The notes beneath the pieces were generated by a model. The model ran no database searches. It worked only from the letters and a program-made list of their open reading frames with translations, and was not told where the DNA came from. From Minisyncoccota bacterium (GTDB taxonomy: Bacteria > Patescibacteriota > Minisyncoccia > Phycocordibacterales > SBAW01), in the NCBI GenBank assembly GCA_035548815.1, contig DASZSF010000004.1, positions 57,261-121,260 of the forward strand: a stretch of DNA of 64,000 nt. The letters are read 5' to 3'. Positions 1-64,000 of the stretch are shown here, piece by piece; positions within the stretch are counted from its first letter, which is position 1, and each line of letters begins with the position of its first letter. Made by a program: the position numbers and the translations under genes.

Positions 1-3000
1 TTGCGGCGCTTGAAACGGTCTGGCCGTTGATGAGCCCCGACGTTATGGTGCCCGCGCCGACGCTCAAATTGCCGTTAAAGACGTTGGTTGAGCCGAGCGT
101 CAAACGCGTCGCCGCTGACGAATCTTTGAGAATATTTCCGTTTATCTGCAGCTTGTCGTCGACGGTGAGCGTGTCGCTCGAGATGTTGTAAATGGCGTTT
201 TGCAGGCCAAGCGACGCCTGTATGGTCGTGTCTCCTTCCGCGTCGACGCGGAAGCGCTCGATGCCGTTCACCCCGATGCCCAAGAGCGTGTTGTCGGTCG
301 AGCCACTCGACGGGTTGATGTAGAGGCTGCCCTGCGCGAGGCCCGCGCCCGAAGGCGCCGCCGTCAGCGCCAGCGTGCCTGCGATGGTCGAGGTTGCGGT
401 GCCCGATACCGTCAGCGAATTCGTCAGGCTGACTGGGAAGTTGTTGAATTCGAACTGCTTGGAGACCGAGTTCCACTTGAGCGTCGCGTTGGGGCTGGCG
501 ATGCCACGCGAAAACGCGAGCGTCGCGTCTTCGGTGTCGTTCGTCGCGTTGTCGGAGTTGATGACGAAGGTCGACGACGCCGTGCCGCCCGCGACGACAT
601 TGGTAACGTTGAGCGTCTCCGCATAGACATTCGCAAAGCGCTGCGTCGGCGAGCCGAGGTTGTAGGTCGCGTCGGCGTTGGGGACAAGGTCCGATGCGGC
701 CTCGCCGTTAAACACGATGTTGTTCGACGCGTTGGCACCGAGCGTCGTATTGCCAAGGACGCTCAGGTGGCCCGCCAGCACGTTGGTGCCCGTCGTATTG
801 GTGGAGTTGAAGGTGCCGACGATCTGCACATCGCCTTCCGCGTCGATGCGGGCGCGCTCTGCCCCGTTGACGGCGAGCCCCACAAGCACGTTGTTGGTGC
901 CGGCGCTGGCCGGGTTGATGTACACCGAGCCCTGTCCGATGCTGGCGCCCGACGGCAGCGACAGCACCTGCAACTGGCCGCCCGTTATCGACGACACTGT
1001 CGCACCGTTGACAGTGAGCGCACCGCCCACATACATGCCCCCGGTCGTCGTCGCACCACCCGCGACGGTTAGGCCGCCGGTCTCTGTGCCGGTGCCGATG
1101 GTCGTCGACGCTAGAAAGAGGTTCCCGCCCGTAAATTGGTTGTTGTCGGCGAGCAATGTTGACGATGCCGCGGTGATGGTGATGGAGCCGCCCGCATTCA
1201 ACAGCGAGCCGTTGATAGTGCCGAGCGGGCCGGCAAGGATGTCCGCGCCGATGCTCGAGGTCGCGACGACCTGGCCTGACGCGTTGATCGAGAGCAGCGC
1301 GTTGGCGAGCGCTGGAAGCACGAGCGCGCCGACGCTGACGTTGTTCGCGAAGTACGCGTTGCCCGTCGTTGTCGAGTTGCCGCTCACCGTGAGGCCGCCC
1401 TGTGCCGACCCGTTGCCAATGGTCGTCGATGCGTATGCTGTCAGGCCAGCGTCGAACTGGACAAGCGTCGAGGTCGCGTTGCCAGGCTGCTGGAACGGGT
1501 ATGACGCGGCCACGGTCGTAAACAACGAGCTACTGCTGACCTTCTGGTTGAAGAGGTTCCAGTCGCTTGATGCGAGGTAGCCGTCCGTCGAGCCGTTTGC
1601 CTGCGAGATCGAAAGCGTGTTCCCGGAGAACGAAAGCGGGCCCAAGACGGTGGTGTTTGCCACGGAGCCGTCCGCGTTGGTCGAGAGCAAGGCGCCCGCG
1701 AGGCCCGTGATTGCAAATGAGGTTGAGGTTGCAGTTGTGAGGGCCGTGTTACCGCTAAAGATGTTGGTGCCCGAGAAGGTGTTGTTGTCGGCGAGCAATG
1801 TTGACGAGGCGGTGGAGATGTTAATGGAACCGCCCGCGGGTACGTCGAACCCGTTGATGGTTGCCAAGGTTCCCGTGAGAAGGTTGGTGCCTATAGAGGT
1901 CGTTGCTATGACCGAACCGTCTGCGTTGGTCGCAAGCAGCGCGTTGGCGAGCCCCGTGATGGCGAATGCGCTGGAGGTGGCGTTGGTCGTCTCAAACGAG
2001 GACAGGCTGACAGTGCCACTTATAGTGAGGTCGCCTGCGACATCCAGGGAGTTGGTTTTTATATATTTTGCGATGATCGAGTCCGCATTGGTCGTTCCAT
2101 GTTCCGTTACATCGTTAAGGTTATTGATGACTTGCGAAATGACGACATTTTGAAGCGGGCTTTCGTGGCCAGGATTCTGCAAGAACGCGATCTGCATTTG
2201 AAGCGCCATCTGCAGTGCACTGAGTCGTTCTTCGAGCTGTGCTGATGTTATACCGCTCACGACCGTCGTATGTTCTACCGTGCGTTCAATGACAGGATAC
2301 GTAATGTTCTGAACAACAGTGTTTGTGGTTCCACTCGTGCGAGGCGCAGTTGCAACAGTCGGAGTTGAAGTTGCTGTCTGGTGCACTGATACAGGTTTTG
2401 CTACAGGTTGCACTGCAACAGGGGTGTTTTGTTTAGGAGCAAACAAGATAGCAAAGACATTTGAGAGGAATTTTGTCGCCCCCGCAAAGGCATGCCCTGA
2501 TGGGGTTGGGAGTATCACGCCAGGAGCCTCAACGCCAAAGAATGGGACTTCTGTCTTTGCGACCGAAGCGACCTGATTTTCTTTCAAGGGGTGAAGGGTC
2601 GAGGCAAACACAAGCGCACCCACCAAGAAGAGCGAGCCGGCAAGTGCCGCAACCGAACTTCCGGCTGCAAGTGGACGTGCGTAATAATAAACTTTTTCAA
2701 AAAGACTGCCGTTTTGTTTTTTGTACGAAGCAACTTCAAGACGGCGTTCTTTTGCCAACTCTTCTGCGCGTTGGCGCTTTGCAGCGATACGGGATTCTTC
2801 AAAACGCGCAATCGATTCTGGAGTTACATACCACTGGCCATCAATTTGTTCGCCTTCAAGCTTTCCTTCCCGACACAATTTCGAAACATAATCTGCTGCG
2901 CACGAAAGTCTTTCCGCAGCCTGGCGAGTAGGAATAAGCTCAACTTTGCGATTTGTAGATACATCTGAAGCAGATGCGGCTTCACCAAACGACAAAACTG

Positions 3001-3298
3001 CTGCCAGGGCTTTTTGCAAGAAATTTGCATTCGCGGCACGGAAATTTTCGTTTTCCAAACGGCGTTGTTGTGCGAGCACTTCTGAGCGGCGTGCTTTTGC
3101 ACGTACCCTATTTTCTTCGAACACACTAATAGAAGCCGGGTCCACGTACCATACACCCTCCACCTGTTTGCCGATCAATTTTCCTTCGCGACAAAGTTTA
3201 GAAATGTAGTCCGGGGCACACTTCAAAAGCAGGGCTGCCTTGCGTGCCGGCAACATCAATTCACTCGTGTTTGAAATTATTTTTTTGGTGGATGACAT
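1..3298 (-). CDS. Giant cell-surface repeat protein (partial; C-terminus lies beyond window start): two tandem N-terminal HTH_17/excisionase-like modules, one signal-anchor TM helix, then >850 aa of Thr/Ser/Asn/Gly-rich beta-helix-like repeats
   Basis: Manual minus-strand translation from ATG at 3296-3298: MSSTKKIISNTSELMLPARKAALLLKCAPDYISKLCREGKLIGKQVEGVWYVDPASISVFEEN... second copy ...TRQAAERLSCAADYVSKLCREGKLEGEQIDGQWYVTPESIARFEES...; TM YYYARPLAAGSSVAALAGSLFLVGALVFAST; repeats e.g. LTVSGNSTTTGNAYFANNVSVGALVLPALANALLSINASGQVVATSSIG / GIERFRVDAEGDTTIQASLGL. Frame stays open to position 1. It is not in the ORF track (no in-window stop; the track seems to omit edge-truncated ORFs). The + strand track ORFs at 200-2576 are antisense artefacts of this gene. 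Confidence 0.7.
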   Translation of the reverse strand, partial: MSSTKKIISNTSELMLPARKAALLLKCAPDYISKLCREGKLIGKQVEGVWYVDPASISVFEENRVRAKARRSEVLAQQRRLENENFRAANANFLQKALAAVLSFGEAASASDVSTNRKVELIPTRQAAERLSCAADYVSKLCREGKLEGEQIDGQWYVTPESIARFEESRIAAKRQRAEELAKERRLEVASYKKQNGSLFEKVYYYARPLAAGSSVAALAGSLFLVGALVFASTLHPLKENQVASVAKTEVPFFGVEAPGVILPTPSGHAFAGATKFLSNVFAILFAPKQNTPVAVQPVAKPVSVHQTATSTPTVATAPRTSGTTNTVVQNITYPVIERTVEHTTVVSGITSAQLEERLSALQMALQMQIAFLQNPGHESPLQNVVISQVINNLNDVTEHGTTNADSIIAKYIKTNSLDVAGDLTISGTVSLSSFETTNATSSAFAITGLANALLATNADGSVIATTSIGTNLLTGTLATINGFDVPAGGSINISTASSTLLADNNTFSGTNIFSGNTALTTATSTSFAITGLAGALLSTNADGSVANTTVLGPLSFSGNTLSISQANGSTDGYLASSDWNLFNQKVSSSSLFTTVAASYPFQQPGNATSTLVQFDAGLTAYASTTIGNGSAQGGLTVSGNSTTTGNAYFANNVSVGALVLPALANALLSINASGQVVATSSIGADILAGPLGTINGSLLNAGGSITITAASSTLLADNNQFTGGNLFLASTTIGTGTETGGLTVAGGATTTGGMYVGGALTVNGATVSSITGGQLQVLSLPSGASIGQGSVYINPASAGTNNVLVGLAVNGAERARIDAEGDVQIVGTFNSTNTTGTNVLAGHLSVLGNTTLGANASNNIVFNGEAASDLVPNADATYNLGSPTQRFANVYAETLNVTNVVAGGTASSTFVINSDNATNDTEDATLAFSRGIASPNATLKWNSVSKQFEFNNFPVSLTNSLTVSGTATSTIAGTLALTAAPSGAGLAQGSLYINPSSGSTDNTLLGIGVNGIERFRVDAEGDTTIQASLGLQNAIYNISSDTLTVDDKLQINGNILKDSSAATRLTLGSTNVFNGNLSVGAGTITSGLINGQTVSSAA

Positions 3299-3477
3299 TG
3301 GCCCGATAAAACTTTTGTTTTTCCAGAGATTTCGGAGATACGCACTTACAAATTAAGTATACGGACGAGTTGCAAAAAACTTCAGAAAAAACTCATCGAA
3401 AACTGTGGATAGAAATTAAAAATATTTTTTACAAAATAAAAAACTACGCGCAATAAAATAGCTCAAAAATAGCCTTA

Positions 3478-3498
3478 TAGACCATCGTATATGGTCTA
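3478..3498. promoter_or_regulatory. 8-bp inverted repeat TAGACCAT-cgtat-ATGGTCTA inside the AT-rich upstream region of the giant surface-protein gene; candidate regulator binding site
   Basis: Perfect palindrome read directly in sequence; lies in the ~450 bp, ~25% GC intergenic region 3299-3751. Confidence 0.35.
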
Positions 3499-3685
3499 CG
3501 TAATAAAAATAGACATATCTCAGCTAGTTCCATACTGATTCTGTAAACCTGAGCTTTTTTATGATTAAAAATTTTATAAAACCAAAATTAAATTGATAAA
3601 TTTATTCTAAAACGATTTATCTCGGCTAATTTATATCTATATTTGGCAATATTTCTCGGATAAAAGATATTTATCGCCTATATAA

Positions 3686-3716
3686 AAATTAAAAAGATCC
3701 GATATTTCGCGGACCC
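3686..3716 (-). terminator. Putative intrinsic terminator of gene 3752-4465 (6-bp stem GGUCCG/CGGAUC, 8-nt loop, U-rich tail)
   Basis: Minus-strand RNA gguccgcgaaauaucggauc followed by uuuuuaauuuuu. Confidence 0.4.
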
Positions 3717-3751
3717 TCTGCCATCTCAGATGTATCTAAAACTAATTTATG

Positions 3752-4465
3752 CTATTTTTGACAACTTTTGAAAATGAAGCAGAGTGTTGCTTCTTGTATG
3801 TAGGATATGCTTGCTGGCTTCCCATTTTCCACCGTTACAAGCGAATTTATCTCTAATGAGCCGAAGAAAGATACAGCAAGGATAAGTGCTGCGAAGGAGA
3901 CAAGGGATACTGTTAACATACTCTTTTTCGCTATACTGATCTTCTTTTTTGGAGTTATAGTCACAGGCGGTATATTCTCTTGAATTCGCGGAGCTGCCGC
4001 TGGCTGCACACGCGCTGCAAAAACTGGCGTTGGGCGTTTTGCTATCTCGGGAAACAGAGGGCGGTTATCTGCGATATAGGTAAGTGTCTGATGACGTACG
4101 GGGGTTGGAAGAGGAGCAGCTACTGGAGCAATGGATTTCTCTTCAAGCACCTCTATGGTACTGATCTCAACTGCTGGTACCACTTCTTCTTTCTTTTCTT
4201 CCTTAGCCTCTTCACTAACTACTGCAATAGAAATGGCTTCAGGCTGAGGCTCAGACGCGATCTCAGGAGCAATATAGGCTGTCTTCTCTTTGTTTAGATA
4301 ATCAACAAAGGACTGTTCATCTACATACCACGCACGTCCCACTTTCGTGCCAATCACCTTTCCACCACGAATAAGCTGACCGATGTAGTCAGCATGGTAG
4401 CGGTTCTCTTTAGCTATCCGCTTAGACGATATGTATCGCTTCCCCGAGATTTCTAATTCATCCAT
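3752..4465 (-). CDS. Membrane-anchored protein with N-terminal HTH_17/excisionase-like module (paralogous to the modules on the giant protein), acidic/Pro-rich linker, single C-terminal TM helix and short external tail
   Basis: ORF track 237 aa; N-term ISSKRIAKENRYHADYIGQLIRGGKVIGTKVGRAWYVDEQSFVDYL matches the motif DY[IV]SKLCREGKL.G.Q..G.WYV of the neighbour; TM MLTVSLVSFAALILAVSFFGSL. Confidence 0.6.
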   Translation of the reverse strand: MDELEISGKRYISSKRIAKENRYHADYIGQLIRGGKVIGTKVGRAWYVDEQSFVDYLNKEKTAYIAPEIASEPQPEAISIAVVSEEAKEEKKEEVVPAVEISTIEVLEEKSIAPVAAPLPTPVRHQTLTYIADNRPLFPEIAKRPTPVFAARVQPAAAPRIQENIPPVTITPKKKISIAKKSMLTVSLVSFAALILAVSFFGSLEINSLVTVENGKPASISYIQEATLCFIFKSCQK

Positions 4466-4485
4466 ATAAGGTAAGTATATCTCGG

Positions 4486-4512
4486 CAACAAAATACCCGC
4501 CATTTAGCGGGT
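4486..4512 (-). terminator. Intrinsic terminator downstream of gatB (stem ACCCGC/GCGGGU, U-rich tail)
   Basis: Minus-strand RNA acccgcuaaauggcggguauuuuguug directly after the gatB stop. Confidence 0.5.
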
Positions 4513-4534
4513 GTGCAGAAATATGGTCTGTCGC

Positions 4535-5896
4535 TTATGAAAGAGCTTTTTTGAACTCTTCTGCCAGCGCTCCTGGGTTAGCTGAGCCCTTGCTCTCACG
4601 CATAGCCATGCCAACCAAGAACTGGAGAGTAGCTGCCTTCCCTGCCTTATATTCAGCAACAGGTCCCGGATGAGCAGCGACAATCTTAGCCACAAGTTGA
4701 GGAATCATCGATGCGCTTGCGGTCTCAACAAGTTCACCAGAAAGAATAGATGCTTTTGCCTGAGGCGACGCAAGTTTGCCCTGAGCAAAGCCGCGAACCA
4801 CTTCTACTAAAAGAGTTTCTTTTGGCAACCATATTGGATCTTTTTTACGCTGACCTGCGATATCGTTGAGTATAAAGTTTGCAGCAATCTTCACGAGTTC
4901 AGGTTCTTTGAGTTCTGCTTCCATATGTGAAAAGAACGCGGAGAGTTCTGCATCCCCCACTAACTGCTCGATGTCCTGCGGCTGCAAAAATCCTAGACTC
5001 GAAAGACGAGCTCGCTTATTCCACGGAAGCTCGGGCAATGATGCCTCAAGTGTATCGTGAGAAAATTCTGCGATCTCAGAAAGTTTTAATTTTGGGAGAT
5101 CAGGGTCTGGGAAATATCGATAGTCGTGAGCGCGCTCTTTCTTGCGCTGCGAGAATGTCGCACCGGTCTCTTCATTCCACCCACGAGTCTCTTGTACAAG
5201 CGCACCCCCCTTCTCTAAAACCTCGATGTGCCGAGCAACCTCAAATGCAATAGCGCGCTCAACGCTTCGGAAGGAGTTCAAGTTCTTTACCTCGACTTTG
5301 GTACCGAGGCTCTTGTCACGGCTAACAGAGATATTCGCCTCCACGCGCATCTCGCCCTTTTCCATGTTAGCTTCGCTGGCACCTAAATAGCGCAGCAACA
5401 GCTGCAGTTCGCGTGCAAATGCGCCAGCATCTTCTGCTGAATGGATGACCGGCTCGGTCACAAGTTCCATCAAAGGCACTCCTGCGCGATTGTAATCAAC
5501 CAAACTCGTCTCCCCCACATGCTGTGAGCGAGCTGTGTCTTCTTCCAAGTGCACGCGCGTTATGTTGATATTGCGCAACATTCCTCCGCTTACAAGTGGA
5601 TATGCATACTGGCTTAGCTGGTACCCTTTTGGAATGTCGGGGTAGAAATAGCTTTTACGATCAAACTCCGTGTAGTCTGCAAGTTCTGCGCCAAGTGATT
5701 TTCCGACACGGAGCACGTGCCGTACGGCTTCTTTGTTTATCACTGGCAAACTCCCCGGGTGCGCCATGCACACTGGGCAAATATTGATGTTGGGGCGCTT
5801 TTCGTCGGCATTATTTGCGCATGCGCAAAACATCTTGGTGCGTGTCTTGAGCTCCGCATGGATTTCCAAGCCTATGGTGGGCCGATATTCGGTCAT
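4535..5896 (-). CDS. gatB: Asp-tRNA(Asn)/Glu-tRNA(Gln) amidotransferase subunit B
   Basis: 453 aa; N-term EYRPTIGLEIHAELKT...FCAC...ICPVCMAHPGSLPV and C-terminal GatB/YqeY-like region are typical GatB. Confidence 0.95.
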   Translation of the reverse strand: MTEYRPTIGLEIHAELKTRTKMFCACANNADEKRPNINICPVCMAHPGSLPVINKEAVRHVLRVGKSLGAELADYTEFDRKSYFYPDIPKGYQLSQYAYPLVSGGMLRNINITRVHLEEDTARSQHVGETSLVDYNRAGVPLMELVTEPVIHSAEDAGAFARELQLLLRYLGASEANMEKGEMRVEANISVSRDKSLGTKVEVKNLNSFRSVERAIAFEVARHIEVLEKGGALVQETRGWNEETGATFSQRKKERAHDYRYFPDPDLPKLKLSEIAEFSHDTLEASLPELPWNKRARLSSLGFLQPQDIEQLVGDAELSAFFSHMEAELKEPELVKIAANFILNDIAGQRKKDPIWLPKETLLVEVVRGFAQGKLASPQAKASILSGELVETASASMIPQLVAKIVAAHPGPVAEYKAGKAATLQFLVGMAMRESKGSANPGALAEEFKKALS

Positions 5897-5900
5897 TCCC

Positions 5901-6875
5901 CTATACTACACGCAAGCGTGCAATAAGTGTATCCCGGAGGTTTTTTACCAACTCGTCATCAAGTATGGAAACAAAGACTGTCTCCTTCCCTTCCCTGGCG
6001 AATGCGTTCTCTACCTCACGGAGATGTTCCACGGTACAAGCATCTGATTTCGTCAAAACGAGCATCTCAGGTTTTTCTGAAAGTACTCCATCTTCAAACT
6101 GAGCGAGCTCTGAACGGATGCGGCGGTAGTCCGCCACAGGGTCTTCTGATTCGAGCGATACGCAATGTACCAGCAATTGGGTACGCGAGATATGGCGCAA
6201 AAATTGGAACCCGAGACCTTTTCCGTGCGACGCCCCCTCGATTACCCCAGGAATATCGGCAATAACATATCCATATAGTGCGCCGAGATTTGGATCGAGC
6301 GTGGTAAATACATACGCACCAACTTTTGCCGAAGCGCCGGTAAGGGCATTTAAAAGAGATGACTTTCCGGCATTTGGAAGCCCGACAAGCCCTGCGTTTG
6401 CAATAAGTCTAAGTTCAATGTGCAGCCGAGCCGCTTCTCCCCGCGCACCTGGCGTGCTTTCTTTAGGGCTTTGGTTCACCGACGATTTAAATGCAGCATT
6501 GCCGGCACCTCCCCGCCCGCCCTTAAGCACGAGCATCTGCTGTCCGTCTTCCGTGAGTTCAAACTCCTCCCCTGTATTTTCGTTGCGAATACGCGAACCT
6601 ATCGGCAAATCGAGCACAAAATCTGCACCTGCATGACCTGCTCTATGGCGGTTTGCACCCTCTTTACCGTCTTCTGCCTGGAATTTCTTTTCGCCGCGGT
6701 ATCGTGCAAGGAGGTTAATGTCGCGCACGCCGCGAATATAAAAATCTCCGCCGTCGCCTCCATTGCCACCAGCAGGTCCGGAAAATTCTTGCGCTTTCAA
6801 ATGCAGCCATCGTACGACACCATCGCCTCCGTTGCCTGCGCGCGCATCTATATCCAGTTCATCAACAAACGCCAT
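5901..6875 (-). CDS. obg: GTPase Obg/CgtA
   Basis: 324 aa; Obg fold N-term (glycine-rich GGDGG repeats) and G domain GLVGLPNAGKSSLLNALT, DIPGVIEGA. Confidence 0.95.
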   Translation of the reverse strand: MAFVDELDIDARAGNGGDGVVRWLHLKAQEFSGPAGGNGGDGGDFYIRGVRDINLLARYRGEKKFQAEDGKEGANRHRAGHAGADFVLDLPIGSRIRNENTGEEFELTEDGQQMLVLKGGRGGAGNAAFKSSVNQSPKESTPGARGEAARLHIELRLIANAGLVGLPNAGKSSLLNALTGASAKVGAYVFTTLDPNLGALYGYVIADIPGVIEGASHGKGLGFQFLRHISRTQLLVHCVSLESEDPVADYRRIRSELAQFEDGVLSEKPEMLVLTKSDACTVEHLREVENAFAREGKETVFVSILDDELVKNLRDTLIARLRVV

Positions 6876-6883
6876 AGGAACAC

Positions 6884-7234
6884 TTAGCCCTGCGGCTTCT
6901 TAAAGGCTGCGTGGAGGATCATGGAAACGACCGAAAGCAGCGCTGATGCTTCAAGTGCTGGAATAAAGCCTGCGACGCTAAAGCCCTGCACGAATTCTGC
7001 GAGGAGCCAGAACAGTAGCGCGTTTAAAATAAACGAAAAGAGGCCGAGCGTCAGTATCGTTATAGGAAAGGTAAACAATGTGAGCAACGGGCGCACGGTT
7101 ACGCCAATAATGCCCCACAAAAGCGCTACCCAGACAGCCGTACCAAAACTTGCGATAGCAATGCCCGGCACATAGCGGGCAATAAGCAGCAGTGCCCCTG
7201 CAGTGATCAATATTTTTGCAATGAGTCTAAGCAT
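6884..7234 (-). CDS. Small 4-TM membrane protein, DUF360 / phage holin family 4-like
   Basis: 116 aa, four hydrophobic helices; pattern ...RPLLTLFTFPITILTLGLFSFILNALLFWLLAEF... resembles the Phage_holin_4_2 family. Confidence 0.55.
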   Translation of the reverse strand: MLRLIAKILITAGALLLIARYVPGIAIASFGTAVWVALLWGIIGVTVRPLLTLFTFPITILTLGLFSFILNALLFWLLAEFVQGFSVAGFIPALEASALLSVVSMILHAAFKKPQG

Positions 7235-7251
7235 AGCGCAATCGTACTATG

Positions 7252-8010
7252 TCACAGGTGGTTGAGCAACGATGCGTAGGCGTCGGGTGAAAAAAGTCCA
7301 GTTATCCAGCCGGCAAAAATATCCATATATCCAAACAACATATAAGCGCCGAACGCGACAAGGATGCCGCCTGCAACTTTGGACAGCAGTTCAACTGCAC
7401 CCTGCATGCGTGCAAAATATGCGCCTGCTTGTGTCAGCAGGAATGCGGTCACTAGAAACGGAATACCGAGGCCGAGCGAAAATACTGCGAGTAGTAGTGC
7501 GCCTTGAGCTGCCGTTGCGCTGGCCGACGCGTAGAGCAGTATCGTCCCAAGAATAGGTCCAATGCAGGGCGTCCATCCAAGCGCAAACAAAACTCCCATC
7601 AAAAAGGAGCTCTCGGGACGACCGACAACAATAAAATGAGGTGTCTTGATACGGCGATCCGACATGAGCACTGGTATGCGGACCAACCCTAGCATTGTTA
7701 AACCAAAGAATATGATCACCGCCCCAGCCACGCGGGTTATGATGCTGCGCCACGGTCCAACCAACGCACCAATGCTTGCGGCAAAGAGTCCTAACACAAT
7801 AAATATAAGGGATAACCCGAGCACGAAACACGACGCGTTCACAAGCACACGACGGCGCGCTTCCTTTGAACCAGTTTTTTTGATCTCTCGCTCGGGGACG
7901 CCAGCAATAAATGCTAGGTACCCGGGCACAATAGGCAGCGTACACGGAGCTAAGAACATCAAGACGCCAGCAATGAATGCGGCGGGAATGAATGAAAGCG
8001 CGTCGGGCAT
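7252..8010 (-). CDS. ccdA: Cytochrome c-type biogenesis / thiol-disulfide transporter CcdA (DsbD-family) membrane protein
   Basis: 252 aa polytopic; conserved Cys motifs LAPCTLP and WTPCIGP. Confidence 0.85.
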   Translation of the reverse strand: MPDALSFIPAAFIAGVLMFLAPCTLPIVPGYLAFIAGVPEREIKKTGSKEARRRVLVNASCFVLGLSLIFIVLGLFAASIGALVGPWRSIITRVAGAVIIFFGLTMLGLVRIPVLMSDRRIKTPHFIVVGRPESSFLMGVLFALGWTPCIGPILGTILLYASASATAAQGALLLAVFSLGLGIPFLVTAFLLTQAGAYFARMQGAVELLSKVAGGILVAFGAYMLFGYMDIFAGWITGLFSPDAYASLLNHL

Positions 8011-8447
8011 TACCCTATTGTATCTAATATAGACTTCAAAAACTCGCGATCGCGTGGGTGTGTGAGGAGAGTGACAGCTTCAGCTGGTGCAACATAGCGG
8101 GCTTCTGTTATCTCGCCGTCTGGGTCACGTGGATGGAGCACATGCTGGCTTGTTTCAAATAAAAAGAAGGTCTTTTTTTGCATCCCCCAGTCGGTATTCT
8201 CGCCTTTCCCGTCCGCACTTATGGAATATCGTTCATACGAGCCGAGAGCTTTCACATAGGCAAGGTCAGTAATGCCTGTCTCTTCCTGGATTTCTCGGAT
8301 AGCCGCGTCGCGTGCGCTTTCACCTTCTTCAACATGACCTTTAGGAAGCGACCACGAATTACCGTGCTGACACACAAGCACAATACGGCCATCAGGCCCC
8401 TTGACTACCCCGCCCGCGCTTTCGCGTATAGTATCTTCGCGTGCCAT
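8010..8447 (-). CDS. NUDIX hydrolase
   Basis: 145 aa; Nudix box GHVEEGESARDAAIREIQEETGI. Confidence 0.85.
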   Translation of the reverse strand: MAREDTIRESAGGVVKGPDGRIVLVCQHGNSWSLPKGHVEEGESARDAAIREIQEETGITDLAYVKALGSYERYSISADGKGENTDWGMQKKTFFLFETSQHVLHPRDPDGEITEARYVAPAEAVTLLTHPRDREFLKSILDTIG

Positions 8448-8449
8448 TT

Positions 8450-10978
8450 TTACTCAGCTATTCGCCAGCCCTGCGCAAGCAGTGGTTCCGCTTTTTTGAA
8501 CTTCATCTCGCGTGTCTCTGTGCCATTGGTGATGGTGACTTTGTCGTTGCGGCCAAGCTCTTTACCAGACTCTGCGAAAGCCGAAACAAAGCCGGCCTCG
8601 CCGCGCGAAGACGCGGTCGAGAGGCTTTGTGCAGGCTCCCCACTGGATGAAGGCATCACACTTAGCGTAGGTTGCGACTGTTTTTGGAGTCCTTCGAGCG
8701 TTTCAAACACACGCGCAGCAAGCGTGTATTCAAGCTCTTTGAAAAGCCGTGTGCCCTCTTTGCGATATTCCGTAAGCGGGTCGCGCTGGCCATAGGCACG
8801 GAGGTTCACACTGCCACGCAGATATTCCATCGACTCCAAGTGCTCTACCCACAGCATATCTATGGTTTGAAGCACCACTGCACGCGCCGCATGCAAAAAG
8901 TCGTCTCGACCAAATTCCGCTTCTTTCTTTGTAATCACTTCGAGTGCTGCTTCACTTCCAGAAGCAAGTTCGCGCAATACATCTTCCACATCATCGAGCG
9001 CGCCAACGAGTATCTTTCTGCGGCGGTCGTATATAGTCGTGCGCTGGCGGTCGAGCACATTGTCGAATTCAAGCACATGCTTGCGGGCATCAAAGTTGAA
9101 TCCTTCGATTTTAGTTTGAGCACTCTCAAGCGCACGGCTGACAAGCGCGTTCGTTATTGGCTCATCTTCAGGAATGCCGAAGCGCCCCATCATTCCTTTA
9201 ATAGAATCCGGCGCAAAGATGCGCATAAGGCTGTCTTCAAGCGACACAAAGAATTGTGTCTCGCCCGGGTCGCCCTGGCGGCCGGAACGGCCGCGCAGCT
9301 GATTGTCGATGCGGCGCGCCTCATGGCGCTCTGTTCCAAGCACAAAGAGTCCACCCATGTTTTTAATCTCTTGTGCCTCTTCTGCGGTTGCTACTGCGCC
9401 ACCGAGCTTAATGTCAACGCCGCGGCCAGCCATGTTTGTTGCCACAGTCACCTTTCCTTTGTGGCCGGCAGAGGCAATGATTTCACCTTCACGCTCGTGG
9501 TTCTTCGCGTTGAGTATCTCGTGCGGGACGCCTTCAGCCTTGAGGTAGGCAGACAAGAGCTCGTTCTTTTCAATTGACACCGTACCTACAAGCACTGGCT
9601 GGCCCTTTGCATGCACTTCTTTAATCTTGCGCGCAACCGCCTTAAACTTCCCTTCTTCGCTCTGGAATATCAAGTCGTTGCGGTCCACTCGGACAACCGG
9701 CTTATTCGTGGGAACTTCAACGACTTCTAATCCGTACACTTTGTAAAATTCCTCAGCTGATGTCTTAGCGGTACCGGTCATGCCAGCCAGCTTTTCATAC
9801 AAACGGAAGTAATTTTGGTATGTTATGGACGCAAATGTGCGTGATTCCTTCTGCACAACAACGTGCTCTTTTGCTTCAATAGCCTGATGCAGACCTTCCG
9901 ACCATCGGCGCCCTGGCTGCATGCGGCCAGTGAATTCATCGACAATTATGACTTCGCCGTTTCTTACAACGTATTGTTTGTCACGCTCAAAAAGCGCCCG
10001 TGCACGAACGGCCGTCTCTAAATGGTGAACATATTTAATGCCTTTTTCGGTGTATATATTTTCTACACCTAGTAGTTTTTCAGCATGTTCGATGCCGGCA
10101 TCAGTAAGCTGTATCGCCTTTTGCTTTTCGTCGACTGTGTAGTCGGTCTGCGGTGTAAGCTTTCCAGCAATATCAGCAAATTGCCGGTACAAATCTTCCG
10201 ACTCTTGAGCAGGCGCAGAGATAATGAGCGGCGTGCGCGACTCGTCAATTAAGATGGAGTCTATTTCGTCGACGACCGCGAAGTAGTACCCTCGCTGTCG
10301 AAGCTCATTCGAGCTGTAGGTAATATTGTCGCGCAAATAATCAAAGCCGAATTCGCTGTTCGTGCCATAGGTAATATCTGCTTCATAGGCTTGAGGCCGT
10401 GTGCACGGACGCAAAAATTCGTGGAATACATGGAAGCTCGCCTCTTCGTCGCGGATAGCATCATTTTCTTTATGCGTTTCGTCATAGATAAACGATTCGT
10501 TCAAATTGATGACGCCGACGCGCAGGCCAAGCGCCGCATATACTTGACCCATCCACACTGCGTCGCGGCGAGCCAGATAGTCGTTGACAGTCACCACATG
10601 CACGCCTTTGCCGGGCAATGCATTCAAATACGTCGGCAGTGTTGCAACGAGCGTTTTGCCTTCACCTGTTCGCATTTCAGCAATGCCGCGTTTATGCATG
10701 ATGATCCCGCCCACAAGTTGCACATCAAAATGGCGCAGCCCAAGCGTGCGTCGTGCACTTTCGCGCACTGCGGCAAACGCTTCAGGCAATAACGCATCGA
10801 GCGTCTCCCCTTCCTGCAGCCTGTTCCGAAACTCTGCCGTTTTGCCGCGGAGCGAATCATCAGAAAGCGCCTGGAATTCAGGCTCAAGCGCATTTATAGC
10901 GGCTATGGCTTTAGCGTTGTCAGATAGGGCCTTATTGGCACCTCCGCCAAAGAGACCTTTCAGTGAAATCATTGCCAC
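8450..10978 (-). CDS. secA: Preprotein translocase ATPase SecA
   Basis: 842 aa; DEAD motor motifs (MRTGEGKTLVATLP, VVTVNDYLARRD) and the typical SecA C-terminal region. Confidence 0.97.
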   Translation of the reverse strand: MAMISLKGLFGGGANKALSDNAKAIAAINALEPEFQALSDDSLRGKTAEFRNRLQEGETLDALLPEAFAAVRESARRTLGLRHFDVQLVGGIIMHKRGIAEMRTGEGKTLVATLPTYLNALPGKGVHVVTVNDYLARRDAVWMGQVYAALGLRVGVINLNESFIYDETHKENDAIRDEEASFHVFHEFLRPCTRPQAYEADITYGTNSEFGFDYLRDNITYSSNELRQRGYYFAVVDEIDSILIDESRTPLIISAPAQESEDLYRQFADIAGKLTPQTDYTVDEKQKAIQLTDAGIEHAEKLLGVENIYTEKGIKYVHHLETAVRARALFERDKQYVVRNGEVIIVDEFTGRMQPGRRWSEGLHQAIEAKEHVVVQKESRTFASITYQNYFRLYEKLAGMTGTAKTSAEEFYKVYGLEVVEVPTNKPVVRVDRNDLIFQSEEGKFKAVARKIKEVHAKGQPVLVGTVSIEKNELLSAYLKAEGVPHEILNAKNHEREGEIIASAGHKGKVTVATNMAGRGVDIKLGGAVATAEEAQEIKNMGGLFVLGTERHEARRIDNQLRGRSGRQGDPGETQFFVSLEDSLMRIFAPDSIKGMMGRFGIPEDEPITNALVSRALESAQTKIEGFNFDARKHVLEFDNVLDRQRTTIYDRRRKILVGALDDVEDVLRELASGSEAALEVITKKEAEFGRDDFLHAARAVVLQTIDMLWVEHLESMEYLRGSVNLRAYGQRDPLTEYRKEGTRLFKELEYTLAARVFETLEGLQKQSQPTLSVMPSSSGEPAQSLSTASSRGEAGFVSAFAESGKELGRNDKVTITNGTETREMKFKKAEPLLAQGWRIAE

Positions 10979-10994
10979 AATTTACCATAAAACA

Positions 10995-11022
10995 TAAGAA
11001 AAATCCCCCGCCAGCGGCGGGA
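10995..11022 (-). terminator. Terminator-like hairpin (CCCGCC/GGCGGG) plus U-tract about 17 nt upstream of the secA start codon; possible attenuator
   Basis: Minus-strand RNA ucccgccgcuggcggggg auuuuucuu; a second hairpin ccggcacacugccgg lies at 11045-11059. Confidence 0.45.
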
Positions 11023-11073
11023 GACTTTTCTTTCGAGAGGATATCCGGCAGTGTGCCGGAGCCTAAGAGACGC

Positions 11074-11118
11074 TTAGCGGCGCTTCTTCTTTGCTGCTTT
11101 CTTTTTCTTTGCTGCCAT
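11074..11118 (-). other. Candidate 14-codon Lys/Arg-rich leader micro-ORF (MAAKKKKAAKKKRR*) upstream of secA
   Basis: ATG GCA GCA AAG AAA AAG AAA GCA GCA AAG AAG AAG CGC CGC TAA read on minus strand; it is followed by two hairpins, then secA. Confidence 0.25.
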
Positions 11119-11176
11119 AATTTTGGCGACTCTCGTCGCAAATTGTTTTGGACATCGATCGACCTTGCTTCATGAG

Positions 11177-11188
11177 AGTCCGCGGACT
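11177..11188. promoter_or_regulatory. Perfect 12-bp palindrome AGTCCGCGGACT in the murB-secA intergenic region; candidate operator
   Basis: Read directly from sequence. Confidence 0.3.
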
Positions 11189-11292
11189 ACACATGGAGCA
11201 ATCTCGATGCTCTATACATAAGTATCGACTACATACTCTATAGATACAATGAAAATTATTTTTTATCTGTGGATATCTTTTTCGAAAAATTT

Positions 11293-12303
11293 TTACAAAA
11301 TTTTTACTTCCGGTTCTATTTTTATTTTTAATTCGCTAAAAACTTTTTCTTGAACATGCGATGCGAGTTCTTGGACATCATGCGAAGATGTTCCGCGTTT
11401 CGCCGCGATGACAAGCACTTGGTTTTCGAACAAACGCGCACCCCCCACCTCTGTTCCTTTAAGATGCAGCGCATGATCGAGCAGCCACGCAAGCGGCACT
11501 TTCACGCCTTCAGTTTCAGGCATATCAAACAAAGGCATATCAGGATATGTCTGTTTTAGCGCTTCTGCTTCTGCTTTTGGCATAATAGGGTTTTTAAAAA
11601 AGGAGCCCGCCGTTCCTTCTACTGAAAGATCAGGGAATTTAGCCGCGCGGATCTCAAGCACCGCAGCTCGGATAGAAGAAAGATCCATGCTCATATCGGC
11701 AAAGCGCGCTTTCAGGTCTTTGTACGAGATGTTGGGCGCGGGCTGTGTTTGAAGCACAAGCGTGGCATGGAGCACAATGTAGCGGCCATCTTCTTCCTTA
11801 AAGATGCTCCCGCGATAGCCAAGCGCACATTCCTCACGCGACAACGTTTTGATTTCGCGTGTGTTTGTATCAAACACTTCAATGGATTCAAGCACTTGCG
11901 AAAATGCAGCGCCATATGCGCCGATATTTTGTACGCACGCTCCTCCCACAGTGCCTGGAATTCCAGATAAGTTTTCTATTCCCCAGGCATCTTCTGCAAC
12001 TGCGCGTGCAACAAGCGCATCCCACGACTCGCCCGCACCGGCCGTTATAACGACGCGAGTTCCTTCGCGAACAACCTCAACACCCATACATTCTAGCTTG
12101 ATAACAAGACCATCAAACCCTTCGTCTGGTACCAGTACGTTCGAGCCACCTCCTAAAATAAACACGGGCGTATGTTGGTCCCGAGCAAAGTCGAGAGACT
12201 GGCGGATATCATCTAACGTCTTTGCAACACAGAAGAATCGCGCCGGCCCTCCTATGCGGAATGTCGTAATAGGGGCGAGCGCGATTGATTCCTGTATCTC
12301 CAT
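11293..12303 (-). CDS. murB: UDP-N-acetylenolpyruvoylglucosamine reductase
   Basis: 336 aa; FAD-binding N-term FRIGGPARFF...ILGGGSNVL and MurB C-terminal domain. Confidence 0.93.
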   Translation of the reverse strand: MEIQESIALAPITTFRIGGPARFFCVAKTLDDIRQSLDFARDQHTPVFILGGGSNVLVPDEGFDGLVIKLECMGVEVVREGTRVVITAGAGESWDALVARAVAEDAWGIENLSGIPGTVGGACVQNIGAYGAAFSQVLESIEVFDTNTREIKTLSREECALGYRGSIFKEEDGRYIVLHATLVLQTQPAPNISYKDLKARFADMSMDLSSIRAAVLEIRAAKFPDLSVEGTAGSFFKNPIMPKAEAEALKQTYPDMPLFDMPETEGVKVPLAWLLDHALHLKGTEVGGARLFENQVLVIAAKRGTSSHDVQELASHVQEKVFSELKIKIEPEVKIL

Positions 12304-12316
12304 GCTTCCTCTATTT

Positions 12317-14626
12317 CTAGGGCTTCAGAGTACCGTTTTGAATTTGAGTTATGACGCTCTGGATCTGTGATGCGAGCGATGGATTTAGTTGTGCCGCGCG
12401 GTTAAGTTCGGCAATAGCGTTTGTTTTATCACTTGCGGTGAAATACGCAGCGGCGAGGCCAAGATGCGCTTGCGCATCGTTCGGAGCCGCTTCAACGCGT
12501 AACTTCCAAATACCGACAACGCGATCGTACTGTTTAGTGTTTACATAGACTTGAAGGAGACGTGCATCATTTACGAGCACGGTGCCAAATCCATCTTTGA
12601 GCAATGCGTCGGCAGCGCTTCCCTGGCCGGCATAGTAGAGACCAGCGGCATACAGAATCCGAGCATCAGAATATGCTGGCTCCATGTCGAATGCCTGCTT
12701 GAGTATCGGAATCGCCTGATCTTTCTGGCCAGCGTTCAGATACGTAACGCCAATTTCAAACAGCACCTGCTGTTTTTGAGGCGAATGCGAATGAGCCTGG
12801 GCGAGTATTTCAAGCGCCTGAGGATACTGGCCGAAGCTATCAAGGAATGCCCCGTCGAAAAGTTCAAGGCGCGCATCATTTTTGCGCTGCTGCATGACGG
12901 CATCTACTGCATTTTGCGCTGCAACAAGCGTGTCTTGTTTGACCGATGGGTCAACGCTGGTTGATGCGGCAATGGTTGAGGCGTACTGCAAAAATTGCTC
13001 TGCCACTTCCTGGCGGCCCATGTCAGTGCCAGGCCATGTGTTATTTCCAAACGCCGTTTTAAAGTCGGCCAGACGTGTCTTGCCATCTTTTGCCTGTGCA
13101 ACAAGAGTCCCGTCGCTGTTTGGGACAGCAACTTGCGGTGTCAGCGCAGTGAGGATATTCTCTGCCCGAGCCATGCCCGGCACGTTCGCAGCCCAAACAA
13201 GGAGGATGGCTAGAACGCCGACAATAGGCGCTGCAATAGCAATTCCCTGGTCGCTTACAGGGCGAGCAAGCCCCGCAAAGCGCGGCGGTTTTTGCGCAAA
13301 GAGCGAGTGAGCGAATGCTAATATAAGAAAGAAGTACACGGAGCTCATGAGGTCATCGAACACAAACAGGTTGTTGAATCCGTACGCAGCAAGCGCGCCC
13401 ATGAGTATTGCTTGCTCAGGCTCTGCCAGTGAAGATCGCATAATGCTCCATGCAGCGAGCAAGAAGAATGAAATGTAGAGCAAGAACGCAGGAAGACCAC
13501 CGGCAATGAGCCAGTCGAGGAACTGGTTGTGCGCGCGGTCGAACCACTGCTCCTGGTTGTACATTTCCGGAGAGTAATATTTGTTGAAGACGAAGTTAAA
13601 GTTTTCCTGACCCCATCCTACGATAGCTGTTTTCGGGCTTTCAAATGACCCTTTGATAGCCATAGGCCATATATAGAAGAGGCGCGCTTTCGTTGTTGTG
13701 TCTTCAAGTGAAATAGAGCTGATGCGGCCGATGGTCGAGGGAGCGTTTTGGAGTAGTGATGTGCTGCGCAATGCAACGAAGCCAATCACAAGCGCCGCAA
13801 TGATACCAAGACCTATCCACGACGCACGGCGCATGCTGTGCCACTGCTGGCCACGCGCTTTCCAAATTATATAGAGAGCGGCAACAATGAGACCGCCTAT
13901 AAGCCCAAGGAACGAACCGCGCGTTTCGGTAAAGTAGAGAGTCGCGACCTCAAGCACGAGCGCAATACCGTACAGTACTTGTGCAGCTGTCGATTGACGC
14001 TGGCGAAACAACATGAAAAGCGTCAGGAAGACGTTCCAGAGCATGAACACAGCCAAGTAGGTCGCATTGCCGAAGGTGCCGTCAACACGGCTGCCGCTTT
14101 GTGAACTTATCGGGAACAGGTTCGCGAATTGGAGCATTGAATACACACCCATAAGCGCGCCTGACGTTATAGAAATTTGGAACAATCTGTTCCACCAATT
14201 TTCTGCTGTTACAACCGTCCCAACAATGTAGAAATAGACAAGGAAGTGCAGGATCGTCATATACCCTTCCATGCGTTCGAAGTTGCTCCAGAAGCTCTTC
14301 GCTGGGTCAACGCTCAAAACCGTTGCGAGCGCCATCCATCCAACGAACGCCAGTACTGCCCACGAAAGCATCGATGCGCGCGGTCGGTATTTTGGTTCGC
14401 GGAGCGCGAGCAACACATATGCACCAAGCATCAACTCCACCACGATCCGGAACATAAAGTTCTTGCCCGTGATGAATGGGAAGTACATGCCTGCAAACGG
14501 AATGTAGAGGTTGGCATGCGCCGTGTTTTGATACCCTGCCCCGCCGTCGGCGATAATAAATGGAACAAAGAAAATCAGCGCGGAACCCACAAGGAGCGCC
14601 CAGCGCAAAAAGCGTGTATACGACAT
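12317..14626 (-). CDS. O-antigen ligase/polymerase family (Wzy_C domain) polytopic membrane protein with C-terminal TPR repeats; candidate O-oligosaccharyltransferase
   Basis: About 770 aa; more than 10 TM helices with a large external loop, TPR-like C-terminus (ALEILAQA...GVTYLNAGQKDQAIPILKQAFDMEP...AELNRAAQLNP). Start taken at ATG 14626 (MSYTRFLRW) rather than the track's 14671, to avoid overlapping fcl. Confidence 0.8.
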   Translation of the reverse strand: MSYTRFLRWALLVGSALIFFVPFIIADGGAGYQNTAHANLYIPFAGMYFPFITGKNFMFRIVVELMLGAYVLLALREPKYRPRASMLSWAVLAFVGWMALATVLSVDPAKSFWSNFERMEGYMTILHFLVYFYIVGTVVTAENWWNRLFQISITSGALMGVYSMLQFANLFPISSQSGSRVDGTFGNATYLAVFMLWNVFLTLFMLFRQRQSTAAQVLYGIALVLEVATLYFTETRGSFLGLIGGLIVAALYIIWKARGQQWHSMRRASWIGLGIIAALVIGFVALRSTSLLQNAPSTIGRISSISLEDTTTKARLFYIWPMAIKGSFESPKTAIVGWGQENFNFVFNKYYSPEMYNQEQWFDRAHNQFLDWLIAGGLPAFLLYISFFLLAAWSIMRSSLAEPEQAILMGALAAYGFNNLFVFDDLMSSVYFFLILAFAHSLFAQKPPRFAGLARPVSDQGIAIAAPIVGVLAILLVWAANVPGMARAENILTALTPQVAVPNSDGTLVAQAKDGKTRLADFKTAFGNNTWPGTDMGRQEVAEQFLQYASTIAASTSVDPSVKQDTLVAAQNAVDAVMQQRKNDARLELFDGAFLDSFGQYPQALEILAQAHSHSPQKQQVLFEIGVTYLNAGQKDQAIPILKQAFDMEPAYSDARILYAAGLYYAGQGSAADALLKDGFGTVLVNDARLLQVYVNTKQYDRVVGIWKLRVEAAPNDAQAHLGLAAAYFTASDKTNAIAELNRAAQLNPSLASQIQSVITQIQNGTLKP

Positions 14627-14634
14627 ACGCGATA

Positions 14635-16570
<1,936 letters not shown>

Positions 16571-16654
16571 TGTTCTACCGCCCTTTCTGCCTGCCCGTCA
16601 ACTCATGCAACTAAAGCGACAGCATGCGGGTTACAAGATACAATACACTAATCC

Positions 16655-17473
16655 ATGCAGACGACCGTCATCCGACCTAAAAAAGTGCTGTCGCTTCGCG
16701 ACGTTGCCGAATTGTGGCAGTACCGCGAACTGCTCTACTTCTTTACCTGGCGGGACCTGAAGGTACGCTATAAGCAGACGACTGTGGGCGTCCTGTGGGC
16801 GATATTCCAGCCGTTCATAGCAATGGTCGTCTTTAGCGTATTTTTCGGCGCACTGGCAGGCATGCCGTCCGACGGCGTCCCGTATCCTATCTTCGTATAC
16901 GTCGGGCTCTTATTTTGGCAGTTCTTCTCCGCGTCCCTGACCGACACGAGCAACAGCCTTCTCACGAACCAGTCCATAATTACGAAAGTATATTTTCCCC
17001 GTCTCATACTGCCCTTGTCGGCCGTGTTGACCCAGTTAGTGGACTTCTGTATCGCGTCCATCATTTTGGTGGGGCTTATGTTCTACTACAACTACGTACC
17101 TAACCTGTCTGGACTTCTAATAGTGCCTCTCCTACTTCTCATCACGTTCCTCGCCGCATTGGGCGGCGGCCTCTTCCTGGCGTCCGTCAATGTCCGGTAC
17201 CGTGACGTGCGCTACGTGCTGCCGTATTTCATACAAATGCTGCTCTTCGTGACGCCGGTCATCTACCCAGCCAGCCTCGCGGGCGCGTATTCCTGGATAC
17301 TCGCGCTCAACCCTATGACCGGCGTCATCAAGGCGGCACGAGGTGCGCTCTTGGGCACCGAACCGGTCAATTGGACGCTGCTTGGCTTCTCAGCCGCGGC
17401 GGTGATAGTAGTATCCGTTATCGGTATCGTCAGTTTTAAAAAGACCGAGCGGCAGTTTGCTGACCTGCTTTAA
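16655..17473 (+). CDS. wzm: ABC-2 type polysaccharide exporter permease (Wzm/TagG-like)
   Basis: 272 aa, 6 TM; LRDVAELWQYRELLYFFTWRDLKVRYKQTTVGVLWAIFQP is the typical ABC-2 N-term. Confidence 0.85.
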   Translation: MQTTVIRPKKVLSLRDVAELWQYRELLYFFTWRDLKVRYKQTTVGVLWAIFQPFIAMVVFSVFFGALAGMPSDGVPYPIFVYVGLLFWQFFSASLTDTSNSLLTNQSIITKVYFPRLILPLSAVLTQLVDFCIASIILVGLMFYYNYVPNLSGLLIVPLLLLITFLAALGGGLFLASVNVRYRDVRYVLPYFIQMLLFVTPVIYPASLAGAYSWILALNPMTGVIKAARGALLGTEPVNWTLLGFSAAAVIVVSVIGIVSFKKTERQFADLL

Positions 17474-17476
17474 ACC

Positions 17477-19336
17477 ATGCTTTCTCTTTCCTCATGGGCG
17501 ACTGCCGGAGGTGTTCTAGCACTGCTGCAGGCAGTGCTATTGCCTGGACTTATTGTGGTACGCCTGCTGCGCATTGAGCTACCACTATCATTGCGCCTTG
17601 CGGCAATTCTGGCGCTTAGCCTCATGGCAAACTATACGACTATTTTCCTCTTGGCCTGGTTCGGGCTCTATACCGCACCAGCAGTTCTTTGGAGCATGGT
17701 GGCAGAATGCGCGGCCTTGCTCTTTCTATATCGTGATGTAGCCCGAACAGCGTTAACCGTTTCGCTTGAACAAGCACAGGATGCGGTCATAGGGTCATAC
17801 GAACAGCGTTGCGCGCCCGTGCGCGCATGGCTCGAAGACACACGCAGAGGCACGCCGGAAGGATTTTTGCTGCGGCTGACGCTCGTATTAGGGGCCGCCA
17901 CGGTAGCATATCTTTCCTACCTTTTGATTTCCAACGTGGGGACGCTATTCAATCTATGGGACCCTATCATTTCATGGAACCGGTGGGCCCTCGAATGGAG
18001 CGCCAACGGGCTCCCGCGCGACACATGGGAGTATCCACAGCTCATCCCCGCCGCGTGGTCGCTTGCATACGTGCTGGCCGGGAGCGGGGGAGAATATTTC
18101 GCCAAGGCGATAATGCCGCTCTTTCCGCTTCTGACTGTACTCGTGATGCTTGGAGGCGGCATACGCATGCGTTCGCCCAGCTATCTGCTTGGCGGCCCCA
18201 TGTTCGTGCTCCTCATGCGGGTGCTGTCGGGCAGCGCCATCATGGCGACCGAAGGATACGTCGACATGGCGGTCACGTTTTTTTCCTTCTGTGCCATCGC
18301 TACCTTGCTTTTTATACGCCCATCGACGCCGGACAGGCAGGCAGCACAGTTCCTCCTGCTGGGCGCGCTCTTTGCCATAGGCGCGGCGATGACCAAGCAG
18401 GCCGGATTGTATATCGTGGTCCTGTACCCCATTCTCTCGGCGCTCATACCCCTACGTGAACACGCGCCCCTGCGAGCGCAATGGCTACGGCAGTTTCTCA
18501 TATACGCACTAGCAGCACTCGCACTTCTAGGCCCTTTCTATATATATAAGGAGGTAGCGATACACACGCAAGGTGATATTTCAGTATTGCCGTCCATCCA
18601 CAATCAAATCTATGGCAGCGGCAAAAGCATGTTTGAAGTTGCTGGAGCAGGCCTCTGGTATTTGGTTACGAAGACCTACGGGCTTGCGGCTTTATACGCC
18701 GTTTTATGCCTGTTCGCATGGCGGGACAGACGCGTGCGCGCCCTGGCGCTTCTTGTCATCGTGCCGTATACGTTGTTCTGGAGCTTCGTGCTAAGCTACG
18801 ACAGCAGGAACATATCGCTGGTGGTGCCGCTTGTAGCGCTCGTAGCTGCAGTGGGCGTAGAACGGCTCATCGAGCGCAGGCGCGTCGCACAATGGCTCAT
18901 GTGCCTTCCTGCTCTGTGGGCCGCGGGAGCGGCGCTCGCGTGCATGCTGGCACTCACGCCTTTTGTGTCCCACAAGATTGCCTCCGCGTACGCGCACGAT
19001 TCGCGGCAGATATACGATACGGAGCTCAGCGTGCTGTTGAGCAACTACTTCGAACATCATCCCGAAGGCTCCATCTACACAAACTTTCCCATACTCTACT
19101 TTATGCCCGCGACAAAAGACCGCATCTGGAGCCCGTTTGGAGGCTATTCGACGAAAACATACGACTTTGACGCCTATGCGGCCAACGCAAACAACCCCGC
19201 CTTTACCTACCTGCTGAGCGCAGACTACACGCCGGCTGGAATCCGCGCTGACATCGAAGCAAAGATCCGCTCGGGCGTGTATGAAGAGGCGCTGCGCTCA
19301 GGGGGGTACTTGCTGGTCAAACGCGCCCGTAATTAG
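17477..19336 (+). CDS. Large polytopic membrane protein of unknown function, inserted between wzm and wzt; possible GT-C-fold glycosyltransferase using a polyprenyl-phosphate-sugar donor (inference from context)
   Basis: 619 aa, more than 10 predicted TM helices plus a C-terminal soluble region; no recognisable motif beyond its position next to the GT2+GtrA gene. Confidence 0.45.
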   Translation: MLSLSSWATAGGVLALLQAVLLPGLIVVRLLRIELPLSLRLAAILALSLMANYTTIFLLAWFGLYTAPAVLWSMVAECAALLFLYRDVARTALTVSLEQAQDAVIGSYEQRCAPVRAWLEDTRRGTPEGFLLRLTLVLGAATVAYLSYLLISNVGTLFNLWDPIISWNRWALEWSANGLPRDTWEYPQLIPAAWSLAYVLAGSGGEYFAKAIMPLFPLLTVLVMLGGGIRMRSPSYLLGGPMFVLLMRVLSGSAIMATEGYVDMAVTFFSFCAIATLLFIRPSTPDRQAAQFLLLGALFAIGAAMTKQAGLYIVVLYPILSALIPLREHAPLRAQWLRQFLIYALAALALLGPFYIYKEVAIHTQGDISVLPSIHNQIYGSGKSMFEVAGAGLWYLVTKTYGLAALYAVLCLFAWRDRRVRALALLVIVPYTLFWSFVLSYDSRNISLVVPLVALVAAVGVERLIERRRVAQWLMCLPALWAAGAALACMLALTPFVSHKIASAYAHDSRQIYDTELSVLLSNYFEHHPEGSIYTNFPILYFMPATKDRIWSPFGGYSTKTYDFDAYAANANNPAFTYLLSADYTPAGIRADIEAKIRSGVYEEALRSGGYLLVKRARN

Positions 19337-19338
19337 GT

Positions 19339-20370
19339 ATGAAAAAAGCCGTCATAATTCCTGCATACGAGCCGGGCGAACACTTCGCTCCGTTCATCCG
19401 CGAACTTGCCGAAGGGCCGTACGAACGCATCGTTATCGTGGACGACGGCAGCAGTGCGCCCGCGCAGCGGTTCTTTGACGAGGTGCGCGGCACGCCGCGC
19501 ACCGTGGTGCTTGCGCACGAGGTCAACCGCGGCAAGGGGGCGGCGCTCAAGACCGCCTTCGGCTACATCCGCGCATCAGAGCCCGACATAGAGCACGTGG
19601 TTACCGCGGATGCGGACGGACAGCACGCGCCTGAAGACATTCTGCGCACGGCGCAGAAACTGGAGACAGAGCCGGGTGCGCTGGTGCTCGGCACACGCAC
19701 GTTCGAAGGCGAGGTGCCGTGGCGAAGCCGGTTCGGCAACACGCTTACGCGCGGGCTTTTTAAGGCATTGTTCGGCATCGCGATTTCCGACACACAGACC
19801 GGCTTGCGGGCGCTCCCTGCTTCGGCGCTTTCTCACTTCATTGCCATCCCCTACAACCGCTACGAATTCGAGTCGGAAATGCTCTTGGTGGCATCACGCG
19901 CCACAATGCCGATACGCGAAGTCCCCATACGCACCATCTACGAGGACGGCAACGCATCTTCCCATTTCAACCCGCTCATAGACTCGTTCAAGATCTACTT
20001 CGTGCTACTGCGCTACACGCTCGCTTCGCTCGCGTCTGCGCTGATAGATTTTGTTGTCTTTTTGCTTATCTATCCGCTTGTTGCCAACGTGCTGGTTGCC
20101 ATATATACCGCACGGGCTGTTTCCCTCTTTGCCAACTACGGTCTTAATAGCAATGCCGTATTCCATGACAGAGCTTCCATATGGCGAACGTTCCCTAAAT
20201 ACCTGCTTTTGGTTATCATCTCTGGTTTTGTTGCGGCAGGGCTTATCATCGCAGGACATTTGTATATAGGACTCCCTATAGCGTTGGCAAAAATCCTAGC
20301 AGAATCTATGCTGTATGTGGTGAATTTCTTTGTGCAGAAAAAATTCATTTTTACTGCGCACAGATCATAG
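19339..20370 (+). CDS. GT2 glycosyltransferase fused to a C-terminal GtrA-like membrane domain (polyprenyl-phosphate sugar synthase, DPM1/ArnC/GtrB-like)
   Basis: 343 aa; VIIPAYEPGEHF...IVIVDDGSS...DADGQH GT2 core, followed by a 4-TM GtrA-like tail. Confidence 0.8.
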   Translation: MKKAVIIPAYEPGEHFAPFIRELAEGPYERIVIVDDGSSAPAQRFFDEVRGTPRTVVLAHEVNRGKGAALKTAFGYIRASEPDIEHVVTADADGQHAPEDILRTAQKLETEPGALVLGTRTFEGEVPWRSRFGNTLTRGLFKALFGIAISDTQTGLRALPASALSHFIAIPYNRYEFESEMLLVASRATMPIREVPIRTIYEDGNASSHFNPLIDSFKIYFVLLRYTLASLASALIDFVVFLLIYPLVANVLVAIYTARAVSLFANYGLNSNAVFHDRASIWRTFPKYLLLVIISGFVAAGLIIAGHLYIGLPIALAKILAESMLYVVNFFVQKKFIFTAHRS

Positions 20371-20374
20371 TTAT

Positions 20375-21646
20375 ATGGAAACACCCATCATCAGCATAAA
20401 AAAAATCGGCAAGCGCTACACGCTCACGCACCAGCAGGGCGGCTATGTCGCCTTGCGCGATGTCATCGCAAATATCGCCCGACGCCCGTTCGCGTTCCTC
20501 AAACACAAAGCGAAGAATGCGGTGGGCCTTGCGCATAGGGAAGAATTCTGGGCGCTGCGCGACGTCAATTTCGAAGTCCACAAAGGCGAGGTTATCGGCA
20601 TCATCGGCAGCAATGGCGCGGGCAAGTCGACACTGCTTAAGATACTGTCGCGCATTACCGCGCCTACCGAAGGTGAAATAGTGCTCCGCGGCAGGGTCGG
20701 AAGCCTGCTTGAAGTAGGGACCGGCTTCCACCCCGAACTTACGGGGCGGGAAAATATCTTTCTCAACGGCGCAATACTGGGCATGACACGCCAGGAAATC
20801 GCCCGAAAGTTCGACGAAATAGTCGCGTTCGCCGGCATTGAACAGTTCCTCGACACGCCGGTAAAGCGCTATTCGAGCGGCATGTACGTGCGGCTCGCCT
20901 TTTCTGTTGCCGCCCACATGGAGCCCGACATCCTCATTGTGGACGAGGTGCTTGCGGTGGGCGACGCGGAGTTCCAGAAAAAATGCCTGGGCAAGATGGA
21001 AGAAGTCACTCAAAAAGAAGGCCGCACGATAATTTTCGTGAGCCACAATCTGGAGGCCATTGCATCGCTATGCAACCGGTGCGTGCTGTTGCAAAAAGGC
21101 ACCGTGGCCCGCGTAGGCCCTTCACAGGAAGTAATCGACTATTATTTGAGCAATAGCCGGAGCCTCAATGCGACTACTGAATACGCCGCAAAAAAGAACA
21201 TCGCGGCGCAGATACGTACAGTGAGAGTATTGCACGGAGATTCCCCTTCTTCCCACATACCTATTCATGCGGGGGTCACAGTGGAAGTAGATTTCGAAGT
21301 CTATGAACCACTGCCCAAAGCGACTATCGCGCCGAGCATATTCCACAACGGGATAGAGCTTATCCACTCCTACGAAAGCGACAGCACGGGGAGGCTCACG
21401 AACTACGCGCCGGGACGCTACACCACAAAGATCACGATTCCGCCTTTCGTACTTAACGTCGGGCATTTCAGCGCCGCCGTTGCCATTGACCAGCCCGGGT
21501 TCGCAGTGATCGACAAAGTAAAAGAAATTGATTTTCAGATCACCGATGGAGAAAATCCAAAAACATCCATCATGAAGGACAACACCGCCGGTCCCGTGGG
21601 AGTATTGCTTGAGTATGAAACTACGCATACTGCCGCGCACGAATAA
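20375..21646 (+). CDS. wzt: Polysaccharide ABC exporter ATP-binding protein (Wzt/TagH-like) with ~190-aa C-terminal extension (putative carbohydrate-binding/chain-terminus-recognition domain)
   Basis: Walker A GSNGAGKST, signature YSSGM, Walker B ILIVDE; start taken at ATG 20375 (METPIISIKK); the track's 20330 start is an upstream alternative. Confidence 0.9.
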   Translation: METPIISIKKIGKRYTLTHQQGGYVALRDVIANIARRPFAFLKHKAKNAVGLAHREEFWALRDVNFEVHKGEVIGIIGSNGAGKSTLLKILSRITAPTEGEIVLRGRVGSLLEVGTGFHPELTGRENIFLNGAILGMTRQEIARKFDEIVAFAGIEQFLDTPVKRYSSGMYVRLAFSVAAHMEPDILIVDEVLAVGDAEFQKKCLGKMEEVTQKEGRTIIFVSHNLEAIASLCNRCVLLQKGTVARVGPSQEVIDYYLSNSRSLNATTEYAAKKNIAAQIRTVRVLHGDSPSSHIPIHAGVTVEVDFEVYEPLPKATIAPSIFHNGIELIHSYESDSTGRLTNYAPGRYTTKITIPPFVLNVGHFSAAVAIDQPGFAVIDKVKEIDFQITDGENPKTSIMKDNTAGPVGVLLEYETTHTAAHE

Positions 21647-21660
21647 CCTGTAGAGCCTGT

Positions 21661-22743
21661 ATGAGAAAAATATTTGTTCAGCAGTCAAGCCCCGTATTCG
21701 CGCACAATAAAATATTCGAAACGCTCGACCTCAACCGGCTCAACGCGGGCTGGATAGAGATGAAGAAACAGTTCGCGGAGCTCGGATACGACCTCATGAG
21801 CGCCGACGACCACAGCCTTTCTGACTGCGAGGGAATCATATTTTTCAACGCCGATAGCCTCGTCTTTCCTATGCCGCTCTCCAAGAGGCTTTCGCGCCGC
21901 CTGTACAAACTGCTTGGCAGAAACGTGGCGACTCCTTACCCTTCTCGCCCGCTCTACGACGAGGCGCTGGCCGCAGGGCTCCGCGAAAGAATGGTGCTCG
22001 TGCTGTGGGAGCCCAGGACCGTGCTGGCGTCTAACTTTGATCCGAAGATATGGAAGATGTTCGACCACATACTGACCTGGGATGACGATCTCATCGGAAC
22101 CCCGCCCTTTGAGCGGTTTGTTATTCCTATGGAAGGCAATGACGTGCGCGCGGAACCGATGCCGTTTGAAGAGAAAAAGCTGCTCGTGAATATTTCCATA
22201 AACAAATATTCTTCGTACAAGAACGAGCGGTACTCTGCCCGCCGAACAACAAGCGCGTACTTTGACAAACACTATCCCCGTGACTTCGACCTCTATGGGC
22301 TCCGGTGGAACAAGCCCGTGACCTTCCTGCAAAAACTATTTCCCTTCCTCGTACAGCACTACTCGACATACCGCGGCCATGCGGGCAACAAACTGGACAT
22401 ACTCGCCCGGTACAAATTCAACCTGTGCTACGAAAACACGTCCGATGCGAAAGGGTACGTGTGCGACAAAATATTTACCTCGTTCCATGCCCGTTCCGTG
22501 CCGGTCTACTGGGGCGCTTCCAACATAGAGGAATATATTGACCCTGACGCCTTCGTTGACAGGCGGGCGTTCGCATCCGACCGCGAACTAGCCGAATTCC
22601 TGGTGAGCGTGACGAAGGAGCGTTACCAACAGTACCTCGACGCGGCAGAGCGCTATATGCAGAGCGAAAAATATGCTACATTCCTTCCTAAGAATTTCGC
22701 ACGGGCATTTATACGGACCCTTAAGCTAGAACCCACACAATGA
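21661..22743 (+). CDS. GT10-family alpha-1,3(/4)-fucosyltransferase
   Basis: 360 aa; YKFNLCYENTSDAKGYVCDKIFTSFHARSVPVYWG matches the GT10 core (H. pylori FutA YKFSLCFENS...YVTEKI...IPIYWG). Confidence 0.85.
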   Translation: MRKIFVQQSSPVFAHNKIFETLDLNRLNAGWIEMKKQFAELGYDLMSADDHSLSDCEGIIFFNADSLVFPMPLSKRLSRRLYKLLGRNVATPYPSRPLYDEALAAGLRERMVLVLWEPRTVLASNFDPKIWKMFDHILTWDDDLIGTPPFERFVIPMEGNDVRAEPMPFEEKKLLVNISINKYSSYKNERYSARRTTSAYFDKHYPRDFDLYGLRWNKPVTFLQKLFPFLVQHYSTYRGHAGNKLDILARYKFNLCYENTSDAKGYVCDKIFTSFHARSVPVYWGASNIEEYIDPDAFVDRRAFASDRELAEFLVSVTKERYQQYLDAAERYMQSEKYATFLPKNFARAFIRTLKLEPTQ

Positions 22744-23591
22744 AACGCACGACGGCACCGAACAAAAAAACTCCCAAGACCTTGCGCAACCTCGTCATCG
22801 GGTCAGAAGGATTCCTCGGCAGCACGTTGTGCAGTTTTTTGGAAGGCAAAGGCGAGTCCGTAACGCGTTTTGACATCAAACGGTCCAAAAAAGAAGATGC
22901 TCGCACGGCGAACTTGCACCTGGAAAAATTCGACCGGGTATATTTTCTTGCGTGGGAGGTAGGAGGCTCCAAGTACCTCTACCGCCACGACACCCAGCTC
23001 CAGCAGCTCAACTGGAACATCGACCTGCTGCAAAATGTCATGAAGCAGTTGCAGAAGCACGAGACACCCTTCGTATTTGTCTCAAGCCAGCTCGCCGACG
23101 AGACCGACACCATTTACGGCGCGCTCAAAAAGGTCGGCGAACTGTGGACCGCGCAGATAGACGGTGCATGCGTCCGCTTGTGGAATATCTATGGGTCGCA
23201 GGAAACGCTCGACGAAAAAAGCCACGTCATAAGCGACTTCGTGCACCAGGCCGTGTATAAAAAGACCATTGCCATGATGACGACGGGCGAAGAGCGGCGG
23301 CAGTTCACGCATGTGCTCGACGTATGCGAAGCGCTGCACCTCATCTTGGAGCAGAAGCTCCATGGCGCTGTCTACGACCTGACTACGTTTGAATGGATAA
23401 CGATACGCGAAGTAGCCGACATCATTGCCTTCCATGCCAGCGCGCGCGTGGTGCCAGGCACAATGCGGGGTGTGGACCGGGCATACGCTACTATCAAAGG
23501 CCGCCCGCCCGGATGGGCGCCGCGCATACGACTCGAAGAGGGACTGAAAGGTCTGATAGAAAATATCAGACAAAAAAAGCGCATATCATGA
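22740..23591 (+). CDS. NAD-dependent epimerase/dehydratase family protein (short SDR)
   Basis: 283 aa; VIGSEGFLGSTL Rossmann; start overlaps the upstream stop (ATGA). Confidence 0.75.
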   Translation: MKRTTAPNKKTPKTLRNLVIGSEGFLGSTLCSFLEGKGESVTRFDIKRSKKEDARTANLHLEKFDRVYFLAWEVGGSKYLYRHDTQLQQLNWNIDLLQNVMKQLQKHETPFVFVSSQLADETDTIYGALKKVGELWTAQIDGACVRLWNIYGSQETLDEKSHVISDFVHQAVYKKTIAMMTTGEERRQFTHVLDVCEALHLILEQKLHGAVYDLTTFEWITIREVADIIAFHASARVVPGTMRGVDRAYATIKGRPPGWAPRIRLEEGLKGLIENIRQKKRIS

Positions 23592-25600
23592 CGCTACAAA
23601 GGCAGCGACGTATCCCAAACATACTTCTCATCGGCGCAGGCCGATTTGGAGAAATACATTTGCAAAAGTTACTAGCCCTTCAAAAAGAAGGCCTGCTCTC
23701 TTTGCTTGGCGTTGTGGTCGCTTCATCTGCTACCCGCGACAGGATACAAAAAACATACGGCGTGCAGGTGTGGACTGAACTGAGCGACGCAGTGCTCGCG
23801 CACACAGATGCGGTCGACATTGTGACTCCTCCGGAAACACATGCGGAACTTGCCCTGCGATGTCTGCAATATGCTGATGTATTGATCGAAAAACCGCTTG
23901 CAACGAACCTTGCGGATGCCCGAGCCATGGAAGCATGCGCGAAAAAATACAAACGTGTCCTTATGGTCGGATATATCTTCCGATTTGACCCGATGCTCAT
24001 AAAGCTCAAAAAATTACTCTCCCCTTTCCCGCGAGGGAACGTACACATACGCGGAGAATTTATCAACCCTCGCACGCACGATGACGGGCGGGACCCGGTG
24101 CTTGAAATGTCTCATCCCCTCGACAGTATTCGCTTCGTCAGCAGGCTTGGCGCTCCAACTCTCGTTACGCATGTCCCACATGCCCGCACCTCGACGCTTG
24201 AGATACAGTACGCGCCTACGATACATGCCACAGTGAACATGGGTTGGGAGGGCGAGGCCAAGCGGCGGACTCTCACCTACACGTTCGACACCAAAGAGAT
24301 CCATGCCGACTTTATGGGAAGAACAATTGAGATCAAAGATCGATTCAAAAATATCACAAAAAACATCCGGATTCCGCACACTGCTAATGATCCTCTAACA
24401 GAAGAGATCGTGCGGTTTCTTGACGTGATACGAGGTAAAAAAGTTTCCTATCCTACCGCCGCAGACGGTGTCGGTATACTCGAACTCAAGGAACAAGCAG
24501 TACCGACATCTTCAAACAAAAAACGTCCTCGCGTTGCCATCATTGGAGCCGGCATATTCGGCACGAACTGCGCTATTGAGCTGGCGAAATTCTGCGATGT
24601 CGTACTTATAGAAAGGAATGAGGACATCTTGCAGGAGGCCTCATTCGTCAACCAGTACCGCCACCATTGGGGATACCACTATCCGCGCAGCAGTGAGACG
24701 GTGCGCGATATTGCGGTTGCGCTTCCCACATTTGAGACCAGGTACGAAAAAGCTATCATACGCAACTTTCCTACATACTATGCGATTGCGAAATCAGGCT
24801 CTCGTGTAACTCCCCGAGAGTACCTTGATTTTTGTCGAGCACATGGGCTCGCATTCACGAAAGAATTCCCAGACCCTGAGTTCCTCAATAGAAACAAAGT
24901 ATCGCTTTCTTTAAAGACCCTTGAGCCGATATATAATTACGACATACTAGTAGACATAACCAAAAAGCTCTTAGGCCGGAATTCTATCGAGATACGACTC
25001 TCGACCGCAGTACAAGGCGGCCGGATCAAAAAAAATGGTGCTAAGGAACTCTCGTTAAAAAGCAGGAAGGGGGTCTATAAAGAACCTTTTGATTATGTGA
25101 TCAATGCAACCTATGCTCAATACAACCAGCTGGCTCACTGGTTCAACTTCCCGATCAAGCCAATACGTATCGATCTGGTGGAAGCCCTTATCGTACAGTT
25201 GCCGCTGCCCCGAATCTCGCTTGCAGTGATGGACGGTCCGTTTACCAATCTTGTACCAACCTCCACAGACGGCTTGTTTACTCTCGTACACATCCGCGAG
25301 TCGATATTGGAACGGTACGTACCCCGTACAGGGCTTCCTAATGTCAGCAGAAAGATACGGAAACGGAATGTGGCTCAAACTCTCAAAAAGAGCCGCGCGT
25401 GGTTTCCCATTCTGTCTCACGCTACCATACAGGAGGTCCGCTATACCCTACGGGCGGTCAACGCAGGACGCGAGAGGGACGATGGACGCCCGTCGGATGT
25501 TTCATACCATGGCTTTGGGATATGGTCGGTATTAGGAGGCAAAATAATCAACTCCGTTATTGCTGCACAGGAGATAGCGAACCAGATACGCAAGGATTGA
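23588..25600 (+). CDS. Two-domain oxidoreductase fusion: N-terminal Gfo/Idh/MocA NAD(P)-dependent oxidoreductase + C-terminal FAD-dependent oxidoreductase
   Basis: ILLIGAGRFGEIHLQKL...VDIVTPPETHAE...LIEKPLA (Gfo/Idh/MocA), then RVAIIGAGIFGTNCAIELAK... (FAD/NAD GxGxxG); start at ATG 23588 overlapping the upstream stop; the track's longer ORF begins inside the upstream gene. Confidence 0.7.
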   Translation: MTLQRQRRIPNILLIGAGRFGEIHLQKLLALQKEGLLSLLGVVVASSATRDRIQKTYGVQVWTELSDAVLAHTDAVDIVTPPETHAELALRCLQYADVLIEKPLATNLADARAMEACAKKYKRVLMVGYIFRFDPMLIKLKKLLSPFPRGNVHIRGEFINPRTHDDGRDPVLEMSHPLDSIRFVSRLGAPTLVTHVPHARTSTLEIQYAPTIHATVNMGWEGEAKRRTLTYTFDTKEIHADFMGRTIEIKDRFKNITKNIRIPHTANDPLTEEIVRFLDVIRGKKVSYPTAADGVGILELKEQAVPTSSNKKRPRVAIIGAGIFGTNCAIELAKFCDVVLIERNEDILQEASFVNQYRHHWGYHYPRSSETVRDIAVALPTFETRYEKAIIRNFPTYYAIAKSGSRVTPREYLDFCRAHGLAFTKEFPDPEFLNRNKVSLSLKTLEPIYNYDILVDITKKLLGRNSIEIRLSTAVQGGRIKKNGAKELSLKSRKGVYKEPFDYVINATYAQYNQLAHWFNFPIKPIRIDLVEALIVQLPLPRISLAVMDGPFTNLVPTSTDGLFTLVHIRESILERYVPRTGLPNVSRKIRKRNVAQTLKKSRAWFPILSHATIQEVRYTLRAVNAGRERDDGRPSDVSYHGFGIWSVLGGKIINSVIAAQEIANQIRKD

Positions 25601-25602
25601 AC

Positions 25603-26463
25603 ATGCAGAAATTTCAGCTCACTACTCCAATATTGCTCGTAGGGTTTACTCGTTTCGAAACGGCTCAAAATGTGTTCGATGAGATACGAAAGGCAAAACC
25701 TCGGCAATTTTTCCTGGCAGTAGACGGGCCGCGCGAGGGACGACTGGATGATATAGAACGTTGTAATAAAACTAAGCAAATCGCTGCACAGGTGGATTGG
25801 GAATGCGAGGTGCACACCCTCTTTCAGGAAAAGAACCTCGGTTGTGGCGTAGGCACGACGCGCGCGATTAATTGGATGTTCGAGCACGTAGAAGAAGGCA
25901 TCATTTTCGATGATGACTGCGTACCAGACCAGTCATTCTTCCGGTTTTGCCAAGAACTGCTGGAATACTACAAGGATGACCCCAGCGTGATGCACATTAG
26001 CGGCGACAACTTCCAAATGGGCAGGAAACGCGGCAATGCATCATATTATTTCTCGCGCTATACGCATAACTGGGGGTGGGCAACATGGAGGCGCGCGTGG
26101 AAGCACAATGATTTCGAAATGCTTCCTCCAGAATTACGCCGCCACATTTGGGACAAGCAGTGGCTCAAGTCAGTCGAGCGCATGGGGGGGTTGGCAATTT
26201 TGCCCAATGTAAACTTGATAACCAATATCGGTGATGGGCCGGGTGCCACGCACACAGAGGGTGACAGCCCCTTCCTTCGGCTTCCGGTCGCGCCTATGCC
26301 CTTTCCGCTGGTACACCCGGCACGCATCCAGAGGAACGCGCGCGCCGATTGGTACACCTACCGCACCATGTTCGGTGGCACGCTGTATGCATACCTGCTG
26401 CAGAAATTCCTGCGCACCATACCCGTGGGGGTGAAAACGAAAATTAAGAGTGTTGTAAGATAA
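25603..26463 (+). CDS. Putative nucleotide-diphospho-sugar glycosyltransferase (HlpA-like), function uncertain
   Basis: 286 aa; IIFDDDCVP (DxD-like), NWGWATWRRAW; start at ATG 25603. Confidence 0.4.
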   Translation: MQKFQLTTPILLVGFTRFETAQNVFDEIRKAKPRQFFLAVDGPREGRLDDIERCNKTKQIAAQVDWECEVHTLFQEKNLGCGVGTTRAINWMFEHVEEGIIFDDDCVPDQSFFRFCQELLEYYKDDPSVMHISGDNFQMGRKRGNASYYFSRYTHNWGWATWRRAWKHNDFEMLPPELRRHIWDKQWLKSVERMGGLAILPNVNLITNIGDGPGATHTEGDSPFLRLPVAPMPFPLVHPARIQRNARADWYTYRTMFGGTLYAYLLQKFLRTIPVGVKTKIKSVVR

Positions 26464-26467
26464 GGCA

Positions 26468-27391
26468 GTGCCAATCCAAAGCCCTATCACAGGTTCGGAC
26501 AATACGACGCTGGAACGCGAGATTCCTTCGCGCGAGATCATAGACGCGTACCAGAAAGAGCTCGGCATGGATGTTTCCCATTTTTTTGCGGGCATAGAAG
26601 CAGTGAGCGTCTATACATGCAGGGACACAGGCTACCGCTTTTACCACCCGCTTACCCTAGCGGGCGACGACGCGTTCTACCAGGAGGTCGAAAAGTTCCC
26701 CTGGTACTACATGGACTGGAAGTGGGAGCATGGCGTCGCGGACGGGTTGATACAAAAAGATGAGTCGGTGTTGGAGATTGGGTGCGCTCGGGGCAGCTTC
26801 CTTAAAAAACTGCGGGAGCGCGGCGTGCATGTTGAAGGGCTCGAGATGAACACCAAGGCGCTTGAGGAATGCCGCGCTGCCGGGCTTACTGTTCATCCCG
26901 ACTCTATAGAGGGGTTTTCTGCGAGTAAGAAGGGCATGTACGATGTCGTGTGCTCGTTCCAGGTGCTCGAGCATGTGCCGCATGTGCGCGAGTACCTTGA
27001 AGCATCGCTCGCGGTACTCAAGCCAGGCGGGCGCATGATAGTGAGCGTCCCCAACAACGATAGCCTCGTACTCTCTTCAGGCGGCCCTGATACCCTTAAC
27101 GCCCCGCCTCACCACATGGGGCTATGGGACCCCAATTCCCTTATCGCGCTCCAGAGATATTTCAATATGACTATTGAAGGTTTGTATCTGGAGCCTCTGC
27201 AGGAATACCACGCTGGATTCGCGAGCAAGATTGCCAGCGCCGCTATAGGAACAAAAGTAGCGGACAAGCTACCGCTCCCCCACGGCCTCGTAGCCAAGCT
27301 TGCCGGCCGCTTCGGCTACACCGCCGCCTCCGCCCTTGCCCCCCATATCGTTGGTCACAGTATGATTGCAGTATTTACAAAGAATGGATGA
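26468..27391 (+). CDS. Class I SAM-dependent methyltransferase
   Basis: 307 aa; VLEIGCARGSFLKKL motif I, FQVLEHVPH, LKPGGRMIVSVPN. Confidence 0.7.
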   Translation: MPIQSPITGSDNTTLEREIPSREIIDAYQKELGMDVSHFFAGIEAVSVYTCRDTGYRFYHPLTLAGDDAFYQEVEKFPWYYMDWKWEHGVADGLIQKDESVLEIGCARGSFLKKLRERGVHVEGLEMNTKALEECRAAGLTVHPDSIEGFSASKKGMYDVVCSFQVLEHVPHVREYLEASLAVLKPGGRMIVSVPNNDSLVLSSGGPDTLNAPPHHMGLWDPNSLIALQRYFNMTIEGLYLEPLQEYHAGFASKIASAAIGTKVADKLPLPHGLVAKLAGRFGYTAASALAPHIVGHSMIAVFTKNG

Positions 27392-29021
27392 CACGCGACA
27401 CATAAGTTTCGTCATACCCGCATACAACTGCGCAGATACGCTCGCAGAGGCTGTCGAGTCTATCTACAACGGCAATTTCGAAGACGGCGACGAGGTGATA
27501 GTGATCGATGACGCCTCGACCGACACTACACCAAAAGTCATTGAAGGACTGCGCATAGCTCACCCAGATCTTATGGTTCTCACTAATGAGCAAAACAAAG
27601 GCTGCCCCGCGACACGTAATGTTGGCATACATGCCGCACGCAACGGACTTATTTTTAACCTTGATGCCGACAATATACTCGCGCCCGGCAGCGTAGCAAA
27701 GCTTAAAACTGTTCTCACAGAAAAGAATGCCGACGTTGCTGCATTTAGCGAATACCATTACTTCAAAGGCAGTGATAAAAAAGTCACTCACAAATGGATC
27801 TACCCATACGACACGCTCACGCTCGCCGACCTTCTTGCAAGCCATATTAACCCCGGGCCCGGCGGCAACTTCCTCTATACCAAAGCAAGCTGGGAGAAGG
27901 TCGGCGGGTATTGGGAATATGGCAAAGGCTTGCACGAAGCATGGGGCTTTACTTTGAAACAGCTGGCTCACGGAGCGCGCATGGTCGTGCCTCCTCATTC
28001 GTACTATCTGCATCGCTATGGCGTCAATTCCTTATTTGACAGAGAATCGAAGGAACTGGAGAGAAGTTCACTCACGGCAACAAAGATGCTGGAGCCGTTC
28101 CTTGATCTTCTTGATACAGACGACGCTGCATACATACGAAGTGAAGAAGGATCACGAACATGGTTCGAGACCCTTCCCGTGCGACCCATACGCCTTGCAT
28201 CCCACACGCCAGGGAGGACTGGGTACAAAACGTCCCGCACATCCCGTATGCCGGGTTACACCATAGCGCGCAACATACTGCGGCGCGCAATGCCTCGCTC
28301 TCTTGTCCACTGGCTACGCGCACAGCGGCTGATGCGAGCGTACAGGAAGGACTTTTCGACGTTCAAGACACTCTCACAGGCACAGGGGCGCGGCGAGCCG
28401 CTGTGGGACGATCGCCGTCCGGAATTGTTCGACAATACCTCAACCACACCGTTTGACGCTCACTACATATATCACCCGGCCTGGGCTGCGCGTGTGCTGC
28501 ACAGGACCAACCCCTCCCTTCATATTGATATTTCTTCGACGCTGACTTTTTCCTCCATACTTTCCGCTTTTATACCCGTGCGGTTTTACGACTATCGCCC
28601 CGCGCCACTCAAGCTTTCCAATTTTGAATCACTACATGCGGACCTCACAGCACTGCCATTTCAAGACGGGAGCATTGCATCGCTTTCGTGCATGCACACC
28701 ATCGAACATATCGGGCTTGGCCGGTACGGCGACCCTCTGGACCCAAACGGAGACCGCACAGCAATAGCCGAGCTTATACGCGTACTCGCGCCAGGAGGCA
28801 ACCTTTTGTTTGTAACGCCCGTAGGAAAGCCGCGCGTACGCTTTAATGCTCATCGGATCTACTCATACCGGCAGATCATGGAATACTTTAACGGCCTGGA
28901 ACTAGTCGAATTTTCTCTCCTTCCGGACGACATCAGCCAGGGCATTGTAGAGAATGCGAGCCAGGCACAGAGCGACGCGCAAAACTACGGATGCGGTTGC
29001 TTTTGGTTTAGAAAGCGGTAA
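27384..29021 (+). CDS. Bifunctional GT2 glycosyltransferase (N-term) - SAM-dependent methyltransferase (C-term) fusion
   Basis: ISFVIPAYNCADTL...VIVIDDASTD (GT2); C-term ...LPFQDGSIASLSCMHTIEHIG...LAPGGNLLFVTP (Methyltransf_11-like); start at ATG 27384 overlapping the upstream gene by 8 nt. Confidence 0.75.
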   Translation: MDDTRHISFVIPAYNCADTLAEAVESIYNGNFEDGDEVIVIDDASTDTTPKVIEGLRIAHPDLMVLTNEQNKGCPATRNVGIHAARNGLIFNLDADNILAPGSVAKLKTVLTEKNADVAAFSEYHYFKGSDKKVTHKWIYPYDTLTLADLLASHINPGPGGNFLYTKASWEKVGGYWEYGKGLHEAWGFTLKQLAHGARMVVPPHSYYLHRYGVNSLFDRESKELERSSLTATKMLEPFLDLLDTDDAAYIRSEEGSRTWFETLPVRPIRLASHTPGRTGYKTSRTSRMPGYTIARNILRRAMPRSLVHWLRAQRLMRAYRKDFSTFKTLSQAQGRGEPLWDDRRPELFDNTSTTPFDAHYIYHPAWAARVLHRTNPSLHIDISSTLTFSSILSAFIPVRFYDYRPAPLKLSNFESLHADLTALPFQDGSIASLSCMHTIEHIGLGRYGDPLDPNGDRTAIAELIRVLAPGGNLLFVTPVGKPRVRFNAHRIYSYRQIMEYFNGLELVEFSLLPDDISQGIVENASQAQSDAQNYGCGCFWFRKR

Positions 29022-29033
29022 ACACCCACAAGA

Positions 29034-29831
29034 ATGATCACTACTAAACTACAAGGCGGGCTCGGGAACCAGCTGTTTCAGTACGCAGCTGGGCGCGCAT
29101 TAAGCGAGCGGCATAACACGGACCTTGTGCTCGACATCGAGTTTTACGGACGGCAGGAATTGCGGGCATATACGCTCGGCAAGTTCAGCATTTCTGCGCG
29201 CATAGCGTCACACAAAGAACCTGCGCGCGCCGACCGCCTTGTCGAAAAGGGATTCTCGTTCGATTCACGAGTGCCAGAGGCTGGCCCTGATACGTATCTG
29301 GAGGGCTACTGGCAAAGCGAGCGGTATTTCAAAGATATAGAATCTGTTATTCGCAGGGAGTTCGCGCTCAAAGATCCCGGCAACGGCGCGTTCAAGGAAG
29401 CGTTAGCCGAGTTGGGGCACGGGAATTCTGCCGTATCGCTTCACGTTCGCAGAACCGACTATCTCGCCCCCAAGCACCAGGGCATATACGCCCAGCTGAC
29501 TCCAGCATATTACCTGAACGCGCTGCAGATAATCGCAGAAAAAAATAAGGACCTCCGCGTCATCATATTTTCGGACGATGTGGCATGGGTGAAAGAAAAC
29601 CTGACCCTCCCTTTTCCAACACTCTACATGTCGGGGCGCGGATTTGTCGACTATGAGGAGCTTGTGCTCATGAGCGCATGCGCGCACCACATAACCGCGA
29701 ACAGCTCATTTTCCTGGTGGGGCGCATGGCTCAACCCACGCCGCGAAAAAATAGTGGTCACGCCAGAGCACTGGTTCGTGGACGGACGCGATGAGAGCGA
29801 CCTCATACCCCCATCATGGATACGACTCTAG
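29034..29831 (+). CDS. GT11-family alpha-1,2-fucosyltransferase
   Basis: 265 aa; GGLGNQLFQYAAG, SLHVRRTDY, ANSSFSWWGAWL, PEHWFV match H. pylori FutC motifs (GGLGNQMFQYAFA, FVHIRRGDY, ANSTYSWWAAYL, PKHWLF). Confidence 0.9.
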   Translation: MITTKLQGGLGNQLFQYAAGRALSERHNTDLVLDIEFYGRQELRAYTLGKFSISARIASHKEPARADRLVEKGFSFDSRVPEAGPDTYLEGYWQSERYFKDIESVIRREFALKDPGNGAFKEALAELGHGNSAVSLHVRRTDYLAPKHQGIYAQLTPAYYLNALQIIAEKNKDLRVIIFSDDVAWVKENLTLPFPTLYMSGRGFVDYEELVLMSACAHHITANSSFSWWGAWLNPRREKIVVTPEHWFVDGRDESDLIPPSWIRL

Positions 29832-30835
29832 CCCCCCCTCGCGTGACCGTACTTATGCCCGTGTACAATGGTGCGCGGTATCTGCGTGATGCCATGGACA
29901 GCATTCTAGCCCAGACCTATGCGGACTTCGAATTCCTGATAGTGGACGACGGCTCGACCGACGAAAGCGTGGAAATAATACGATCCTATACTGATCCTCG
30001 GATCCGACTGGAGCGAAACGGAATGAATCGAGGCCTGGTATACAGCTTGAACCGAGGCATCAGCCTGGCCCGGGGCGGATATGTGGCTCGCATGGACTGC
30101 GACGACATAAGCCTTCCGCAGAGGCTGGCCGAACAGGTGGCATATTTGGACAAACACCGGGACATCGCGGTATGCGGCACGTGGGTCAAGACGCTCGGAG
30201 AGAGAGCTGCTGCCTACGAATATTTCTTGGACCCGGAGGATATCAAAGCTTCGCTCCTATTCACTACGTCCCTCGCCCACCCTACTGTCATGCTCAGAAA
30301 GTCTTTGCTCAAGGAAGCGGGGCTCGAATACGACCCGGCGCATGCTCATGCGGAAGACTACGGGCTATGGGTATCTTTGGTCCATGCCGGATACAAGCTC
30401 GCGAACCTTCCTCTCGTGTCTCTTCTCTACAGGCGGCATGTGGCAAGCGTAAGCGCCGCTCATAGCAAAGCGCAAAAAGAAACAGCGTCCGGCATACGAA
30501 ATGCGCAGCTCGCTTGGCTCGGGATCGATGCGAGCGCGGAACATATGGAAATCCATAACGGCATCAAAGGCGGAGAAAACTTCGTGCGGGATGCGGAAGC
30601 ATGGCTTACTACGATTCTAAATGCCAACAAAACATCGCGCGTATACAGCCAGCTTTCGCTTGGGCGCGTGGTATACCGGCGCTGGCGGACCATCTGCGGA
30701 GCGAATGCGGGCAGCGGGCTTATGACATGGCGCATGTTCATACGCTCTCCTCTTTCTCATCTTGCAGGCAGGCGTGAACGATACCTCGACAGCGCGAAGT
30801 TTTTTATTAAAGGGCTGCTAGCGCGGCCAGGATAG
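29816..30835 (+). CDS. GT2 family glycosyltransferase
   Basis: 339 aa; VTVLMPVYNGARYL...FLIVDDGSTD...DCDD. Confidence 0.85.
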   Translation: MDTTLAPPRVTVLMPVYNGARYLRDAMDSILAQTYADFEFLIVDDGSTDESVEIIRSYTDPRIRLERNGMNRGLVYSLNRGISLARGGYVARMDCDDISLPQRLAEQVAYLDKHRDIAVCGTWVKTLGERAAAYEYFLDPEDIKASLLFTTSLAHPTVMLRKSLLKEAGLEYDPAHAHAEDYGLWVSLVHAGYKLANLPLVSLLYRRHVASVSAAHSKAQKETASGIRNAQLAWLGIDASAEHMEIHNGIKGGENFVRDAEAWLTTILNANKTSRVYSQLSLGRVVYRRWRTICGANAGSGLMTWRMFIRSPLSHLAGRRERYLDSAKFFIKGLLARPG

Positions 30836-31913
30836 TCTTGGCCCGCGCGTCCCAGGTAGAAGCCTCGGCTTTCGAGCGCGCCGCGTGCGCGAGCGCCTCG
30901 GCATGCGCGCGCTCTTTACGCACACGCTCGATAGCATGCGCGAGCGCTCTCGCGTCGTCGGGCACGAACGCGGTTGCGCAGTCCTGCAGCACCTCGCGCA
31001 TGACGGGCAGATCAGAATAGATGATCGGCTTCCCGCTCGCCATATATTCGTATGCCTTCATGGGGAAGCCGTAGTCGCGGAAATGCGGCTGGTCGGGGTA
31101 CGGAATCGCGAGCGCATCCACAGCCTGCTCGTAGGCAGGAACATGCTCTGTGGGCACGAGAGGCACAAATATGCACCGGTCTTCCACGCCCTCTTTCTCT
31201 GCATACGCGCGATACTCCTCTATCTCCCCCGCCCGCCCGCCTACGAACACCATCTTCATCGTTCGATCATCGCTATGGCGCAGGGCTTTGATCATGACTT
31301 CGAGCCCTTTGCTCATGCCAAGGGTCTTGTAGAGGCCCACGTACCCGACCAAAAAGCCCTCCGGAAGCCCCAATTCCTGCCGCAGTGCAGTTGTATTTTT
31401 TGACGCACTATAGGGGGCAAGGTCCACCCCTCCGTAGGCTACGACGACGCGTCCAGCATCGACGCCGGTTGCGGCGACAAGCTGGTTCTTGAGATGGCGC
31501 GTCGTCGCAACCAAGCAGTCGCTTCCCTCTGCCACCGCCCTGTCGCGCCAGTCGCCAAAAAGCATATGCCAATCCGACGCGATGCGGAACGACGCGCCCA
31601 GCACCCGCCGCCAAAACATAAGGAGCACGAGGAGGTTGGGGTCGTTCGCAAAGTACACCGTGTCCTTGCCCGCCCCGTATGTGCGTATGAGGCCGGGCAG
31701 CTTAAAGAAGTACTGTAGTCGCACGCCACGCCGCACGCGCAGATGTACGTTTTCGTGAGGAATACCGGCAAGCGCGTTTTCCGCAGCCTCCGCCACCACA
31801 AGCGTAAAGGCGCCCGGCAGCAAACGAGCGAACGCGTCCGCCATTTTCTCGACAAAAAAATGGTCAGCGGTGGAAGCCGGATATGTCTTTGCCGTCACAT
31901 AGACGAGCTTCAT
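30807..31913 (-). CDS. GT4 family glycosyltransferase
   Basis: 368 aa; C-terminal Glycos_transf_1 region ...FPMKAYEYMASGKPII... Confidence 0.85.
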   Translation of the reverse strand: MKLVYVTAKTYPASTADHFFVEKMADAFARLLPGAFTLVVAEAAENALAGIPHENVHLRVRRGVRLQYFFKLPGLIRTYGAGKDTVYFANDPNLLVLLMFWRRVLGASFRIASDWHMLFGDWRDRAVAEGSDCLVATTRHLKNQLVAATGVDAGRVVVAYGGVDLAPYSASKNTTALRQELGLPEGFLVGYVGLYKTLGMSKGLEVMIKALRHSDDRTMKMVFVGGRAGEIEEYRAYAEKEGVEDRCIFVPLVPTEHVPAYEQAVDALAIPYPDQPHFRDYGFPMKAYEYMASGKPIIYSDLPVMREVLQDCATAFVPDDARALAHAIERVRKERAHAEALAHAARSKAEASTWDARAKTILAALAAL

Positions 31914-32093
31914 GGTTGGACTATAATAGCACGGTGATTGAAAAATTTAAAAAGCTTGTGCATGCCCCACGTCTCCTGTGCAACAGATTTGGATATTGCG
32001 TGCGCCGGTATCGGATGCCGCAATCGAGCGTATCCTCAAATAGGACAGTACTGTGACCGTATTCACGAATATTCATTTCCTTAGGAAAGGAAT

Positions 32094-32939
32094 TTATCGT
32101 TCAGGCCGAGCAACATACGTATCATATCGCCCAATGAACGAAGCGAAGTTTTCGCGCGTGCATTCTTCCCCTCCTAATGTAAAAAGACTGTACTTATGCT
32201 GTTGGAGCCAAACAAGAATATCATCACGCGTATGCGGGTACACCACAAGATTCTTTGGCTCTATTTCCAAAAACAAAACGGGGCGGACGTTCTCTAAGAA
32301 TTCCGTAGCGCCTTCAAGTATCCACAACTCCGACCCTTCGGTGTCGAGCTTCATCACATCAACACGTGGCTTGCCGGCACGCTTCCACCACAGGTCAAAC
32401 GTGATCATTTGGACATCGACGGGAATAGGTTCGCCTGCCCTGCCGGTATCGAAAAATCCGTCGCCTGAAGAATCCGGCGAGAAATGGGTTATGAATTGAA
32501 CCATCCCTTCTTTATTGCCAAGCGCCTGCGGAGAGAGCGTGATTCTGTGCGACAATGCATTCTTCTGTATCGTCATAGCAAAATACCGATGTTGTTGAGG
32601 TCCTGGTTCGAACGCATATATGCACGTGCCTGGTGCATGTGAAGCGACATACAAGCTTATGAGGCCAATATTCGCCCCGACATCAAGAAAGACAGCGCCT
32701 GACGGAGGAAGTTCGGAGGTAATGGCCTTGCACATTTTCTCTTCAAAAATCCGGGACGGCCGGATTTTTTTGATAAGGATATCGCCCGCCCCGTACCACA
32801 AATCATACCCGCAATACGGAATATGACAGAGCGCGGAACCGCCGTTCATAATCCTGTCTTTAACAATAGCCTGGTAGTGCCGCAGAAAGTTCCACACACG
32901 CTTCGGAGTCATCTTTTTTACTGATGATTTTAACGTCAT
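32094..32939 (-). CDS. FkbM-family methyltransferase
   Basis: 281 aa; FLDVGANIG...YAFEP...MKLDTEGSE are Methyltransf_21 hallmarks. Confidence 0.85.
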   Translation of the reverse strand: MTLKSSVKKMTPKRVWNFLRHYQAIVKDRIMNGGSALCHIPYCGYDLWYGAGDILIKKIRPSRIFEEKMCKAITSELPPSGAVFLDVGANIGLISLYVASHAPGTCIYAFEPGPQQHRYFAMTIQKNALSHRITLSPQALGNKEGMVQFITHFSPDSSGDGFFDTGRAGEPIPVDVQMITFDLWWKRAGKPRVDVMKLDTEGSELWILEGATEFLENVRPVLFLEIEPKNLVVYPHTRDDILVWLQQHKYSLFTLGGEECTRENFASFIGRYDTYVARPER

Positions 32940-33580
32940 ACGCGGGCGACTGTCGCGGTCACTATATAGCCTAGCGCATAATCGCTCCTTTGGTAACGCT
33001 TGGATGAGGCCCTACTTAATGCAGCAAAAGACATATCGAGCAGCCGGACGACGTGACGGCTGATCGTGTAATTGAAGTACCGCAATGGAATCGGCAGCAG
33101 ACGATCTATCATAAGGAGCCGAGCAGCAAATACACCGCTTCCCAGTGCCTCTACTTTTATCTCTGTGCAGCCGACAAGCGTAAGTTCTCGTTCAAGCGCC
33201 GTAGCGCTGAATCTATGGAAATCCTGGGGCGAGGGGTGATACGGGAATAGAAACGGGACGAGAATGGTAAGAGTCCCTCCAGGACGAACCACCCTACACG
33301 CCTCCTTCAAAAAAGCATGGTACCCAAATATGTGTTCGAGCACATTCATCAAAAGCGCGTGGTCATACGAAGCATCATTCAAAGGCAAAGGAAGCTCAAG
33401 GTCATGAAGAAGGTCTGGGCACGCTTGTTTGCTCACGTTAACAGTATAGAAGGTGTGGTCTCCCCCCAAAAGCCTCTGATAATGCGAACCTCTCTCCCCA
33501 CCCAAATCAAGCACCGACCCATTTAGCACTTGTTCCGAAAGAATTCGCTCTTCCTCAATCCTAAGCAGTGAAGGAATCAT
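32936..33580 (-). CDS. Class I SAM-dependent methyltransferase
   Basis: 214 aa; VLDLGGERGSHY, LLMNVLEHI, VRPGGTLTILVP. Confidence 0.7.
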   Translation of the reverse strand: MIPSLLRIEEERILSEQVLNGSVLDLGGERGSHYQRLLGGDHTFYTVNVSKQACPDLLHDLELPLPLNDASYDHALLMNVLEHIFGYHAFLKEACRVVRPGGTLTILVPFLFPYHPSPQDFHRFSATALERELTLVGCTEIKVEALGSGVFAARLLMIDRLLPIPLRYFNYTISRHVVRLLDMSFAALSRASSKRYQRSDYALGYIVTATVARV

Positions 33581-34644
33581 AAGTGTTTAGGGGTTGGCTT
33601 GTAACGGTTGAAAAACACCGCCATGCGCCTTGCCACATGTTCCGCATCACATTGTTCAACTGCATATGCCCGGGCCTGGGCGCCCAGACGCGCACGCAAC
33701 TCATCATCCTCGAGAAGGCGCCTGATTGCTGAACGCAATTCGGGCACGCTCTTTTGAGCTACCAGTATACCTGTTTCCCCGCTGCGTATGTATGACTCCA
33801 TGGCAAACGTCTTGCTCGCGATAACCGCCTTTCCCATTGCCATCGCCTCCACAAGCGTTGAAATACCCATGGAGTCATTAGTCCCTCCGGCAGTGTTCAA
33901 AGGCAGTACCACTATCTTTGAGGCAGCATACTCATCCAACAATTCCTCTTCGGAAAGCCGACGGACTTCGACATTGGAAGGCAGCGCGCGGGGAAAACGT
34001 TTCACTCTGTGAGATCTTGTGACCAAAAGGCGTACCGGCAAGCCTTCTAGGGCGGCAAACAATGTGGGATAGTCCCGTCCCGGATCCAACCCCACGCTTA
34101 GAATTTGATTTTTTTCTTGAACATCTCGAGGCCTAAAATACTCCGTATCAGTTCCGTACGGTATATACTCTATCTTTCCCCGCAACATCGGAAATCGCAG
34201 TTCCAGGCGGTTTTTTTCTTCTTCACTTATCGTCACTATCCCGGAACTATGTCGAATGATAAACGAAAGGAGTTTCTGCCGCCACGTTGCGAGATCACCT
34301 AAAAACCCGGTGAGGCTATAGTCGTACAGCACCCACTTTGGCTTTGTAACGCCAAATAGTATCCATAATAACTGGGATGAAAACGAATTCACATGAAAGA
34401 CTACATCATTCGAGAAAAAAGCAGGGAACAGCGGCAGGTGAGAAAGGTACACGCGTAATATATGGTGCCTCAGCCACGAAGCGACGGCGCGCGGCATGTA
34501 GTGTTCCAGCTCTACGTACGCTGTGTTTATTCCATACTTCCGAAGGCGGAGGAGACCATAAAATTGATTGTCACTTAATTCCCCTCGGGCAACACGCTCA
34601 AGTTTGTCACCCCTATATGCTGAATACAAGTAAAGCAGTTTCAT
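33577..34644 (-). CDS. GT4 family glycosyltransferase
   Basis: 355 aa; Glycos_transf_1-like C-terminal half (...GISTLVEAMAMGKAVIAS...). Confidence 0.8.
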   Translation of the reverse strand: MKLLYLYSAYRGDKLERVARGELSDNQFYGLLRLRKYGINTAYVELEHYMPRAVASWLRHHILRVYLSHLPLFPAFFSNDVVFHVNSFSSQLLWILFGVTKPKWVLYDYSLTGFLGDLATWRQKLLSFIIRHSSGIVTISEEEKNRLELRFPMLRGKIEYIPYGTDTEYFRPRDVQEKNQILSVGLDPGRDYPTLFAALEGLPVRLLVTRSHRVKRFPRALPSNVEVRRLSEEELLDEYAASKIVVLPLNTAGGTNDSMGISTLVEAMAMGKAVIASKTFAMESYIRSGETGILVAQKSVPELRSAIRRLLEDDELRARLGAQARAYAVEQCDAEHVARRMAVFFNRYKPTPKHL

Positions 34645-35684
34645 GCCAGAGTAGGATTCATCTCGCGCACAAAGCGTCTCGCCAGATTATTGAGCGAATG
34701 ATATGACGCGAACACACGTTCCTGTTTGATATTTTTTGTCCTCGTATCCGCATCCATTTCCAGAGCATGTGAAAGTTTTTTTGCAATTTCTGCAGGCCCA
34801 TACGATTGAATAACGAGCGGCTGCTCAAGGTAACCGGCCGCGTCCTTATTGGCGGTGACAACTATGCACTCGCATGCTGCTGCTTCCAGTATCGTCTTGT
34901 CGAACATTCCTTGAGGACTCACATTTACAAATATTTCATGCGCGTTATAGATCTCCGGCGCTTTGTCGTTTGCGATGCCTGAAAAAAACGATACATATTC
35001 GACTAGCCCTAATTCCTGCACGCGAGCATACAGCTTTTTTTCGTACTCTGCGTCAGCAGGAAGCACACTACCATAGATCGATGCAGTAAACTCAACTTTC
35101 TCTTTTTTCAAAATGTCGAAAGCCTCGATAAGCAGGTGAATATTTTTTGAAGGTGAAATTCTGCCGAGTGAAAGAATGGAGCGAGCCTTTCGCTCTATAG
35201 CGGGCATACGAATAAATTTTTCGAGCGGAACGCCCACAGGCATACACACCGCATTGCTAAACTTTGCTGTATAGGAACTATTCGAAGTGTAAAAAACTTT
35301 TTTGCAAAACCATGCAGCGATATCTGTAAGGAGTGAGCCGGCATAATGGTTCCGCCAGAGGTATACGCGCTTGCCTAAAAGCTTCCACAGCCATCCGCCC
35401 AAGAGCACATATTCCTGATTCATATGCACGAACACTGCATCATATTCATTTCGTTTCTGCCATATGCGCGCAAAAAACTTCCATGCATACGAAAGCCGCG
35501 ATGGCTTGGACTCTTTACCAAGCGATACGACTTCTATATTTTGCGGGAATGTATTTCTTCCTTTTTTGAGACATAGCACAGTCGCCTGTTCTGCATGCGC
35601 AGCAATAGTCTCGACCCACGAATGGTATACGCTCAGCGTCGGGTCATCTAAATCTATAGCTTGTGTAATGATGAGAAGTTTCAT
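34641..35684 (-). CDS. GT4 family glycosyltransferase
   Basis: 347 aa; ...SLGRISPSKNIHLLIEAF...EIFVNVS...LEAAACECIVV... Confidence 0.8.
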   Translation of the reverse strand: MKLLIITQAIDLDDPTLSVYHSWVETIAAHAEQATVLCLKKGRNTFPQNIEVVSLGKESKPSRLSYAWKFFARIWQKRNEYDAVFVHMNQEYVLLGGWLWKLLGKRVYLWRNHYAGSLLTDIAAWFCKKVFYTSNSSYTAKFSNAVCMPVGVPLEKFIRMPAIERKARSILSLGRISPSKNIHLLIEAFDILKKEKVEFTASIYGSVLPADAEYEKKLYARVQELGLVEYVSFFSGIANDKAPEIYNAHEIFVNVSPQGMFDKTILEAAACECIVVTANKDAAGYLEQPLVIQSYGPAEIAKKLSHALEMDADTRTKNIKQERVFASYHSLNNLARRFVREMNPTLA

Positions 35685-35688
35685 GTTT

Positions 35689-36573
35689 TTAGAGCGTATC
35701 TCGCCATTGGCGTTTCCATTCTTCGCGTGTTGGCATCGTAAGTTTCAACTCCCCTTTCGTACCTTCTGCAAACACGTCTTTCAAGGCATGAGCAAGCTCT
35801 ATATGTGGCACCACTACCGCTCCCGCCTGGCGTGCAATGCCGACGTCGGGGGCCACAACAGGCACGCCTGCAGCCAAGGCTTCAATAATACTTGCCCCAA
35901 AACTTTCCTGCCATGATGTGCAAAGTACTGCGTCAGCCTTTTCAAGATATGGGAGCGGGTCGACCCAGCCTGGGAACTCTACATGTACTCCCACCGCCCC
36001 TCGTTCAAGCTCTTCTTTCATGCGACCATCGCCGAGCATGATTAACCGCACATCAGGTATAGTACGAGCTACCTCTTTAAAAATACTAAGCGCGGCACGT
36101 GGATTCTTTTCATGCTCAAAGCGCCCGATCCAAAGCACAGTTTTGCCTTCGTGCGAAATCCGATGCACAGATCTGAATTTTTCTAGTTCGACGAATATTG
36201 GAAGCACGTGGACATCAGGGACACCCAAAAGTTCGGCTTGTGTCTTTAGTTTGTTCGATACGACCCGCACAGAATCTGCGCGACGAAGTACGTATCCCGC
36301 GATCATCCGTTTGATAAACGACTGATTGGCGAGATCTGCATGGAGTTGCGCAGAGAATCGCACCTTCGCCTTGCGTGCGGCACGCAAGGCTGCAAGTCCG
36401 CGCCAAAACGGGTCTTGCACTGTGACAACGTCAAATCTCCGCGCGTCGGGAATGCGCGCCGCTCCTTTGCCCCAATACACGACCTGCAACTCATCAACAG
36501 CTTCTCGCTGCAATTCAAAACGTGCGTTGCCCGGACCAAAACGTTTATCGCCGGTTATCGTGAGTACTTTCAT
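35689..36573 (-). CDS. GT4 family glycosyltransferase (short)
   Basis: 294 aa; ...WIGRFEHEKNP...FPGWV...SWQESFGASIIEALAAGVPVV... Confidence 0.8.
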   Translation of the reverse strand: MKVLTITGDKRFGPGNARFELQREAVDELQVVYWGKGAARIPDARRFDVVTVQDPFWRGLAALRAARKAKVRFSAQLHADLANQSFIKRMIAGYVLRRADSVRVVSNKLKTQAELLGVPDVHVLPIFVELEKFRSVHRISHEGKTVLWIGRFEHEKNPRAALSIFKEVARTIPDVRLIMLGDGRMKEELERGAVGVHVEFPGWVDPLPYLEKADAVLCTSWQESFGASIIEALAAGVPVVAPDVGIARQAGAVVVPHIELAHALKDVFAEGTKGELKLTMPTREEWKRQWRDTL

Positions 36574-37646
36574 AAAGCTGTAAGAAGTGCGGAGACGCTG
36601 TCAAGCGTGCGGTCTATAGAAAAATATTTCGATTTCTCCCGTGCTGCGGCGCGGCGCATACGCCACGCGTCCTTGTCAGCATAGACGCTCTCAAGGGCGG
36701 CGAGGAACCCCGCTTCGTCATTAGGCGCAAGGAGGATGCCTTCTTTTCCGTTCTCAATCAATTCCGGAATACTTCCAATATTCGTGGCGATAATCGAGGC
36801 TCCCACGGTCATCGCTTCGGCGATCTGAAAAGAAAAACTCTCGAACGAGGAATTGAGCACGAAGGCGTCTGTGGCCTCGCACCAGCCAAGCACCTCTGCG
36901 CGAGGGATTTCTCCTGTAAATGTTACGCGCTCGCGCACGCCCTCCGTCTGTGCCAATGCTTCAAGCGACGCCCGTTCCGGGCCGTCCCCCACGATGACTA
37001 AGTGCCATGCTGGCATACGCGTCAGCACGCGCATCAAAAGGCCGAACCCTTTCCAGGGCACGAGACGTCCAATCGACACCATACAGGGATGTGCTATAGG
37101 TCCCCTAGGTCTTCGGGATTCTTCCTCTCCTATGCCGTTATAGATGACAACAAGGCGTTCCGACAAAACACCCCAGGTCAGGACCACCGTCCGAAAATAG
37201 ATGCTCGGCACGATAACGCGATCGGCGCGTCTTACGACAAAGCGTTGTACGCGGCGCACCGCCTCGGTGCGGAGTCTGTATCGCCGTGTTTGAAACACAT
37301 CTATGGTGTCGGTGATACCCCATCGCTGGCGCGCCTGTTCCCATGCATAGTCTCCGGGCACGCGAACAACGAATCTCTTTCGTAGCAGGAACGCTGCAAG
37401 TGCAGCAGGAAGGCCGACTGATACAGTATCTTGCGCAAATAGGGCGTCCGCCGGGCGCGCAAGCCAGCACAGCCACAGGAAGTACACCGTATGCCGCAGG
37501 AACCTGGGCAAATGCCGCACAGCGCCAAACGGGAGTACATCTACTCTAATCCCTCGTGAAGGCAGATGTTCTTCAAACAGCTTTGCATATGTCGCCGGCC
37601 CTCCGACATCGGGGGGATAGAGGCCTGTAGCTAAGAGAATTCGCAT
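36570..37646 (-). CDS. GT4 family glycosyltransferase
   Basis: 358 aa; ...SIGRLVPWKGF...VGDGP...NSSFESFSFQIAEAMTVGASIIATN... Confidence 0.85.
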   Translation of the reverse strand: MRILLATGLYPPDVGGPATYAKLFEEHLPSRGIRVDVLPFGAVRHLPRFLRHTVYFLWLCWLARPADALFAQDTVSVGLPAALAAFLLRKRFVVRVPGDYAWEQARQRWGITDTIDVFQTRRYRLRTEAVRRVQRFVVRRADRVIVPSIYFRTVVLTWGVLSERLVVIYNGIGEEESRRPRGPIAHPCMVSIGRLVPWKGFGLLMRVLTRMPAWHLVIVGDGPERASLEALAQTEGVRERVTFTGEIPRAEVLGWCEATDAFVLNSSFESFSFQIAEAMTVGASIIATNIGSIPELIENGKEGILLAPNDEAGFLAALESVYADKDAWRMRRAAAREKSKYFSIDRTLDSVSALLTAL

Positions 37647-37664
37647 GAATAAATCGTATCGCCT

Positions 37665-38777
37665 TTAAGACAGAGCGGCAAAGGCCTCCTCGTTCATACG
37701 GCGCGCCACAATATCCCAATCATACTGGGCGGCGAGCGCTTTCGCCCGTGCAGCAATTGCAGCGCGTTCATCTGCATGTAGAAGCGCGCGAGTAACTGCC
37801 GCCGCAATGTTTTTTGGATTATCAACTTCTGCAACATACCCCGTCTCGCCATCTTTCAGAAAATCCGGAATGCCCCCAACGTGTGTACCGATAATCGGAA
37901 GTCCTGCAGCCATCGCTTCGATAAATGCATTTCCCATTCCCTCTGATCGGCTCGGACGAATAAAAATGTCAGCCCGCTCCAGAAATTGAGGCAGTTCTCT
38001 GTGGTCGATATGTCCTACAAATTCTACGCGGCTAGCAACCCCTGCCGTTTGCGCAAGCTCTTTGAGCATTACTTCATCAGGCCCAGTTCCTGCAACTTTG
38101 AAACGCACTGTTTCTGGCAGCAATGCTAGCGCGCGAATTACATCATCGACTGCATTTTTATGTACGAGGCGGGAGGCAGTCACAAGTACAATTCCTTCAT
38201 GCTCCACGCGCGATACCGAAAAATGCGCGAGATCTACACCATTTGGAATGATATGAACAGGCCCTTGATAGCCAGCATGTTTTGCCCAGGTTCCCAAAAA
38301 ATTTGAAATGGCGGTGATTGAACGGGCGCGCATGAAACCATACGACAAAAGTGGCGCGAAGAATTTAATGTACCAGCGCTCAAAGACATGTTCGAACGGG
38401 TCCCCTTCTTGGAGGGTCAGAATATATGGAACATGCACGCCAAAAAGTATTCGAAGTAGCGCAATGGGAAACGTCATGTACGACATCATCGCCCACATCC
38501 CATCAAAATGTTGTACACTGAGCGTCCGCGCTCGAAGTACTGCACGTGGAATAAATAGAACCTTCGAAAGATACGATGCGCCGCTCCCAACACGGTACAC
38601 GTGCACGCGGCCGACTATTTCTTCCATCGGTTCGTCCTGGCTCCACCGCATGGTGACCATATGGAACTCGATGTTGGGCAGGCGGTCAGTGATCTCTTTT
38701 ATTGCCACTTCAGCACCGCCAACATGCGGGTAGTAGGCCAAGGAAAATATCAGTATTTTCTTCTTTTGTTCGGGCAT
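37665..38777 (-). CDS. GT4 family glycosyltransferase
   Basis: 370 aa; ...TASRLVHKNAVD...VAGTGPD...PSRSEGMGNAFIEAMAAGLPIIGTHVGGIPD... Confidence 0.85.
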   Translation of the reverse strand: MPEQKKKILIFSLAYYPHVGGAEVAIKEITDRLPNIEFHMVTMRWSQDEPMEEIVGRVHVYRVGSGASYLSKVLFIPRAVLRARTLSVQHFDGMWAMMSYMTFPIALLRILFGVHVPYILTLQEGDPFEHVFERWYIKFFAPLLSYGFMRARSITAISNFLGTWAKHAGYQGPVHIIPNGVDLAHFSVSRVEHEGIVLVTASRLVHKNAVDDVIRALALLPETVRFKVAGTGPDEVMLKELAQTAGVASRVEFVGHIDHRELPQFLERADIFIRPSRSEGMGNAFIEAMAAGLPIIGTHVGGIPDFLKDGETGYVAEVDNPKNIAAAVTRALLHADERAAIAARAKALAAQYDWDIVARRMNEEAFAALS

Positions 38778-38799
38778 AGAAAAAGGCCTGTGTGTAGCC

Positions 38800-40176
38800 T
38801 TATTCTACTTCAAACTCCTGATCTTCCCCACTAGTTTCTGCTTTTCTGTCCATATGCCTAAAAGGCCACCCTAGGCGCTCGCGGGGCACGATATATGATG
38901 CAGCGCCAAGTCCTATCAGCACGATTCCAAGAACCCCTAGCCCCCATGCCCACAGAGGCCACGGCGCGTGCGAAGCTCCTACTGCCGCTACTAAACTTGT
39001 ATCGGGTGATGGCTTTTTTGGTTGCGCCGACTGCGGCGATGCCGAAGCAGAGCCGGCCTCGTCGCGCTTTGCGCGGTCGAGAGGCTGCTGCGCAGGCTTT
39101 ACCAGCGTTTGTGTTGGTGATTGTGATTCTGATTGAGGCACGGCGGTCGCAACTACAGCATTGTTTGGATAGCGCAACACAACATCTTCCCCCACACTCA
39201 TATGCATCACGGACGGCGCAAACTGGATGCGCGCATTGCCGACAAGAATTGTGTCTTGTGGAATAGAAAAACTATTAGCACCGGATGTGATGCTCCATAA
39301 ACCAATATTGAGTTCGTACGGCGACTGATTTGAAAGAACGACCGAGCCATCAGATTCCGCAAGCACGCCGATGCGCGCAGGAGCTGCCTCCACACTCGTT
39401 CGCACAATGCCCGCGCTGTCTCCAGGCACCGATGCCGTGAGCATTACAACGTACGTGCCTGGGTACGCATACACATGAAATACTGTCTGCCCTTCTTGGA
39501 TAGCTCCGTCGCCAAAATTCCACAAAAAGCGAACACCCTTCCCCTTAGCACCACTTGAATCAGACGCCGATGCGCTAAAGAACGAACCGGCACCCGCCGT
39601 AGCAACTGGCTCTGTTTGTATTTCTACATGTAGTGTTTCGGCCGCGCCGCCAACGTTTGAAATGGTCGTTGTTTGCGCTTGCTGGGTTCCGGTTTGAGTT
39701 TGCGCGGGAGACGAATCTGCATCGTCGTTACTTAGAGATCCGCCCGCGACGCTCGAACCAATAGTTATAGTTTGTGTAAGCGTCGCAATAACAGAAGCAA
39801 GAGCATCAGCCCACAAGGCACACGACGCGCTCACGGTGTCGGGTTTAGGCGCCACTTTTGCCACAAGTGTAAACGTGCCAGCAGTAGAATCTTTGTAAAA
39901 GATGGAGCGGTTCGAAGTATTTTTGCTCATCGTGACTGCCACGACAGAGTTCCAATTTGTCGCACTTGAAGAAAACTGCCCCGTGGAAGAAGTACTCGAC
40001 AAAAGCACGCATGTCGTCGCGCTCGCAGGAGCATTTGCCGCAACAGTTATAGCGCCCGACACAGTGCCAGGCGCTACTGTTTGCGCATCTGTCGAAAAAA
40101 AGAACGAGTCATCGGCGCTCGCACACAGCGGCAGCATCAGCGCACACACAATATAGGCGGCCTTAGCGGTTCGCAT
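38800..40176 (-). CDS. Type I membrane / surface protein with signal peptide, PKD domain and C-terminal TM anchor
   Basis: 458 aa; SP MRTAKAAYIVCALMLPLCASA; PKD motif FLWNFGDGAIQEGQTVFHVYAYPGTYVVMLTASV; TM WPLWAWGLGVLGIVLIGLGAASYIV. Confidence 0.7.
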   Translation of the reverse strand: MRTAKAAYIVCALMLPLCASADDSFFFSTDAQTVAPGTVSGAITVAANAPASATTCVLLSSTSSTGQFSSSATNWNSVVAVTMSKNTSNRSIFYKDSTAGTFTLVAKVAPKPDTVSASCALWADALASVIATLTQTITIGSSVAGGSLSNDDADSSPAQTQTGTQQAQTTTISNVGGAAETLHVEIQTEPVATAGAGSFFSASASDSSGAKGKGVRFLWNFGDGAIQEGQTVFHVYAYPGTYVVMLTASVPGDSAGIVRTSVEAAPARIGVLAESDGSVVLSNQSPYELNIGLWSITSGANSFSIPQDTILVGNARIQFAPSVMHMSVGEDVVLRYPNNAVVATAVPQSESQSPTQTLVKPAQQPLDRAKRDEAGSASASPQSAQPKKPSPDTSLVAAVGASHAPWPLWAWGLGVLGIVLIGLGAASYIVPRERLGWPFRHMDRKAETSGEDQEFEVE

Positions 40177-42061
40177 GGCCTGATTCGTCGACCCGCAACA
40201 TGTTGCGGAGCGTCTCTTCAGGCAGTCCAGGCTGGCGAGGTTTGTCCTCCCCGGCTATTTTGCCAAGCGCTTCTTTTAGCGTTGATTGTGATGGTGTATC
40301 TCTCTTCCTCTCTTTTTCCTGGCGTTCCTGTCTGTCTTCCTGTTTTGGTTCTGTCTCTTTTTCTACTGAGGTAGATTCTTTTTTGGATGTGGCCTGCATC
40401 AACGCCTCTTTCAAACTCATGGCGCCTTCGAGCTGGGGCTTCTGTGGGGTTTGTGTTGAAGATCGTGGAGTGTGGCTAGAGGGAGTTTGCACAGAAGCGC
40501 GCGATGCATGCGTTGACTGAACCTGCGCAGAGCCTCTCGATCCCGCTTCCGCGGGACGAGGCCGGCTCTGCTGCGGCCTTGGGCTACCCGCATGCTGTAG
40601 CGCAATCACAGGCTTCGGGGAGGCCGAAGCAGAACCCGGTTGCGAGGCCCCAGCCGAGTCAGAGGGTTGCTGCGCAGGCCTTAAGCTATTGCTTTGCGCA
40701 GGCTTTACCGGTATTGGTGTTGTTGAAGCTGACGAAACAGCAGGAACTGTCTTCTTTTGCACCATCGAATCAGGCTCGCTCCAATCTTTGAGAAATTGCT
40801 CTACATCTGTGCGTCGTTTACTAAACTGCTGCTGCGAACTTTTTATCACCTGCTCGACAAACCGCTCGGGCGGCAGGTCAAACGGCGAAAGCGTCGTTGC
40901 AGAAAAGGGCGGCGACCCGACGCCATCTATCATGAGCGTCAGGTACACCTGCGCGAAGCCGAGATTCACCAAGTCTGCTTGCGTAAATTGCGGCTGGAAT
41001 ATTGTTTCAAGCACTTCAGCATCGAACGGCCCGACGCGGAATGCAACAGTCGTACCCACGTTGCCAAACACTGCATTGCGGACCTCTTCTTCCATCTGCT
41101 CAATGTATTGGTGCGCGATGATGAGGTTCAATTTGTATTTGCGGGCTTCAGACAAAATGTCCGAAAAGCTTTCGTTTGCGAAGTTTTGGAATTCGTCAAC
41201 GTAAAAGTAAAATGACGGGAGTTCAGCAAGTGTCTTTGCATGTACGTCGGCGCGCGACATTGCCGCCAAATATATTTTGGTCACAAGCATCGAGCCCAAT
41301 AGGTTGGCATTTACTTCACCCACGCGGCCCTTGGAAAGGTTCATGATGATGATCTTTTTGTCGTCCATCATCTGGCGCAAGTCGAATGACGATTTCGGCT
41401 GACCCACAATATTGCGAATGAGAGGGTTTGATGTGAACTGGCCGATCTTGTTTTGAATTGCCGGTGTTGCTTCTTGTGTATAGCGGTCGGTATAATTTGC
41501 AAATTCTTCTGCCCAAAATGCTTTTACAATCGGGTCGCTGATATTGTCGACAACCTTTTTGCGAAAGTTTTTGTTGACCAGCATTCGGTTGACGTCCAAA
41601 AGCGTCGAGCCCGGATATTCCAAAAGTGCCAACAGCGTGTTGGAAAGAATGTATTCCATGCGGGCGCTCCACGAGTCAGGTCCCCAGATTTTTTTGAATG
41701 CAGAAATGAGGCCTGACACCACCAAGTGGCGCTTGTCGTAGCCCACGTCTTCCATCACATTGAACGCCACGGGGTTTTCCATGTCGAACGGCGCGAAGTA
41801 CAGCACATCTTTAATGCGATGCTCGGGCACGTATTCCAAAATGCGGTCGGCGGTCGAACCGTGCGGGTCGATGAATGCCACGCCTTCGCCATTGCGCACA
41901 TCTTGAATGGCCATATTTTCGAGCAGGGTAGATTTACCCATGCCTGTCTTACCGATGATGTACATGTGGCGCTCGCGGTCGCGACGTTTAATACCAAACG
42001 GCACTGCTTTGCCGCGGGAATTAGTTTGCGCGAAATATGTTATCTTGTCGCGATCTTGCAT
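40163..42061 (-). CDS. VirD4/TraG/TraD-like (T4SS coupling-protein family) P-loop ATPase, cytoplasmic, with ~200-aa low-complexity Ser/Pro/Gln/charged C-terminal tail
   Basis: 632 aa; Walker A YIIGKTGMGKSTLLEN, Walker B-like FYFYVDEFQNF, ...LIIAHQYIEQM...; no N-terminal TM helices. Confidence 0.7.
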   Translation of the reverse strand: MQDRDKITYFAQTNSRGKAVPFGIKRRDRERHMYIIGKTGMGKSTLLENMAIQDVRNGEGVAFIDPHGSTADRILEYVPEHRIKDVLYFAPFDMENPVAFNVMEDVGYDKRHLVVSGLISAFKKIWGPDSWSARMEYILSNTLLALLEYPGSTLLDVNRMLVNKNFRKKVVDNISDPIVKAFWAEEFANYTDRYTQEATPAIQNKIGQFTSNPLIRNIVGQPKSSFDLRQMMDDKKIIIMNLSKGRVGEVNANLLGSMLVTKIYLAAMSRADVHAKTLAELPSFYFYVDEFQNFANESFSDILSEARKYKLNLIIAHQYIEQMEEEVRNAVFGNVGTTVAFRVGPFDAEVLETIFQPQFTQADLVNLGFAQVYLTLMIDGVGSPPFSATTLSPFDLPPERFVEQVIKSSQQQFSKRRTDVEQFLKDWSEPDSMVQKKTVPAVSSASTTPIPVKPAQSNSLRPAQQPSDSAGASQPGSASASPKPVIALQHAGSPRPQQSRPRPAEAGSRGSAQVQSTHASRASVQTPSSHTPRSSTQTPQKPQLEGAMSLKEALMQATSKKESTSVEKETEPKQEDRQERQEKERKRDTPSQSTLKEALGKIAGEDKPRQPGLPEETLRNMLRVDESGHANR

Positions 42062-42111
42062 CCTTGGTCTTAGTATACCAGGACCACATGAAGAGCAGAT
42101 AAGAAAAAGCT

Positions 42112-42363
42112 CTACTCTGCGTGAAATTCAGGCTCGCTCATTCTCACATCATCCATAGGACGCGTGTTTTCTTGGAATGGGTGATGCTCCGTAGAAGATT
42201 TTCGAGGTGTACGCAGCATTTCTCCGCGCTGCAAAAATCCCACAACAGCAACTGCGGCACCAATAAGCACGAGCAGTCCAGTGCGCCACGGACTCGGGAA
42301 ACCAGTATACGGGATAATCATGGTGAGAATGCCGAGCACTATCAGAGTCATTTCGCGTGACAT
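42112..42363 (-). CDS. Small 2-TM membrane protein, hypothetical
   Basis: 83 aa; two hydrophobic segments. Confidence 0.4.
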   Translation of the reverse strand: MSREMTLIVLGILTMIIPYTGFPSPWRTGLLVLIGAAVAVVGFLQRGEMLRTPRKSSTEHHPFQENTRPMDDVRMSEPEFHAE

Positions 42364-42367
42364 ACGG

Positions 42368-43033
42368 CTATTCTACCACGACGACGAACTCGCCGCGCTG
42401 CTTATTTTTGTCACTCTGGAGTACTGCCAAAACCTCTGACGGCGTCCCGACAATATGCTCTTCGAACATCTTCGTGAGTTCTCTAAACAGACCAATGCGG
42501 CGCACTGGTCCGAGCGAGCGTTGAAGCGAGTCGAGGGCTTTGATAATACGGTGCGGTGATTCGTAAAATACGCTCGCACGATCATTCTTTGCAATCTCTT
42601 TAAAAAGAGATTCTCTTCCCTTCTTTGTTGGCAAGAATCCGTAGAACGTAAAGGTTGGTGCGCGAAGCCCTGCGACAGAAAGCGCTGCTGCTAGTGCTGA
42701 TGCGCCGGGTATTACTTCTATAGCATGTCCTGCATCGCGTGCATGAGAAACAATTTCCAAACCCGGGTCAGATACTCCAGGAGTGCCGGCATCAGATACA
42801 AGCGCTACATGCTTGCCAGACTCAAGCAGAGACATCACGCGCGCATGGGTTGCAGTGGGCGTATGAATATCAAAATGCGCTAAAAGTTTTTTGGTGACGC
42901 GCGTATCTTCGCATGCAACGACGTCCGCTTCTTTAAGAATGCGAAGTGCACGCAAGGTAATATCCTCGAGATTGCCTATAGGGGTCGCGACGACCGAAAG
43001 CTTCCCGCCCTGAGTCCTATCGAAGGGTGCCAT
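42368..43033 (-). CDS. rsmI: 16S rRNA (cytidine1402-2'-O)-methyltransferase
   Basis: 221 aa; LSVVATPIGNLEDITLRALRIL...VACEDTR...SDAGTPGVSDPG tetrapyrrole-methylase fold. Confidence 0.9.
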   Translation of the reverse strand: MAPFDRTQGGKLSVVATPIGNLEDITLRALRILKEADVVACEDTRVTKKLLAHFDIHTPTATHARVMSLLESGKHVALVSDAGTPGVSDPGLEIVSHARDAGHAIEVIPGASALAAALSVAGLRAPTFTFYGFLPTKKGRESLFKEIAKNDRASVFYESPHRIIKALDSLQRSLGPVRRIGLFRELTKMFEEHIVGTPSEVLAVLQSDKNKQRGEFVVVVE

Positions 43034-43195
43034 ATAAGAGGTATACCAGAGGCCCGGAAGTTATGCACGAGCCCCTATTGCGCAATTTTTTATATATGAA
43101 ATGCTCAGGGTGTAAGCTCTGTATTAGTTCGCGTTGTGTAAAAGCGTACCTCACCGCGGCCAGCATCCCGCTGGAAGCAAACGTGGAGCACAGCC

Positions 43196-43777
43196 ATGAA
43201 GAAGGCACTCTTGTGCGCCGCCCTGTTGGGTGGTGCCATCGCCGTCGTCAGCAGCGGTCCGGCCTATGCGCTGGATTCGACGAAGAAGATCGCGCCGCCG
43301 CTCAACTGGGGCTCGATGGGCTCCCAGTGCTACGGCATCAACCTGAGCCGCGTCGGCACCGAGATCGTCTTCCCGTCGGCCGGCGTCTCGCTGCTGGTCA
43401 ACAAGGACGTCGAGTCCATCCAGGCCGTCAACTTCGAGGGCGCCGGCGGTGCGATCGACAAGACGATGGGCATCCGCGTCGGCGACATCGGCACCTACAT
43501 CAGCAAGGCCCCGCGGGCCAAGCAGCCGACCAAGCAGGCCGCGAACTTCGAGGCGAAGGACGTGCTGCTGCAGTCGGCCGCGATCAACGAGCCGGTCACC
43601 AAGGATCACTACGTCGGCCCGATGATCACGGCGCGTTTCGACGGCCTGAAGACGCTGGACTCGATCATCGTCGACACGACCTACGACTACGGCCTGTCGC
43701 TGGCCGTCCATCATCGCCCGGCGCCGATCGGCACCGATCAGCGCGGGCGCGACGGCGAGTACATCGCCGCCACGTGA
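43196..43777 (+). CDS. Secreted hypothetical protein encoded in a high-GC (about 65%, GC3-biased) segment; probable horizontally acquired gene
   Basis: 193 aa; Sec signal MKKALLCAALLGGAIAVVSSGPAYA; codons almost uniformly end in G/C, unlike neighbouring genes; GGAG located 8 nt upstream of ATG. Confidence 0.5.
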   Translation: MKKALLCAALLGGAIAVVSSGPAYALDSTKKIAPPLNWGSMGSQCYGINLSRVGTEIVFPSAGVSLLVNKDVESIQAVNFEGAGGAIDKTMGIRVGDIGTYISKAPRAKQPTKQAANFEAKDVLLQSAAINEPVTKDHYVGPMITARFDGLKTLDSIIVDTTYDYGLSLAVHHRPAPIGTDQRGRDGEYIAAT

Positions 43778-43790
43778 CGCAACACGGAGC

Positions 43791-43850
43791 GGGGGGCCTC
43801 GGCCCCCCAATTCCTCCACCTCAAGAACCCCTTGAGGTGTTCTTGTTTTT
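43791..43850 (+). terminator. Tandem GC-rich hairpins plus T-tract after gene 43196-43777
   Basis: ggggggcc-tc-ggcccccc then cctcaag-aaccc-cttgagg tgttcttg ttttt. Confidence 0.5.
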
Positions 43851-43931
43851 AATGAAGCGCTCAATTGACTTTTTGATAAAAAATTAGCATTGTATTTGTG
43901 GATATAGAACACAAATCGGGACACCTCGCAC

Positions 43932-44810
43932 ATGGACTCACTCGTTCGACCCAACCCGCTCATGGTGCGTCATGAGCTCGGCAACAAAAGCGGCAATATC
44001 CGCTTCACTGCCAGCATCTTCGGTAGCAAAGACGAAAACTTGTCACTGGCGGGCCTCTACGGCCCCCAAGACGTTCTGAAACGCCGCGGTTTCTGCGACG
44101 CTCTCAAATACGAGCTCACGGGACTGGGTGCGCGCCGCGTTTTCGCCCCCACACCCGTGGACCCCGAGGGCAAGTTCAAGGCCATCCTCATCCCTCCCCA
44201 TGAGCTCACGACGAAGATTCCACTGGGCCATGGACTCAACCTGTGGCGCAACAGGGCGAAGCCCGCCGATGGGACTCTCCTCCAACAAGTAGGCGACACT
44301 GGTATCATCAGCGCTGGTGGCTGCCCGACCATAGTTGCAACATACCGCGACAAGTGCATCTTCGCCCACGCAGGGCGAGACTGCCTTATCGACCGGAAGT
44401 GGATCGACTCGCGCTTCACGCAGCGCGGCCGGCAACACGGAAGCGTCGTCGACTCAATCATCCAGACGCTCAAGACCTCGGAGCCCTTCGAAGCCGACGA
44501 CGTGGAGGTGTGGGTGTTCTGGGCCATCAAGCCCGAGAACTTCTACGACAATCTCGACGACCCGAAGTGGGGCAAGCGGAACCGGGAGACCTTCAACTAC
44601 GTTCAGGGCCGCTTCGGCAAGGCGGCCTACGAACAGGATGGCAGACTCATCGGATACGACCTGCCGGTCATGATTGGGGCGCTCTTCGCCCAGCATGGCG
44701 TGCTCAACATCTACGATGACCACGCCTACCTGCCGGACGAGTTTCCAACGACCCGCACCAAGGGTCAGGAACGCATGCGTTATCTGTCGGCCTTCGTCCG
44801 TCAGCTCTAA
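43932..44810 (+). CDS. Hypothetical protein (no signal peptide), GC3-rich, second gene of the compositional island
   Basis: 292 aa ORF; no recognisable motifs; followed by a hairpin ccgcttc...ggagcgg plus T-tract at 44822-44860. Confidence 0.45.
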   Translation: MDSLVRPNPLMVRHELGNKSGNIRFTASIFGSKDENLSLAGLYGPQDVLKRRGFCDALKYELTGLGARRVFAPTPVDPEGKFKAILIPPHELTTKIPLGHGLNLWRNRAKPADGTLLQQVGDTGIISAGGCPTIVATYRDKCIFAHAGRDCLIDRKWIDSRFTQRGRQHGSVVDSIIQTLKTSEPFEADDVEVWVFWAIKPENFYDNLDDPKWGKRNRETFNYVQGRFGKAAYEQDGRLIGYDLPVMIGALFAQHGVLNIYDDHAYLPDEFPTTRTKGQERMRYLSAFVRQL

Positions 44811-44860
44811 CAGCGGCCGCTTCACCCCACCCAGGGCAGGAGCGGTTTTTCTTTTGCGGT

Positions 44861-46291
44861 GTGGATGCTAGCATGTCGTATATGAAAGCCCATTTTATAG
44901 GCATCTCCGGCAAAGGCATGAGTGCTGTCGCATTGCTCTTGCGCGAAAAAGGCTGGGAGGTCAGCGGCTCCGACGAAGGGTTTTATCCGCCCGTGAGCAC
45001 CTACTTGGAAGATGCCGGAATATTCTTTGCGCACGAGTATAAAAAAGAAAATATTCCTACCGATGCTGACGTCATCATCATTGGCAAAAACGCAAAGCTG
45101 GTTCCTGAAACGAACGAAGAAGTTCGTGCTGCCTACGAAAGCGGCGTGCGTGTTGCATCATTCCCCGACATGCTCGAAGAGCTCACGCAGAGCAAAGAAA
45201 CCATCGTCGTTGTAGGGAGCTACGGTAAATCGACAACAACCGCACTCCTTTCGTGGTGCCTCAAATCCACTGGCAAAGACCCGAACTATTTTATTGGCGA
45301 GATCACGCGTGGATTCGCACAACACGCAAGCTTAGGTTCAAGCGACGTGTTCGTACTTGAGGGCGACGAATACCCATCCTCCAACATAGACCCGACGCCG
45401 AAATTTTTGCATTACAACCCCAAAAACGTTTTGCTCACGTCTGCGACGCATGACCATGTGAATGTTTACCCCACTCATGCAGATTATCTGAAGCCGTTTG
45501 AACAACTCCTCTCATCACTCCCGGAAGATGGCTTGCTCGTCGCAAACGGTGACGAAGAACATGCGCGAAGACTTGCAGAGGCATATGGGAAGAACATCAT
45601 TTTCTACGGTATGAGCGACACAAACGAATGGTATCCGGCGAATATTACGTTCGGCGAAACCACAATGTTTGATCTAATGCGCAACAAAGAGAAAGTAGTG
45701 GCGTTTTCAACAAAGCTTTTGGGCTCACATAATATCGAAAATATCGTCGGTGCGGCGGCCATGCTGTTGAGCAAAGAACTTCTTACGCCAGAAGAATGTG
45801 CAGCGGGCGTTGCAAGTTTCCAGGGCGTCAAACGCCGCCTTGAATTGCTCACGCAAAATTCTACCGTGCCAGTGCTTGAAGGTTTTGGCTCAAGTTACGA
45901 AAAAGCGCGCAGTGCTATTGAAGCAACACGGCTCCATTTTGCTGGTCGCCGCCTTATTGTCGTGTTCGAACCGCACACGTTTAGTTGGCGGAATCGCGGC
46001 GCAATAGAATGGTACGACAGTGTCTTTACCGGCGCCGACCGTGTCTACATCTACGAACCGGCATCCCAAGGAAGCCACAGCCACGAACAACTTTCACAAA
46101 ACAATATAGTCGAGCGTGTAAGCGCTGCTGGTATCACAACTGTAGCTATCACGAGCCCGGCAGAAACTCTTACACTTCTGGAAAAAGAATTGAAAGAGGA
46201 CGATATCGTTTTGCTTCTCACATCAGGGAGTTTCGATGGCCTTATTGAAGGCATCCCTGCATTAGCCGAACAAAAGTTCCCCACTGCATGA
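44861..46291 (+). CDS. Mur ligase family protein (MurC / Mpl-like UDP-N-acetylmuramate-L-alanine or murein-peptide ligase)
   Basis: 476 aa; N-term HFIGISGKGMSAVALLLREKGWEVSGSD, P-loop VVGSYGKSTTTALL, Mur ligase C-terminal region. Confidence 0.85.
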   Translation: MDASMSYMKAHFIGISGKGMSAVALLLREKGWEVSGSDEGFYPPVSTYLEDAGIFFAHEYKKENIPTDADVIIIGKNAKLVPETNEEVRAAYESGVRVASFPDMLEELTQSKETIVVVGSYGKSTTTALLSWCLKSTGKDPNYFIGEITRGFAQHASLGSSDVFVLEGDEYPSSNIDPTPKFLHYNPKNVLLTSATHDHVNVYPTHADYLKPFEQLLSSLPEDGLLVANGDEEHARRLAEAYGKNIIFYGMSDTNEWYPANITFGETTMFDLMRNKEKVVAFSTKLLGSHNIENIVGAAAMLLSKELLTPEECAAGVASFQGVKRRLELLTQNSTVPVLEGFGSSYEKARSAIEATRLHFAGRRLIVVFEPHTFSWRNRGAIEWYDSVFTGADRVYIYEPASQGSHSHEQLSQNNIVERVSAAGITTVAITSPAETLTLLEKELKEDDIVLLLTSGSFDGLIEGIPALAEQKFPTA

Positions 46292-46980
46292 AGACCATTC
46301 CCCTGCCTGCCAAAGATTTTGATATCTATATCGCACGGTCTGACACACAGTGGATTCTTCGCGAAGGCGAGCCGCTTGCCGAAGTGTACGAACAAGGCTA
46401 CTTGCCATATTCGGGCGCTCAGGATAGCAAAGATATTTTCTACTCTGGCCGCAGTGCCCGGGTTATACTGGCTGACTTTGAATTGAGCAGCGAGAACCGC
46501 CGCATCGCGAAAAAATTTGATGGCGCTTTCACCAGAGAAGTTATTCCATTTGCAGAATTCAAGCCCGACGATTATTTTTGGACTCTCTCGCTCACCTATT
46601 TTGCACAAAAACACGGAGCCAATGCGATGCCCCGCGCCCGCATCGAAGCGCTGTTTGACGCAGGCATCCTTACATCGGTCATTGTGTACAGCAATGCCGA
46701 AAAAATAGTCGCGTACGTACTTGAAGCAGAAGACGGCAACATGGGCCACTATTGGTATTCGTTCTACGACATCACTCTCGCTAAACAATCACTCGGAATG
46801 TGGCTTATGCTCGACTGCGTTCGCGCGGCCAAAGAACGTGGCCTTGCATACTACTACCTCGGCACGGTGTATGGAGAAAAAGCGCTCTACAAAACTAACT
46901 TCCAGCCGCTTGAATGGTGGGACGGGACTGGCTGGAATATTGACCAGAAGCTCTTACGCGAACGCGGACGCTCTGAATAG
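46288..46980 (+). CDS. Aminoacyl-tRNA--protein transferase-like protein (ATE_C / Bpt-like GNAT fold), divergent; translationally coupled to the Mur ligase
   Basis: 230 aa; C-terminal YYYLGTVYGEKALYKTNFQPLEWWDGTGW resembles the ATE_C consensus (YxYLGYxI...YKxxFxPxE...W); start overlaps the upstream stop (ATGA). Confidence 0.45.
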   Translation: MKTIPLPAKDFDIYIARSDTQWILREGEPLAEVYEQGYLPYSGAQDSKDIFYSGRSARVILADFELSSENRRIAKKFDGAFTREVIPFAEFKPDDYFWTLSLTYFAQKHGANAMPRARIEALFDAGILTSVIVYSNAEKIVAYVLEAEDGNMGHYWYSFYDITLAKQSLGMWLMLDCVRAAKERGLAYYYLGTVYGEKALYKTNFQPLEWWDGTGWNIDQKLLRERGRSE

Positions 46981-47011
46981 CGTCCGCGTTATTCGCACAT
47001 ATTTTTTCTAA

Positions 47012-47611
47012 CTAGTGGGTCGTTGTCGGCGGCAAGAGCACCTGATTTATCACATACACAATACCGTTGTTTGTGCGGTATGCGCGGACAATTGCCGAGC
47101 TGTTTACGCGTGCGCTGACATCGTTCACATTCTTGGTGAAGTTGAGCATGTCCTTCGACAAAGCCTGCACAGTTCCTGCCACTTGCGCGTTCACGTCAAT
47201 CATTTTGCCAGAGACAATGTGGTACTGAACGAGGCGCTTCAATTGCGCAACGCTCAAATTGTTGATGGTGCCTGCTGGAAGGAGGCCAAAGCTTGCGTCT
47301 GTTGGGACAAAGATCGTGTATGGACCTTTGCCGGTGAGCGAGGCCGAAACACCCGTACTTACAAGCAGGCTCGCAAAACGAGATTCACCCCCAAGAGATG
47401 CAACGACACTCCCGACGTTAGAAGTGCTGCGATCTTCAGCAGTCACAGTACCGGTAGAACCAAGTGCGTCTGTTGATGATGCCGACGGTGCACCATAGTC
47501 GACAGCCTGCATGCCCGACGGAGACCTTGACGAGTAATACCACCACGCACCAAACACGAGCACCAAGACTACGACAGCGCCCCACACCCACATTCGAGTG
47601 TTGTTGTCCAT
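47012..47611 (-). CDS. Fasciclin (FAS1) domain protein with N-terminal TM anchor
   Basis: 199 aa; TM MWVWGAVVVLVLVFGAWWYY; FAS1 motifs YTIFVPTDASF...IVRAYRTNNGIVYVINQVLLP. Confidence 0.85.
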   Translation of the reverse strand: MDNNTRMWVWGAVVVLVLVFGAWWYYSSRSPSGMQAVDYGAPSASSTDALGSTGTVTAEDRSTSNVGSVVASLGGESRFASLLVSTGVSASLTGKGPYTIFVPTDASFGLLPAGTINNLSVAQLKRLVQYHIVSGKMIDVNAQVAGTVQALSKDMLNFTKNVNDVSARVNSSAIVRAYRTNNGIVYVINQVLLPPTTTH

Positions 47612-47795
47612 ACAAATACTTTATTACTAACGTTTATAAACTATTGTTGAGGTTGACCTCAGCCGTAACCATAATACCCTGTGTGTGAATTCTTTATGAA
47701 GATTTATTCATCTTCTGACACTCTATATTGACTTTATATAAATTTGGTGTAGAAATAATTCGAACACGTTCGTTCAAACCACAGGGAGAAATGAT

Positions 47796-48797
47796 ATGTG
47801 CACCATCGCGCGCATCTTCGTCTATGCCATCTTCGGGCTGTTCATGCCCCTGCTTGCTGCTGAGGCTGTCGAAACGGACCCGCCCTTGACGGCGCGGAAC
47901 GCAGTGGAAGCGGCCAACATCATTATGGAGCACCACATGCCGGCCCTGCCCGAGCGGTGCCGTCCGGTGCTGGTCCGTGTCCTCGACAATGCCGCCTCGC
48001 GCAAGAACGTCCACCAGGAGTGGCTCGACGTCTACAACCAAGGCTGCATCGGCGGCCGTGCCGAACTTGCCGACATCAATGGCGTGCAGATCGCCAAGTC
48101 CGCACTTTACAAGGAGTGGTGGAGCACGCCGGCCTGGCAGTACGACAAAGTGCAAACGAAAGTCTGGGCCAAAATGATCGGCGAGGTACGCTACATCAAC
48201 CTGAAAAACTTCTACGAGAGCGATCTGCGCGTCACGCTTCGAGCGCTTGCCACCGAGAAACCTCTGCCAAGCGGCGGCTACATCGTCGACATGCGAGGCA
48301 GCGGCGGCGGATACATCTGGGCCGCGCACACCCTAGGCATGCTGTTCGCTAAGAACACCGCCGAACCGGTGATGTTCAGGACGACGCGACAGGGCACGGA
48401 CTCCATGGTAGTGGAAAAGCCCGGTGAGCTGTCGGACAAACCGCTCGTCGTGCTTGTCGACCAGGACTCTGCCTCTACGGCGGAGATGGCGGTCTGCATG
48501 CTGACCCAGAACAAGGCGGCGCGCGGGGTGCTCATGGGCAAGAAGACCCACGGCAAAGGTAACGGCGCATGGAACCTGCAGATCCCGGGGAAACTCAGGA
48601 TCACCTACACGAGGTACACGTTCTCCTGTCCCGGCAAGGATGGGAAAGAGGTCCTCGTGGACGGCAAGGGTATCGAACCCGACATCCGGTTGCCAGATGC
48701 CGACCTCAAGGTGACCTCCTTCACCGAGAACGACAAGGCCATCACGGCCGCGCTTCAACAGCTGGCTGTCATCAAACAGCTCGCCGCAACACGCTGA
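47796..48797 (+). CDS. S41-family C-terminal processing peptidase with signal peptide; GC3-rich
   Basis: 333 aa; YIVDMRGSGGGYIWAAHTLGMLF, PLVVLVDQDSASTAEMAV, GKKTHGKGN, VDGKGIEPDIRLP; AGGGAGA SD-like sequence 6 nt upstream. Confidence 0.8.
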   Translation: MCTIARIFVYAIFGLFMPLLAAEAVETDPPLTARNAVEAANIIMEHHMPALPERCRPVLVRVLDNAASRKNVHQEWLDVYNQGCIGGRAELADINGVQIAKSALYKEWWSTPAWQYDKVQTKVWAKMIGEVRYINLKNFYESDLRVTLRALATEKPLPSGGYIVDMRGSGGGYIWAAHTLGMLFAKNTAEPVMFRTTRQGTDSMVVEKPGELSDKPLVVLVDQDSASTAEMAVCMLTQNKAARGVLMGKKTHGKGNGAWNLQIPGKLRITYTRYTFSCPGKDGKEVLVDGKGIEPDIRLPDADLKVTSFTENDKAITAALQQLAVIKQLAATR

Positions 48798-48869
48798 AGC
48801 TCCCGTTCAACGACTTCGTCAACGCGCCATCACACGGCGCGTTTTCTTTTTGGGAAAAATTATATTGAG

Positions 48870-48952
48870 TGGGCATGGGGAGACTCGAACTCCCAATCCT
48901 TACGGAACACGCTTCTGAGACGTGCGCGTATACCAAATTCCGCCACATGCCC
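48870..48952 (-). tRNA. tRNA-Leu (anticodon CAG), type II long-variable-arm tRNA, CCA not encoded
   Basis: GGGCATGTGGCGGAATTTGGTATACGCGCACGTCTCAGAAGCGTGTTCCGTAAGGATTGGGAGTTCGAGTCTCCCCATGCCCA folds as a cloverleaf with 7-bp acceptor, 3-bp D stem, anticodon loop CUCAGAA. Confidence 0.9.
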
Positions 48953-49176
48953 GAACAGCAAACTAGACTATTGTTATACCTTATTCCTTAGCTCCCTCAA
49001 ACTTCTGAACTGTGCCGCAGCGGCGGCATTTTATTTCGATAGTGCCCAGCCGAATATTGCCCTTGGCTAAGAGTTTTCCACACGCGCACCGGTAGTCTTG
49101 TATAGTAAGCATGTCTGCACTCTAGTCCTATAGGGCTGAGGCGACGATGGGCTTTTAATAAGTAAAAAATAAAGCG

Positions 49177-49845
49177 GTGAAAATTCTCATAGTAGAGGAT
49201 GAGCAGAACATTGCTCACTTTTTGAAAGAATCGCTCGAGGCAGAATACTTTGCGGTCGACCTTGCAGAGGATGGAGAATACGGGAGCCACTTAGCCCAGA
49301 TAAACGAATACGACCTCATCATTCTTGATGACAACGTACCAAAAAAGGATGGCATTGAAGTTATCCGAGAAATACGCGAAGGCGGTGTTGCGGCCCCGGT
49401 CATCGTCATGTCGCACAAAGATGACAGCGCTCACACTATACGCCTGCTCAACGCTGGCGCAGACGACTGCCTGCCAAAACCCTTTGTATTGGGCGAGCTT
49501 TTGGCTCGCGCACGGGCGCTACTGCGTCGACCCAAGACGCTCGAAAAACCTGTCTACAGCATAGGCGACCTCACGGTTAACACCCGTGCCTGCACGGTGA
49601 CACGTGGCGAAAAGCAGGTCTACTTAACGCGCAAAGAATTTATGCTCCTTCACTACCTCATGCAAAACGAAGGCGTGGTGCTTTCGCGCGGGATGATACT
49701 CGAGCATGTGTGGGACATGAACACCAATATTTTCTCCAATACTATCGAGTCGCACATGCTTTCGCTTCGCAAAAAGATAGGTGACTATGGAAATCAGCGC
49801 CTCATCCATACCATCCCTGGTCGCGGCTACCGCATAAGCACATAG
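49177..49845 (+). CDS. OmpR-family two-component response regulator (orphan; no kinase gene adjacent)
   Basis: 222 aa; GTG start MKILIVEDE...DLIILDDNVPKKDG (receiver) and winged-helix C-term ...LTRKEFMLLHYLMQNEGVVLSR... Confidence 0.9.
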   Translation: MKILIVEDEQNIAHFLKESLEAEYFAVDLAEDGEYGSHLAQINEYDLIILDDNVPKKDGIEVIREIREGGVAAPVIVMSHKDDSAHTIRLLNAGADDCLPKPFVLGELLARARALLRRPKTLEKPVYSIGDLTVNTRACTVTRGEKQVYLTRKEFMLLHYLMQNEGVVLSRGMILEHVWDMNTNIFSNTIESHMLSLRKKIGDYGNQRLIHTIPGRGYRIST

Positions 49846-49906
49846 CAAAAAACCTCCTAAAACCCTAATAAAATTTCGATAAAATCTATCTAAAAATTCG
49901 CACCTT

Positions 49907-49982
49907 TGGTGCGCGCGCTAGGGATCGAACCTAGGACCTTTCGAGTATCAGTCGAATGCTCTACCAACTGAGCTACGCGCGC
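49907..49982 (-). tRNA. tRNA-Ile (anticodon GAU), CCA encoded; sits in the 16S-downstream spacer
   Basis: GCGCGCGTAGCTCAGTTGGTAGAGCATTCGACTGATACTCGAAAGGTCCTAGGTTCGATCCCTAGCGCGCGCACCA. Confidence 0.92.
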
Positions 49983-50040
49983 GTGTAGGCACTATACCAA
50001 AAGCTCCCTCAGCAGTAAATGCTTTGGGATTTTTTGATTT

Positions 50041-50067
50041 TAGAGAAACACATCTTTCTTTTGTTCC
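50041..50067. repeat. Downstream arm of the 16S rRNA processing stem (27-nt inverted repeat partner of 51693-51719)
   Basis: catctttcttttgttccgttctacagt is the reverse complement (26/27) of actgtagaacggaacaagagaaagatg at 51693-51719; the two flank the 16S gene. Confidence 0.7.
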
Positions 50068-50194
50068 GTTCTACAGTCCCCTGACGTAAGGGGAGACCGA
50101 GTACAGTATAGGATCAGTACTATCATCCAATTCCCTTGCGAGAATTATCGCCTTTTCAGTTGTGACCTCGTACGAGGGGCACAACGTCTTTCAT

Positions 50195-51653
50195 TTGAAT
50201 TGTTCCACGAGCAGCTTCCGCTACCCGTGCCTTGTTACGACTTACTCCCTATCACCGAGCTTGCCGTGGGCCGCGCGAGGCGGACTTCGGGCACTCCCGG
50301 CTCTCTTGAGTTGACGGGCGGTGAGTACAAGACTTGAGAACGTATTCACCGCGGTATAGCTGACCCGCGATTACTAGCGATTCCGGCTTCATGAGGTCGA
50401 GTTGCAGACCTCAATCCGAACTGGGCACTCGTTTAAAGGATTGGCTCAGGGTTACCCCGTCGCGACCCGTTGTCGAGTGCATTGTATCATGCGTGCAGCC
50501 CAGGATATCAGAGGGACATGCTGATCTGGCGTCATCCGCACCTTCCTCCCCCGTGAGGGGGCAGTCTCGCCTGACATATAAAACAGGCAACGCGGGTTGC
50601 GTTCGTTACCCCACTGAAGGGAACAACTCAAGCCACGAACTGACGACGACCATGCATCACCTGCCCAGCCGTCTTGCGAGGTCCAAAGTTTCCTAAGGAT
50701 TACGTCTGGGTTTCAAACCCTGGTGAGGTTCTTCGTTTGCCATCGAATTGAGCCGCATGATCCACCGCTTGTGCAAGTCCCCGTCTATTCCTTTGAGTTT
50801 TAATCTTGCGATCGTACTACCCAGGCGCCTAACTTAACGCGTTAGCTACGTCTCGGAGAGGGTCGATACTCCCCAAAACTAGTTAGGATCGTTTAGGGCG
50901 TGGACTACCGGGGTATCTAATCCCGTTCGATTCCCACGCTTTCGTGTTTCAGCGTCAGATGTGCGCCAGTATGCTGCCTTCGCATTTGGTGTTCCCCATA
51001 ATATCAACGGATTTCACCCCTACACTATGAGTTCCGCATACCTCTCGCACCCTCGAGTCGTGCCGTTTCCACCGCGTTTTCTAGGTTAAGCCTAAAAGCT
51101 TTCACGAAGGACTAACACGACCGCCTACACACCCTTTACGCCCAGTGATTCCGGATAACGCTTGGGGCCTCTGTATTACCGCTCCTGCTGGCACAGAGTT
51201 AGGAGCCCCTTATTCATGGGGTAACGTCAATTACTTCCTCCCCCATAAAAGGTCTTTACGTCCCGAAGGACTTCATCAACCACGCGACGTCGCTCCATCA
51301 GGCTTTCGCCCATTGTGGAAAGTTCTTGACTGCAGCCATCCGTAGATGTATAGCCCGTGTCTCAGTGCTATCGGTGAAGGTCAGCCTCTCAGCTCTTCTA
51401 AGCGTCATAGGCTTGGTAGGCCATTACCCTACCAACTACCTGATGCTGCGCAGGCCGCTCAAAAAGCGGATTACTCCTTTAAAGTCGCCTTACTATCGGG
51501 AATTACCTAACCTTTCGGCTAGCTATGCCCGACTTTTCGGTGCGTACCTGCGTTATACTACCTCGTCTGCCGGTTGCCTTGCGGCCCCCTTGACTTGCAT
51601 GCCTAATCCACGTCGCCAGCGTTCATCCTGAGCTAGGATCAAACTCTGAATAT
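50195..51653 (-). rRNA. rrs: 16S ribosomal RNA gene (about 1.45 kb), 3' end uncertain; atypical 3' tail lacking canonical anti-SD
   Basis: Minus strand reads AGAGTTTGATCCTAGCTCAGGATGAACGCTGGCG at the 5' end (about 51645), GTGCCAGCAGGAGCGGTAATAC (515 region, 2 mismatches), GGATTAGATACCCCGGTAGTCC (806 region), AAGTCGTAACAAGG (1492 region), then helix 45 CACGGGTAGC-GGAA-GCTGCTCGTG followed by GAACAATTCAAAT instead of GATCACCTCCTTA. Confidence 0.9.
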
Positions 51654-51692
51654 AAGAGACAATGCCACAAATAAATGTGTCATGTTCTTGTT

Positions 51693-51719
51693 ACTGTAGA
51701 ACGGAACAAGAGAAAGATG
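51693..51719. repeat. Upstream arm of the 16S rRNA processing stem
   Basis: See partner 50041-50067. Confidence 0.7.
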
Positions 51720-51900
51720 CCCAACATTCTTATGTTGAGAATTAAACAGTCACTTGTTCCTGTCCATGCCTTCTACCGGAAAAAGTTAGAAGGACTTTTG
51801 TTTCTTGCGTCTCTAAGCGACCGCTCCTATGTGGCCACCTAGAAACTGATCAATGTTTCAATTTCGATTATTGATGCTTCTTCTCTACTGCCCTGCTGCG

Positions 51901-51955
51901 CTACTAAAGAAGTTTTTATTCTGTTTTCAAATGACAAACCCGCCATAGGCGGGGC
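51901..51955 (-). promoter_or_regulatory. rRNA leader boxB-like hairpin (CCCGCC-aua-GGCGGG, 51937-51955) followed by boxA-like CTTCTTTAGTAG (51901-51912); putative antitermination site
   Basis: Order hairpin then boxA-like, downstream of the predicted rRNA promoter, as in rrn leaders; the boxA match to GCTCTTTAACAA is only partial. Confidence 0.3.
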
Positions 51956-52001
51956 TTCAACCGGACTGGTTAAATACCACCTTAGCAAGTCATACCGAGC
52001 C

Positions 52002-52029
52002 ATTATAGCCGTTTAAAGCCCCTCGTCAA
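52002..52029 (-). promoter_or_regulatory. Near-consensus sigma70-type promoter for the 16S rRNA unit (-35 TTGACG, 16-nt spacer, -10 TATAAT)
   Basis: Minus strand reads gagcTTGACGaggggctttaaacggcTATAATggc; located about 350 nt upstream of the 16S 5' end. Confidence 0.6.
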
Positions 52030-52050
52030 GCTCGTGTTTAGCCTTATTTA

Positions 52051-52084
52051 CAAAGGAAAAGGCCCCGCTCGAAAGAGCGGGGCC
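52051..52084 (-). terminator. Intrinsic terminator of gene 52105-52887 (10-bp GC stem GGCCCCGCUC/GAGCGGGGCC plus U-tract); insulates the rRNA promoter
   Basis: Minus-strand RNA ggccccgcucuuucgagcggggcc uuuuccuuug immediately after the stop at 52105. Confidence 0.7.
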
Positions 52085-52104
52085 TGACCGTAAATCGCTA
52101 CGGT

Positions 52105-52887
52105 TCAGATCTTGCCGGCAACCAGAAACGCCGACACGCAGTCCTTGGGGACCGCTTCAGCTGGACCCCAGGTCTGAATCTGGCGCGAGCCTTGATGGAA
52201 GTCAAATTCGAGGTACTTCGGGCGCTTCCCACCCGGGTCACGGTTACTCAATGCCCTCTGCACATTGATGGTGATAGGCGCGTGCGGGCAGTGAATGCTC
52301 GTGATTCCTTCTGACAGAAGATGCTCGATGAGACCCGGCGTCTTGACGAGAGGACGCATGATGCCAGCGGGCGGGCGGGTATACCCGCAAGCCTCCGCAA
52401 ATTCAGAGAGTGCCGCGGGAATGACGAAAGAATACTTGTCGTCGACGACCGCGGCATGCGGCACGAGGACGACCTTGTACTCCTTGCCAGACACGAGCCT
52501 GTGACACTCTTCGTAACTATCCAGCCCCGCGCTCTGGAACAGGAGCCGGGCAAACTCGCCACCAGGCCCATCAATATTCCAGCCGCGCAGGCTGCGCATC
52601 TCCTCTGCCACGAGGAAAGTGTCGCCGATCACGGTGAGCTCCACCCATCCGCGCTCGTTGATGGTGAAGATGCGCTTGGGATCATGGACCGTCACCTCGC
52701 CAGAGAGGAAACGGAGGGCCGCATCCAACCCGCCGAGCTTGTTGACGATTGCTTCCATAGTCCCCATATCAAGCTTTGGATACTTTGCCATGGCAATGCC
52801 TTTCCGGCTGATAGCCGGTTTCCGTCCGTACCTGATAGATACGAACATATGCAATGAGCTATCCTGAAGTCCGCGACGCGGGTTCAT
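52105..52887 (-). CDS. Hypothetical protein, moderately GC-rich; consensus-like promoter directly upstream
   Basis: 260 aa ORF with no recognised motifs; upstream minus-strand cTTGACTttttgtaattttttagTATAAAaatgtcagctaATG. Confidence 0.5.
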   Translation of the reverse strand: MNPRRGLQDSSLHMFVSIRYGRKPAISRKGIAMAKYPKLDMGTMEAIVNKLGGLDAALRFLSGEVTVHDPKRIFTINERGWVELTVIGDTFLVAEEMRSLRGWNIDGPGGEFARLLFQSAGLDSYEECHRLVSGKEYKVVLVPHAAVVDDKYSFVIPAALSEFAEACGYTRPPAGIMRPLVKTPGLIEHLLSEGITSIHCPHAPITINVQRALSNRDPGGKRPKYLEFDFHQGSRQIQTWGPAEAVPKDCVSAFLVAGKI

Positions 52888-52922
52888 TAGCTGACATTTT
52901 TATACTAAAAAATTACAAAAAG

Positions 52923-53486
52923 TCAAGAGTTACCATGACGCCCTTTTAGGGCCTTTTCGACCTCTAAAAACAAGGCTTCTGGAGTGCTGTCGTTATGGAA
53001 GACATGGTCGGCTTTTGCAATTGCTGCGCCCAAGTTATTCATATTTGGATCTGTTTGGGACATCTCAAATTCTTGTTCCGCCTTGAATTGTTCAAATGAA
53101 ACGTTGTCTTTAGTGCTGCCTCTTTTTTGTATGCGCTCGTAGCGAGTTTCTAAGTTTGCATCAACTGCAAATTCAACGCCTCCTATAGACTGGATAAATT
53201 CAACTTCACCGCGCGTGTGCTGAGGTTCGATGATGACGTTCTTGCCAGCATCGATACTTGCCTTCGCCATTTCATACACTGCCTCCATAAGTTTGGTTGG
53301 TCCCTTTGCTCGAAACTCATTGGCAATGTCTCGGCGAGTGATTCGGTCTGGTTCAAGTCCGCGCTTTTTTGCTTCGTTCACTAAAAATGTGTCCGACACA
53401 GCAAAATGCTCAAACCCTTTTGTTTTGAGATACTCAACAACCGTTCCCTTCCCTGCCCCTAAGGTTCCGGTGATGCCGATGATCAT
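52923..53486 (-). CDS. P-loop nucleoside/nucleotide kinase-like protein (dephospho-CoA kinase / dNMP kinase-like)
   Basis: 187 aa; Walker A IIGITGTLGAGKGTV. Confidence 0.55.
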   Translation of the reverse strand: MIIGITGTLGAGKGTVVEYLKTKGFEHFAVSDTFLVNEAKKRGLEPDRITRRDIANEFRAKGPTKLMEAVYEMAKASIDAGKNVIIEPQHTRGEVEFIQSIGGVEFAVDANLETRYERIQKRGSTKDNVSFEQFKAEQEFEMSQTDPNMNNLGAAIAKADHVFHNDSTPEALFLEVEKALKGRHGNS

Positions 53487-53488
53487 GA

Positions 53489-54394
53489 TTATTTAGAACT
53501 CTTGCGAGACCAGCGTTCCCAGACGACGAGAAGAGGAGATGCGAGGAAGATAGACGAGTAGGTGCCGGCTATCATACCGATGATGAGTGTGAGGGAGAAG
53601 TCTTTTGTCGATGCTGGACCAACAAAGTAGAGCGCCGCGAGCATGATAACAACTGTGAGCGACGTGTTGATTGAGCGAGCAAGAGTTTGCGTGATAGAGC
53701 GGCCGACGACTTCGTCGAATGCTTCATGACGATTGCGGCTTGCATTCAAAGCAAGGTTCTCGCGGATGCGGTCGAATACGACAATAGTGTCGTTGATAGA
53801 AATACCGAGGATTGTAAGGAGGCCGACGATGAACAATGCATCAACTTCTGCACCGTTGTAGAAGCCTAAGAATGCAAAGAGACCAACTGGCACCAGCACG
53901 TCGTGCAAGAGCGTCACAATTGCCACAACGCCGTACTTCCACGATGCAACCGGCTTTGAAACATGGCGGAACGCGAATGCGATAAAGAGAATGATACAGA
54001 CGACAACGAGCACGATAGCGATAAGGCCTTTATGCAGAAGTTCTGCACCGAGGATTGGGCCAACGGATGTGTACTGGTCTTCGTGTATCTGACCCAAGCC
54101 TCCAAGCACTGCTTCGAGCTGATTTTTTTCTTGCGTTGAAAGGTCGCGCTGGCGCAAGATGTAGCCCGTGTCGCCTGTCGGCTGAACGCGAACTTCGCCC
54201 AAGTTCAACTGCTTCGTGAGCTGCTGGATCTGTTCAACCGGCGGGCGGCCGTTCGGGTACGAAACCTGCAAGAGCGATCCGCCTGCGAGGTCAATGCCCG
54301 GATTCAATCCCCACGTCGCAATAGCGACGATCGAAAGGATCGAAAGAAGAGCCGGAAGAATGAAGAAATATTTGAGATTTTTTGCGACTTGCAT
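53489..54394 (-). CDS. secF: Protein translocase subunit SecF
   Basis: 301 aa; 6 TM, GIDLAGGSLLQV..., ...DTIVVFDRIREN... are typical SecF motifs. Confidence 0.93.
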   Translation of the reverse strand: MQVAKNLKYFFILPALLSILSIVAIATWGLNPGIDLAGGSLLQVSYPNGRPPVEQIQQLTKQLNLGEVRVQPTGDTGYILRQRDLSTQEKNQLEAVLGGLGQIHEDQYTSVGPILGAELLHKGLIAIVLVVVCIILFIAFAFRHVSKPVASWKYGVVAIVTLLHDVLVPVGLFAFLGFYNGAEVDALFIVGLLTILGISINDTIVVFDRIRENLALNASRNRHEAFDEVVGRSITQTLARSINTSLTVVIMLAALYFVGPASTKDFSLTLIIGMIAGTYSSIFLASPLLVVWERWSRKSSK

Positions 54395-54397
54395 AAA

Positions 54398-55720
54398 TTA
54401 GTTCGTTATTCCTGAGCGAAGCAAAAAGCGGCCAACTGCTGTCTTAGTGGTGATGCCAAGCGCCAGCAAGAATGTGCGTGAAATCACGATTGCTGAGAGC
54501 ATCGAGATGATGACACCCAGGCCAAATACGAGCGCAAATCCTTTGATGAGCGAGGTGCCGAACCAGAAGAGAATGACTGCGGCGATAATGTGCGCGATGT
54601 TCGAGTCGCGGATAGCGTTCCACGCGCGAGAGAAGCCTGCGCCAATTGCTTCCTGGGCATTCTTCCCGTCGCGAAGTTCTTCTTTCATGCGCTCTGCAAT
54701 GAGCACGTTTGCATCCACTGCCAAGCCAACGGACAGGATGAAGCCCGCGATACCTGCAGCAGTCAGCACGACCGGAATGAGCTTGAAAAGCGCGAGCATC
54801 AAGATGCAGTAAATAAGGAGCGAGACAACTGCAACGATGCCCGGCACGCGATACCAAACAATCATAAACACCGCGAGGATAAGGAAGCCGAGGAGTCCTG
54901 CATATACACCTGCATGGACGGCCTGTTCGCCCAGCGTTGCACCGATAGTTTCAGTGCTTGCCAACGTAATCGGCACTGGAAGTGCGCCGAGGTTCAAGTT
55001 GGTTGCCAAGTCTTTTGCTTGCTGCGCGCTGAAGCTACCAGAGATAATTGCGCTGCCGTTATCAATCTTTTCCTGAATAACTGGAAGTGAGAGGAGCTTG
55101 CCATCGAGGAAGATCCCGAGATTGCGGCCGACGTTCTTAGAGGTTATATCCGCAAAGCGCTGCGAACCTTCGCTGTTAAACGTAACTTGTACGACAGGGG
55201 TCTGGAGGCTGTTTGATCCATTGCCAAACTGCAATGCTGCAGAGGTAATATATTTGCCGGTAAGCCCTGTGTCTTCGAACGAATTTGGGTTAACTGTGCC
55301 GTCTGCATTTGTTGCAGATACGTCGCTGCCCGACTTGAGCAATCTAAAGTCCAACGTCGGGGTCTGACCGATCATTGCAATAGCCTGGTTCACATCCGTG
55401 ACGCCCGGCAATTCAACAACAAGGCGGTATGCGCCGTTGCCCAAGGCACCCGACTGTTCTGTCTGCACGACAGGCTCGCCGACGCCAAAGGCGTTGACGC
55501 GGCGTTCGATAACTGCCTGGAGCGCATTCATTGAGTCGGCTACTTCGCCGCTTGGGACACTGCTTGTGTCGGCGTTGTAGACCAGGTGCGTGCCGCCCGA
55601 AAGGTCGAGCCCTAACTTAAACGCGAAGCGCCCGTCAGGGGTGTTCGTTTTCCATACAAAAAAAGCAACTGCTGCCGCGGCAATGAGCACCAGCACGGCG
55701 GTATAACGCAATTTAAACAT
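54398..55720 (-). CDS. secD: Protein translocase subunit SecD
   Basis: 440 aa; LGLDLSGGTHLVY..., C-terminal 6-TM SecD_SecF domain ...ANVLIAERMKEEL... Confidence 0.93.
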   Translation of the reverse strand: MFKLRYTAVLVLIAAAAVAFFVWKTNTPDGRFAFKLGLDLSGGTHLVYNADTSSVPSGEVADSMNALQAVIERRVNAFGVGEPVVQTEQSGALGNGAYRLVVELPGVTDVNQAIAMIGQTPTLDFRLLKSGSDVSATNADGTVNPNSFEDTGLTGKYITSAALQFGNGSNSLQTPVVQVTFNSEGSQRFADITSKNVGRNLGIFLDGKLLSLPVIQEKIDNGSAIISGSFSAQQAKDLATNLNLGALPVPITLASTETIGATLGEQAVHAGVYAGLLGFLILAVFMIVWYRVPGIVAVVSLLIYCILMLALFKLIPVVLTAAGIAGFILSVGLAVDANVLIAERMKEELRDGKNAQEAIGAGFSRAWNAIRDSNIAHIIAAVILFWFGTSLIKGFALVFGLGVIISMLSAIVISRTFLLALGITTKTAVGRFLLRSGITN

Positions 55721-55857
55721 GTCGTGAGAATACCAGGAAAGCTCTGCATTTCAAAGCCCTTGACTGGTCAAAAAATAGTTGTCGCAAAACCTATCCACAG
55801 GCTCTCTTAGGCGAGCTGGCTCATACTGAAGCCAGACCACAACCCGGGAGTCCGGTC

Positions 55858-56694
55858 ATGAACATCGACACGCTGGATACCAAAGGGTTTGTCGCCTTTC
55901 CGTATCCCCGAATGCTCCAAGAAGCCGTGCTGCGGAGTCTGGCGTCGTGGAGGCTCTTCTGCGAACTTCCGCTCGAGGCCAAACATCTGCTTTCCGGCGG
56001 CGACCGAATCAACGACTTCGGCTATATGCGGCGCAAGGATACAAGCCCGCATGCCGACGACAAAGAGATCTTCCATGCACTTCGTGCGAACTACCCGCTG
56101 CTGCTTCCCAAAGCAAGGCACGTGGGCGACCTGCGAGCGGTCGGCTTCATCCGGAGCATTGACTTTCTCATCACGCACATCGCTCCAACAGTACGCGCAT
56201 TTGCGCACGCTGTGGAGCAGCGCTACGCCTTGCCAGGGTTTACTGACGAGGTGATGGGAAGTTCTGACTTCTGGACGTTCCGATTCCTGCGGTATCCGAA
56301 GAACAGCCCGACGCTCGCTCATGCGCATGCCGATCGGGGCGGATTCACATTCCACCTCTGCGAGACAGAGGGCGGAGGCGAATATCTGGGATTCGACAAG
56401 ACGTGGCGTCAATGGCCCGTGAGCAGAAAGCGGACCATCATTTTTGGTAGCATGGGCCTTCAGTATCGCTCGGAGAACAAGATCAAAGCTCTGTGGCACA
56501 GGGTCAGTTCTGAACCCACAGCTATACCCGAGCGGTTCGCCATGGTAGTGTTCGTCGACTTCCAGTCGTCACATCGGTTTCATACCGAAAAATACCCGCA
56601 CGTGCAGCAGTTCACCCCGGGATTCAACTACAACATAGCCTTCCCGGATTTGGCACAGTACTTTATCGAACGTGCACACCCGGTCCCAGGCTGA
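55858..56694 (+). CDS. Putative 2OG-Fe(II) oxygenase-superfamily protein (isopenicillin-N-synthase-like), uncertain
   Basis: 278 aa; possible HxD...H metal triad (LAHAHADRGGFTFH ... H); GC-rich; single + strand gene between secDF and folD. Confidence 0.4.
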   Translation: MNIDTLDTKGFVAFPYPRMLQEAVLRSLASWRLFCELPLEAKHLLSGGDRINDFGYMRRKDTSPHADDKEIFHALRANYPLLLPKARHVGDLRAVGFIRSIDFLITHIAPTVRAFAHAVEQRYALPGFTDEVMGSSDFWTFRFLRYPKNSPTLAHAHADRGGFTFHLCETEGGGEYLGFDKTWRQWPVSRKRTIIFGSMGLQYRSENKIKALWHRVSSEPTAIPERFAMVVFVDFQSSHRFHTEKYPHVQQFTPGFNYNIAFPDLAQYFIERAHPVPG

Positions 56695-56714
56695 CAACCT
56701 CGGGACTTTTCTTT

Positions 56715-57503
56715 TTATTGATGCTTCGCGAGAGCGAAAAGATTTTTGAAAATCATGGCGACAGCGATGGGGCCAATGCCGCCGGGAACGGGCGTAAAGA
56801 CTGACGCAACTTCCGCGCATGCTGGGTCGGCGTCGCCAGCTAAGCGACCAGCATCTTCTGATGTACCCGCATCTATCAATACGACTTTTTCTTTGAGCAT
56901 GTCTGGCTTTACGAGCCCCGGCTCCCCTGCTCCAAGCACGACGATGTCCGCATCTTTCAATTCATCTAGACTTCCTTCGTCTTTGGTGATGACGGTGACA
57001 TGCGCCCATAAATCGCGGAGCAATTCTGCAACAGGCGCCCCGACAAGTTTGCCCGCACCCACCACAACTGCTTTTTTGCCCGATGCAGATACACCCATGC
57101 GGACCAGCACTTCCGACACCGCACCAGCCACAGGTGCCAGCACAGCAGTTTGAACACCCGCTATAGCGTCGACGTCTTTGTGAGCTGGCAGAGCAGCAAG
57201 TATGTCAGCCGCGTTGATGTTTGAAGGAAGCGGCATTTGAATGATGATGCCGGCGCACTGCTCGTCTAAGCGCTCGAGTGCGGCGAGTGCATCTTCAGTT
57301 GTGCAATTGTCCGGCAGAAGTTCGCGAACCACTTCAACAGAAAGCTTTTGCGCAACACGCTCCTTGATTCGTACAAATGATGCCGACGCAGCATCCTCTG
57401 CACCCATAAGCACGCCGAGTTTCAAATCAGACGGCAATGTGCCGCGCTCTTTTATAAGCGCATCAACAATGCTTGCCGCAATTGCTTTTCCATCAACTAT
57501 CAT
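56715..57503 (-). CDS. folD: Bifunctional methylenetetrahydrofolate dehydrogenase/cyclohydrolase
   Basis: 262 aa; ...KDVD...VVVGAGKLVGAPVAELL..., PVPGGIGPIAVAM are FolD hallmarks. Confidence 0.93.
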   Translation of the reverse strand: MIVDGKAIAASIVDALIKERGTLPSDLKLGVLMGAEDAASASFVRIKERVAQKLSVEVVRELLPDNCTTEDALAALERLDEQCAGIIIQMPLPSNINAADILAALPAHKDVDAIAGVQTAVLAPVAGAVSEVLVRMGVSASGKKAVVVGAGKLVGAPVAELLRDLWAHVTVITKDEGSLDELKDADIVVLGAGEPGLVKPDMLKEKVVLIDAGTSEDAGRLAGDADPACAEVASVFTPVPGGIGPIAVAMIFKNLFALAKHQ

Positions 57504-57506
57504 CGT

Positions 57507-58583
57507 CTAGTTCTTGTGCCGGCGGAGAGGTTCAGGAACAAATTCTTCGTATTCACCATTGGTGTAATAGAACGCATCGAATGACGGTGCGGAGTATTGG
57601 AAACCATATTCGCGCGTGAGTTTTGAGCCATCCACTGCTATCGGGTAGGAGTAACTCTTCCAGCCACCTTTCGAAGTTGGCACACGACCCCGAGTCCCGT
57701 GCCACATGCAGAAAAATACAAACCGTATGAGCTGCGGGTGGACATACAAAATGCGCTTTCCTACTGCGCGCGCCATATCGGGCGCACGAACAACATCACC
57801 CGGCGGGCAAAGATTGAACGCGTTGTACGATTTTTTGAGCGGCGAAAACGCAAGGAGTTCGACAATGCGCACGACGTCATCTTCGTGAATGAATTGGCGG
57901 AGCCATGTATGCGTTGCTGGCACAAAGCGTGTCATAAGCGATACAACGCGGTGCACGAACGACTCTTTGAGTTGACCCGAAAGGGCGGCCTGAAGGCCGA
58001 ATCGTATACGCATGTAGCGACCACGCGGCCCCGTGATTGCCGCAGGGCGTACGATAGCGACTTCTATATCCCGACCGCGCTCTTTTGCTGTTGCATATTT
58101 TTCTTCCAAATGTGATTCGGTAATGCGCTTTTCTTCCGCATACAAATAGTCGCTGACGCGGAATCCCTCTTCTTCTTTGTATCGATGGTCGACGCTGTTG
58201 TCTTTGCGCGCACCATAAGACGCAACGGTTGAAAAATGTACAAGTCGCTTTACGAACGAGTGCTCGAAGCAGAAATCAAAGACACGGTCCGAGCCGTCGA
58301 TATTCCATTTCCATTGCGTCTCTTTTTTTCCGTACATCTCGCGGATCTGCCACGCTGCATGTATGACAACATCTGGCTGGTATGGCAGGACTTGCGTCTC
58401 CCACTCCGCGTCGGATAGATTTTTATGAATGTAGTGAAGCTTTTTCTCGTCCTTGATGAGGTCCGGCAGCGGCTCTTTGTCTATACCAATGATGGTTTTG
58501 ACATCATCACGCATAGCAAAACGTCGGACGAGCATTTGCCCGACGTATCCGCCCGCTCCCGTTATAAGGACTGTGTGTTGCAT
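57507..58583 (-). CDS. NAD-dependent epimerase/dehydratase family protein
   Basis: 358 aa; VLITGAGGYVGQML Rossmann, YxxxK region. Confidence 0.75.
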   Translation of the reverse strand: MQHTVLITGAGGYVGQMLVRRFAMRDDVKTIIGIDKEPLPDLIKDEKKLHYIHKNLSDAEWETQVLPYQPDVVIHAAWQIREMYGKKETQWKWNIDGSDRVFDFCFEHSFVKRLVHFSTVASYGARKDNSVDHRYKEEEGFRVSDYLYAEEKRITESHLEEKYATAKERGRDIEVAIVRPAAITGPRGRYMRIRFGLQAALSGQLKESFVHRVVSLMTRFVPATHTWLRQFIHEDDVVRIVELLAFSPLKKSYNAFNLCPPGDVVRAPDMARAVGKRILYVHPQLIRFVFFCMWHGTRGRVPTSKGGWKSYSYPIAVDGSKLTREYGFQYSAPSFDAFYYTNGEYEEFVPEPLRRHKN

Positions 58584-58592
58584 AGATGTACT

Positions 58593-59966
58593 CTACCAAG
58601 AACTGACGCGGAACAACATTCGTTTCACTGTCTTAAGCGCAATAACAATGTCGAGCGCGAACGACCTATGCTTGATGTAATAAAAATCATACGCCAAACG
58701 GACACGTGTTTCTTCGACCGACTGGGGACTCAACTTCCCTTGCTCATACTGTTGATTTATCTGAGCCCAGCCGCTAATGCCAGGCTTCACCGCATAGCGC
58801 ACATTGTAATAGGGAATCTCTTCTGCCAAACGCTCGCCCAACCCAAGGATGTCGTTGCGCGGTCCAATAAGCGACAATTCGCCTTTCAATATATTTAAAA
58901 ATTGCGGAAATTCGTCGAGCGATATTGTGCGAAGAATGCCGCCCACGCGTGTCACTTTATTCACACGCTCCTCTCCTACCCAGTCCTTCGATGCCGAATT
59001 ATTAAAACTCATGCTTCTAAATTTGTATGCGCGCATACGCCTTCCACCTTCACCTAAACGTTCTTGCGCAATAAATAATTCTCCAGGTCCTTCGAGCTTC
59101 ATTGCAAGAAAAATGAATGGTGTGAGTACGATAGTGATAAGACCCATCATAAGGCCTCCCACGATGTCGATGAGTCGTTTAGTGATTGAATAGAAGTTCG
59201 TTTGAGATCGCGTAATATTTTTCAGAAACCAGTCATAGCGAAGAAGCGAGAGTGGCACCCGGTCAAACACTTCTTCGTATACTTTGTAAAAATCTGCGTA
59301 CTGAAAACGATCGCTGGCAATGGTGAGTTCATAGACTGCCGGCAGGAGCGGGCGGGTTGTTTCGTGTTCCGCGTCAACGACAACCAGCGTTACATCTGCG
59401 TCTTTAAGTTCTTGTGCAAAGATGCCGAACTGTTCGACCATTAGCGCTGCAGGATTTTGAACCACAACAAATTCTAAGTGGTATCGCGGGTTGTTATTCA
59501 CTTCACGAACGAGCTCGTCAACTTCCGGGCCCGAACCGATAACCGCTGCACGCTCCCGGCTTACCGGTTTTGACAGTTTAGGAAACAACCACAACCGCCA
59601 CAAAAATATGAAGAACAGCGAAAGACCGAGATAGATAGCCAAACTCGTTTTAGGAGCGATACCAATCTGCGGAATTAAAAAGAAGAGCAGTGCCGCAAGC
59701 GCAATGTTAAACGCTTGCGTACGGAAGATAACGCGTGGGACTTCGCTGCGAAACAACACTGCGTGCTTGCTGTAGAGGCCTGCCATATAAAACACGAGCA
59801 ACCACAGTGCGAACAAGAATCCAAATGCTCCGATATATGCCTCCACTATCTCTTCAGTCGGCAAACCGCGATAGCGCAGGAAAAGTGTCAGCAACAGCGA
59901 AATACAAAAGACCGCTAGGTCCCCCAAAAAAAGCAGTCCGAGGGCATATCTCCTACTAAATGTCAT
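58593..59966 (-). CDS. Polyprenyl-phosphate sugar-1-phosphate transferase (WbaP/WsaP-like initiating glycosyltransferase, Bac_transf family)
   Basis: 457 aa; 4-5 N-terminal TMs, C-terminal ...KRLIDIVGGLMMGLITIV...GPGELFIAQERLGEGGRRMRAYKFRSM...DEFPQFLNILKGELSLIGPR... Confidence 0.9.
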   Translation of the reverse strand: MTFSRRYALGLLFLGDLAVFCISLLLTLFLRYRGLPTEEIVEAYIGAFGFLFALWLLVFYMAGLYSKHAVLFRSEVPRVIFRTQAFNIALAALLFFLIPQIGIAPKTSLAIYLGLSLFFIFLWRLWLFPKLSKPVSRERAAVIGSGPEVDELVREVNNNPRYHLEFVVVQNPAALMVEQFGIFAQELKDADVTLVVVDAEHETTRPLLPAVYELTIASDRFQYADFYKVYEEVFDRVPLSLLRYDWFLKNITRSQTNFYSITKRLIDIVGGLMMGLITIVLTPFIFLAMKLEGPGELFIAQERLGEGGRRMRAYKFRSMSFNNSASKDWVGEERVNKVTRVGGILRTISLDEFPQFLNILKGELSLIGPRNDILGLGERLAEEIPYYNVRYAVKPGISGWAQINQQYEQGKLSPQSVEETRVRLAYDFYYIKHRSFALDIVIALKTVKRMLFRVSSW

Positions 59967-60033
59967 CGTGGTACGTTATATCATATAACCTTATATAATC
60001 TAGGTTAGTTTCAATACGGACAGACACATTTGT

Positions 60034-61002
60034 ATGAAAATCCTCTATGGAGTAACGAAATCGAGATGGGGCGGCGCCCAGCGCTATGTGTATGACCTGG
60101 CGACTGCTGCCAAAACGGCAGGGTTTGAGGTGGTCGTGGCATGCGGCGGGAACGGGGCCTTGGTTACAAAACTCACAGAGGCTGGCATACGAACTATTTC
60201 TCTCTCTATATATAATGAGGCATCGCTTAGCGCCATCCTTAAGACGAAACAAGAATTTGAAAAAGTATTTGAGCAGGAGAAACCAGACGTCGTGCATTTG
60301 AACAGCTCTCTTGTAGGTATTGGAGGTGCGCTTGCGGCTCGCAGCGCACACATCCCAAAGATTATCTTCACCGACCACGGCTGGGCATTCAAAGAAGCTC
60401 GCTCGTTTGTGCAAAAAATTGCAATTTGGCTCGTATCGTGGATGACGGTTCTGTATGTAGACCGGGTTATCGCCGTTTCTGATGCGGAGCTGGCGCTCAC
60501 GCAACACATGCCGTTTGCATCTAAAAAAACCCTACGAATCTACAACGGTATCGATTTGAACATGCAGTTTGGGACAGGCAACATCATCCGCAGCGCCTTC
60601 CCTGCTGGAGTCCATATTACGGGCACTGTAGGAGAGCTCACAAAAAATAAAAACCAAATAGCGCTCATTGAAGAAGCGCGCCACAAACCCGATATGTATG
60701 TCGCGATAGTCGGCGAAGGTGAATTACGACCGATGCTTGAAGCGAAAATTAAAGAGTATGGATTAGAACAGCGTGTAAAACTGTTTGGATTCCAGCCTGT
60801 CGCTGATGAAATGAAAGGGTTCGACACCTTTGCGCTTCCTTCTATTAAAGAAGCGCTCGCGTATGTTATTTTGGAAGCCCGCGCTGCCGGCCTCCCCATT
60901 GTCGCAAACCGCGTAGGTGGCATACCCGAAGCGATGGAGACTCCTCTTTCCGAATTTTCAAAAGAGAACATGGTCGAACAGACACTCGCCCTGTATCGCT
61001 AA
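60034..61002 (+). CDS. GT4 family glycosyltransferase
   Basis: 322 aa; ...VVHLNSSL...IFTDHGWAF..., ...[33 protein letters not shown]... Confidence 0.85.
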
Positions 61003-61511
61003 TTCTTTACGTAGTATTGATACGAAAAGGTGGTGTCTGTAGGACCCGACCAGGTGCCGCCGTTCGTGCAACCGGAAGTTCCATCCGCTTCCTGCACCGC
61101 GCCAAGCAAGTAGTGCGCCCCGTCGCTCCAGTAGGCATAAAATTGCGCGCCGCCGCAGCCGCCGCCTGCGACGTATCCGTTTGTGCCCGGATCGTATGAG
61201 ATGCTCGGCATTTCTCCGTCCGAGACCAGCACGTAAAGCGGGTTGCACCCGGTGTTCGTGTAGTTCGGATCTGAGGGGTTTGTCCAGCAGGTCCGATCGC
61301 TTCCCGCGCCGCCCGAGGGATAGCTGCCGTGGTTCGTGGCGTAGAGCTCAAGCGCCGTCTGCAGTTGATGCAAATCGCTTACGCGCCTGGCATCGCGCGC
61401 CTTGACGCGGGCCGAGGTGAGCGACACAAGAACGACGGAGGCCAGGATGCCGATGATAGAGATAACCACCAAAAGCTCTATCAACGTGAACCCCTTCGGC
61501 CTTTTTGGCAT
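60999..61511 (-). CDS. Type IV pilin-like protein (prepilin-type N-terminal cleavage/methylation domain), copy 1
   Basis: Leader MPKRPKG | [28 protein letters not shown]; start taken at the internal Met about 61511 (the track's ORF extends to 61577); Ser/Thr/Gly-rich C-terminal half with 4 Cys. Confidence 0.8.
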
Positions 61512-61564
61512 TGTATTGTGCACATGCACGGTCATGGCATCGGTACTATAAAGCATACCACTCG

Positions 61565-62044
61565 TTATTCGCTGCACGTAATAAGCTTGGACGCATATGT
61601 CTGCAAATTGAGCGTCGTCTCTCCATCGCTACAATCACCATCCGTCCATACGCACCAATAAAACGGGGTCGGATGGCCGGTGACGTTTAGGTTCCGTACA
61701 GATACCCGGATGATGTGCCCGTACGGCACAGGCTGCGTCCAGTTCTCCCAATCGTACACCCATCCCAAACATGGTGGCGTCGGCCATACGGAAAGATATT
61801 TTTCGAGGCCGTTTGGCATGCCGTTATCAATGATGTCGGGAGCATATGTGCCGTTCGTATCGCTCGCGGCCATTTCCGCCGCATTTTGAATTTGGGTGAG
61901 CTGTCCCACCATGAGCGCATAGCGCGCTTTTGACCGCGCACTGCCAAGCGAGACGAGTACAACGGATGCTAAAACACCGATTATCGAAATAACGACGAGA
62001 AGCTCAATGAGAGTAAAACCCCTCGGGTGCCCGCCCTGTTGCAT
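61565..62044 (-). CDS. Type IV pilin-like protein, copy 2 (tandem paralog)
   Basis: Leader MQQGGHPRG | [28 protein letters not shown]; start taken about 62044; N-terminal 30 aa nearly identical to copy 1. Confidence 0.8.
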
Positions 62045-62060
62045 ATGAAAAAGTATACCA

Positions 62061-63218
62061 TTAACGGTCGTAGCCGCCGGAGAATTCGCGGTCAAGCATG
62101 GCGCGGTGCGTGGCGCGCGCGTACCGGCGCATGCCCGACAGCATGCCGAGCGCCAAAAATTCGGCCAAAATGTGCGTGCCGCCGTAACTCATAAATGGAA
62201 TGGTCGTTCCGGTCACGGGCAAAATTCCCATATTGATGCCCGCATGCAGGGTAAAGTGCGCCGCTAAGTAGCAAAAGACGCCGAGCGCAAACAGCGTTTC
62301 AAAGTTCGAGGCGCCGCGCATTGCGGTTTGAATGATGCGCCAAAACAGCGTCGCATAAAGGGCGAAAACAATAAGAAGCCCGACGAATCCCCACTCTTCA
62401 GCGAATGCTGCAAAAATGAAGTCGGTTTGATATTCAGGCAAGAAGCGTAATTTGCTTTGTGTACCGTATCCAATTCCCTTTCCAAGCAACTCTCCCGACC
62501 CCACTGCGATCATAGACTGGTAGGCGTTGTAGCCTGAGCCGCGAATGTCGTGCGCTGGGTTAACGAAGTTGATGATGCGCTTTTTTTGATAGTCGTGGAA
62601 TCCAAAAAACCACAGCGCGCCAAAAAGCGTAAGTCCGAGCAACACGACTGTTGCGACATGGCGTTTGGAAATGCCGGAAAAGAAGACCATACCGAACCAG
62701 ATAAGAAAAATTATGATGGCACCGCCAAAGTCCGGCTGGAGTGCCACAAGCACGAACACGACGAAGGCATACGCACCTGAAACGATGATGTGGCGGATGT
62801 TATGGATCTCAATATGGCGGCGGGAGAAATACTTTGCAAGCAAAATAATAAGTGCGAGCTTTACGAATTCGACTGGCTCGATGCCAAGCCCTCCAAACGA
62901 AAGCCAACTGCGGGCGCCCTTCACTGCTTCGCCGAGCCCCAACAAGAACAACAGCGGGATGATGAGCACACCGAATATGCTGGCCGCGACGCCGCTTCTA
63001 CGCAAAAAACGCCAATCAATGAATGACGCTCCAAAAAATACAACGACCCCGACTCCTATCCAGACAACCTGACGCTCGAATAAGGGGTCCTGGCCCGTGA
63101 ACGAGTCCATAGTCAAAAGCCCAAGCGCCGAGAGTGCGAGCGCAGAGCAAAAGCCTATCCAATCAATAGAAGTAATTTTTTTCCGCCAGCCGGCGGAGAT
63201 GAAAGTAATGGGAGACAT
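62061..63218 (-). CDS. ftsW: SEDS-family peptidoglycan glycosyltransferase (FtsW/RodA)
   Basis: 385 aa, 10 TM; ...QPDFGGAIIIF..., ...GSGYNAYQSMIAVGSG..., ...IPFMSYGGT... are FtsW/RodA motifs. Confidence 0.9.
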   Translation of the reverse strand: MSPITFISAGWRKKITSIDWIGFCSALALSALGLLTMDSFTGQDPLFERQVVWIGVGVVVFFGASFIDWRFLRRSGVAASIFGVLIIPLLFLLGLGEAVKGARSWLSFGGLGIEPVEFVKLALIILLAKYFSRRHIEIHNIRHIIVSGAYAFVVFVLVALQPDFGGAIIIFLIWFGMVFFSGISKRHVATVVLLGLTLFGALWFFGFHDYQKKRIINFVNPAHDIRGSGYNAYQSMIAVGSGELLGKGIGYGTQSKLRFLPEYQTDFIFAAFAEEWGFVGLLIVFALYATLFWRIIQTAMRGASNFETLFALGVFCYLAAHFTLHAGINMGILPVTGTTIPFMSYGGTHILAEFLALGMLSGMRRYARATHRAMLDREFSGGYDR

Positions 63219-63254
63219 ATGAAGAGTATCTAGCGGAGCGGACGAGCGGAACGA

Positions 63255-64000
63255 CTAAAACGAAGGCAGCACGGTGACTTCAGCACGAACTACTCCCGGG
63301 ACACCGCCCTGCCAGGTAAGCACAACATCTTGCGTGGATTTGTGTGCAAGGACCGGAACAAGACTCTTCGATGCAGCAAGTGCAGCGCCATCTGCATCGA
63401 ACAACACTCCCACAACGGTGATATTTTTTGCGTCAGTAGTTGTGTTGTTGTTGAGTGTGAGCGAAAGCCGCGAACCGTCGCTCGTCAATTGCTGGTTGCT
63501 CAACTCAATACGCGGGATGGAGCCGGCAGTAATTAAATTCCACGCCGGAAGCCCCGCAAACGTAATGAGTGTCCGCGCCACAACGCGCGAGCCCGTATTG
63601 ATGTTTGGCACAATGATGGGAACAACAGGAACCGGTGGAATATCTGCGACACCAGAGCGCTCAACTATTAAATGATTGTCTGCGTCAAACAGCTGGAATG
63701 AATATGCGACGTTATGTGCGCCTGAACCGACGTTCGGGTTTTGCACATACGCTGCTGAAGTGTACACATTAGCCGGGCCGTTCGTCGTTGAACTGCCGAC
63801 TAAAAATGAACGAGACCATGCGATAGTCGGCTGCTTTGATTGTTGTTCGCACAAAAGCGAGCACGAGCCGCCGCAGTCGACGCCCTGTTCGTCGCCATTT
63901 TCTCTGCCGTCAAAACATGTTGGCGCTGCGGAAAAAAGAGATGAGTAGAGCGCGTATGCGAGTATGAGAAGTAAAACGATTACAACTCCCGAATAGGTAT
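63255..64000 (-). CDS. Membrane-anchored hypothetical protein with Cys-rich juxtamembrane segment (partial; N-terminus at or beyond the window end)
   Basis: Track ORF 63255-63854 continues upstream in frame without a stop to the window edge: ...VVIVLLLILAYALYSSLFSAAPTCFDGRENGDEQGVDCGGSCSLLCEQQSKQPTIAWS... Confidence 0.5.
   Translation of the reverse strand, partial: TYSGVVIVLLLILAYALYSSLFSAAPTCFDGRENGDEQGVDCGGSCSLLCEQQSKQPTIAWSRSFLVGSSTTNGPANVYTSAAYVQNPNVGSGAHNVAYSFQLFDADNHLIVERSGVADIPPVPVVPIIVPNINTGSRVVARTLITFAGLPAWNLITAGSIPRIELSNQQLTSDGSRLSLTLNNNTTTDAKNITVVGVLFDADGAALAASKSLVPVLAHKSTQDVVLTWQGGVPGVVRAEVTVLPSF

Follow-up and report, generated by a model that had tools for sequence, protein, structure and literature searches.

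[quoted passage not shown] To judge by their layout, these tethers of Bacillota, not RodZ or ToxR, appear to be the closest functional analogues of the giant protein described here, which is encoded at the edge of a 64,000-nt stretch of patescibacterial DNA (the window, analysed as a whole). Like them, the giant possesses an N-terminal MerR-type wHTH followed by membrane attachment distal to a long helix. It differs in that its HTH is duplicated, its anchor is a true TM helix, not an amphipathic helix or DivIVA binding, any role in DNA binding or segregation is putative, its lineage is Patescibacteria, not Bacillota, and it continues outside as a fibre of >3,000 aa, as no known tether does. 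Searches of PDB sequences with the protein and with the module profile yielded nothing, including no RacA match at E ≤ 10 when the profile was compared with all PDB sequences (RacA among them). Hence, the giant is an architectural analogue of RacA/RocS/RicO and not a member of this group.

Other described systems share single traits with the giant. RodZ and ToxR/CadC, invoked by the first-pass annotation, are likewise bitopic N-in proteins whose HTH faces the cytoplasm, but the analogy is a poor one, since the HTH classes differ. RodZ combines an XRE-type HTH with C-terminal DUF4115, neither of which is found in the giant: HTH_31 scored a weak 13–15 bits vs. a gathering score of 27, and DUF4115 had no match in the giant or in the full-length protein. 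ToxR/CadC carry an OmpR-type wHTH (OmpR/PhoB, Trans_reg_C; no Trans_reg_C match in the giant at E ≤ 10) and a periplasmic sensor, whereas the ectodomain of the giant is probably a fibre. The HTH_17 proteins of the MerR superfamily, e.g., excisionases, BldC, and TraN, are small and soluble, unlike the giant with its TM anchor and huge ectodomain, which also lacks their basic wing residues and their recombinase or T4SS context.

The minus-strand frame beginning at ATG 3296-3298 remains stop-free for 1,099 codons down to base 2, i.e., to the window edge, and an in-frame stop is situated 19 codons 5′ of the ATG. Both the open frame and its absence from the ORF track had been noted in the first-pass annotation, correctly so; the list omits ORFs running off the window. 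The full-length product sought there is GenBank HVY72513.1 (P0030; 3,277 aa, Candidatus Paceibacterota), 100% identical to the window ORF over all 1,099 residues; the ORF represents the 5′ third of this protein of Patescibacteria (CPR). In view of this identity and of the orthologues in >50 species, the giant is not an artefact. Overall, the earlier observation is confirmed, and its interpretation is partly supported. The features of the locus are collected in Table 1.

Table 1. Features of the giant gene, the spacer, and the small partner gene (window coordinates).
Feature	Position	Strand	Basis or remark
Giant gene, 5′ third (aa 1-1099 of 3,277)	2..3298	-	Runs past window edge; open frame and HVY72513.1 identity
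Cytoplasmic repeat unit 1 (aa 7-96), winged HTH and basic helix	3011..3280	-	Repeat alignment, HTH_17 at aa 21-63, AF2
Cytoplasmic repeat unit 2 (aa 113-202), winged HTH and basic helix	2693..2962	-	
Single TM signal-anchor (aa 210-235)	2594..2671	-	Kyte-Doolittle maximum 2.07
Extracytoplasmic juxtamembrane motif VPFFG (family consensus SPFFG)	2534..2548	-	Alignment A1
YPVIERTVE motif, ectodomain base, then helical stretch	2273..2299	-	Conserved in A1
Start of Thr/Ser/Gly/Asn/Ala-rich probable fibre region with internal repeats	2..2272	-	Composition and repeats
AT-rich spacer between giant and small genes (453 bp, 29% GC)	3299..3751	.	
Conserved 9-mer TATCCACAG, equal to DnaA-box core, ~110 nt upstream of ATG	3403..3411	-	
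-10-like TATACT	3356-3361		
Leader block CCGAA-(A-rich AAACAAAAG)-TCGG, stopping 5 nt short of ATG	3303..3335	-	
Small paralogous partner (237 aa)	3752..4465	-	Translation, hhalign, HTH_17 in orthologues

The N-terminal modules of the giant have the fold of a MerR/excisionase-type winged helix. The two repeats reported earlier are real (49% identity over 90 aa; BLASTP, E = 6e-33), and the proposed HTH_17 affiliation holds as well: PF12728 (gathering score 27 bits) is matched twice, scoring 34.6 bits when all 1,099 aa are searched and 41.4 bits when the search is confined to the N-terminal 200. Taken alone, the units score 17.6 (unit 1) and 26.7 bits, both below the threshold, so they are divergent members of HTH_17. 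A single-sequence AF2 model of aa 1-270 (pLDDT 63, moderate confidence) displayed in unit 1 two helices, a hairpin, and a long helix H54-107; a model of one module built from an alignment (pLDDT 90.4) superseded it and shows a helix-turn-helix followed by a beta-hairpin wing. After each winged HTH, a basic helix of ~46 residues is predicted by AF2 at high confidence; its R/L/E positions are conserved in the 15-sequence alignment A1, and it may serve in oligomerisation. Structural neighbours of the module found with Foldseek at probability ≥0.96 include Pukovnik Xis, TraN, the RacA-DNA complex, BldC, NmlR, CadR, and GlnR, and virtually every neighbour whose alignment covers the wHTH core binds or handles DNA. 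Excisionase and TerS families were matched among PHROGs, and the sole relevant NCBIfam match was a sub-threshold “excise” model; matches to OXA beta-lactamases, far below their cut-offs, were dismissed as spurious.

The HTH modules of the giant are accordingly of a DNA-binding type, and DNA binding is predicted for them. The K/R residues of the recognition helix (S-K-L-C-R-x-G-K) are conserved in A1, where invariance falls mainly on residues of core type (Y, L, C, G, W, V); the basic residues K-x-G-R, seen in the wing of canonical excisionase-type domains, are missing. The charge of the HTH core averages +1.35 across orthologues and amounts to 0 and −2 in the two cores from the window. The number of HTH copies in the family ranges from one to three, and their duplication is a common variant, not unique to the window protein.

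The single TM helix claimed earlier is represented by one strongly hydrophobic segment, whose position relative to the HTH is kept in all orthologues. The N-in/C-out orientation, also claimed earlier, agrees with the positive-inside bias at this segment (K+R 2.4 vs. 0.8 in 33 orthologues). Given the single TM, this bias, and the extracellular-type domains located C-terminally of it, the giant would be a type II membrane protein.

The remainder of the giant is composed of 13% T, 12% A, 12% S, 11% G, and 10% N, and includes internal repeats (aa 444-514/658-728, 61% identical, and aa 759-826/960-1026); its homologues in patescibacterial giants are 30–58% identical. In the full-length protein, Gp34_trimer was recognised at aa 2430-2490, outside the window (76 bits; gathering score 27), along with C-terminal Bact_surface_Ig-like (35.6 bits) and weak C1q, while relatives with the same N-module carry Peptidase_S74 (P0018) and LVIVD, and some are annotated by JGI as “trimeric autotransporter adhesin”. 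The ectodomain is, therefore, probably a long trimeric fibre of phage-tail-fibre-like modules with an Ig-like end; its domain content suggests the trimeric state, surface exposure, and an adhesin role, and an episymbiotic cell would, most plausibly, use the fibre as an appendage for binding a host or a substrate. Of the “Thr/Ser/Asn/Gly-rich beta-helix-like repeats” described before, the composition and the repetition stand, but the beta-helix gives way to tail-fibre modules and Ig-like domains. Phage tail fibres (T4 gp34; the Peptidase_S74 endosialidase-chaperone) resemble the giant in Gp34_trimer, in the S74 chaperone of its N-module relatives, and in the Gly/Ser/Thr/Asn-rich repetitive composition, but the giant gene is cellular, has a fixed place in the chromosome, and encodes an N-terminal TM and a cytoplasmic domain; a PHROGs search with the ectodomain matched nothing. 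Trimeric autotransporter adhesins are held in the outer membrane by a C-terminal YadA-type barrel, for which there was no Pfam match in P0030, P0032, and P0018, whereas the giant is anchored by its N-terminal TM helix.

Immediately upstream of the giant gene resides a gene for a small partner consisting of a basic winged HTH, an acidic/Pro-rich linker, a C-terminal TM, and a short tail (~36 aa here; family mean ~27). By profile comparison, it is a paralogue of the N-module of the giant (hhalign probability 98.2%, E = 5e-14), and HTH_17 was detected in 9 of its 21 orthologues. Its invariant N-terminus retains the canonical basic wing KVGRAWYV (KVGRxW), and the mean charge of its HTH core is +5.8 vs. 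+1.35 in the giant. The small gene adjoins the giant one in ~48 of 54 Patescibacteria species, in the order Obg, GatB, small wHTH-TM gene, giant. The pair is kept even where the large gene encodes 291–320 aa (L045, L047), suggesting the membrane and HTH modules as the seat of the conserved function, with the fibre as a variable payload. The N-module (wHTH, TM, SPFFG, and PVIER) defines a large unnamed family of Patescibacteria, comprising 5,312 representatives at E ≤ 1e-3, 1,492 at E ≤ 1e-10, and 89 at E ≤ 1e-30. Among its best 150 representatives, 47 are at least 1,000 aa and 14 at least 3,000 aa long, and many of the 1,492 reach 3,000–5,800 aa. The first-pass annotation had overlooked the small partner, the conserved cassette with its synteny, the family size, and the commonness of HTH duplication.

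The spacer between the two genes is 311–843 bp long in 33 orthologous loci, with ~30% GC against 46–59% in the locus. An 8-mer of the conserved box occurs in 31 of these 33 spacers (maximum 9 in shuffles), as a single copy on the coding strand, mostly at −104 to −114; in the window, TATCCACAG is also present in two other intergenic regions, one of them upstream of secA. Although TATCCACA(G) matches the DnaA-box core, the single copy per spacer at a fixed position and the co-oriented flanking genes rule against a replication origin; signatures of DnaA, ParB, and SMC and a GC-skew switch are absent from the window, so a link to an origin cannot be shown. Nor is the box supported as a sigma-70-type −10 element with a −35: in the window, TTGTAA is found 17 nt upstream of it here and at secA, but 1 of 32 orthologues has a TTG at this distance. 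The leader block just 5′ of the ATG forms the inverted repeat CCGAA-N22-TTCGG; its CGAA, A.AG, and T.TCG do not vary among 24 orthologous loci, and the block has no other copy at any gene start in the window. Its reading as a structured leader RNA was discarded (no Rfam match; no pairs in RNAalifold).

For the gene pair as a whole, a DNA-membrane tether of the RacA/RocS/RicO type beneath a surface fibre has about an even chance of being the right reading. The giant and the small partner, both membrane-embedded wHTH proteins, would act jointly at the inner face of the membrane; the small basic protein would be the main DNA binder, the long helices of the giant would serve as an oligomerisation stalk, and DNA (the nucleoid or a specific locus) would be held below the base of the fibre. 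What speaks against such a tether is the near-neutral charge of the giant's HTH cores, the loss of their basic wing residues, and the sub-threshold Pfam score of each repeat; besides, with a trimeric fibre the number of HTHs would be three (here six), a geometry at odds with the dimeric or tetrameric tethers known. More tentatively, the pair might form a Patescibacteria-specific trans-envelope coupler, in which the wHTHs of the fibre and of the small partner bind DNA and position the nucleoid (or incoming/outgoing DNA) under the site of host contact, or in which tension or contact of the fibre is passed directly to the DNA-binding domain, so that a single polypeptide would work as a contact sensor.

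The same weak points of the tether can be read in favour of HTHs that do not bind DNA at all and constitute a protein-protein or assembly module organising, clustering, or retaining the fibre base in the cytoplasm, a possible though doubtful alternative. RodZ offers a parallel, its HTH binding MreB; the heterotypic contact could be with the small partner, and the basic helix would merely satisfy the positive-inside rule. Near-neutral or acidic cores without basic wings, invariant residues of mostly core type, low individual HTH scores, and one to three copies, as expected of an avidity or scaffold module, fit this explanation. It is harder to reconcile with the structural neighbours of the wHTH core, essentially all DNA-binding or DNA-handling, with the conserved K/R of the recognition helix, and with the co-conserved paralogue, whose strongly basic canonical HTH is hard to explain without DNA. 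If DNA is bound, the giant could instead be a one-component membrane-bound transcription regulator of ToxR/CadC-like logic, switching genes on host contact as contact or tension of the fibre alters the oligomeric state or releases the HTH (e.g., by intramembrane proteolysis), possibly with its own promoter or leader as the target. The bitopic N-in topology with a DNA-binding-type domain is compatible with such a regulator, the strongly conserved box and inverted repeat could be its operators, and CPR genomes are generally poor in conventional signalling systems. Still, this is rather improbable: the HTH is of the MerR/Xis and not the OmpR class, neither a sensor domain nor a protease partner could be identified, the box is not gene-specific, recurring upstream of unrelated genes such as secA, and the ~300-aa family members keep the module with no fibre to sense with.

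Two further explanations concern the ectodomain. The first-pass annotation saw in the giant a glycoprotein on the scale of an S-layer protein, one that would connect the nucleoid or transcription with the surface layer and accept glycans from an “adjacent” O-glycosylation machinery. The ectodomain is indeed Thr/Ser-rich, and the window contains a glycan cluster that encodes a ligase-like Wzy_C/TPR protein (from 12.3 kb: Wzy_C-TPR, GDP-mannose dehydratase, epimerase, GT2, GT10, ABC-2), but this cluster lies ~9 kb away behind eight unrelated genes (small paralogue, GatB, Obg, holin-like, DsbD, NUDIX, SecA, MurB), and nothing links it to the giant. In other species, the conserved neighbours in the 8 kb upstream flank fetched are DsbD, the holin-like gene, Obg, and GatB, with no glycosylation genes among them. 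Pfam and NCBIfam searches revealed no SLH or S-layer domains, and Gp34_trimer, along with S74 in relatives, points to a trimeric fibre and not to a lattice, leaving this version quite improbable. A tail-fibre gene of a prophage or mobile element, fused to or preceded by an excisionase, is scarcely credible: the excisionase-type HTH and the tail-fibre domains are as expected of one, but the fixed position between housekeeping genes, the lack of phage genes nearby, the conserved TM anchor, and 2.9 million viral contigs with three HTH-only matches and no full N-module effectively refute such an origin.

Much of bacterial diversity belongs to the Patescibacteria (CPR), which live attached to other cells and have tiny genomes. 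Nevertheless, up to 1–2% of the genome is spent in this lineage on one gene of the giant's family, and the giant and its small paralogue are kept at a fixed chromosomal position. The architecture unites parts that are normally separate, an internal DNA-binding-type domain and an external phage-tail-fibre-like appendage, and the conserved, uncharacterised gene pair may link internal DNA to the external fibre. With DNA bound by the HTHs, a surface fibre would for the first time be seen in physical connection with the chromosome; the tethering principle of RacA/RocS/RicO would then extend beyond Bacillota, with a bearing on nucleoid organisation, DNA uptake, or host sensing in ultrasmall cells. 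Even with the HTH as a scaffold only, the N-module offers a practical marker by which the surface fibres of uncultured CPR can be found.

Conservation extends to the base of the ectodomain. The P-F-F residues of VPFFG/SPFFG are invariant in A1 and found in most family members, and YPVIERTVE is conserved in most homologues, long and short alike. Before SPFFG, conserved A-x-A-like residues were spotted by eye as a candidate signal peptidase site, situated 12–25 residues past the hydrophobic core, i.e., farther than usual.

The reading frame opening on the minus strand at the ATG at 3296-3298 stays free of stops for 1,099 codons up to the window edge, as the first-pass annotation had stated; 19 codons ahead of this ATG, the frame is closed by a stop. 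The gene (hereafter, the giant) is missing from the ORF list because frames running off the window were not listed. Its product is 100% identical across all 1,099 residues to P0030, i.e., GenBank HVY72513.1, a 3,277-aa protein from a Candidatus Paceibacterota MAG (contig of 123,650 bp) deposited as “immunoglobulin-like domain-containing protein”. Hence, the gene is real, deposited, and uncharacterized, and its first third lies in the window; the other two thirds lie outside it and were analyzed solely via the identical database protein. Positions 1-2000 of the window display a positive GC skew and a GC content of 62.6% (vs. 52.4% window-wide); this reflects the coding of Gly/Ala/Thr/Ser-rich repeats and does not indicate a foreign origin.

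[quoted passage not shown] The scores (34.6 bits at the protein level and 41.4 bits for the first 200 aa vs. a gathering score of 27) bear out the earlier assignment of these repeats to the HTH_17 type; single repeats attain 17.6 and 26.7 bits and, therefore, are divergent members. In PHROGs, this region falls among excisionase and small-terminase families, and NCBIfam yields a sub-threshold “excise” match. Sequence searches of the PDB detected no solved relatives of the giant or its N-module (wHTH with a basic helix, TM segment, SPFFG and PVIER motifs). In the alignment-based AF2 model of repeat 2 (pLDDT 90.4), a short strand and two helices lead into a beta-hairpin wing, after which comes a helix of 46 residues. 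The top Foldseek matches in the PDB are mycobacteriophage Xis, TraN, the RacA–DNA complex, BldC, NmlR, CadR, GlnR, and RdfS (probability at least 0.96, E about 1e-2, with modest similarity scores). Sequence and fold alike place the domains in the HTH_17/MerR-excisionase superfamily.

The sole strongly hydrophobic segment of the giant spans aa 210-235, and no signal peptide was found ahead of the HTH domains. Averaged over 33 orthologues, the 15-residue stretch preceding the TM segment contains 2.4 K+R vs. 0.8 after it. This bias, the single TM segment, and the extracellular-type C-terminal domains make the N-in/C-out topology, also predicted in the first pass, well supported; accordingly placed, the HTH domains are very probably cytoplasmic.

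Beyond the membrane, the invariant motif (S/V)PFFG and the conserved YPVIERTVE flank a linker rich in Pro and Thr; a region rich in T, S, G, N, and A, containing internal repeats, comes next. Pfam analysis of the full-length protein reveals the trimerization domain of the T4 gp34 long tail fibre (76 bits), a bacterial surface Ig-like domain at the C-terminus (35.6 bits), and a weak C1q-like stretch (21.2 bits, cut-off 23.7). Relatives with the same N-module harbor Peptidase_S74 chaperone domains or LVIVD propellers, and the C-terminal motif “C...C-x-[TS]-K-x-QL-x-x-LL” is common to many giants and to minimal members of ~300 aa. Thus, family members share conserved modules at both termini, and the fibre inserted between them is hypervariable. 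Such domain content and module plan point to an ectodomain forming a trimeric fibre, its oligomeric state being predicted from the sequence, rather than the beta-helix-like repeats or the protein of S-layer scale proposed initially. That the giant is a surface fibre is predicted with high confidence. In the fibre region of a 2,864-aa homologue, P0107, an intein-like insertion was noticed by eye (~aa 1000-1400): a block starting with Cys and ending in “...VAHNT” encloses an unrelated domain.

The gene directly upstream of the giant encodes a small partner built like a reduced version of it: a wHTH at the N-terminus is joined by an acidic/Pro-rich linker to a C-terminal TM segment, which ends in a short tail (~36 aa for the window copy, ~27 on average in the family). 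Its N-terminus is almost invariant in the family alignment (“MDELEISGKRYIS...DYIGQLIRGGKV.G.KVGRAWYV”); HTH_17 matches 9 of 21 orthologues, and homology to the giant HTH is evident from hhalign (probability 98.2%, E = 5e-14). The co-oriented order DsbD, holin-like gene, Obg, GatB, small gene, large gene recurs in about 48 of 54 species, and the pair is retained even where the large gene encodes only 291-320 aa (loci L045 and L047). These minimal versions keep wHTH-TM-SPFFG-PVIER and the C-terminal “LCxxxxCLTKxQLxxLL”, lack the fibre, and still adjoin the small partner. The holin-like gene (Phage_holin_4_2 family membrane protein, 116 aa; 6884-7234, minus strand, between DsbD and Obg) occupies the same position in many related loci and is, therefore, chromosomal, not a prophage remnant.

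Word-indexed searches returned few relatives of the giant. When a profile of the N-module was searched exhaustively, the cluster representatives numbered 5,312 at E<=1e-3, 1,492 at E<=1e-10, and 89 at E<=1e-30; among the best 150 matches, 47 are at least 1,000 aa and 14 at least 3,000 aa long (longest 5,777 aa). About a third of these 150 show two or three matched stretches, so tandem HTH copies represent a common variant. A narrow motif scan (one genome per species) found 54 loci, nearly all labelled Patescibacteria (Adlerbacteria, Paceibacterota, Nomurabacteria, Parcubacteria, and Minisyncoccia; MAG labels taken as deposited). Scanning 2.9 million viral contigs for the N-module gave only three matches, all HTH-only, and a prophage origin of the giant is effectively excluded. 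No description of its architecture was found in the searchable literature, and the same holds for the HTH–fibre fusion, HTH duplication, paralogous partner, and fixed synteny; for the cell biology of CPR bacteria, the cassette is of genuine interest.

The spacer between the two genes (3299-3751; 453 bp, 29% GC) is AT-rich in all 33 loci compared (311-843 bp, about 30% GC). Of the 33 spacers, 31 contain a single copy of a box identical to the DnaA-box core, TATCCACA(G), vs. at most 9 in shuffles; it is on the coding strand, in most cases 104-114 nt ahead of the ATG. The window holds six copies vs. 1.2 expected, including ones in other intergenic regions. A replication origin was rejected, since no origin-type features lie alongside, and pairing with a -35 element is not supported, as a conserved -35 is absent in orthologues; a site for DnaA acting as a regulator or for some other factor are the candidates. 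In orthologous loci, a -10-like element, GTAnAAT, precedes the invariant leader block. The block is an inverted repeat (CCGAA-N22-TTCGG) without covariation, with no Rfam family or supported RNA structure, and may act as a DNA operator or as a leader in translation initiation.

Features of the window and of orthologous loci (window coordinates unless a locus is named)
Feature	Position	Strand	Remark
Small partner, 237 aa	3752-4465	-	Directly upstream of the giant
Minimal large gene, ~300 aa	L045:7914-8873; L047:6581-7453		Also relatives P0001-P0008
Box, 9-mer TATCCACAG	3403-3411	-	Identical to DnaA-box core; conserved in orthologous spacers
Further box copy	11268-11275	-	Upstream of secA
Further box copy	55792-55799	+	Upstream of gene at 55858
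Leader block CCGAA-(AAACAAAAG)-TTCGG	3303-3335	-	Invariant in 24 orthologous loci; ends just before ATG
-10-like element	3356-3361	-	Upstream of leader block
Glycan biosynthesis/export cluster	12317-22743
16S rRNA	50193-51654	-
tRNA-Ile(GAT)	49907-49982	-	After 16S rRNA gene
tRNA-Leu(CAG)	48869-48952	-	After 16S rRNA gene

The overall plan is regarded as secure: the giant is a type II membrane protein with a predicted surface fibre of the tail-fibre kind and with MerR/Xis-type winged helices on the cytoplasmic side, and its partner is a small, basic wHTH-TM paralogue. The favored functional reading, drawn from the analogy to RacA, RocS, and RicO, is a DNA–membrane tether at the fibre base, where the small partner would be the likelier DNA binder and the helices of the giant would form an oligomeric stalk. 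In RacA, RocS, and RicO, a MerR-type wHTH is accompanied by a coiled coil and an anchor to the membrane, where these proteins keep chromosomal DNA; a TM domain can substitute for the RocS anchor (PMC4914108; PMC11500499; bioRxiv 10.64898/2026.03.06.710092). The cassette resembles them in architecture but fails the sequence-homology test, and is therefore their analogue, not a member.

DNA binding by the cassette is marginally favored, and binding by the giant's own HTHs is judged slightly less likely than not. In the small partner, the HTH core has a strong positive charge (mean +5.8) and retains the canonical K-V-G-R wing; in the giant, the cores average +1.35, close to neutrality (0 and -2 in the window copies), with a basic helix (+3.4) after each. 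The main competing explanation, that the giant's HTHs are protein–protein modules, appears rather unlikely. A ToxR-like contact-sensing regulator is improbable. Domain content rules out the giant as a RodZ or ToxR/CadC protein, as a trimeric autotransporter, and as an S-layer protein; for the analogy to RodZ or ToxR/CadC drawn in the first pass, domain searches make these proteins poor matches.

The O-glycosylation machinery, initially described as adjacent, lies ~9 kb from the giant behind eight genes (small partner, GatB, Obg, holin-like, DsbD, NUDIX, SecA, and MurB), with no tie to it. This glycan cluster encodes two enzymes of a GDP-fucose-type pathway, GDP-mannose 4,6-dehydratase and an epimerase; a Wzy_C (O-antigen-ligase-like) protein of 784 aa with TPR repeats fused to it; GT2-GtrA and a protein resembling GT10 fucosyltransferases; an ABC-2 transporter pair; and a product of 619 aa (17477-19336) without a Pfam match. 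Elsewhere in the window, no 23S rRNA gene adjoins the 16S rRNA and tRNA genes. The arrangement suggests an unlinked rRNA operon, of the kind often reported for CPR bacteria.

Follow-up and report, generated by a model that had tools for sequence, protein, structure and literature searches.

What does a small membrane protein with a DNA-binding-type domain do directly upstream of a giant, tail-fibre-like surface protein that begins with the same domain, twice over? The question is raised by one end of a 64,000-nucleotide stretch of DNA (the window, with positions counted from its first letter), in which the two genes lie on the same strand, separated by an AT-rich gap of 453 bp (Table 1). The bacteria concerned, the Paceibacteria, have reduced genomes, have not been cultured and are thought to be attached to other cells, and the locus bears on how they build, anchor and regulate their attachment structures. 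It hints at a connection between the cell surface and the control of genes that has not been described; in the searchable full-text literature, no description of this protein family or of the pair was found.

Table 1. Features of the small and giant genes and of the sequences around them, in window coordinates.
Feature	Position	Strand	Evidence
Terminator-like hairpin 3' of gatB, directly before the small-gene promoter	4495..4512	-	Hairpin search; similar in many loci
Putative small-gene promoter: CCGAGAT half-site (4485-4479) overlapping -10 TATACT (4479-4474)	4474..4485	-	Sequence
Small gene: bitopic membrane protein (wHTH, linker, TM, tail)	3752..4465	-	237-aa ORF, ATG; 553 homologues
ATCTCG (codons 6-7), CGATAC and ATATCG (codons 12-13) in the coding 5' end of the small gene	4427..4450	-	Synonymous constraint
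Small protein: predicted cytoplasmic winged helix-turn-helix domain, aa 1-63	4277..4465	-	AF2, Foldseek, HTH_17, conservation
Small protein: conserved short linker motif QTLTYIADNRPLFPEI; island LTYIADNRPLFPEI at aa 128-141	4043..4090	-	Alignments A1/A2
Small protein: single TM helix, aa 178-204	3854..3934	-	AF2 helix; hydropathy
Small protein: external tail, 33 aa (205-237), V.VE.GK.ASV.YS conserved, predicted beta-hairpin	3755..3853	-	Alignments, AF2
Terminator-like hairpin 3' of the small gene	3692..3719	-	Hairpin search
Distal hexamer element, degenerate here: CCGAGAAAT ... TTAGCCGAGATAAATCG	3613..3672	-	Comparison with orthologous gaps
TATCCACA(G) box, DnaA-box-like, about 42 nt upstream of the giant -10	3404..3411	-	Orthologous gaps
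Putative giant -10 TATACT (3361-3356) and conserved, SD-less 5' leader CCGAAATCTCTGG ... AAACAAAAG ... ATCGGG	3323..3361	-	51 aligned gaps
Giant gene (codons 1-1099 of 3277 lie in the window), encoding two wHTH modules, a TM helix and a tail-fibre-like ectodomain	1..3298	-	ORF, Pfam
Giant module 1 (aa 13-65), then a 55-residue helix	3104..3262	-	Module HMM; AF2 pLDDT 95-97
Giant module 2 (aa 119-171), then a 37-residue helix	2786..2944	-	Pfam, module HMM, AF2
Giant TM helix (aa 216-234; AF2 helix aa 214-235)	2597..2653	-	AF2 and TM prediction

The protein record identical to the 237-residue product of the small gene is entered at NCBI as 'hypothetical protein VG984_00455, Candidatus Paceibacterota', and derives from a MAG. 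The gene is real and conserved: with the small protein as query, a word-index search gave 553 homologues over their full length, which are 200–300 amino acids long (94–100% coverage). In the AlphaFold2 (AF2) model, built on 86 homologues, residues 1–63 are predicted with a pLDDT of about 95 to form a beta-hairpin, two helices, a two-stranded wing and a carboxy-terminal helix, together a winged helix-turn-helix (wHTH) domain. The small-family alignment A2 contains 21 invariant columns, 19 of them inside residues 1–47. The linker that follows (approximately residues 64–177) is acidic and rich in proline and is predicted to be disordered, with pLDDT values below 50 for residues 68–110. Within its conserved motif, Leu128 and Tyr130 are invariant and Asp133, Pro136 and Pro139 are kept in at least 90% of the sequences of alignments A1 and A2; relatives with two modules carry a related Y..D..(D/P)L.P motif. 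The transmembrane (TM) helix has its Kyte-Doolittle peak at the core (residues 183–201), is directly preceded by the lysine-rich sequence PKKKISIAKKS and shows a K/R excess on its amino-terminal side. The acidic, proline-rich linker and the single TM helix near the carboxy-terminus had been recognised from the beginning; the external tail, first put at about 25 residues, is slightly longer. When the small protein was compared with the PADLOC defence-system models, no match was obtained.

The open reading frame of the giant starts at position 3298 and extends past the start of the window. Its complete product of 3277 residues (P0126, NCBI HVY72513.1) is annotated as 'immunoglobulin-like domain-containing protein' and contains the Pfam domains HTH_17, Gp34_trimer, C1q and Bact_surface_Ig-like, while in orthologous giants there are LVIVD repeats and Peptidase_S74, a domain that cleaves itself and serves tail fibres as an intramolecular chaperone. 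In the AF2 model of residues 1–260, wHTH folds are present at residues 16–52 and 122–158, and the folded parts have pLDDT values of 95–97. After the TM helix, an SPFFG motif is conserved in the orthologues, which in the giant of the window reads VPFFG. Because the ectodomain contains Gp34_trimer, C1q and bacterial Ig-like domains, with Peptidase_S74 and LVIVD in the orthologues, we conclude that the giant is an N-terminally anchored, tail-fibre-like surface protein, probably a trimer. The Gp34_trimer, C1q-like and Peptidase_S74 domains of the giant ectodomains are shared with those phage tail fibres and tailspikes that possess a carboxy-terminal intramolecular chaperone; unlike these, the giant has a constant place in the chromosome beside housekeeping genes, an amino-terminal TM helix and cytoplasmic wHTH domains. 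It is a candidate attachment fibre with an unusual mode of anchoring, through an amino-terminal TM helix and cytoplasmic domains of a DNA-binding type. Compared with PHROGs, the orthologous giant of locus L002 gave no match, and against PADLOC the giant of the window gave just a weak, HTH-level match to mad1 (20.9 bits). Homologue searches with 330 or 215 residues of the giant amino-terminus as query were swamped by low-complexity words and returned fragments only.

When the three modules of the window are compared, their homology is evident: by BLASTP, the small module matches giant modules 1 and 2 with E-values of 9e-9 and 7e-8, respectively, and the two giant modules match each other with an E-value of 2e-31. 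Profile-profile comparison of the small family (86 members) with giant amino-termini (38) gives a probability of 98% and an E-value of 1.7e-13 over 53 columns, so that the presence of the same module once in the small protein and twice in the giant, as initially proposed, is upheld by both methods. Beyond the module, no region of the small and giant proteins aligns by profile-profile comparison, including the small tail with the region following the giant TM helix, and a hidden Markov model made from the three modules found no fourth copy in the rest of the 64-kb window. Against Pfam HTH_17 (PF12728, gathering score 27 bits), the giant scores 34.6 bits, above the cut-off, and the small protein 15.3 bits (E=0.024), below it; of the 86 small-family members, 79 match HTH_17 at E<=0.1, the best at 1.3e-5.

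A sequence search of the PDB with the family profile gave no match. Foldseek comparison with solved structures places the small wHTH domain closest to Xis of the mycobacteriophage Pukovnik (TM-score 0.70, r.m.s.d. 1.7 Å), with BldC, the DNA-binding domain of pSK1 Par and RacA as its other best neighbours; the module matches Xis and BldC with a Foldseek probability of 1.00 and TM-scores of 0.70–0.75. The tandem giant modules best match TraN of plasmid pIP501, a protein with two excisionase-like domains, and next Xis, RacA, BldC and the MerR-family regulator NmlR. The nearest solved structures of the modules are excisionase/MerR-like winged helices, all of which bind double-stranded DNA. The fold assigns the domain to the HTH_17/excisionase/MerR-like group, and for the giant the sequence score does so too. 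Xis, BldC, TorI and the tandem TraN share with it the fold and the signature …DY…L.R.GK….G..W.V…, but these are small, soluble proteins of recombination, development or conjugation; unlike in Xis, BldC and TraN, the module here is anchored in the membrane through a TM helix and, in the giant, fused to more than 3000 extracellular residues. To our knowledge, no characterised protein has an excisionase/MerR-type module fixed to the membrane, and we know of none in which such a module is the cytoplasmic end of a tail-fibre-like protein of several thousand residues with a small paralogous partner. The recognition helices differ between the small type (DYIGQLIR) and the giant type (DYVxKLCRE), so the modules may not share one site.

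An exhaustive search with the module profile yields 7,957 clusters at 50% identity for E<=1e-3, 4,076 for E<=1e-10 and 142 for E<=1e-30, far more than the small family that had been supposed. The top matches are one-module proteins of 200–260 residues, two-module proteins of 300–410 residues and giants of 1692, 3277 and 5279 residues. In a sample of 244 retrieved family members of 180–450 amino acids, 237 have exactly one TM helix, always located C-terminal of the last module; a K/R excess on the amino-terminal TM flank is present in 223 of these 237, and the median tail beyond the TM helix in the sampled relatives is 37 residues. These signals predict an N-in bitopic topology, which would place the DNA-binding-type domain in the cytoplasm. 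Since the sampled members have a single architecture, the module defines one large membrane-tethered wHTH family and is not scattered over unrelated proteins. The family is currently unnamed, its members being annotated just as 'hypothetical' or 'helix-turn-helix domain-containing'; with its definition, thousands of sequence clusters fall under one consistent architecture.

The gene order murB - secA - ... - DsbD_TM - holin_4_2 - obg - gatB - small gene - gap - giant is present in five loci, which were looked up through progressively more distant homologues (35–100% identity). In a species scan with one genome per GTDB species, 106 loci were confirmed, of which 80 were returned. Pairing was counted over the 69 loci with at least 900 nt 3' of the small gene, many contigs ending within the giant gene: in 67 of the 69, a large open reading frame with one or two copies of the module at its start comes after the small gene. 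In an exception, locus L018, gapA takes the place of the giant gene. In paired Paceibacteria loci the small gene is always preceded by gatB; a small protein with two modules is encoded in Kaiserbacteria-type loci. By record title, the loci come from Adler-, Nomura-, Kaiser-, Giovannoni- and Vogelbacteria, Paceibacterota, Minisyncoccia and several 'uncultured Candidatus Saccharibacteria'; the last label we suspect to be an automated misassignment, and all titles are otherwise of the Paceibacteria/Parcubacteria type of CPR bacteria. The suggestion of a dedicated, lineage-restricted pair thus agrees with both the pairing and the titles. The gene lists read for five orthologous loci include no sigma-factor gene, and these loci contain neither an integrase or mobile-element context nor a conserved protease gene. 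A role as the excisionase of a mobile element was rejected because the housekeeping context is fixed and an integrase is absent.

At the start of the small gene, the -10 box of the window ends 8 nt 5' of the ATG, which implies a leaderless mRNA. A -10-like hexamer ending 6–8 nt before the ATG is found in 62 of 71 loci (TATACT in 49), and an SD-like sequence upstream of the gene in just two of the 71; the small gene thus appears to be leaderless. In the orthologous loci, codons 4–16 are under synonymous constraint, with the first 16 codons affected overall. Ser7 is encoded by TCG in 66 of 67 sequences and Ser13 by TCG in 63 of 70 (background 0.25 for both), Leu4 by CTA in 42 of 70 (background 0.05) and Arg10 by CGA in 40 of 68 (background 0.13). 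This constraint preserves ATMTCG hexamers at codons 6–7 and 12–13, although it could instead reflect the requirements of leaderless translation, a point against the regulatory reading given below.

The same hexamers, ATMTCG or CGAKAT and often joined as the palindrome CGAKATMTCG, cluster at the start of the small gene, in the gap between the small and giant genes and before other genes of the family. The gap has a median GC content of 0.33, compared to 0.51 across the whole loci. In 725 kb, the palindromic 10-mer CGA[GT]AT[AC]TCG was found 62 times against 2.8 expected, and 44 of the 62 copies lie in the gap, at 1.25 per kb versus 0.026 per kb elsewhere, a 48-fold difference in density. Hexamer density is 7.1 per kb in the gap, 2.8 per kb in other intergenic sequence and 1.75 per kb in coding sequence. 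When 837 kb were scanned for clusters, defined as at least four hexamers per 120 nt, 42 of 48 were located no more than 700 nt 5' of a module start, a position that applies to only 18% of the sequence. The same hexamer clusters are present upstream of three further, independent family genes at other positions, in loci L051, L057 and L083. In orthologous gaps, the distal element takes the form TAGCCGAGATATCG-N~12-CGATA...TCTCG, and the perfect palindromes CGAGATATCG or CGAGATCTCG occur, for example in L027, L048 and L070. A perfect 10-mer palindrome is present in the gap of only 37 of 70 loci. The window itself has none, and its sole hexamer cluster (3 copies) is at the small-gene start; across the 64 kb the hexamers occur in 39 and 41 copies, which is near chance. 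A conserved RNA element in the gap was considered and rejected: an Rfam scan found nothing meaningful, RNAalifold gives -0.9 kcal/mol, and a two-helix model shows covariation not above shuffles. With no RNA-structure signal in the gap, motifs at the level of DNA are preferred.

The reading that we tentatively prefer, and regard as possible, is that the small and giant proteins are a pair of membrane-tethered DNA-binding regulators controlling the fibre locus. The small protein would lie N-in, its excisionase/MerR-type wHTH domain held on a disordered, acidic leash of about 110 residues from a single TM helix. It would act as the conserved upstream partner of the giant, whose cytoplasmic end would present two domains of the same type, each with a long helix. 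The wHTH domains of both proteins would bind DNA, at candidate sites consisting of the ATMTCG/CGAKAT hexamer repeats in their often palindromic arrangement. Such sites would be found at the leaderless start of the small gene, between the small and giant genes and 5' of further members of the family, and the pair may in this way feed back on the expression of the surface-fibre locus, with the small protein as a dedicated regulatory partner. Protein architecture, module homology, topology signal, gene order and the enrichment and position of the motifs are what is observed; DNA binding, a motif for each module and the direction of regulation we infer. Against the regulator pair stand the absence of a perfect palindrome from the genome of the window and its limitation to about half of the gaps, the sub-threshold HTH_17 score of the small protein and the difference between the two types of recognition helix. 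In addition, 10 bp is short for a two-fold HTH dimer, and the hexamer motifs could be bound by another regulator. The conserved partner gene and the cis-elements make such a regulatory link testable in vitro without culturing the organism.

In its logic, though in nothing further, such a pair would resemble ToxR/ToxS, TcpP/TcpH and CadC, which are likewise N-in bitopic proteins with a cytoplasmic winged helix and one TM helix; in ToxR/ToxS and TcpP/TcpH, two adjacent genes cooperate as the small and giant genes would. However, ToxR, TcpP and CadC use the OmpR/PhoB-type domain Trans_reg_C, which Pfam does not detect in the small protein or in any of its 86 relatives, and they have a periplasmic sensor domain where here there are the 33-residue ectodomain of the small protein and the giant fibre. 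The absence of Trans_reg_C and of a folded sensor keeps the small and giant proteins out of the ToxR/CadC family, and they do not belong to the RodZ or anti-sigma families either. The accessory partner in ToxR-type systems has no HTH domain, as is the case for ToxS, whereas here both partners have one. Because the small protein carries a DNA-binding-type domain, it resembles the ToxR/TcpP side and not the ToxS side. The initial annotation had offered an anti-sigma factor or a ToxS-like accessory protein as candidate roles, and a bitopic protein encoded beside its partner gene would suit either; with no anti-sigma domain in Pfam or NCBIfam, no sigma-factor gene in the five loci and a canonical wHTH as cytoplasmic domain, both roles are now scarcely credible.

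Instead of regulating, the wHTH domains might hold the fibre in place, by binding DNA or the nucleoid with little effect on transcription, or by binding a cytoplasmic protein; they would then anchor or position the base of the trimeric fibre, much as RacA, Noc or a partition adaptor acts, with the small protein as a cofactor of assembly or anchoring that joins the giant in the membrane. Anchoring of the giant had also been among the roles suggested initially. Such a structural role is somewhat unlikely, although RacA and pSK1 Par, whose wHTH domains anchor a chromosome or a plasmid, are among the closest folds, the long helix after each giant module is typical of oligomerising adaptors, and the conserved tail of the small protein could meet the SPFFG region of the giant outside the membrane. 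RacA and pSK1 Par share the fold of the DNA-binding domain, and with the giant also the succession of a wHTH and a long helix, but they are soluble, are recruited via other proteins and have their sites across a chromosome region or centromere, while the motifs here sit at the family's own genes. This concentration at the family's own promoters and the restriction of small/giant homology to the module speak against a tether, and the near-chance frequency of the hexamers in the window does not indicate a global tether to the nucleoid. A protein partner is also at the heart of a comparison with RodZ, in which an N-terminal cytoplasmic HTH domain, a linker and one TM helix succeed each other as in the small protein; the HTH domain would then bind MreB, FtsZ or FtsA and not DNA, and the extreme conservation of the amino-terminus would fit such a partner. 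We consider this highly improbable: RodZ binds MreB through an XRE-type HTH domain and has a conserved periplasmic domain, and neither the XRE-type HTH nor the RodZ carboxy-terminal domain gives a Pfam match in the small protein or its 86 relatives, which have an HTH_17-type domain. Furthermore, the structural neighbours all bind DNA, and the cis-elements would be left unexplained.

TcpP and RsgI-type systems are membrane-bound factors that are released by proteolysis, and the combination of a putative DNA-binding domain inside the cell, a single TM helix and a huge ectodomain resembles the layout of such factors. Contact, tension or processing of the fibre would in that case lead to intramembrane proteolysis, which would free the wHTH domains for action on DNA at a distance from the membrane, and the autoproteolytic Peptidase_S74 of the orthologous giants might be seen as part of this. 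We hold it to be distinctly unlikely, as Peptidase_S74 is located near the carboxy-terminus of the ectodomain, far from the membrane, a protease is not conserved in the five loci read and the small protein, being almost devoid of an ectodomain, could hardly act as a sensor.

A bolder form of the regulator pair, which we think unlikely, is that the giant fibre itself is a DNA-binding protein: its approximately 200 amino-terminal residues, together with the small paralogue, would bind their own operators while the chain threads the membrane. If so, synthesis or assembly of the fibre, or its contact with a host, would be coupled to transcription at the membrane, with no second messenger. This could take the form of co-translational tethering of the locus (transertion as a regulatory device) or of a release that is gated mechanically or by proteolysis. 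Episymbiotic CPR bacteria would in that case have a new kind of outside-in signalling.

The TATCCACA(G) box, possibly a DnaA box by its sequence, lies at a fixed distance in 64 of 72 orthologous gaps. As it is also present at other promoters, it is a general element and not specific to the family. A replication origin at the AT-rich gap was considered and rejected, there being usually one TATCCACA box per gap and the same box elsewhere. A local change in GC skew coincides with the giant gene and is attributed to the skewed composition of the giant.

The window contains six copies of TATCCACA, which is the core of the consensus DnaA box, against 1.2 expected, with four of the six copies in intergenic DNA. 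Across 70 related loci, its density is 1.7 per kb in the AT-rich gap between the small and giant genes, 0.66 per kb in other intergenic DNA and 0.019 per kb in coding sequence. The box looks like a general promoter-associated element, at which DnaA might act as a transcription factor.

The leader of the giant gene runs in the order CCGAAC/CCGAAAT ... AAACAAAAG ... TTTTCGG/ATCGGG, followed by the ATG. Base pairing between the two ends of this leader, enclosing an A-rich loop, is conceivable. In the Kaiserbacteria-type loci (L080-L085), the small protein carries two modules and the -10 region of the giant gene is overlapped by a palindrome-like AGCTAGTAAAAT.TAGCTA, unlike the motif of the other loci; operator and domain may have co-varied here. 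In the small gene, only 8 nt separate the end of the TATACT -10 box from the ATG, there is no SD, and the mRNA appears to be leaderless. Synonymous sites in its first 16 codons are strongly conserved (70 species).

Features discussed, with coordinates in the window unless a locus is named
Feature	Position	Strand	Remark
Giant-gene 5' leader	3299-3361	-	SD-less, conserved; 51 aligned loci
Small-gene promoter and 5' coding end	4466-4485 and 4420-4465	-	
TATCCACA, intergenic	3404-3411	-	
TATCCACA, intergenic	11268-11275	-	
TATCCACA, intergenic	43897-43904	-	
TATCCACA, intergenic	55792-55799	+	
TATCCACA, coding	18032 and 32319		
murB-secA gap	10979-11292	-	
Tiny ORF in murB-secA gap	11074-11118	-	directly before secA
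Module-bearing genes, L051	6945-7949 and 11151-11540		
Module-bearing genes, L057	6557-7453 and 10866-11150		

The murB-secA gap contains a perfect GTTATCCACAG box and a block of about 150 nt kept in five genomes. Its tiny ORF encodes the Lys-rich peptide MAAKKKKAAKKKRR*, with many AAA/AAG codons. Rfam gave no match for the gap, which may hold a leader peptide for secA or a regulatory RNA.

In two genomes, represented by L051 and L057, the gene after the small gene encodes only about 300-335 residues, comprising the HTH, the TM, the SPFFG motif and a short ectodomain. Some 4 kb beyond it, both have a third gene with the module; hexamers are clustered upstream of this gene too, and in L057 an ATCCACA box also precedes it. 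A subgroup of the two-module relatives (P0165, P0179, P0194 and P0196) extends further outside the membrane, and this longer external part closes with the conserved motif ...GVITPVFKK..GD.(F/Y)(L/V/I)YV.VPV, which suggests that some lineages have a small ectodomain of a distinct kind.

Within the giant gene (window 1-2000), the GC content reaches 0.63, and the GC skew of +0.10 has the reverse sign from that of the other minus-strand genes in the window; we attribute this shift to a Thr/Ser/Gly/Ala/Asn-rich composition rather than to replication. Many contigs of related assemblies stop within this gene.

Follow-up and report, generated by a model that had tools for sequence, protein, structure and literature searches.

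Three-component extracytoplasmic glycosylation of glycans made by ABC transporter-dependent pathways is established (PMC11127046, PMC8035078). Its logic is that of the Gtr system, i.e., a GT2 enzyme that makes a polyprenyl-P-monosaccharide, a GtrA-family element, and a GT-C enzyme that transfers it on the outer side of the membrane (PMC11127046). Shigella and Salmonella phages carry this system (GtrA flippase, GtrB Und-P-Glc synthase, and the GT-C GtrC/Gtr*), as does E. coli CPS-53 (YfdG/H/I). Among ABC-exported glycans, the Klebsiella O-antigen is decorated with galactose, that of Citrobacter youngae with pentofuranose, and the GacDE-exported rhamnan of Streptococcus pyogenes by GacI/J/K/L; in such systems, the decoration comes after export (PMC11127046, PMC8035078). 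In Mycobacterium tuberculosis, the GT2 PpgS (Rv3631) and its small membrane partner Rv3632 make polyprenyl-P-GalNAc, and the GT-C Rv3779 uses this product outside (PMC3485146). In this species, PpgS/Rv3632/Rv3779 puts galactosamine onto arabinogalactan, with the galactan exporter Rv3781/Rv3783 adjoining. By gene numbering, the synthase gene is distant from the exporter genes. The mechanism as such already has precedents in Gtr, GacI/L, Klebsiella, and PpgS/Rv3779.

Here, we analyzed a DNA stretch of 64,000 nucleotides (hereafter, the window) from an ultra-small, uncultured bacterium of the Paceibacterota (CPR). We consider it likely that four of its genes encode a Wzm/Wzt glycan exporter together with an embedded module adding a sugar outside the membrane, and the assignment of this module to the three-component type of extracytoplasmic glycosylation is supported.

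The exporter operon and its glycan locus

A preliminary description had proposed that wzm and wzt are split by a 619-aa membrane protein and a GT2/GtrA gene. The open reading frames and the Pfam domains agree with this reading:

16655-17473, plus strand: wzm, ABC-2 type permease, 272 aa (Pfam ABC2_membrane)
17477-19336, plus strand: 619-aa membrane protein, predicted GT-C fold (AF2 and Foldseek)
19339-20370, plus strand: 343-aa GT2+GtrA fusion (Pfam Glycos_transf_2 and GtrA_DPMS_TM)
19339-19998, plus strand: its GT2 catalytic domain, aa 1-220 (Pfam Glycos_transf_2)
20011-20352, plus strand: its GtrA/DPMS-type 4-TM domain, aa 225-338 (Pfam GtrA_DPMS_TM)
20375-21646, plus strand: wzt, 423 aa (Pfam ABC_tran; Aquifex Wzt relative)
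20375-21172, plus strand: N-terminal part of wzt, nucleotide-binding domain (Pfam ABC_tran)
21173-21646, plus strand: C-terminal part of wzt, beta-sandwich carbohydrate-binding domain (AF2 and Foldseek)

Successive genes are separated by 3, 2, and 4 nt, so that the four read as one operon, and they can be taken as real since each has many full-length homologues and their order recurs in independent genomes.

Wzm matches Pfam ABC2_membrane (E=2.7e-17) and the NCBIfam galactan Wzm/RfbD model (E=2.8e-23, under that model's cutoff). Its closest solved relative in the PDB is the mycobacterial Wzm 9qfx (E=1.2e-19), others being the Aquifex Wzm 6m96 (E=1.8e-16) and TarG. The nucleotide-binding domain of Wzt matches ABC_tran (E=9.6e-24) and carries the Walker A GSNGAGKST and Walker B ILIVDE motifs; the closest solved relative is the full-length Aquifex Wzt (8dku/7k2t, E=6.8e-68), and TarH, TagH, and mycobacterial RfbE are also found. 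The length of 438 aa first given for Wzt has to be corrected, as this count starts at 20330, from a TTG further upstream that overlaps the preceding gene, while 20375-21646 encodes 423 aa; the homologues are ~420 aa long and start at ATG. The extension announced beyond the nucleotide-binding domain is present, with ~165 aa rather than ~190. As had been proposed, this extension is modeled as an ordered, all-beta sandwich of the carbohydrate-binding type rather than as a disordered or unrelated region (AF2, pLDDT 88.9), and all 17 top Foldseek matches in the PDB are Wzt carbohydrate-binding domains. The first is the Aquifex domain bound to 3-O-methyl-mannose (8dky, E=1.8e-7, TM 0.65/0.76), and 2r5o and 5hno are among the others, with an identity to the solved domains of only 10-17%. 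Against Pfam Wzt_C, the C-terminus scores 21.8 bits, under the cutoff of 30.4, which a homologue that is 64% identical (P0093) barely passes with 30.7 bits. The Aquifex domain is known to recognize a cap (PMC9445017). A dedicated WbdD-like coiled-coil chain terminator was not recognized.

Around the operon, Pfam scans, which also served to describe the rest of the glycan locus (21661-38777), give the following genes:

12317-14671, minus strand: Wzy_C (O-antigen-ligase family) membrane protein with C-terminal TPR domain (Wzy_C E=2.4e-16; TPR families)
14635-15600, minus strand: epimerase/reductase (Pfam Epimerase E=4.5e-54)
15566-16570, minus strand: GDP-mannose 4,6-dehydratase (Pfam GDP_Man_Dehyd E=1e-138)
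21661-22743: GT10
after GT10, within 21661-38777: epimerase; GFO/DAO oxidoreductase; 354-aa protein without family
26468-27391: methyltransferase
27366-29021: GT2+methyltransferase fusion
29034-29831: GT11
29816-30835: GT2
30807-38777, minus strand: six GT4 and two methyltransferases
32094-32939, minus strand: the first of these methyltransferases
32936-33580, minus strand: the second
58593-59966, minus strand: candidate initiating phosphoglycosyltransferase, WbaP/PglC type (Pfam Bac_transf E=1e-49)
60999-61577: pilin-like gene

This is an ABC transporter-dependent, fucose- and methyl-rich glycan locus, with more than 10 cytoplasmic glycosyltransferases. The four methyltransferases counted in the preliminary description are all recovered as domains, one of them fused to GT2. 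The dehydratase and the epimerase/reductase (14635-16570) supply a GDP-6-deoxyhexose, probably GDP-fucose. The Wzy_C-TPR gene is kept beside the exporter operon in related loci (L001, L002/L003, and L086), and its product is a candidate ligase that would transfer the glycan, once exported, to its final acceptor. The Bac_transf gene, ~37 kb off, may also belong with the locus.

The two proteins encoded between wzm and wzt

The 343-aa protein combines a GT2 domain (Glycos_transf_2, E=1.1e-14) with a GtrA domain covering the whole GtrA_DPMS_TM model (positions 1-117, E=9.3e-12). Its top NCBIfam matches are PpgS (1.4e-21) and AglJ (5e-20), both well under cutoff. The GT2 domain aligns with ArnC (9hwj, E=2.6e-6) over the 'DDGS' and 'DADxQ' motifs, and with the Dol-P-Man synthase of Pyrococcus (DPMS, 5mlz, E=6e-4), the DxD motif being conserved; the GtrA domain resembles E. 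coli GtrA (YfdG) weakly (E=0.025). The earlier assignment as a polyprenyl-P-sugar synthase fits these domains, relatives, and motif, as well as the adjacency to GT-C genes across phyla: the GT2 domain is predicted to be a cytoplasmic polyprenyl-phosphate monosaccharide synthase, and the 4-TM domain to be a membrane anchor and a candidate flippase of the lipid-linked sugar. In the literature, flippase activity is proposed for GtrA domains rather than demonstrated.

The 619-aa protein stays under the cutoff of every Pfam and NCBIfam family and matches no PDB sequence profile. Of the family assignment envisaged for it, what was recovered is that two homologues exceed the cutoff of Pfam PMT, the protein O-mannosyltransferase family. 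Its AF2 model is confident (pLDDT 88.8, pTM 0.89), and the 19 best Foldseek matches in the PDB are all GT-C glycosyltransferases, i.e., ArnT, AglB/STT3, ALG9, AftA/AftB, AftD, Pmt4, and Emb. ArnT (5f15) comes first with moderate TM-scores (E=3.7e-4, TM 0.48/0.54), and ArnT, AglB, and ALG9 match better than the Aft/Emb arabinosyltransferases. These results agree with the GT-C fold first suggested and not with a non-glycosyltransferase fold, and they support, on the basis of the model, the assignment of the protein to a GT-C-fold membrane glycosyltransferase family that is uncurated and comprises 992 clusters (E<=1e-30, clustering at 50% identity). From its N-terminus on, the protein would comprise three additional TMs, a helix in the cytoplasm, the GT-C core with 11 TMs, and an alpha/beta C-terminal domain of ~120 aa (~aa 500-619), probably outside.

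The residues D162, S166, W170, Y186, Q188, D263, K307, Y441, and N445 are invariant in the family, and all lie on the presumed outer face, as assigned by the positive-inside rule. An acidic motif had been expected on the periplasmic side; the invariant D162 ('LWDPxxSWNRWA') belongs to the first of the long loops, and this loop is placed outside. 'LWD162P' follows a TM helix, as does 'LWQPD31E' in E. coli ArnT. In hhalign, D263 pairs with D135 of ArnT, and the offset is consistent; this alignment of the family with ArnT is not significant (E=0.006-0.016, probability <7%). No significant sequence-profile link to GtrS was obtained either.

Gene neighborhoods and the acceptor of the module

We surveyed 80 GTDB loci containing a gene of the GT-C family. 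A GT2+GtrA fusion directly adjoins this gene in ~20 of them, in roughly a dozen phyla; a stand-alone GtrA does so in seven Anaerolineae loci and a different GT2 in ~11 loci. Chloroflexi relatives adjoin a stand-alone GtrA and an integrase, resembling a mobile gtr cassette. The pair is flanked by wzm and wzt in the window and in L001, L002/L003/L005, L086, and L087 (GT-C identity 34-45%), i.e., in five independent Paceibacteria-type loci. In relatives, the same slot hosts methyltransferases and a carbamoyltransferase, and methyltransferase genes directly adjoin wzt. For most family members outside Paceibacteria, an ABC exporter is absent nearby, and L085 (46% identical) has the pair and no wzm/wzt within 7 kb; hence, the family is not intrinsically tied to Wzm/Wzt.

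The pair could owe its operon position to co-regulation only and glycosylate another acceptor than the exported glycan, the candidates being a protein that is secreted or at the surface (pilin or S-layer protein, by O-glycosylation of the PMT type), peptidoglycan, or a membrane lipid (ArnT-like). Those homologues with a Pfam assignment fall into PMT, the top structural match modifies a lipid, the window contains a pilin-like gene, and exporter-less relatives prevail in other phyla. However, we hold this unlikely, because the pair sits exactly between wzm and wzt in all five loci, in a slot shared with glycan-modifying enzymes, and because the characterized GT-Cs of ABC transporter glycan loci decorate that very glycan (PMC11127046, PMC8035078). 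It is more improbable still that the GT-C works processively or makes part of the main chain on the outside, extending the glycan with a second domain instead of adding single branches: AftA, AftB, AftD, and Emb are among the structural matches and the outer C-terminal domain could hold a growing chain, but the single-transfer enzymes match better, and the cytoplasmic glycosyltransferases of the locus suffice for a complex chain. Finally, that the 619-aa protein is a transporter, polymerase, or ligase-like protein, and GT2-GtrA an ordinary membrane-anchored chain-building enzyme, would accord with the missing curated family and profile links and the moderate TM-scores, but is very improbable given the confident model with exclusively GT-C matches, the invariant acidic and basic residues at the outer face, the two homologues above the PMT cutoff, and the tight association with GT2+GtrA or GtrA genes across phyla, a signature of GT-C systems.

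Under the preferred reading, decoration of the exported glycan, gene content suggests that the glycan would be made in the cytoplasm, with polyprenyl as its carrier, by the GT2, GT4, GT10, and GT11 enzymes, GDP-6-deoxyhexose synthesis, and methyltransferases of the locus. The Wzt beta-sandwich would recognize the completed chain by some feature, probably one at its terminus, e.g., a methylated sugar, and this binding would license passage through Wzm. Anchored by the fused GtrA-type domain, which may aid flipping of the product, GT2 would use a nucleotide sugar to load polyprenyl phosphate with a single sugar residue. The GT-C, whose fold, conservation, and pairing were described above, would use this donor at the outer face, where D162, D263, K307, Y441, and N445 cluster, and add a side-branch sugar to the exported glycan. 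The divergent Wzy_C-TPR protein may then act as the ligase that joins the glycan, now decorated, to its final acceptor.

Comparison with known systems

ArnT is the top structural match of the 619-aa protein, and ArnC the top solved sequence relative of the GT2. As in ArnT, two Asp lie ~100 residues apart, the first just past the initial TM of the core. The 619-aa protein differs by ~125 extra N-terminal residues (three TMs and a helix), and its profile relation to ArnT is not significant. Whereas ArnC/ArnT are an Und-P-L-Ara4FN synthase and a GT83 lipid A transferase, Ara4N biosynthesis genes are absent here, and we assume that the host is without lipid A as acceptor. The window Wzt shares its two-domain architecture and beta-sandwich with those of E. 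coli O9a, Raoultella terrigena O12, and Aquifex aeolicus, and the methyltransferase genes agree with the methyl cap that the O9a and Aquifex domains recognize (PMC9445017); it differs by its score below the Wzt_C cutoff and by the lack of a recognized terminator.

Two features link the locus to mycobacteria: the closest solved relative of its Wzm is mycobacterial, and its GT2 hits PpgS first in NCBIfam. Here, synthase and membrane partner form a single fusion protein. The mycobacterial likeness first put forward holds as an analogy (PMC3485146; Rv3779 by description only) and not as orthology, as the GT2 scores 77 bits against a PpgS cutoff of 370. The GT2/GtrA element/GT-C logic is shared with Gtr, from which the window pair differs by having two genes rather than three, with GtrA fused to GT2, and an ABC transporter-dependent rather than Wzx/Wzy-dependent partner pathway; similarity to E. 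coli GtrB or YfdI was not detectable in sequence. As in Klebsiella, Citrobacter, and Gac, an exporter, a lipid-P-sugar synthase, and a GT-C are found in one locus. In contrast to these systems, whose GT-Cs fall into curated families (PMT_2, YfhO, and others; PMC8035078), the window GT-C is in none, the module lies between wzm and wzt, and the host is a Paceibacterota (CPR) bacterium, with an envelope assumed to be single-membrane. The novelty of the locus lies in this GT-C family, without Pfam or NCBIfam model, and in its CPR host.

The exporter operon and the C-terminal domain of Wzt

The best-supported reading of the locus is an ABC-transporter-dependent glycan pathway, in which an exporter gated by a carbohydrate-binding domain (CBD) is encoded together with an embedded extracytoplasmic glycosylation module of the three-component type. 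The four ORFs on which the preliminary description was built are all present on the plus strand:

Genes of the exporter operon
16655-17473, +, wzm: 272 residues; Pfam ABC2_membrane, E=2.7e-17
17477-19336, +, putative GT-C glycosyltransferase gene: polytopic membrane protein of 619 residues
19339-20370, +, GT2+GtrA fusion gene: 343 residues; Glycos_transf_2 (E=1.1e-14) and full-length GtrA_DPMS_TM (E=9.3e-12)
20375-21646, +, wzt: 423 residues; closest solved relative the full-length Aquifex aeolicus Wzt, E=6.8e-68

As the successive gaps between these genes measure 3, 2 and 4 nt (the 2 nt lying between the GT-C and GT2+GtrA genes), we read the four as a single operon. Promoter and terminator scans of positions 16000-23000 stayed at chance level. 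Both parts of a Wzm/Wzt-type ABC exporter are encoded, i.e., an ABC-2 permease and a nucleotide-binding domain (NBD) of the Wzt/TagH type, and the closest solved relatives of the permease are the mycobacterial Wzm (9qfx, E=1.2e-19), the Aquifex Wzm, and TarG. The coordinates first given for wzt are right, and they encode 423 residues instead of the 438 announced. A 438-residue product, starting at a TTG, was rejected: it overlaps the GT2 gene, and the homologues, of about 420 residues, begin at an ATG. The extension past the NBD, put at about 190 residues, measures about 165.

This extension had been proposed to form a beta-sandwich CBD, and structure prediction agrees with the proposal. The model of residues 253-423 (pLDDT 88.9) is ordered and all-beta, and its 17 best Foldseek hits in the PDB are Wzt CBDs without exception. 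The Aquifex CBD with bound 3-O-methyl-mannose (8dky) is matched with E=1.8e-7 and TM 0.65/0.76, and those of E. coli O9a (2r5o) and Raoultella O12 (5hno) are matched as well. At the sequence level, the C-terminus reaches 21.8 bits against Pfam Wzt_C, under the cutoff of 30.4, and P0093, a Wzt homologue 64% identical, passes just over it with 30.7 bits. Patescibacteria are rich in full-length homologues (57-64% identity), for many of which a Wzt_C match has been precomputed. A CBD of this type recognises a modified chain end (PMC9445017). A methyl cap read by the CBD is plausible here, since the locus contains four methyltransferase domains, as many as initially counted, and since wzt has methyltransferase genes as neighbours in relatives. 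Among these four domains, no dedicated chain terminator was identified.

Fold and family of the 619-residue protein

The 619-residue protein had been described as GT-C-like, and its AlphaFold2 model, built on a 43-sequence alignment, is a confident one (mean pLDDT 88.8, pTM 0.89) and superposes on solved GT-C enzymes. GT-C glycosyltransferases make up the whole of its 19 best Foldseek hits in the PDB, namely ArnT (5f15; E=3.7e-4, TM 0.48/0.54), archaeal AglB, eukaryotic STT3, ALG9, ALG3, AftA, AftB, Pmt1/2/4, and EmbB; AftD and EmbC come a few ranks below. Among viral structures (BFVD), Foldseek turned up no significant match.

The topology, derived from the AlphaFold2 helices and the positive-inside rule, would place the N-terminus outside, followed by three transmembrane helices (TMs; 4-31, 37-61, and 67-94), a charged cytoplasmic helix (97-121), a fourth TM (127-153), an outside loop with surface helices (161-175 and 189-211), ten more TMs, and an outside alpha/beta domain (about 500-619). 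In the alignment, the invariant residues are P23, G24, and S48 in the N-terminal part and D162, S166, W170, Y186, Q188, Y198, G260, D263, K307, G310, W435, Y441, and N445 in the core. D162, found in all 43 sequences inside 'D[APS][VI]xSWNRWA', falls in the first long outer loop of this predicted topology and answers to the conserved acidic residue expected there in GT-C enzymes. Together with S166, W170, Y186, Q188, D263, K307, Y441, and N445, it is predicted to lie on the outer face, and this placing, as modelled, is the GT-C arrangement.

A comparison with ArnT bears on the N-terminal part. The motif 'NLWD162P' comes after TM 127-153, as 'LWQPD31E32' comes after TM1 of E. coli ArnT, and hhalign pairs D263 and 'TK307Q' with ArnT D135 and 'MTKG'. 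The two offsets, of 131 and 128 residues, are in agreement, which suggests that the first 125 residues or so are an extension ahead of the canonical GT-C core. We infer this residue mapping from hhalign matches that are not significant (E=0.006-0.016, probability <7%): the family gives E=0.016 against E. coli ArnT and E=0.0056 against a shallow ArnT alignment, both at that probability, the alignment being co-linear with expectation. The ArnT homologues that a search retrieved were all 76% identical or more and did not deepen the ArnT profile. Against E. coli GtrS/YfdI, hhalign gave nothing. The extension (residues 1-125, window positions 17477-17860) comprises three TMs; P23-G24 and S48 are invariant in it, and Q18, N52, and the membrane-embedded E77 nearly so. 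This three-TM segment appears to be absent from ArnT and other canonical GT-C enzymes.

The sole Pfam match of the protein is DUF2142 (17.9 bits, cutoff 30.1), and an NCBIfam scan gave no match. An HMM check against curated GT-C families (PMT/GT39, PMT_2/GT83-like, DUF2142, DUF6541, and YfhO) put none of them above its gathering cutoff. Three of the 43 aligned family members touch Pfam PMT, and two checked members of the family pass its cutoff. Searched against all PDB sequences, the family profile gave chance-level matches only. A first search retrieved 91 full-length homologues, the named ones coming from Paceibacterota, Anaerolineae/Chloroflexi, Actinomycetota, and a planctomycete. The window itself derives from a Candidatus Paceibacterota (CPR/Patescibacteria) metagenome-assembled genome, and an NCBI 'hypothetical protein' from a genome of this kind is 100% identical to the 619-residue protein. 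An exhaustive profile search then collected representatives of 50% identity clusters, numbering 992 with a limit of E<=1e-30 and 1608 when the limit is relaxed to E<=1e-10; the best 150 matches are mostly of about 600 residues and cover the profile nearly end to end. Judged by its sequence relatives, the 619-residue protein belongs to a coherent family. With about 1000 such clusters in many phyla, this family is covered by no Pfam or NCBIfam model, so that its members are annotated as 'hypothetical'. A curated GT-C model, together with the GT2-GtrA partner, would allow a better annotation of extracytoplasmic glycosylation systems.

The GT2+GtrA partner and its gene neighbourhoods

The preliminary description of the neighbouring gene as a GT2 with a GtrA-like four-TM tail is confirmed by Pfam for both domains, GtrA_DPMS_TM being covered over its whole length by the C-terminal domain (45.6 bits, cutoff 26.1). 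Solved relatives of the GT2 domain are ArnC (9hwj, E=2.6e-6) and the Pyrococcus dolichyl-phosphate mannose synthase (5mlz, E=6e-4); its 'DDGS' and 'DADxQ' motifs are in register, the DxD being aligned to ArnC. ArnC and dolichyl-phosphate mannose synthase make polyprenyl-phosphate monosaccharides, and the fusion is the predicted donor synthase of a Gtr-type module. Its best NCBIfam models, PpgS, AglJ, and ArnC, are all far under their equivalog cutoffs; the GT2 finds no match in E. coli GtrB by BLASTP; and the four-TM domain, without significant similarity to E. coli GtrB, matches E. coli GtrA/YfdG with E=0.025 only. The kinship to Gtr proteins is confined to the family level.

Gene neighbourhoods were compared in 80 loci of species-representative genomes, each encoding a GT-C relative, by searching their six-frame ORFs with the proteins of the window and small HMMs. 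The GT2+GtrA fusion directly adjoins the GT-C gene in about 20 of the 80 loci, which belong to Syntrophomonadaceae, Verrucomicrobia, Methylococcales, Bacteroidia, Omnitrophota, Myxococcota, Legionellales, Brevinematales, Phycisphaerae, Wallbacteria, Lentisphaeria, and Hyphomicrobiales. A stand-alone GtrA takes its place in 7 loci (Anaerolineae), and another GT2 stands beside the GT-C gene in about 11. In all, a partner gene (fusion, GtrA, or other GT2) is found beside GT-C in about 38 of the 80 loci, across phyla, and this pairing is the strongest evidence that GT2+GtrA and GT-C act as donor synthase and transferase. It also speaks, indirectly, for a polyprenyl-phosphate-linked sugar as the donor that the GT-C would use. 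Two arrangements deserve mention. In an Omnitrophota locus (L037, 6911-11691), two tandem GT-C paralogues precede one fusion, and a single donor synthase may serve both transferases. On a Chloroflexi contig (L004, 6767-10219), a phage-type integrase gene is followed by the GT-C homologue and a stand-alone GtrA of 125 residues, with HipA, ParB, and IS21 genes close by; the arrangement resembles a mobile gtr-like cassette that lacks a GtrB.

The link of the GT-C pair to an exporter is lineage-specific, and it is consistent in Paceibacteria-type relatives.

Genes between wzm and wzt in loci of other genomes (percentages, identity to the GT-C of the window)
L001, 39%: GT-C, GT2+GtrA, and a family-less protein of 208 residues (variable gene, 10983-11609)
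L002/3/5, 35%: GT-C and GT2+GtrA
L086, 45%: ORF of 198 residues, AbiEii toxin gene, ORF of 32 residues, GT-C, GT2+GtrA, and methyltransferase (variable genes, about 4657-6147)
L087, 34%: GT-C, GT2+GtrA, carbamoyltransferase, and methyltransferase (variable genes, 4495-7027)

Genes for glycan modification seem to gather in this slot as in a hot spot. In one further relative (L085, GT-C 46% identical), the pair lies among glycosyltransferase genes, and no exporter was found within 7 kb.

The mechanism of glycosylation itself is already established. What is new is the uncurated, sizeable GT-C family with its N-terminal extension, its presence in Candidate Phyla Radiation bacteria, and the conserved place of the GT-C pair in the variable slot between wzm and wzt. 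It is a long shot that the 619-residue protein founds a new GT-C family which, in Paceibacteria, is physically coupled to the exporter and decorates the emerging glycan, the slot being a hot spot of diversification. Such a family would be marked by the three-TM extension (P23-G24, S48, N52, and E77) and by the outer-loop motif 'DPxxSWNRWA'. If this were true, bacteria that are taken to be episymbiotic would vary their surface glycan by swaps of the GT-C module, the methyltransferases, the carbamoyltransferase, and even the AbiEii gene.

The surrounding locus and the comparison with known systems

The operon is flanked by sugar-nucleotide genes (GDP-mannose 4,6-dehydratase and an epimerase/reductase). 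The glycosyltransferases of the locus comprise GT10 and GT11, which are fucosyltransferase families, three further GT2 genes (one fused to a methyltransferase), and six GT4.

Other genes assigned to the pathway or lying in its locus
12317-14671, -, Wzy_C (O-antigen-ligase family) protein of 784 residues with C-terminal TPR repeats (Pfam)
23393-25600, +, ORF of 735 residues, fusion of GFO/IDH/MocA and FAD-dependent (DAO) oxidoreductases
27366-29021, +, fusion of GT2 and a DUF268/Methyltransf_11-type methyltransferase, 551 residues
58593-59966, -, WbaP/PglC-type phosphoglycosyltransferase (Bac_transf, E=1e-49), about 37 kb off

Since the ORFs scanned showed no ligase of the LCP family, we infer that the Wzy_C-TPR protein is the candidate ligase; the Paceibacterota host is assumed to be without lipid A. 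Upstream of the exporter operon, SecA, MurB, and Wzy_C-TPR are kept in this order in both L001 and L002, and L086 keeps Wzy_C-TPR. A literature search on the candidate phyla radiation and O-antigen ligase found no paper, and among the papers listed by one on O-antigen and ABC transporters none mentioned Patescibacteria. The 551-residue fusion may both extend and cap the chain, as a candidate enzyme for the two steps, and the phosphoglycosyltransferase, which an epimerase/dehydratase gene adjoins (57507-58583, -), is the candidate glycan-initiating enzyme, encoded apart from the main locus. The listed start of the 735-residue ORF lies 199 nt inside the preceding epimerase gene, so the true start is probably later. 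An ORF of 354 residues in the middle of the locus (25399-26463, +) matches no Pfam or NCBIfam family.

Directly beyond the locus (38800-42061, -) lie genes for a PKD-domain protein (458 residues) and a VirD4/TraG-like type IV secretion coupling protein (632 residues). One possible protein acceptor for glycosylation is encoded at 60999-61577 (-); it resembles a type IV pilin and carries a methylation motif at its N-terminus. Elsewhere in the window, we observed a Phage_holin_4_2 family membrane protein (6884-7234, -) and a complete 16S rRNA gene (50193-51654, -) followed by tRNA-Ile(GAT) (49907-49982, -), after which comes no 23S rRNA; a response regulator (49177-49845) stands where it would follow, so the rRNA genes appear to be unlinked. 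At the left edge, an ORF of at least 1117 codons (2-3352, -) continues beyond the window. Two HTH-like repeats ('...YVSKLCREGKL.G.Q..G.WYV') lie close to the N-terminus of this ORF, and its C-terminal part is unusually rich in GC (60-65%, where the window has about 52%). At 3201-4000, a stretch rich in AT drops to 33-36% GC.

To our knowledge, Candidate Phyla Radiation bacteria are uncultured, and their surface chemistry is known nearly only through genomes. The locus offers a testable picture of a Paceibacterota glycan that would be capped, exported, rich in fucose and methyl groups, decorated outside, and then ligated. The earlier interpretation, i.e., an extracytoplasmic sugar branch and a CBD-type Wzt, is supported overall, both the GT-C fold and the CBD fold having been found in the models. 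The same logic is known from Gtr systems and from side-chain addition to ABC-transporter-made O antigens of Klebsiella and Citrobacter (PMC11127046), from the action of GacI/J/K/L on the rhamnan exported by GacDE, with related systems of Gram-positive bacteria (PMC8035078), and from mycobacterial PpgS/Rv3632/Rv3779 (PMC3485146). The likeness to the mycobacterial region holds as an analogy and fails as orthology, the PpgS model (NF058614), the one compared, giving 77 bits against a cutoff of 370. The Gtr-type system has three components, whereas two genes suffice here, since GtrA is fused to the synthase; the GtrA-family domain is matched, as is a GT-C encoded with the synthase, a pairing kept across phyla. 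The module of the window would be functionally like all these systems, and it is an orthologue of none of them.
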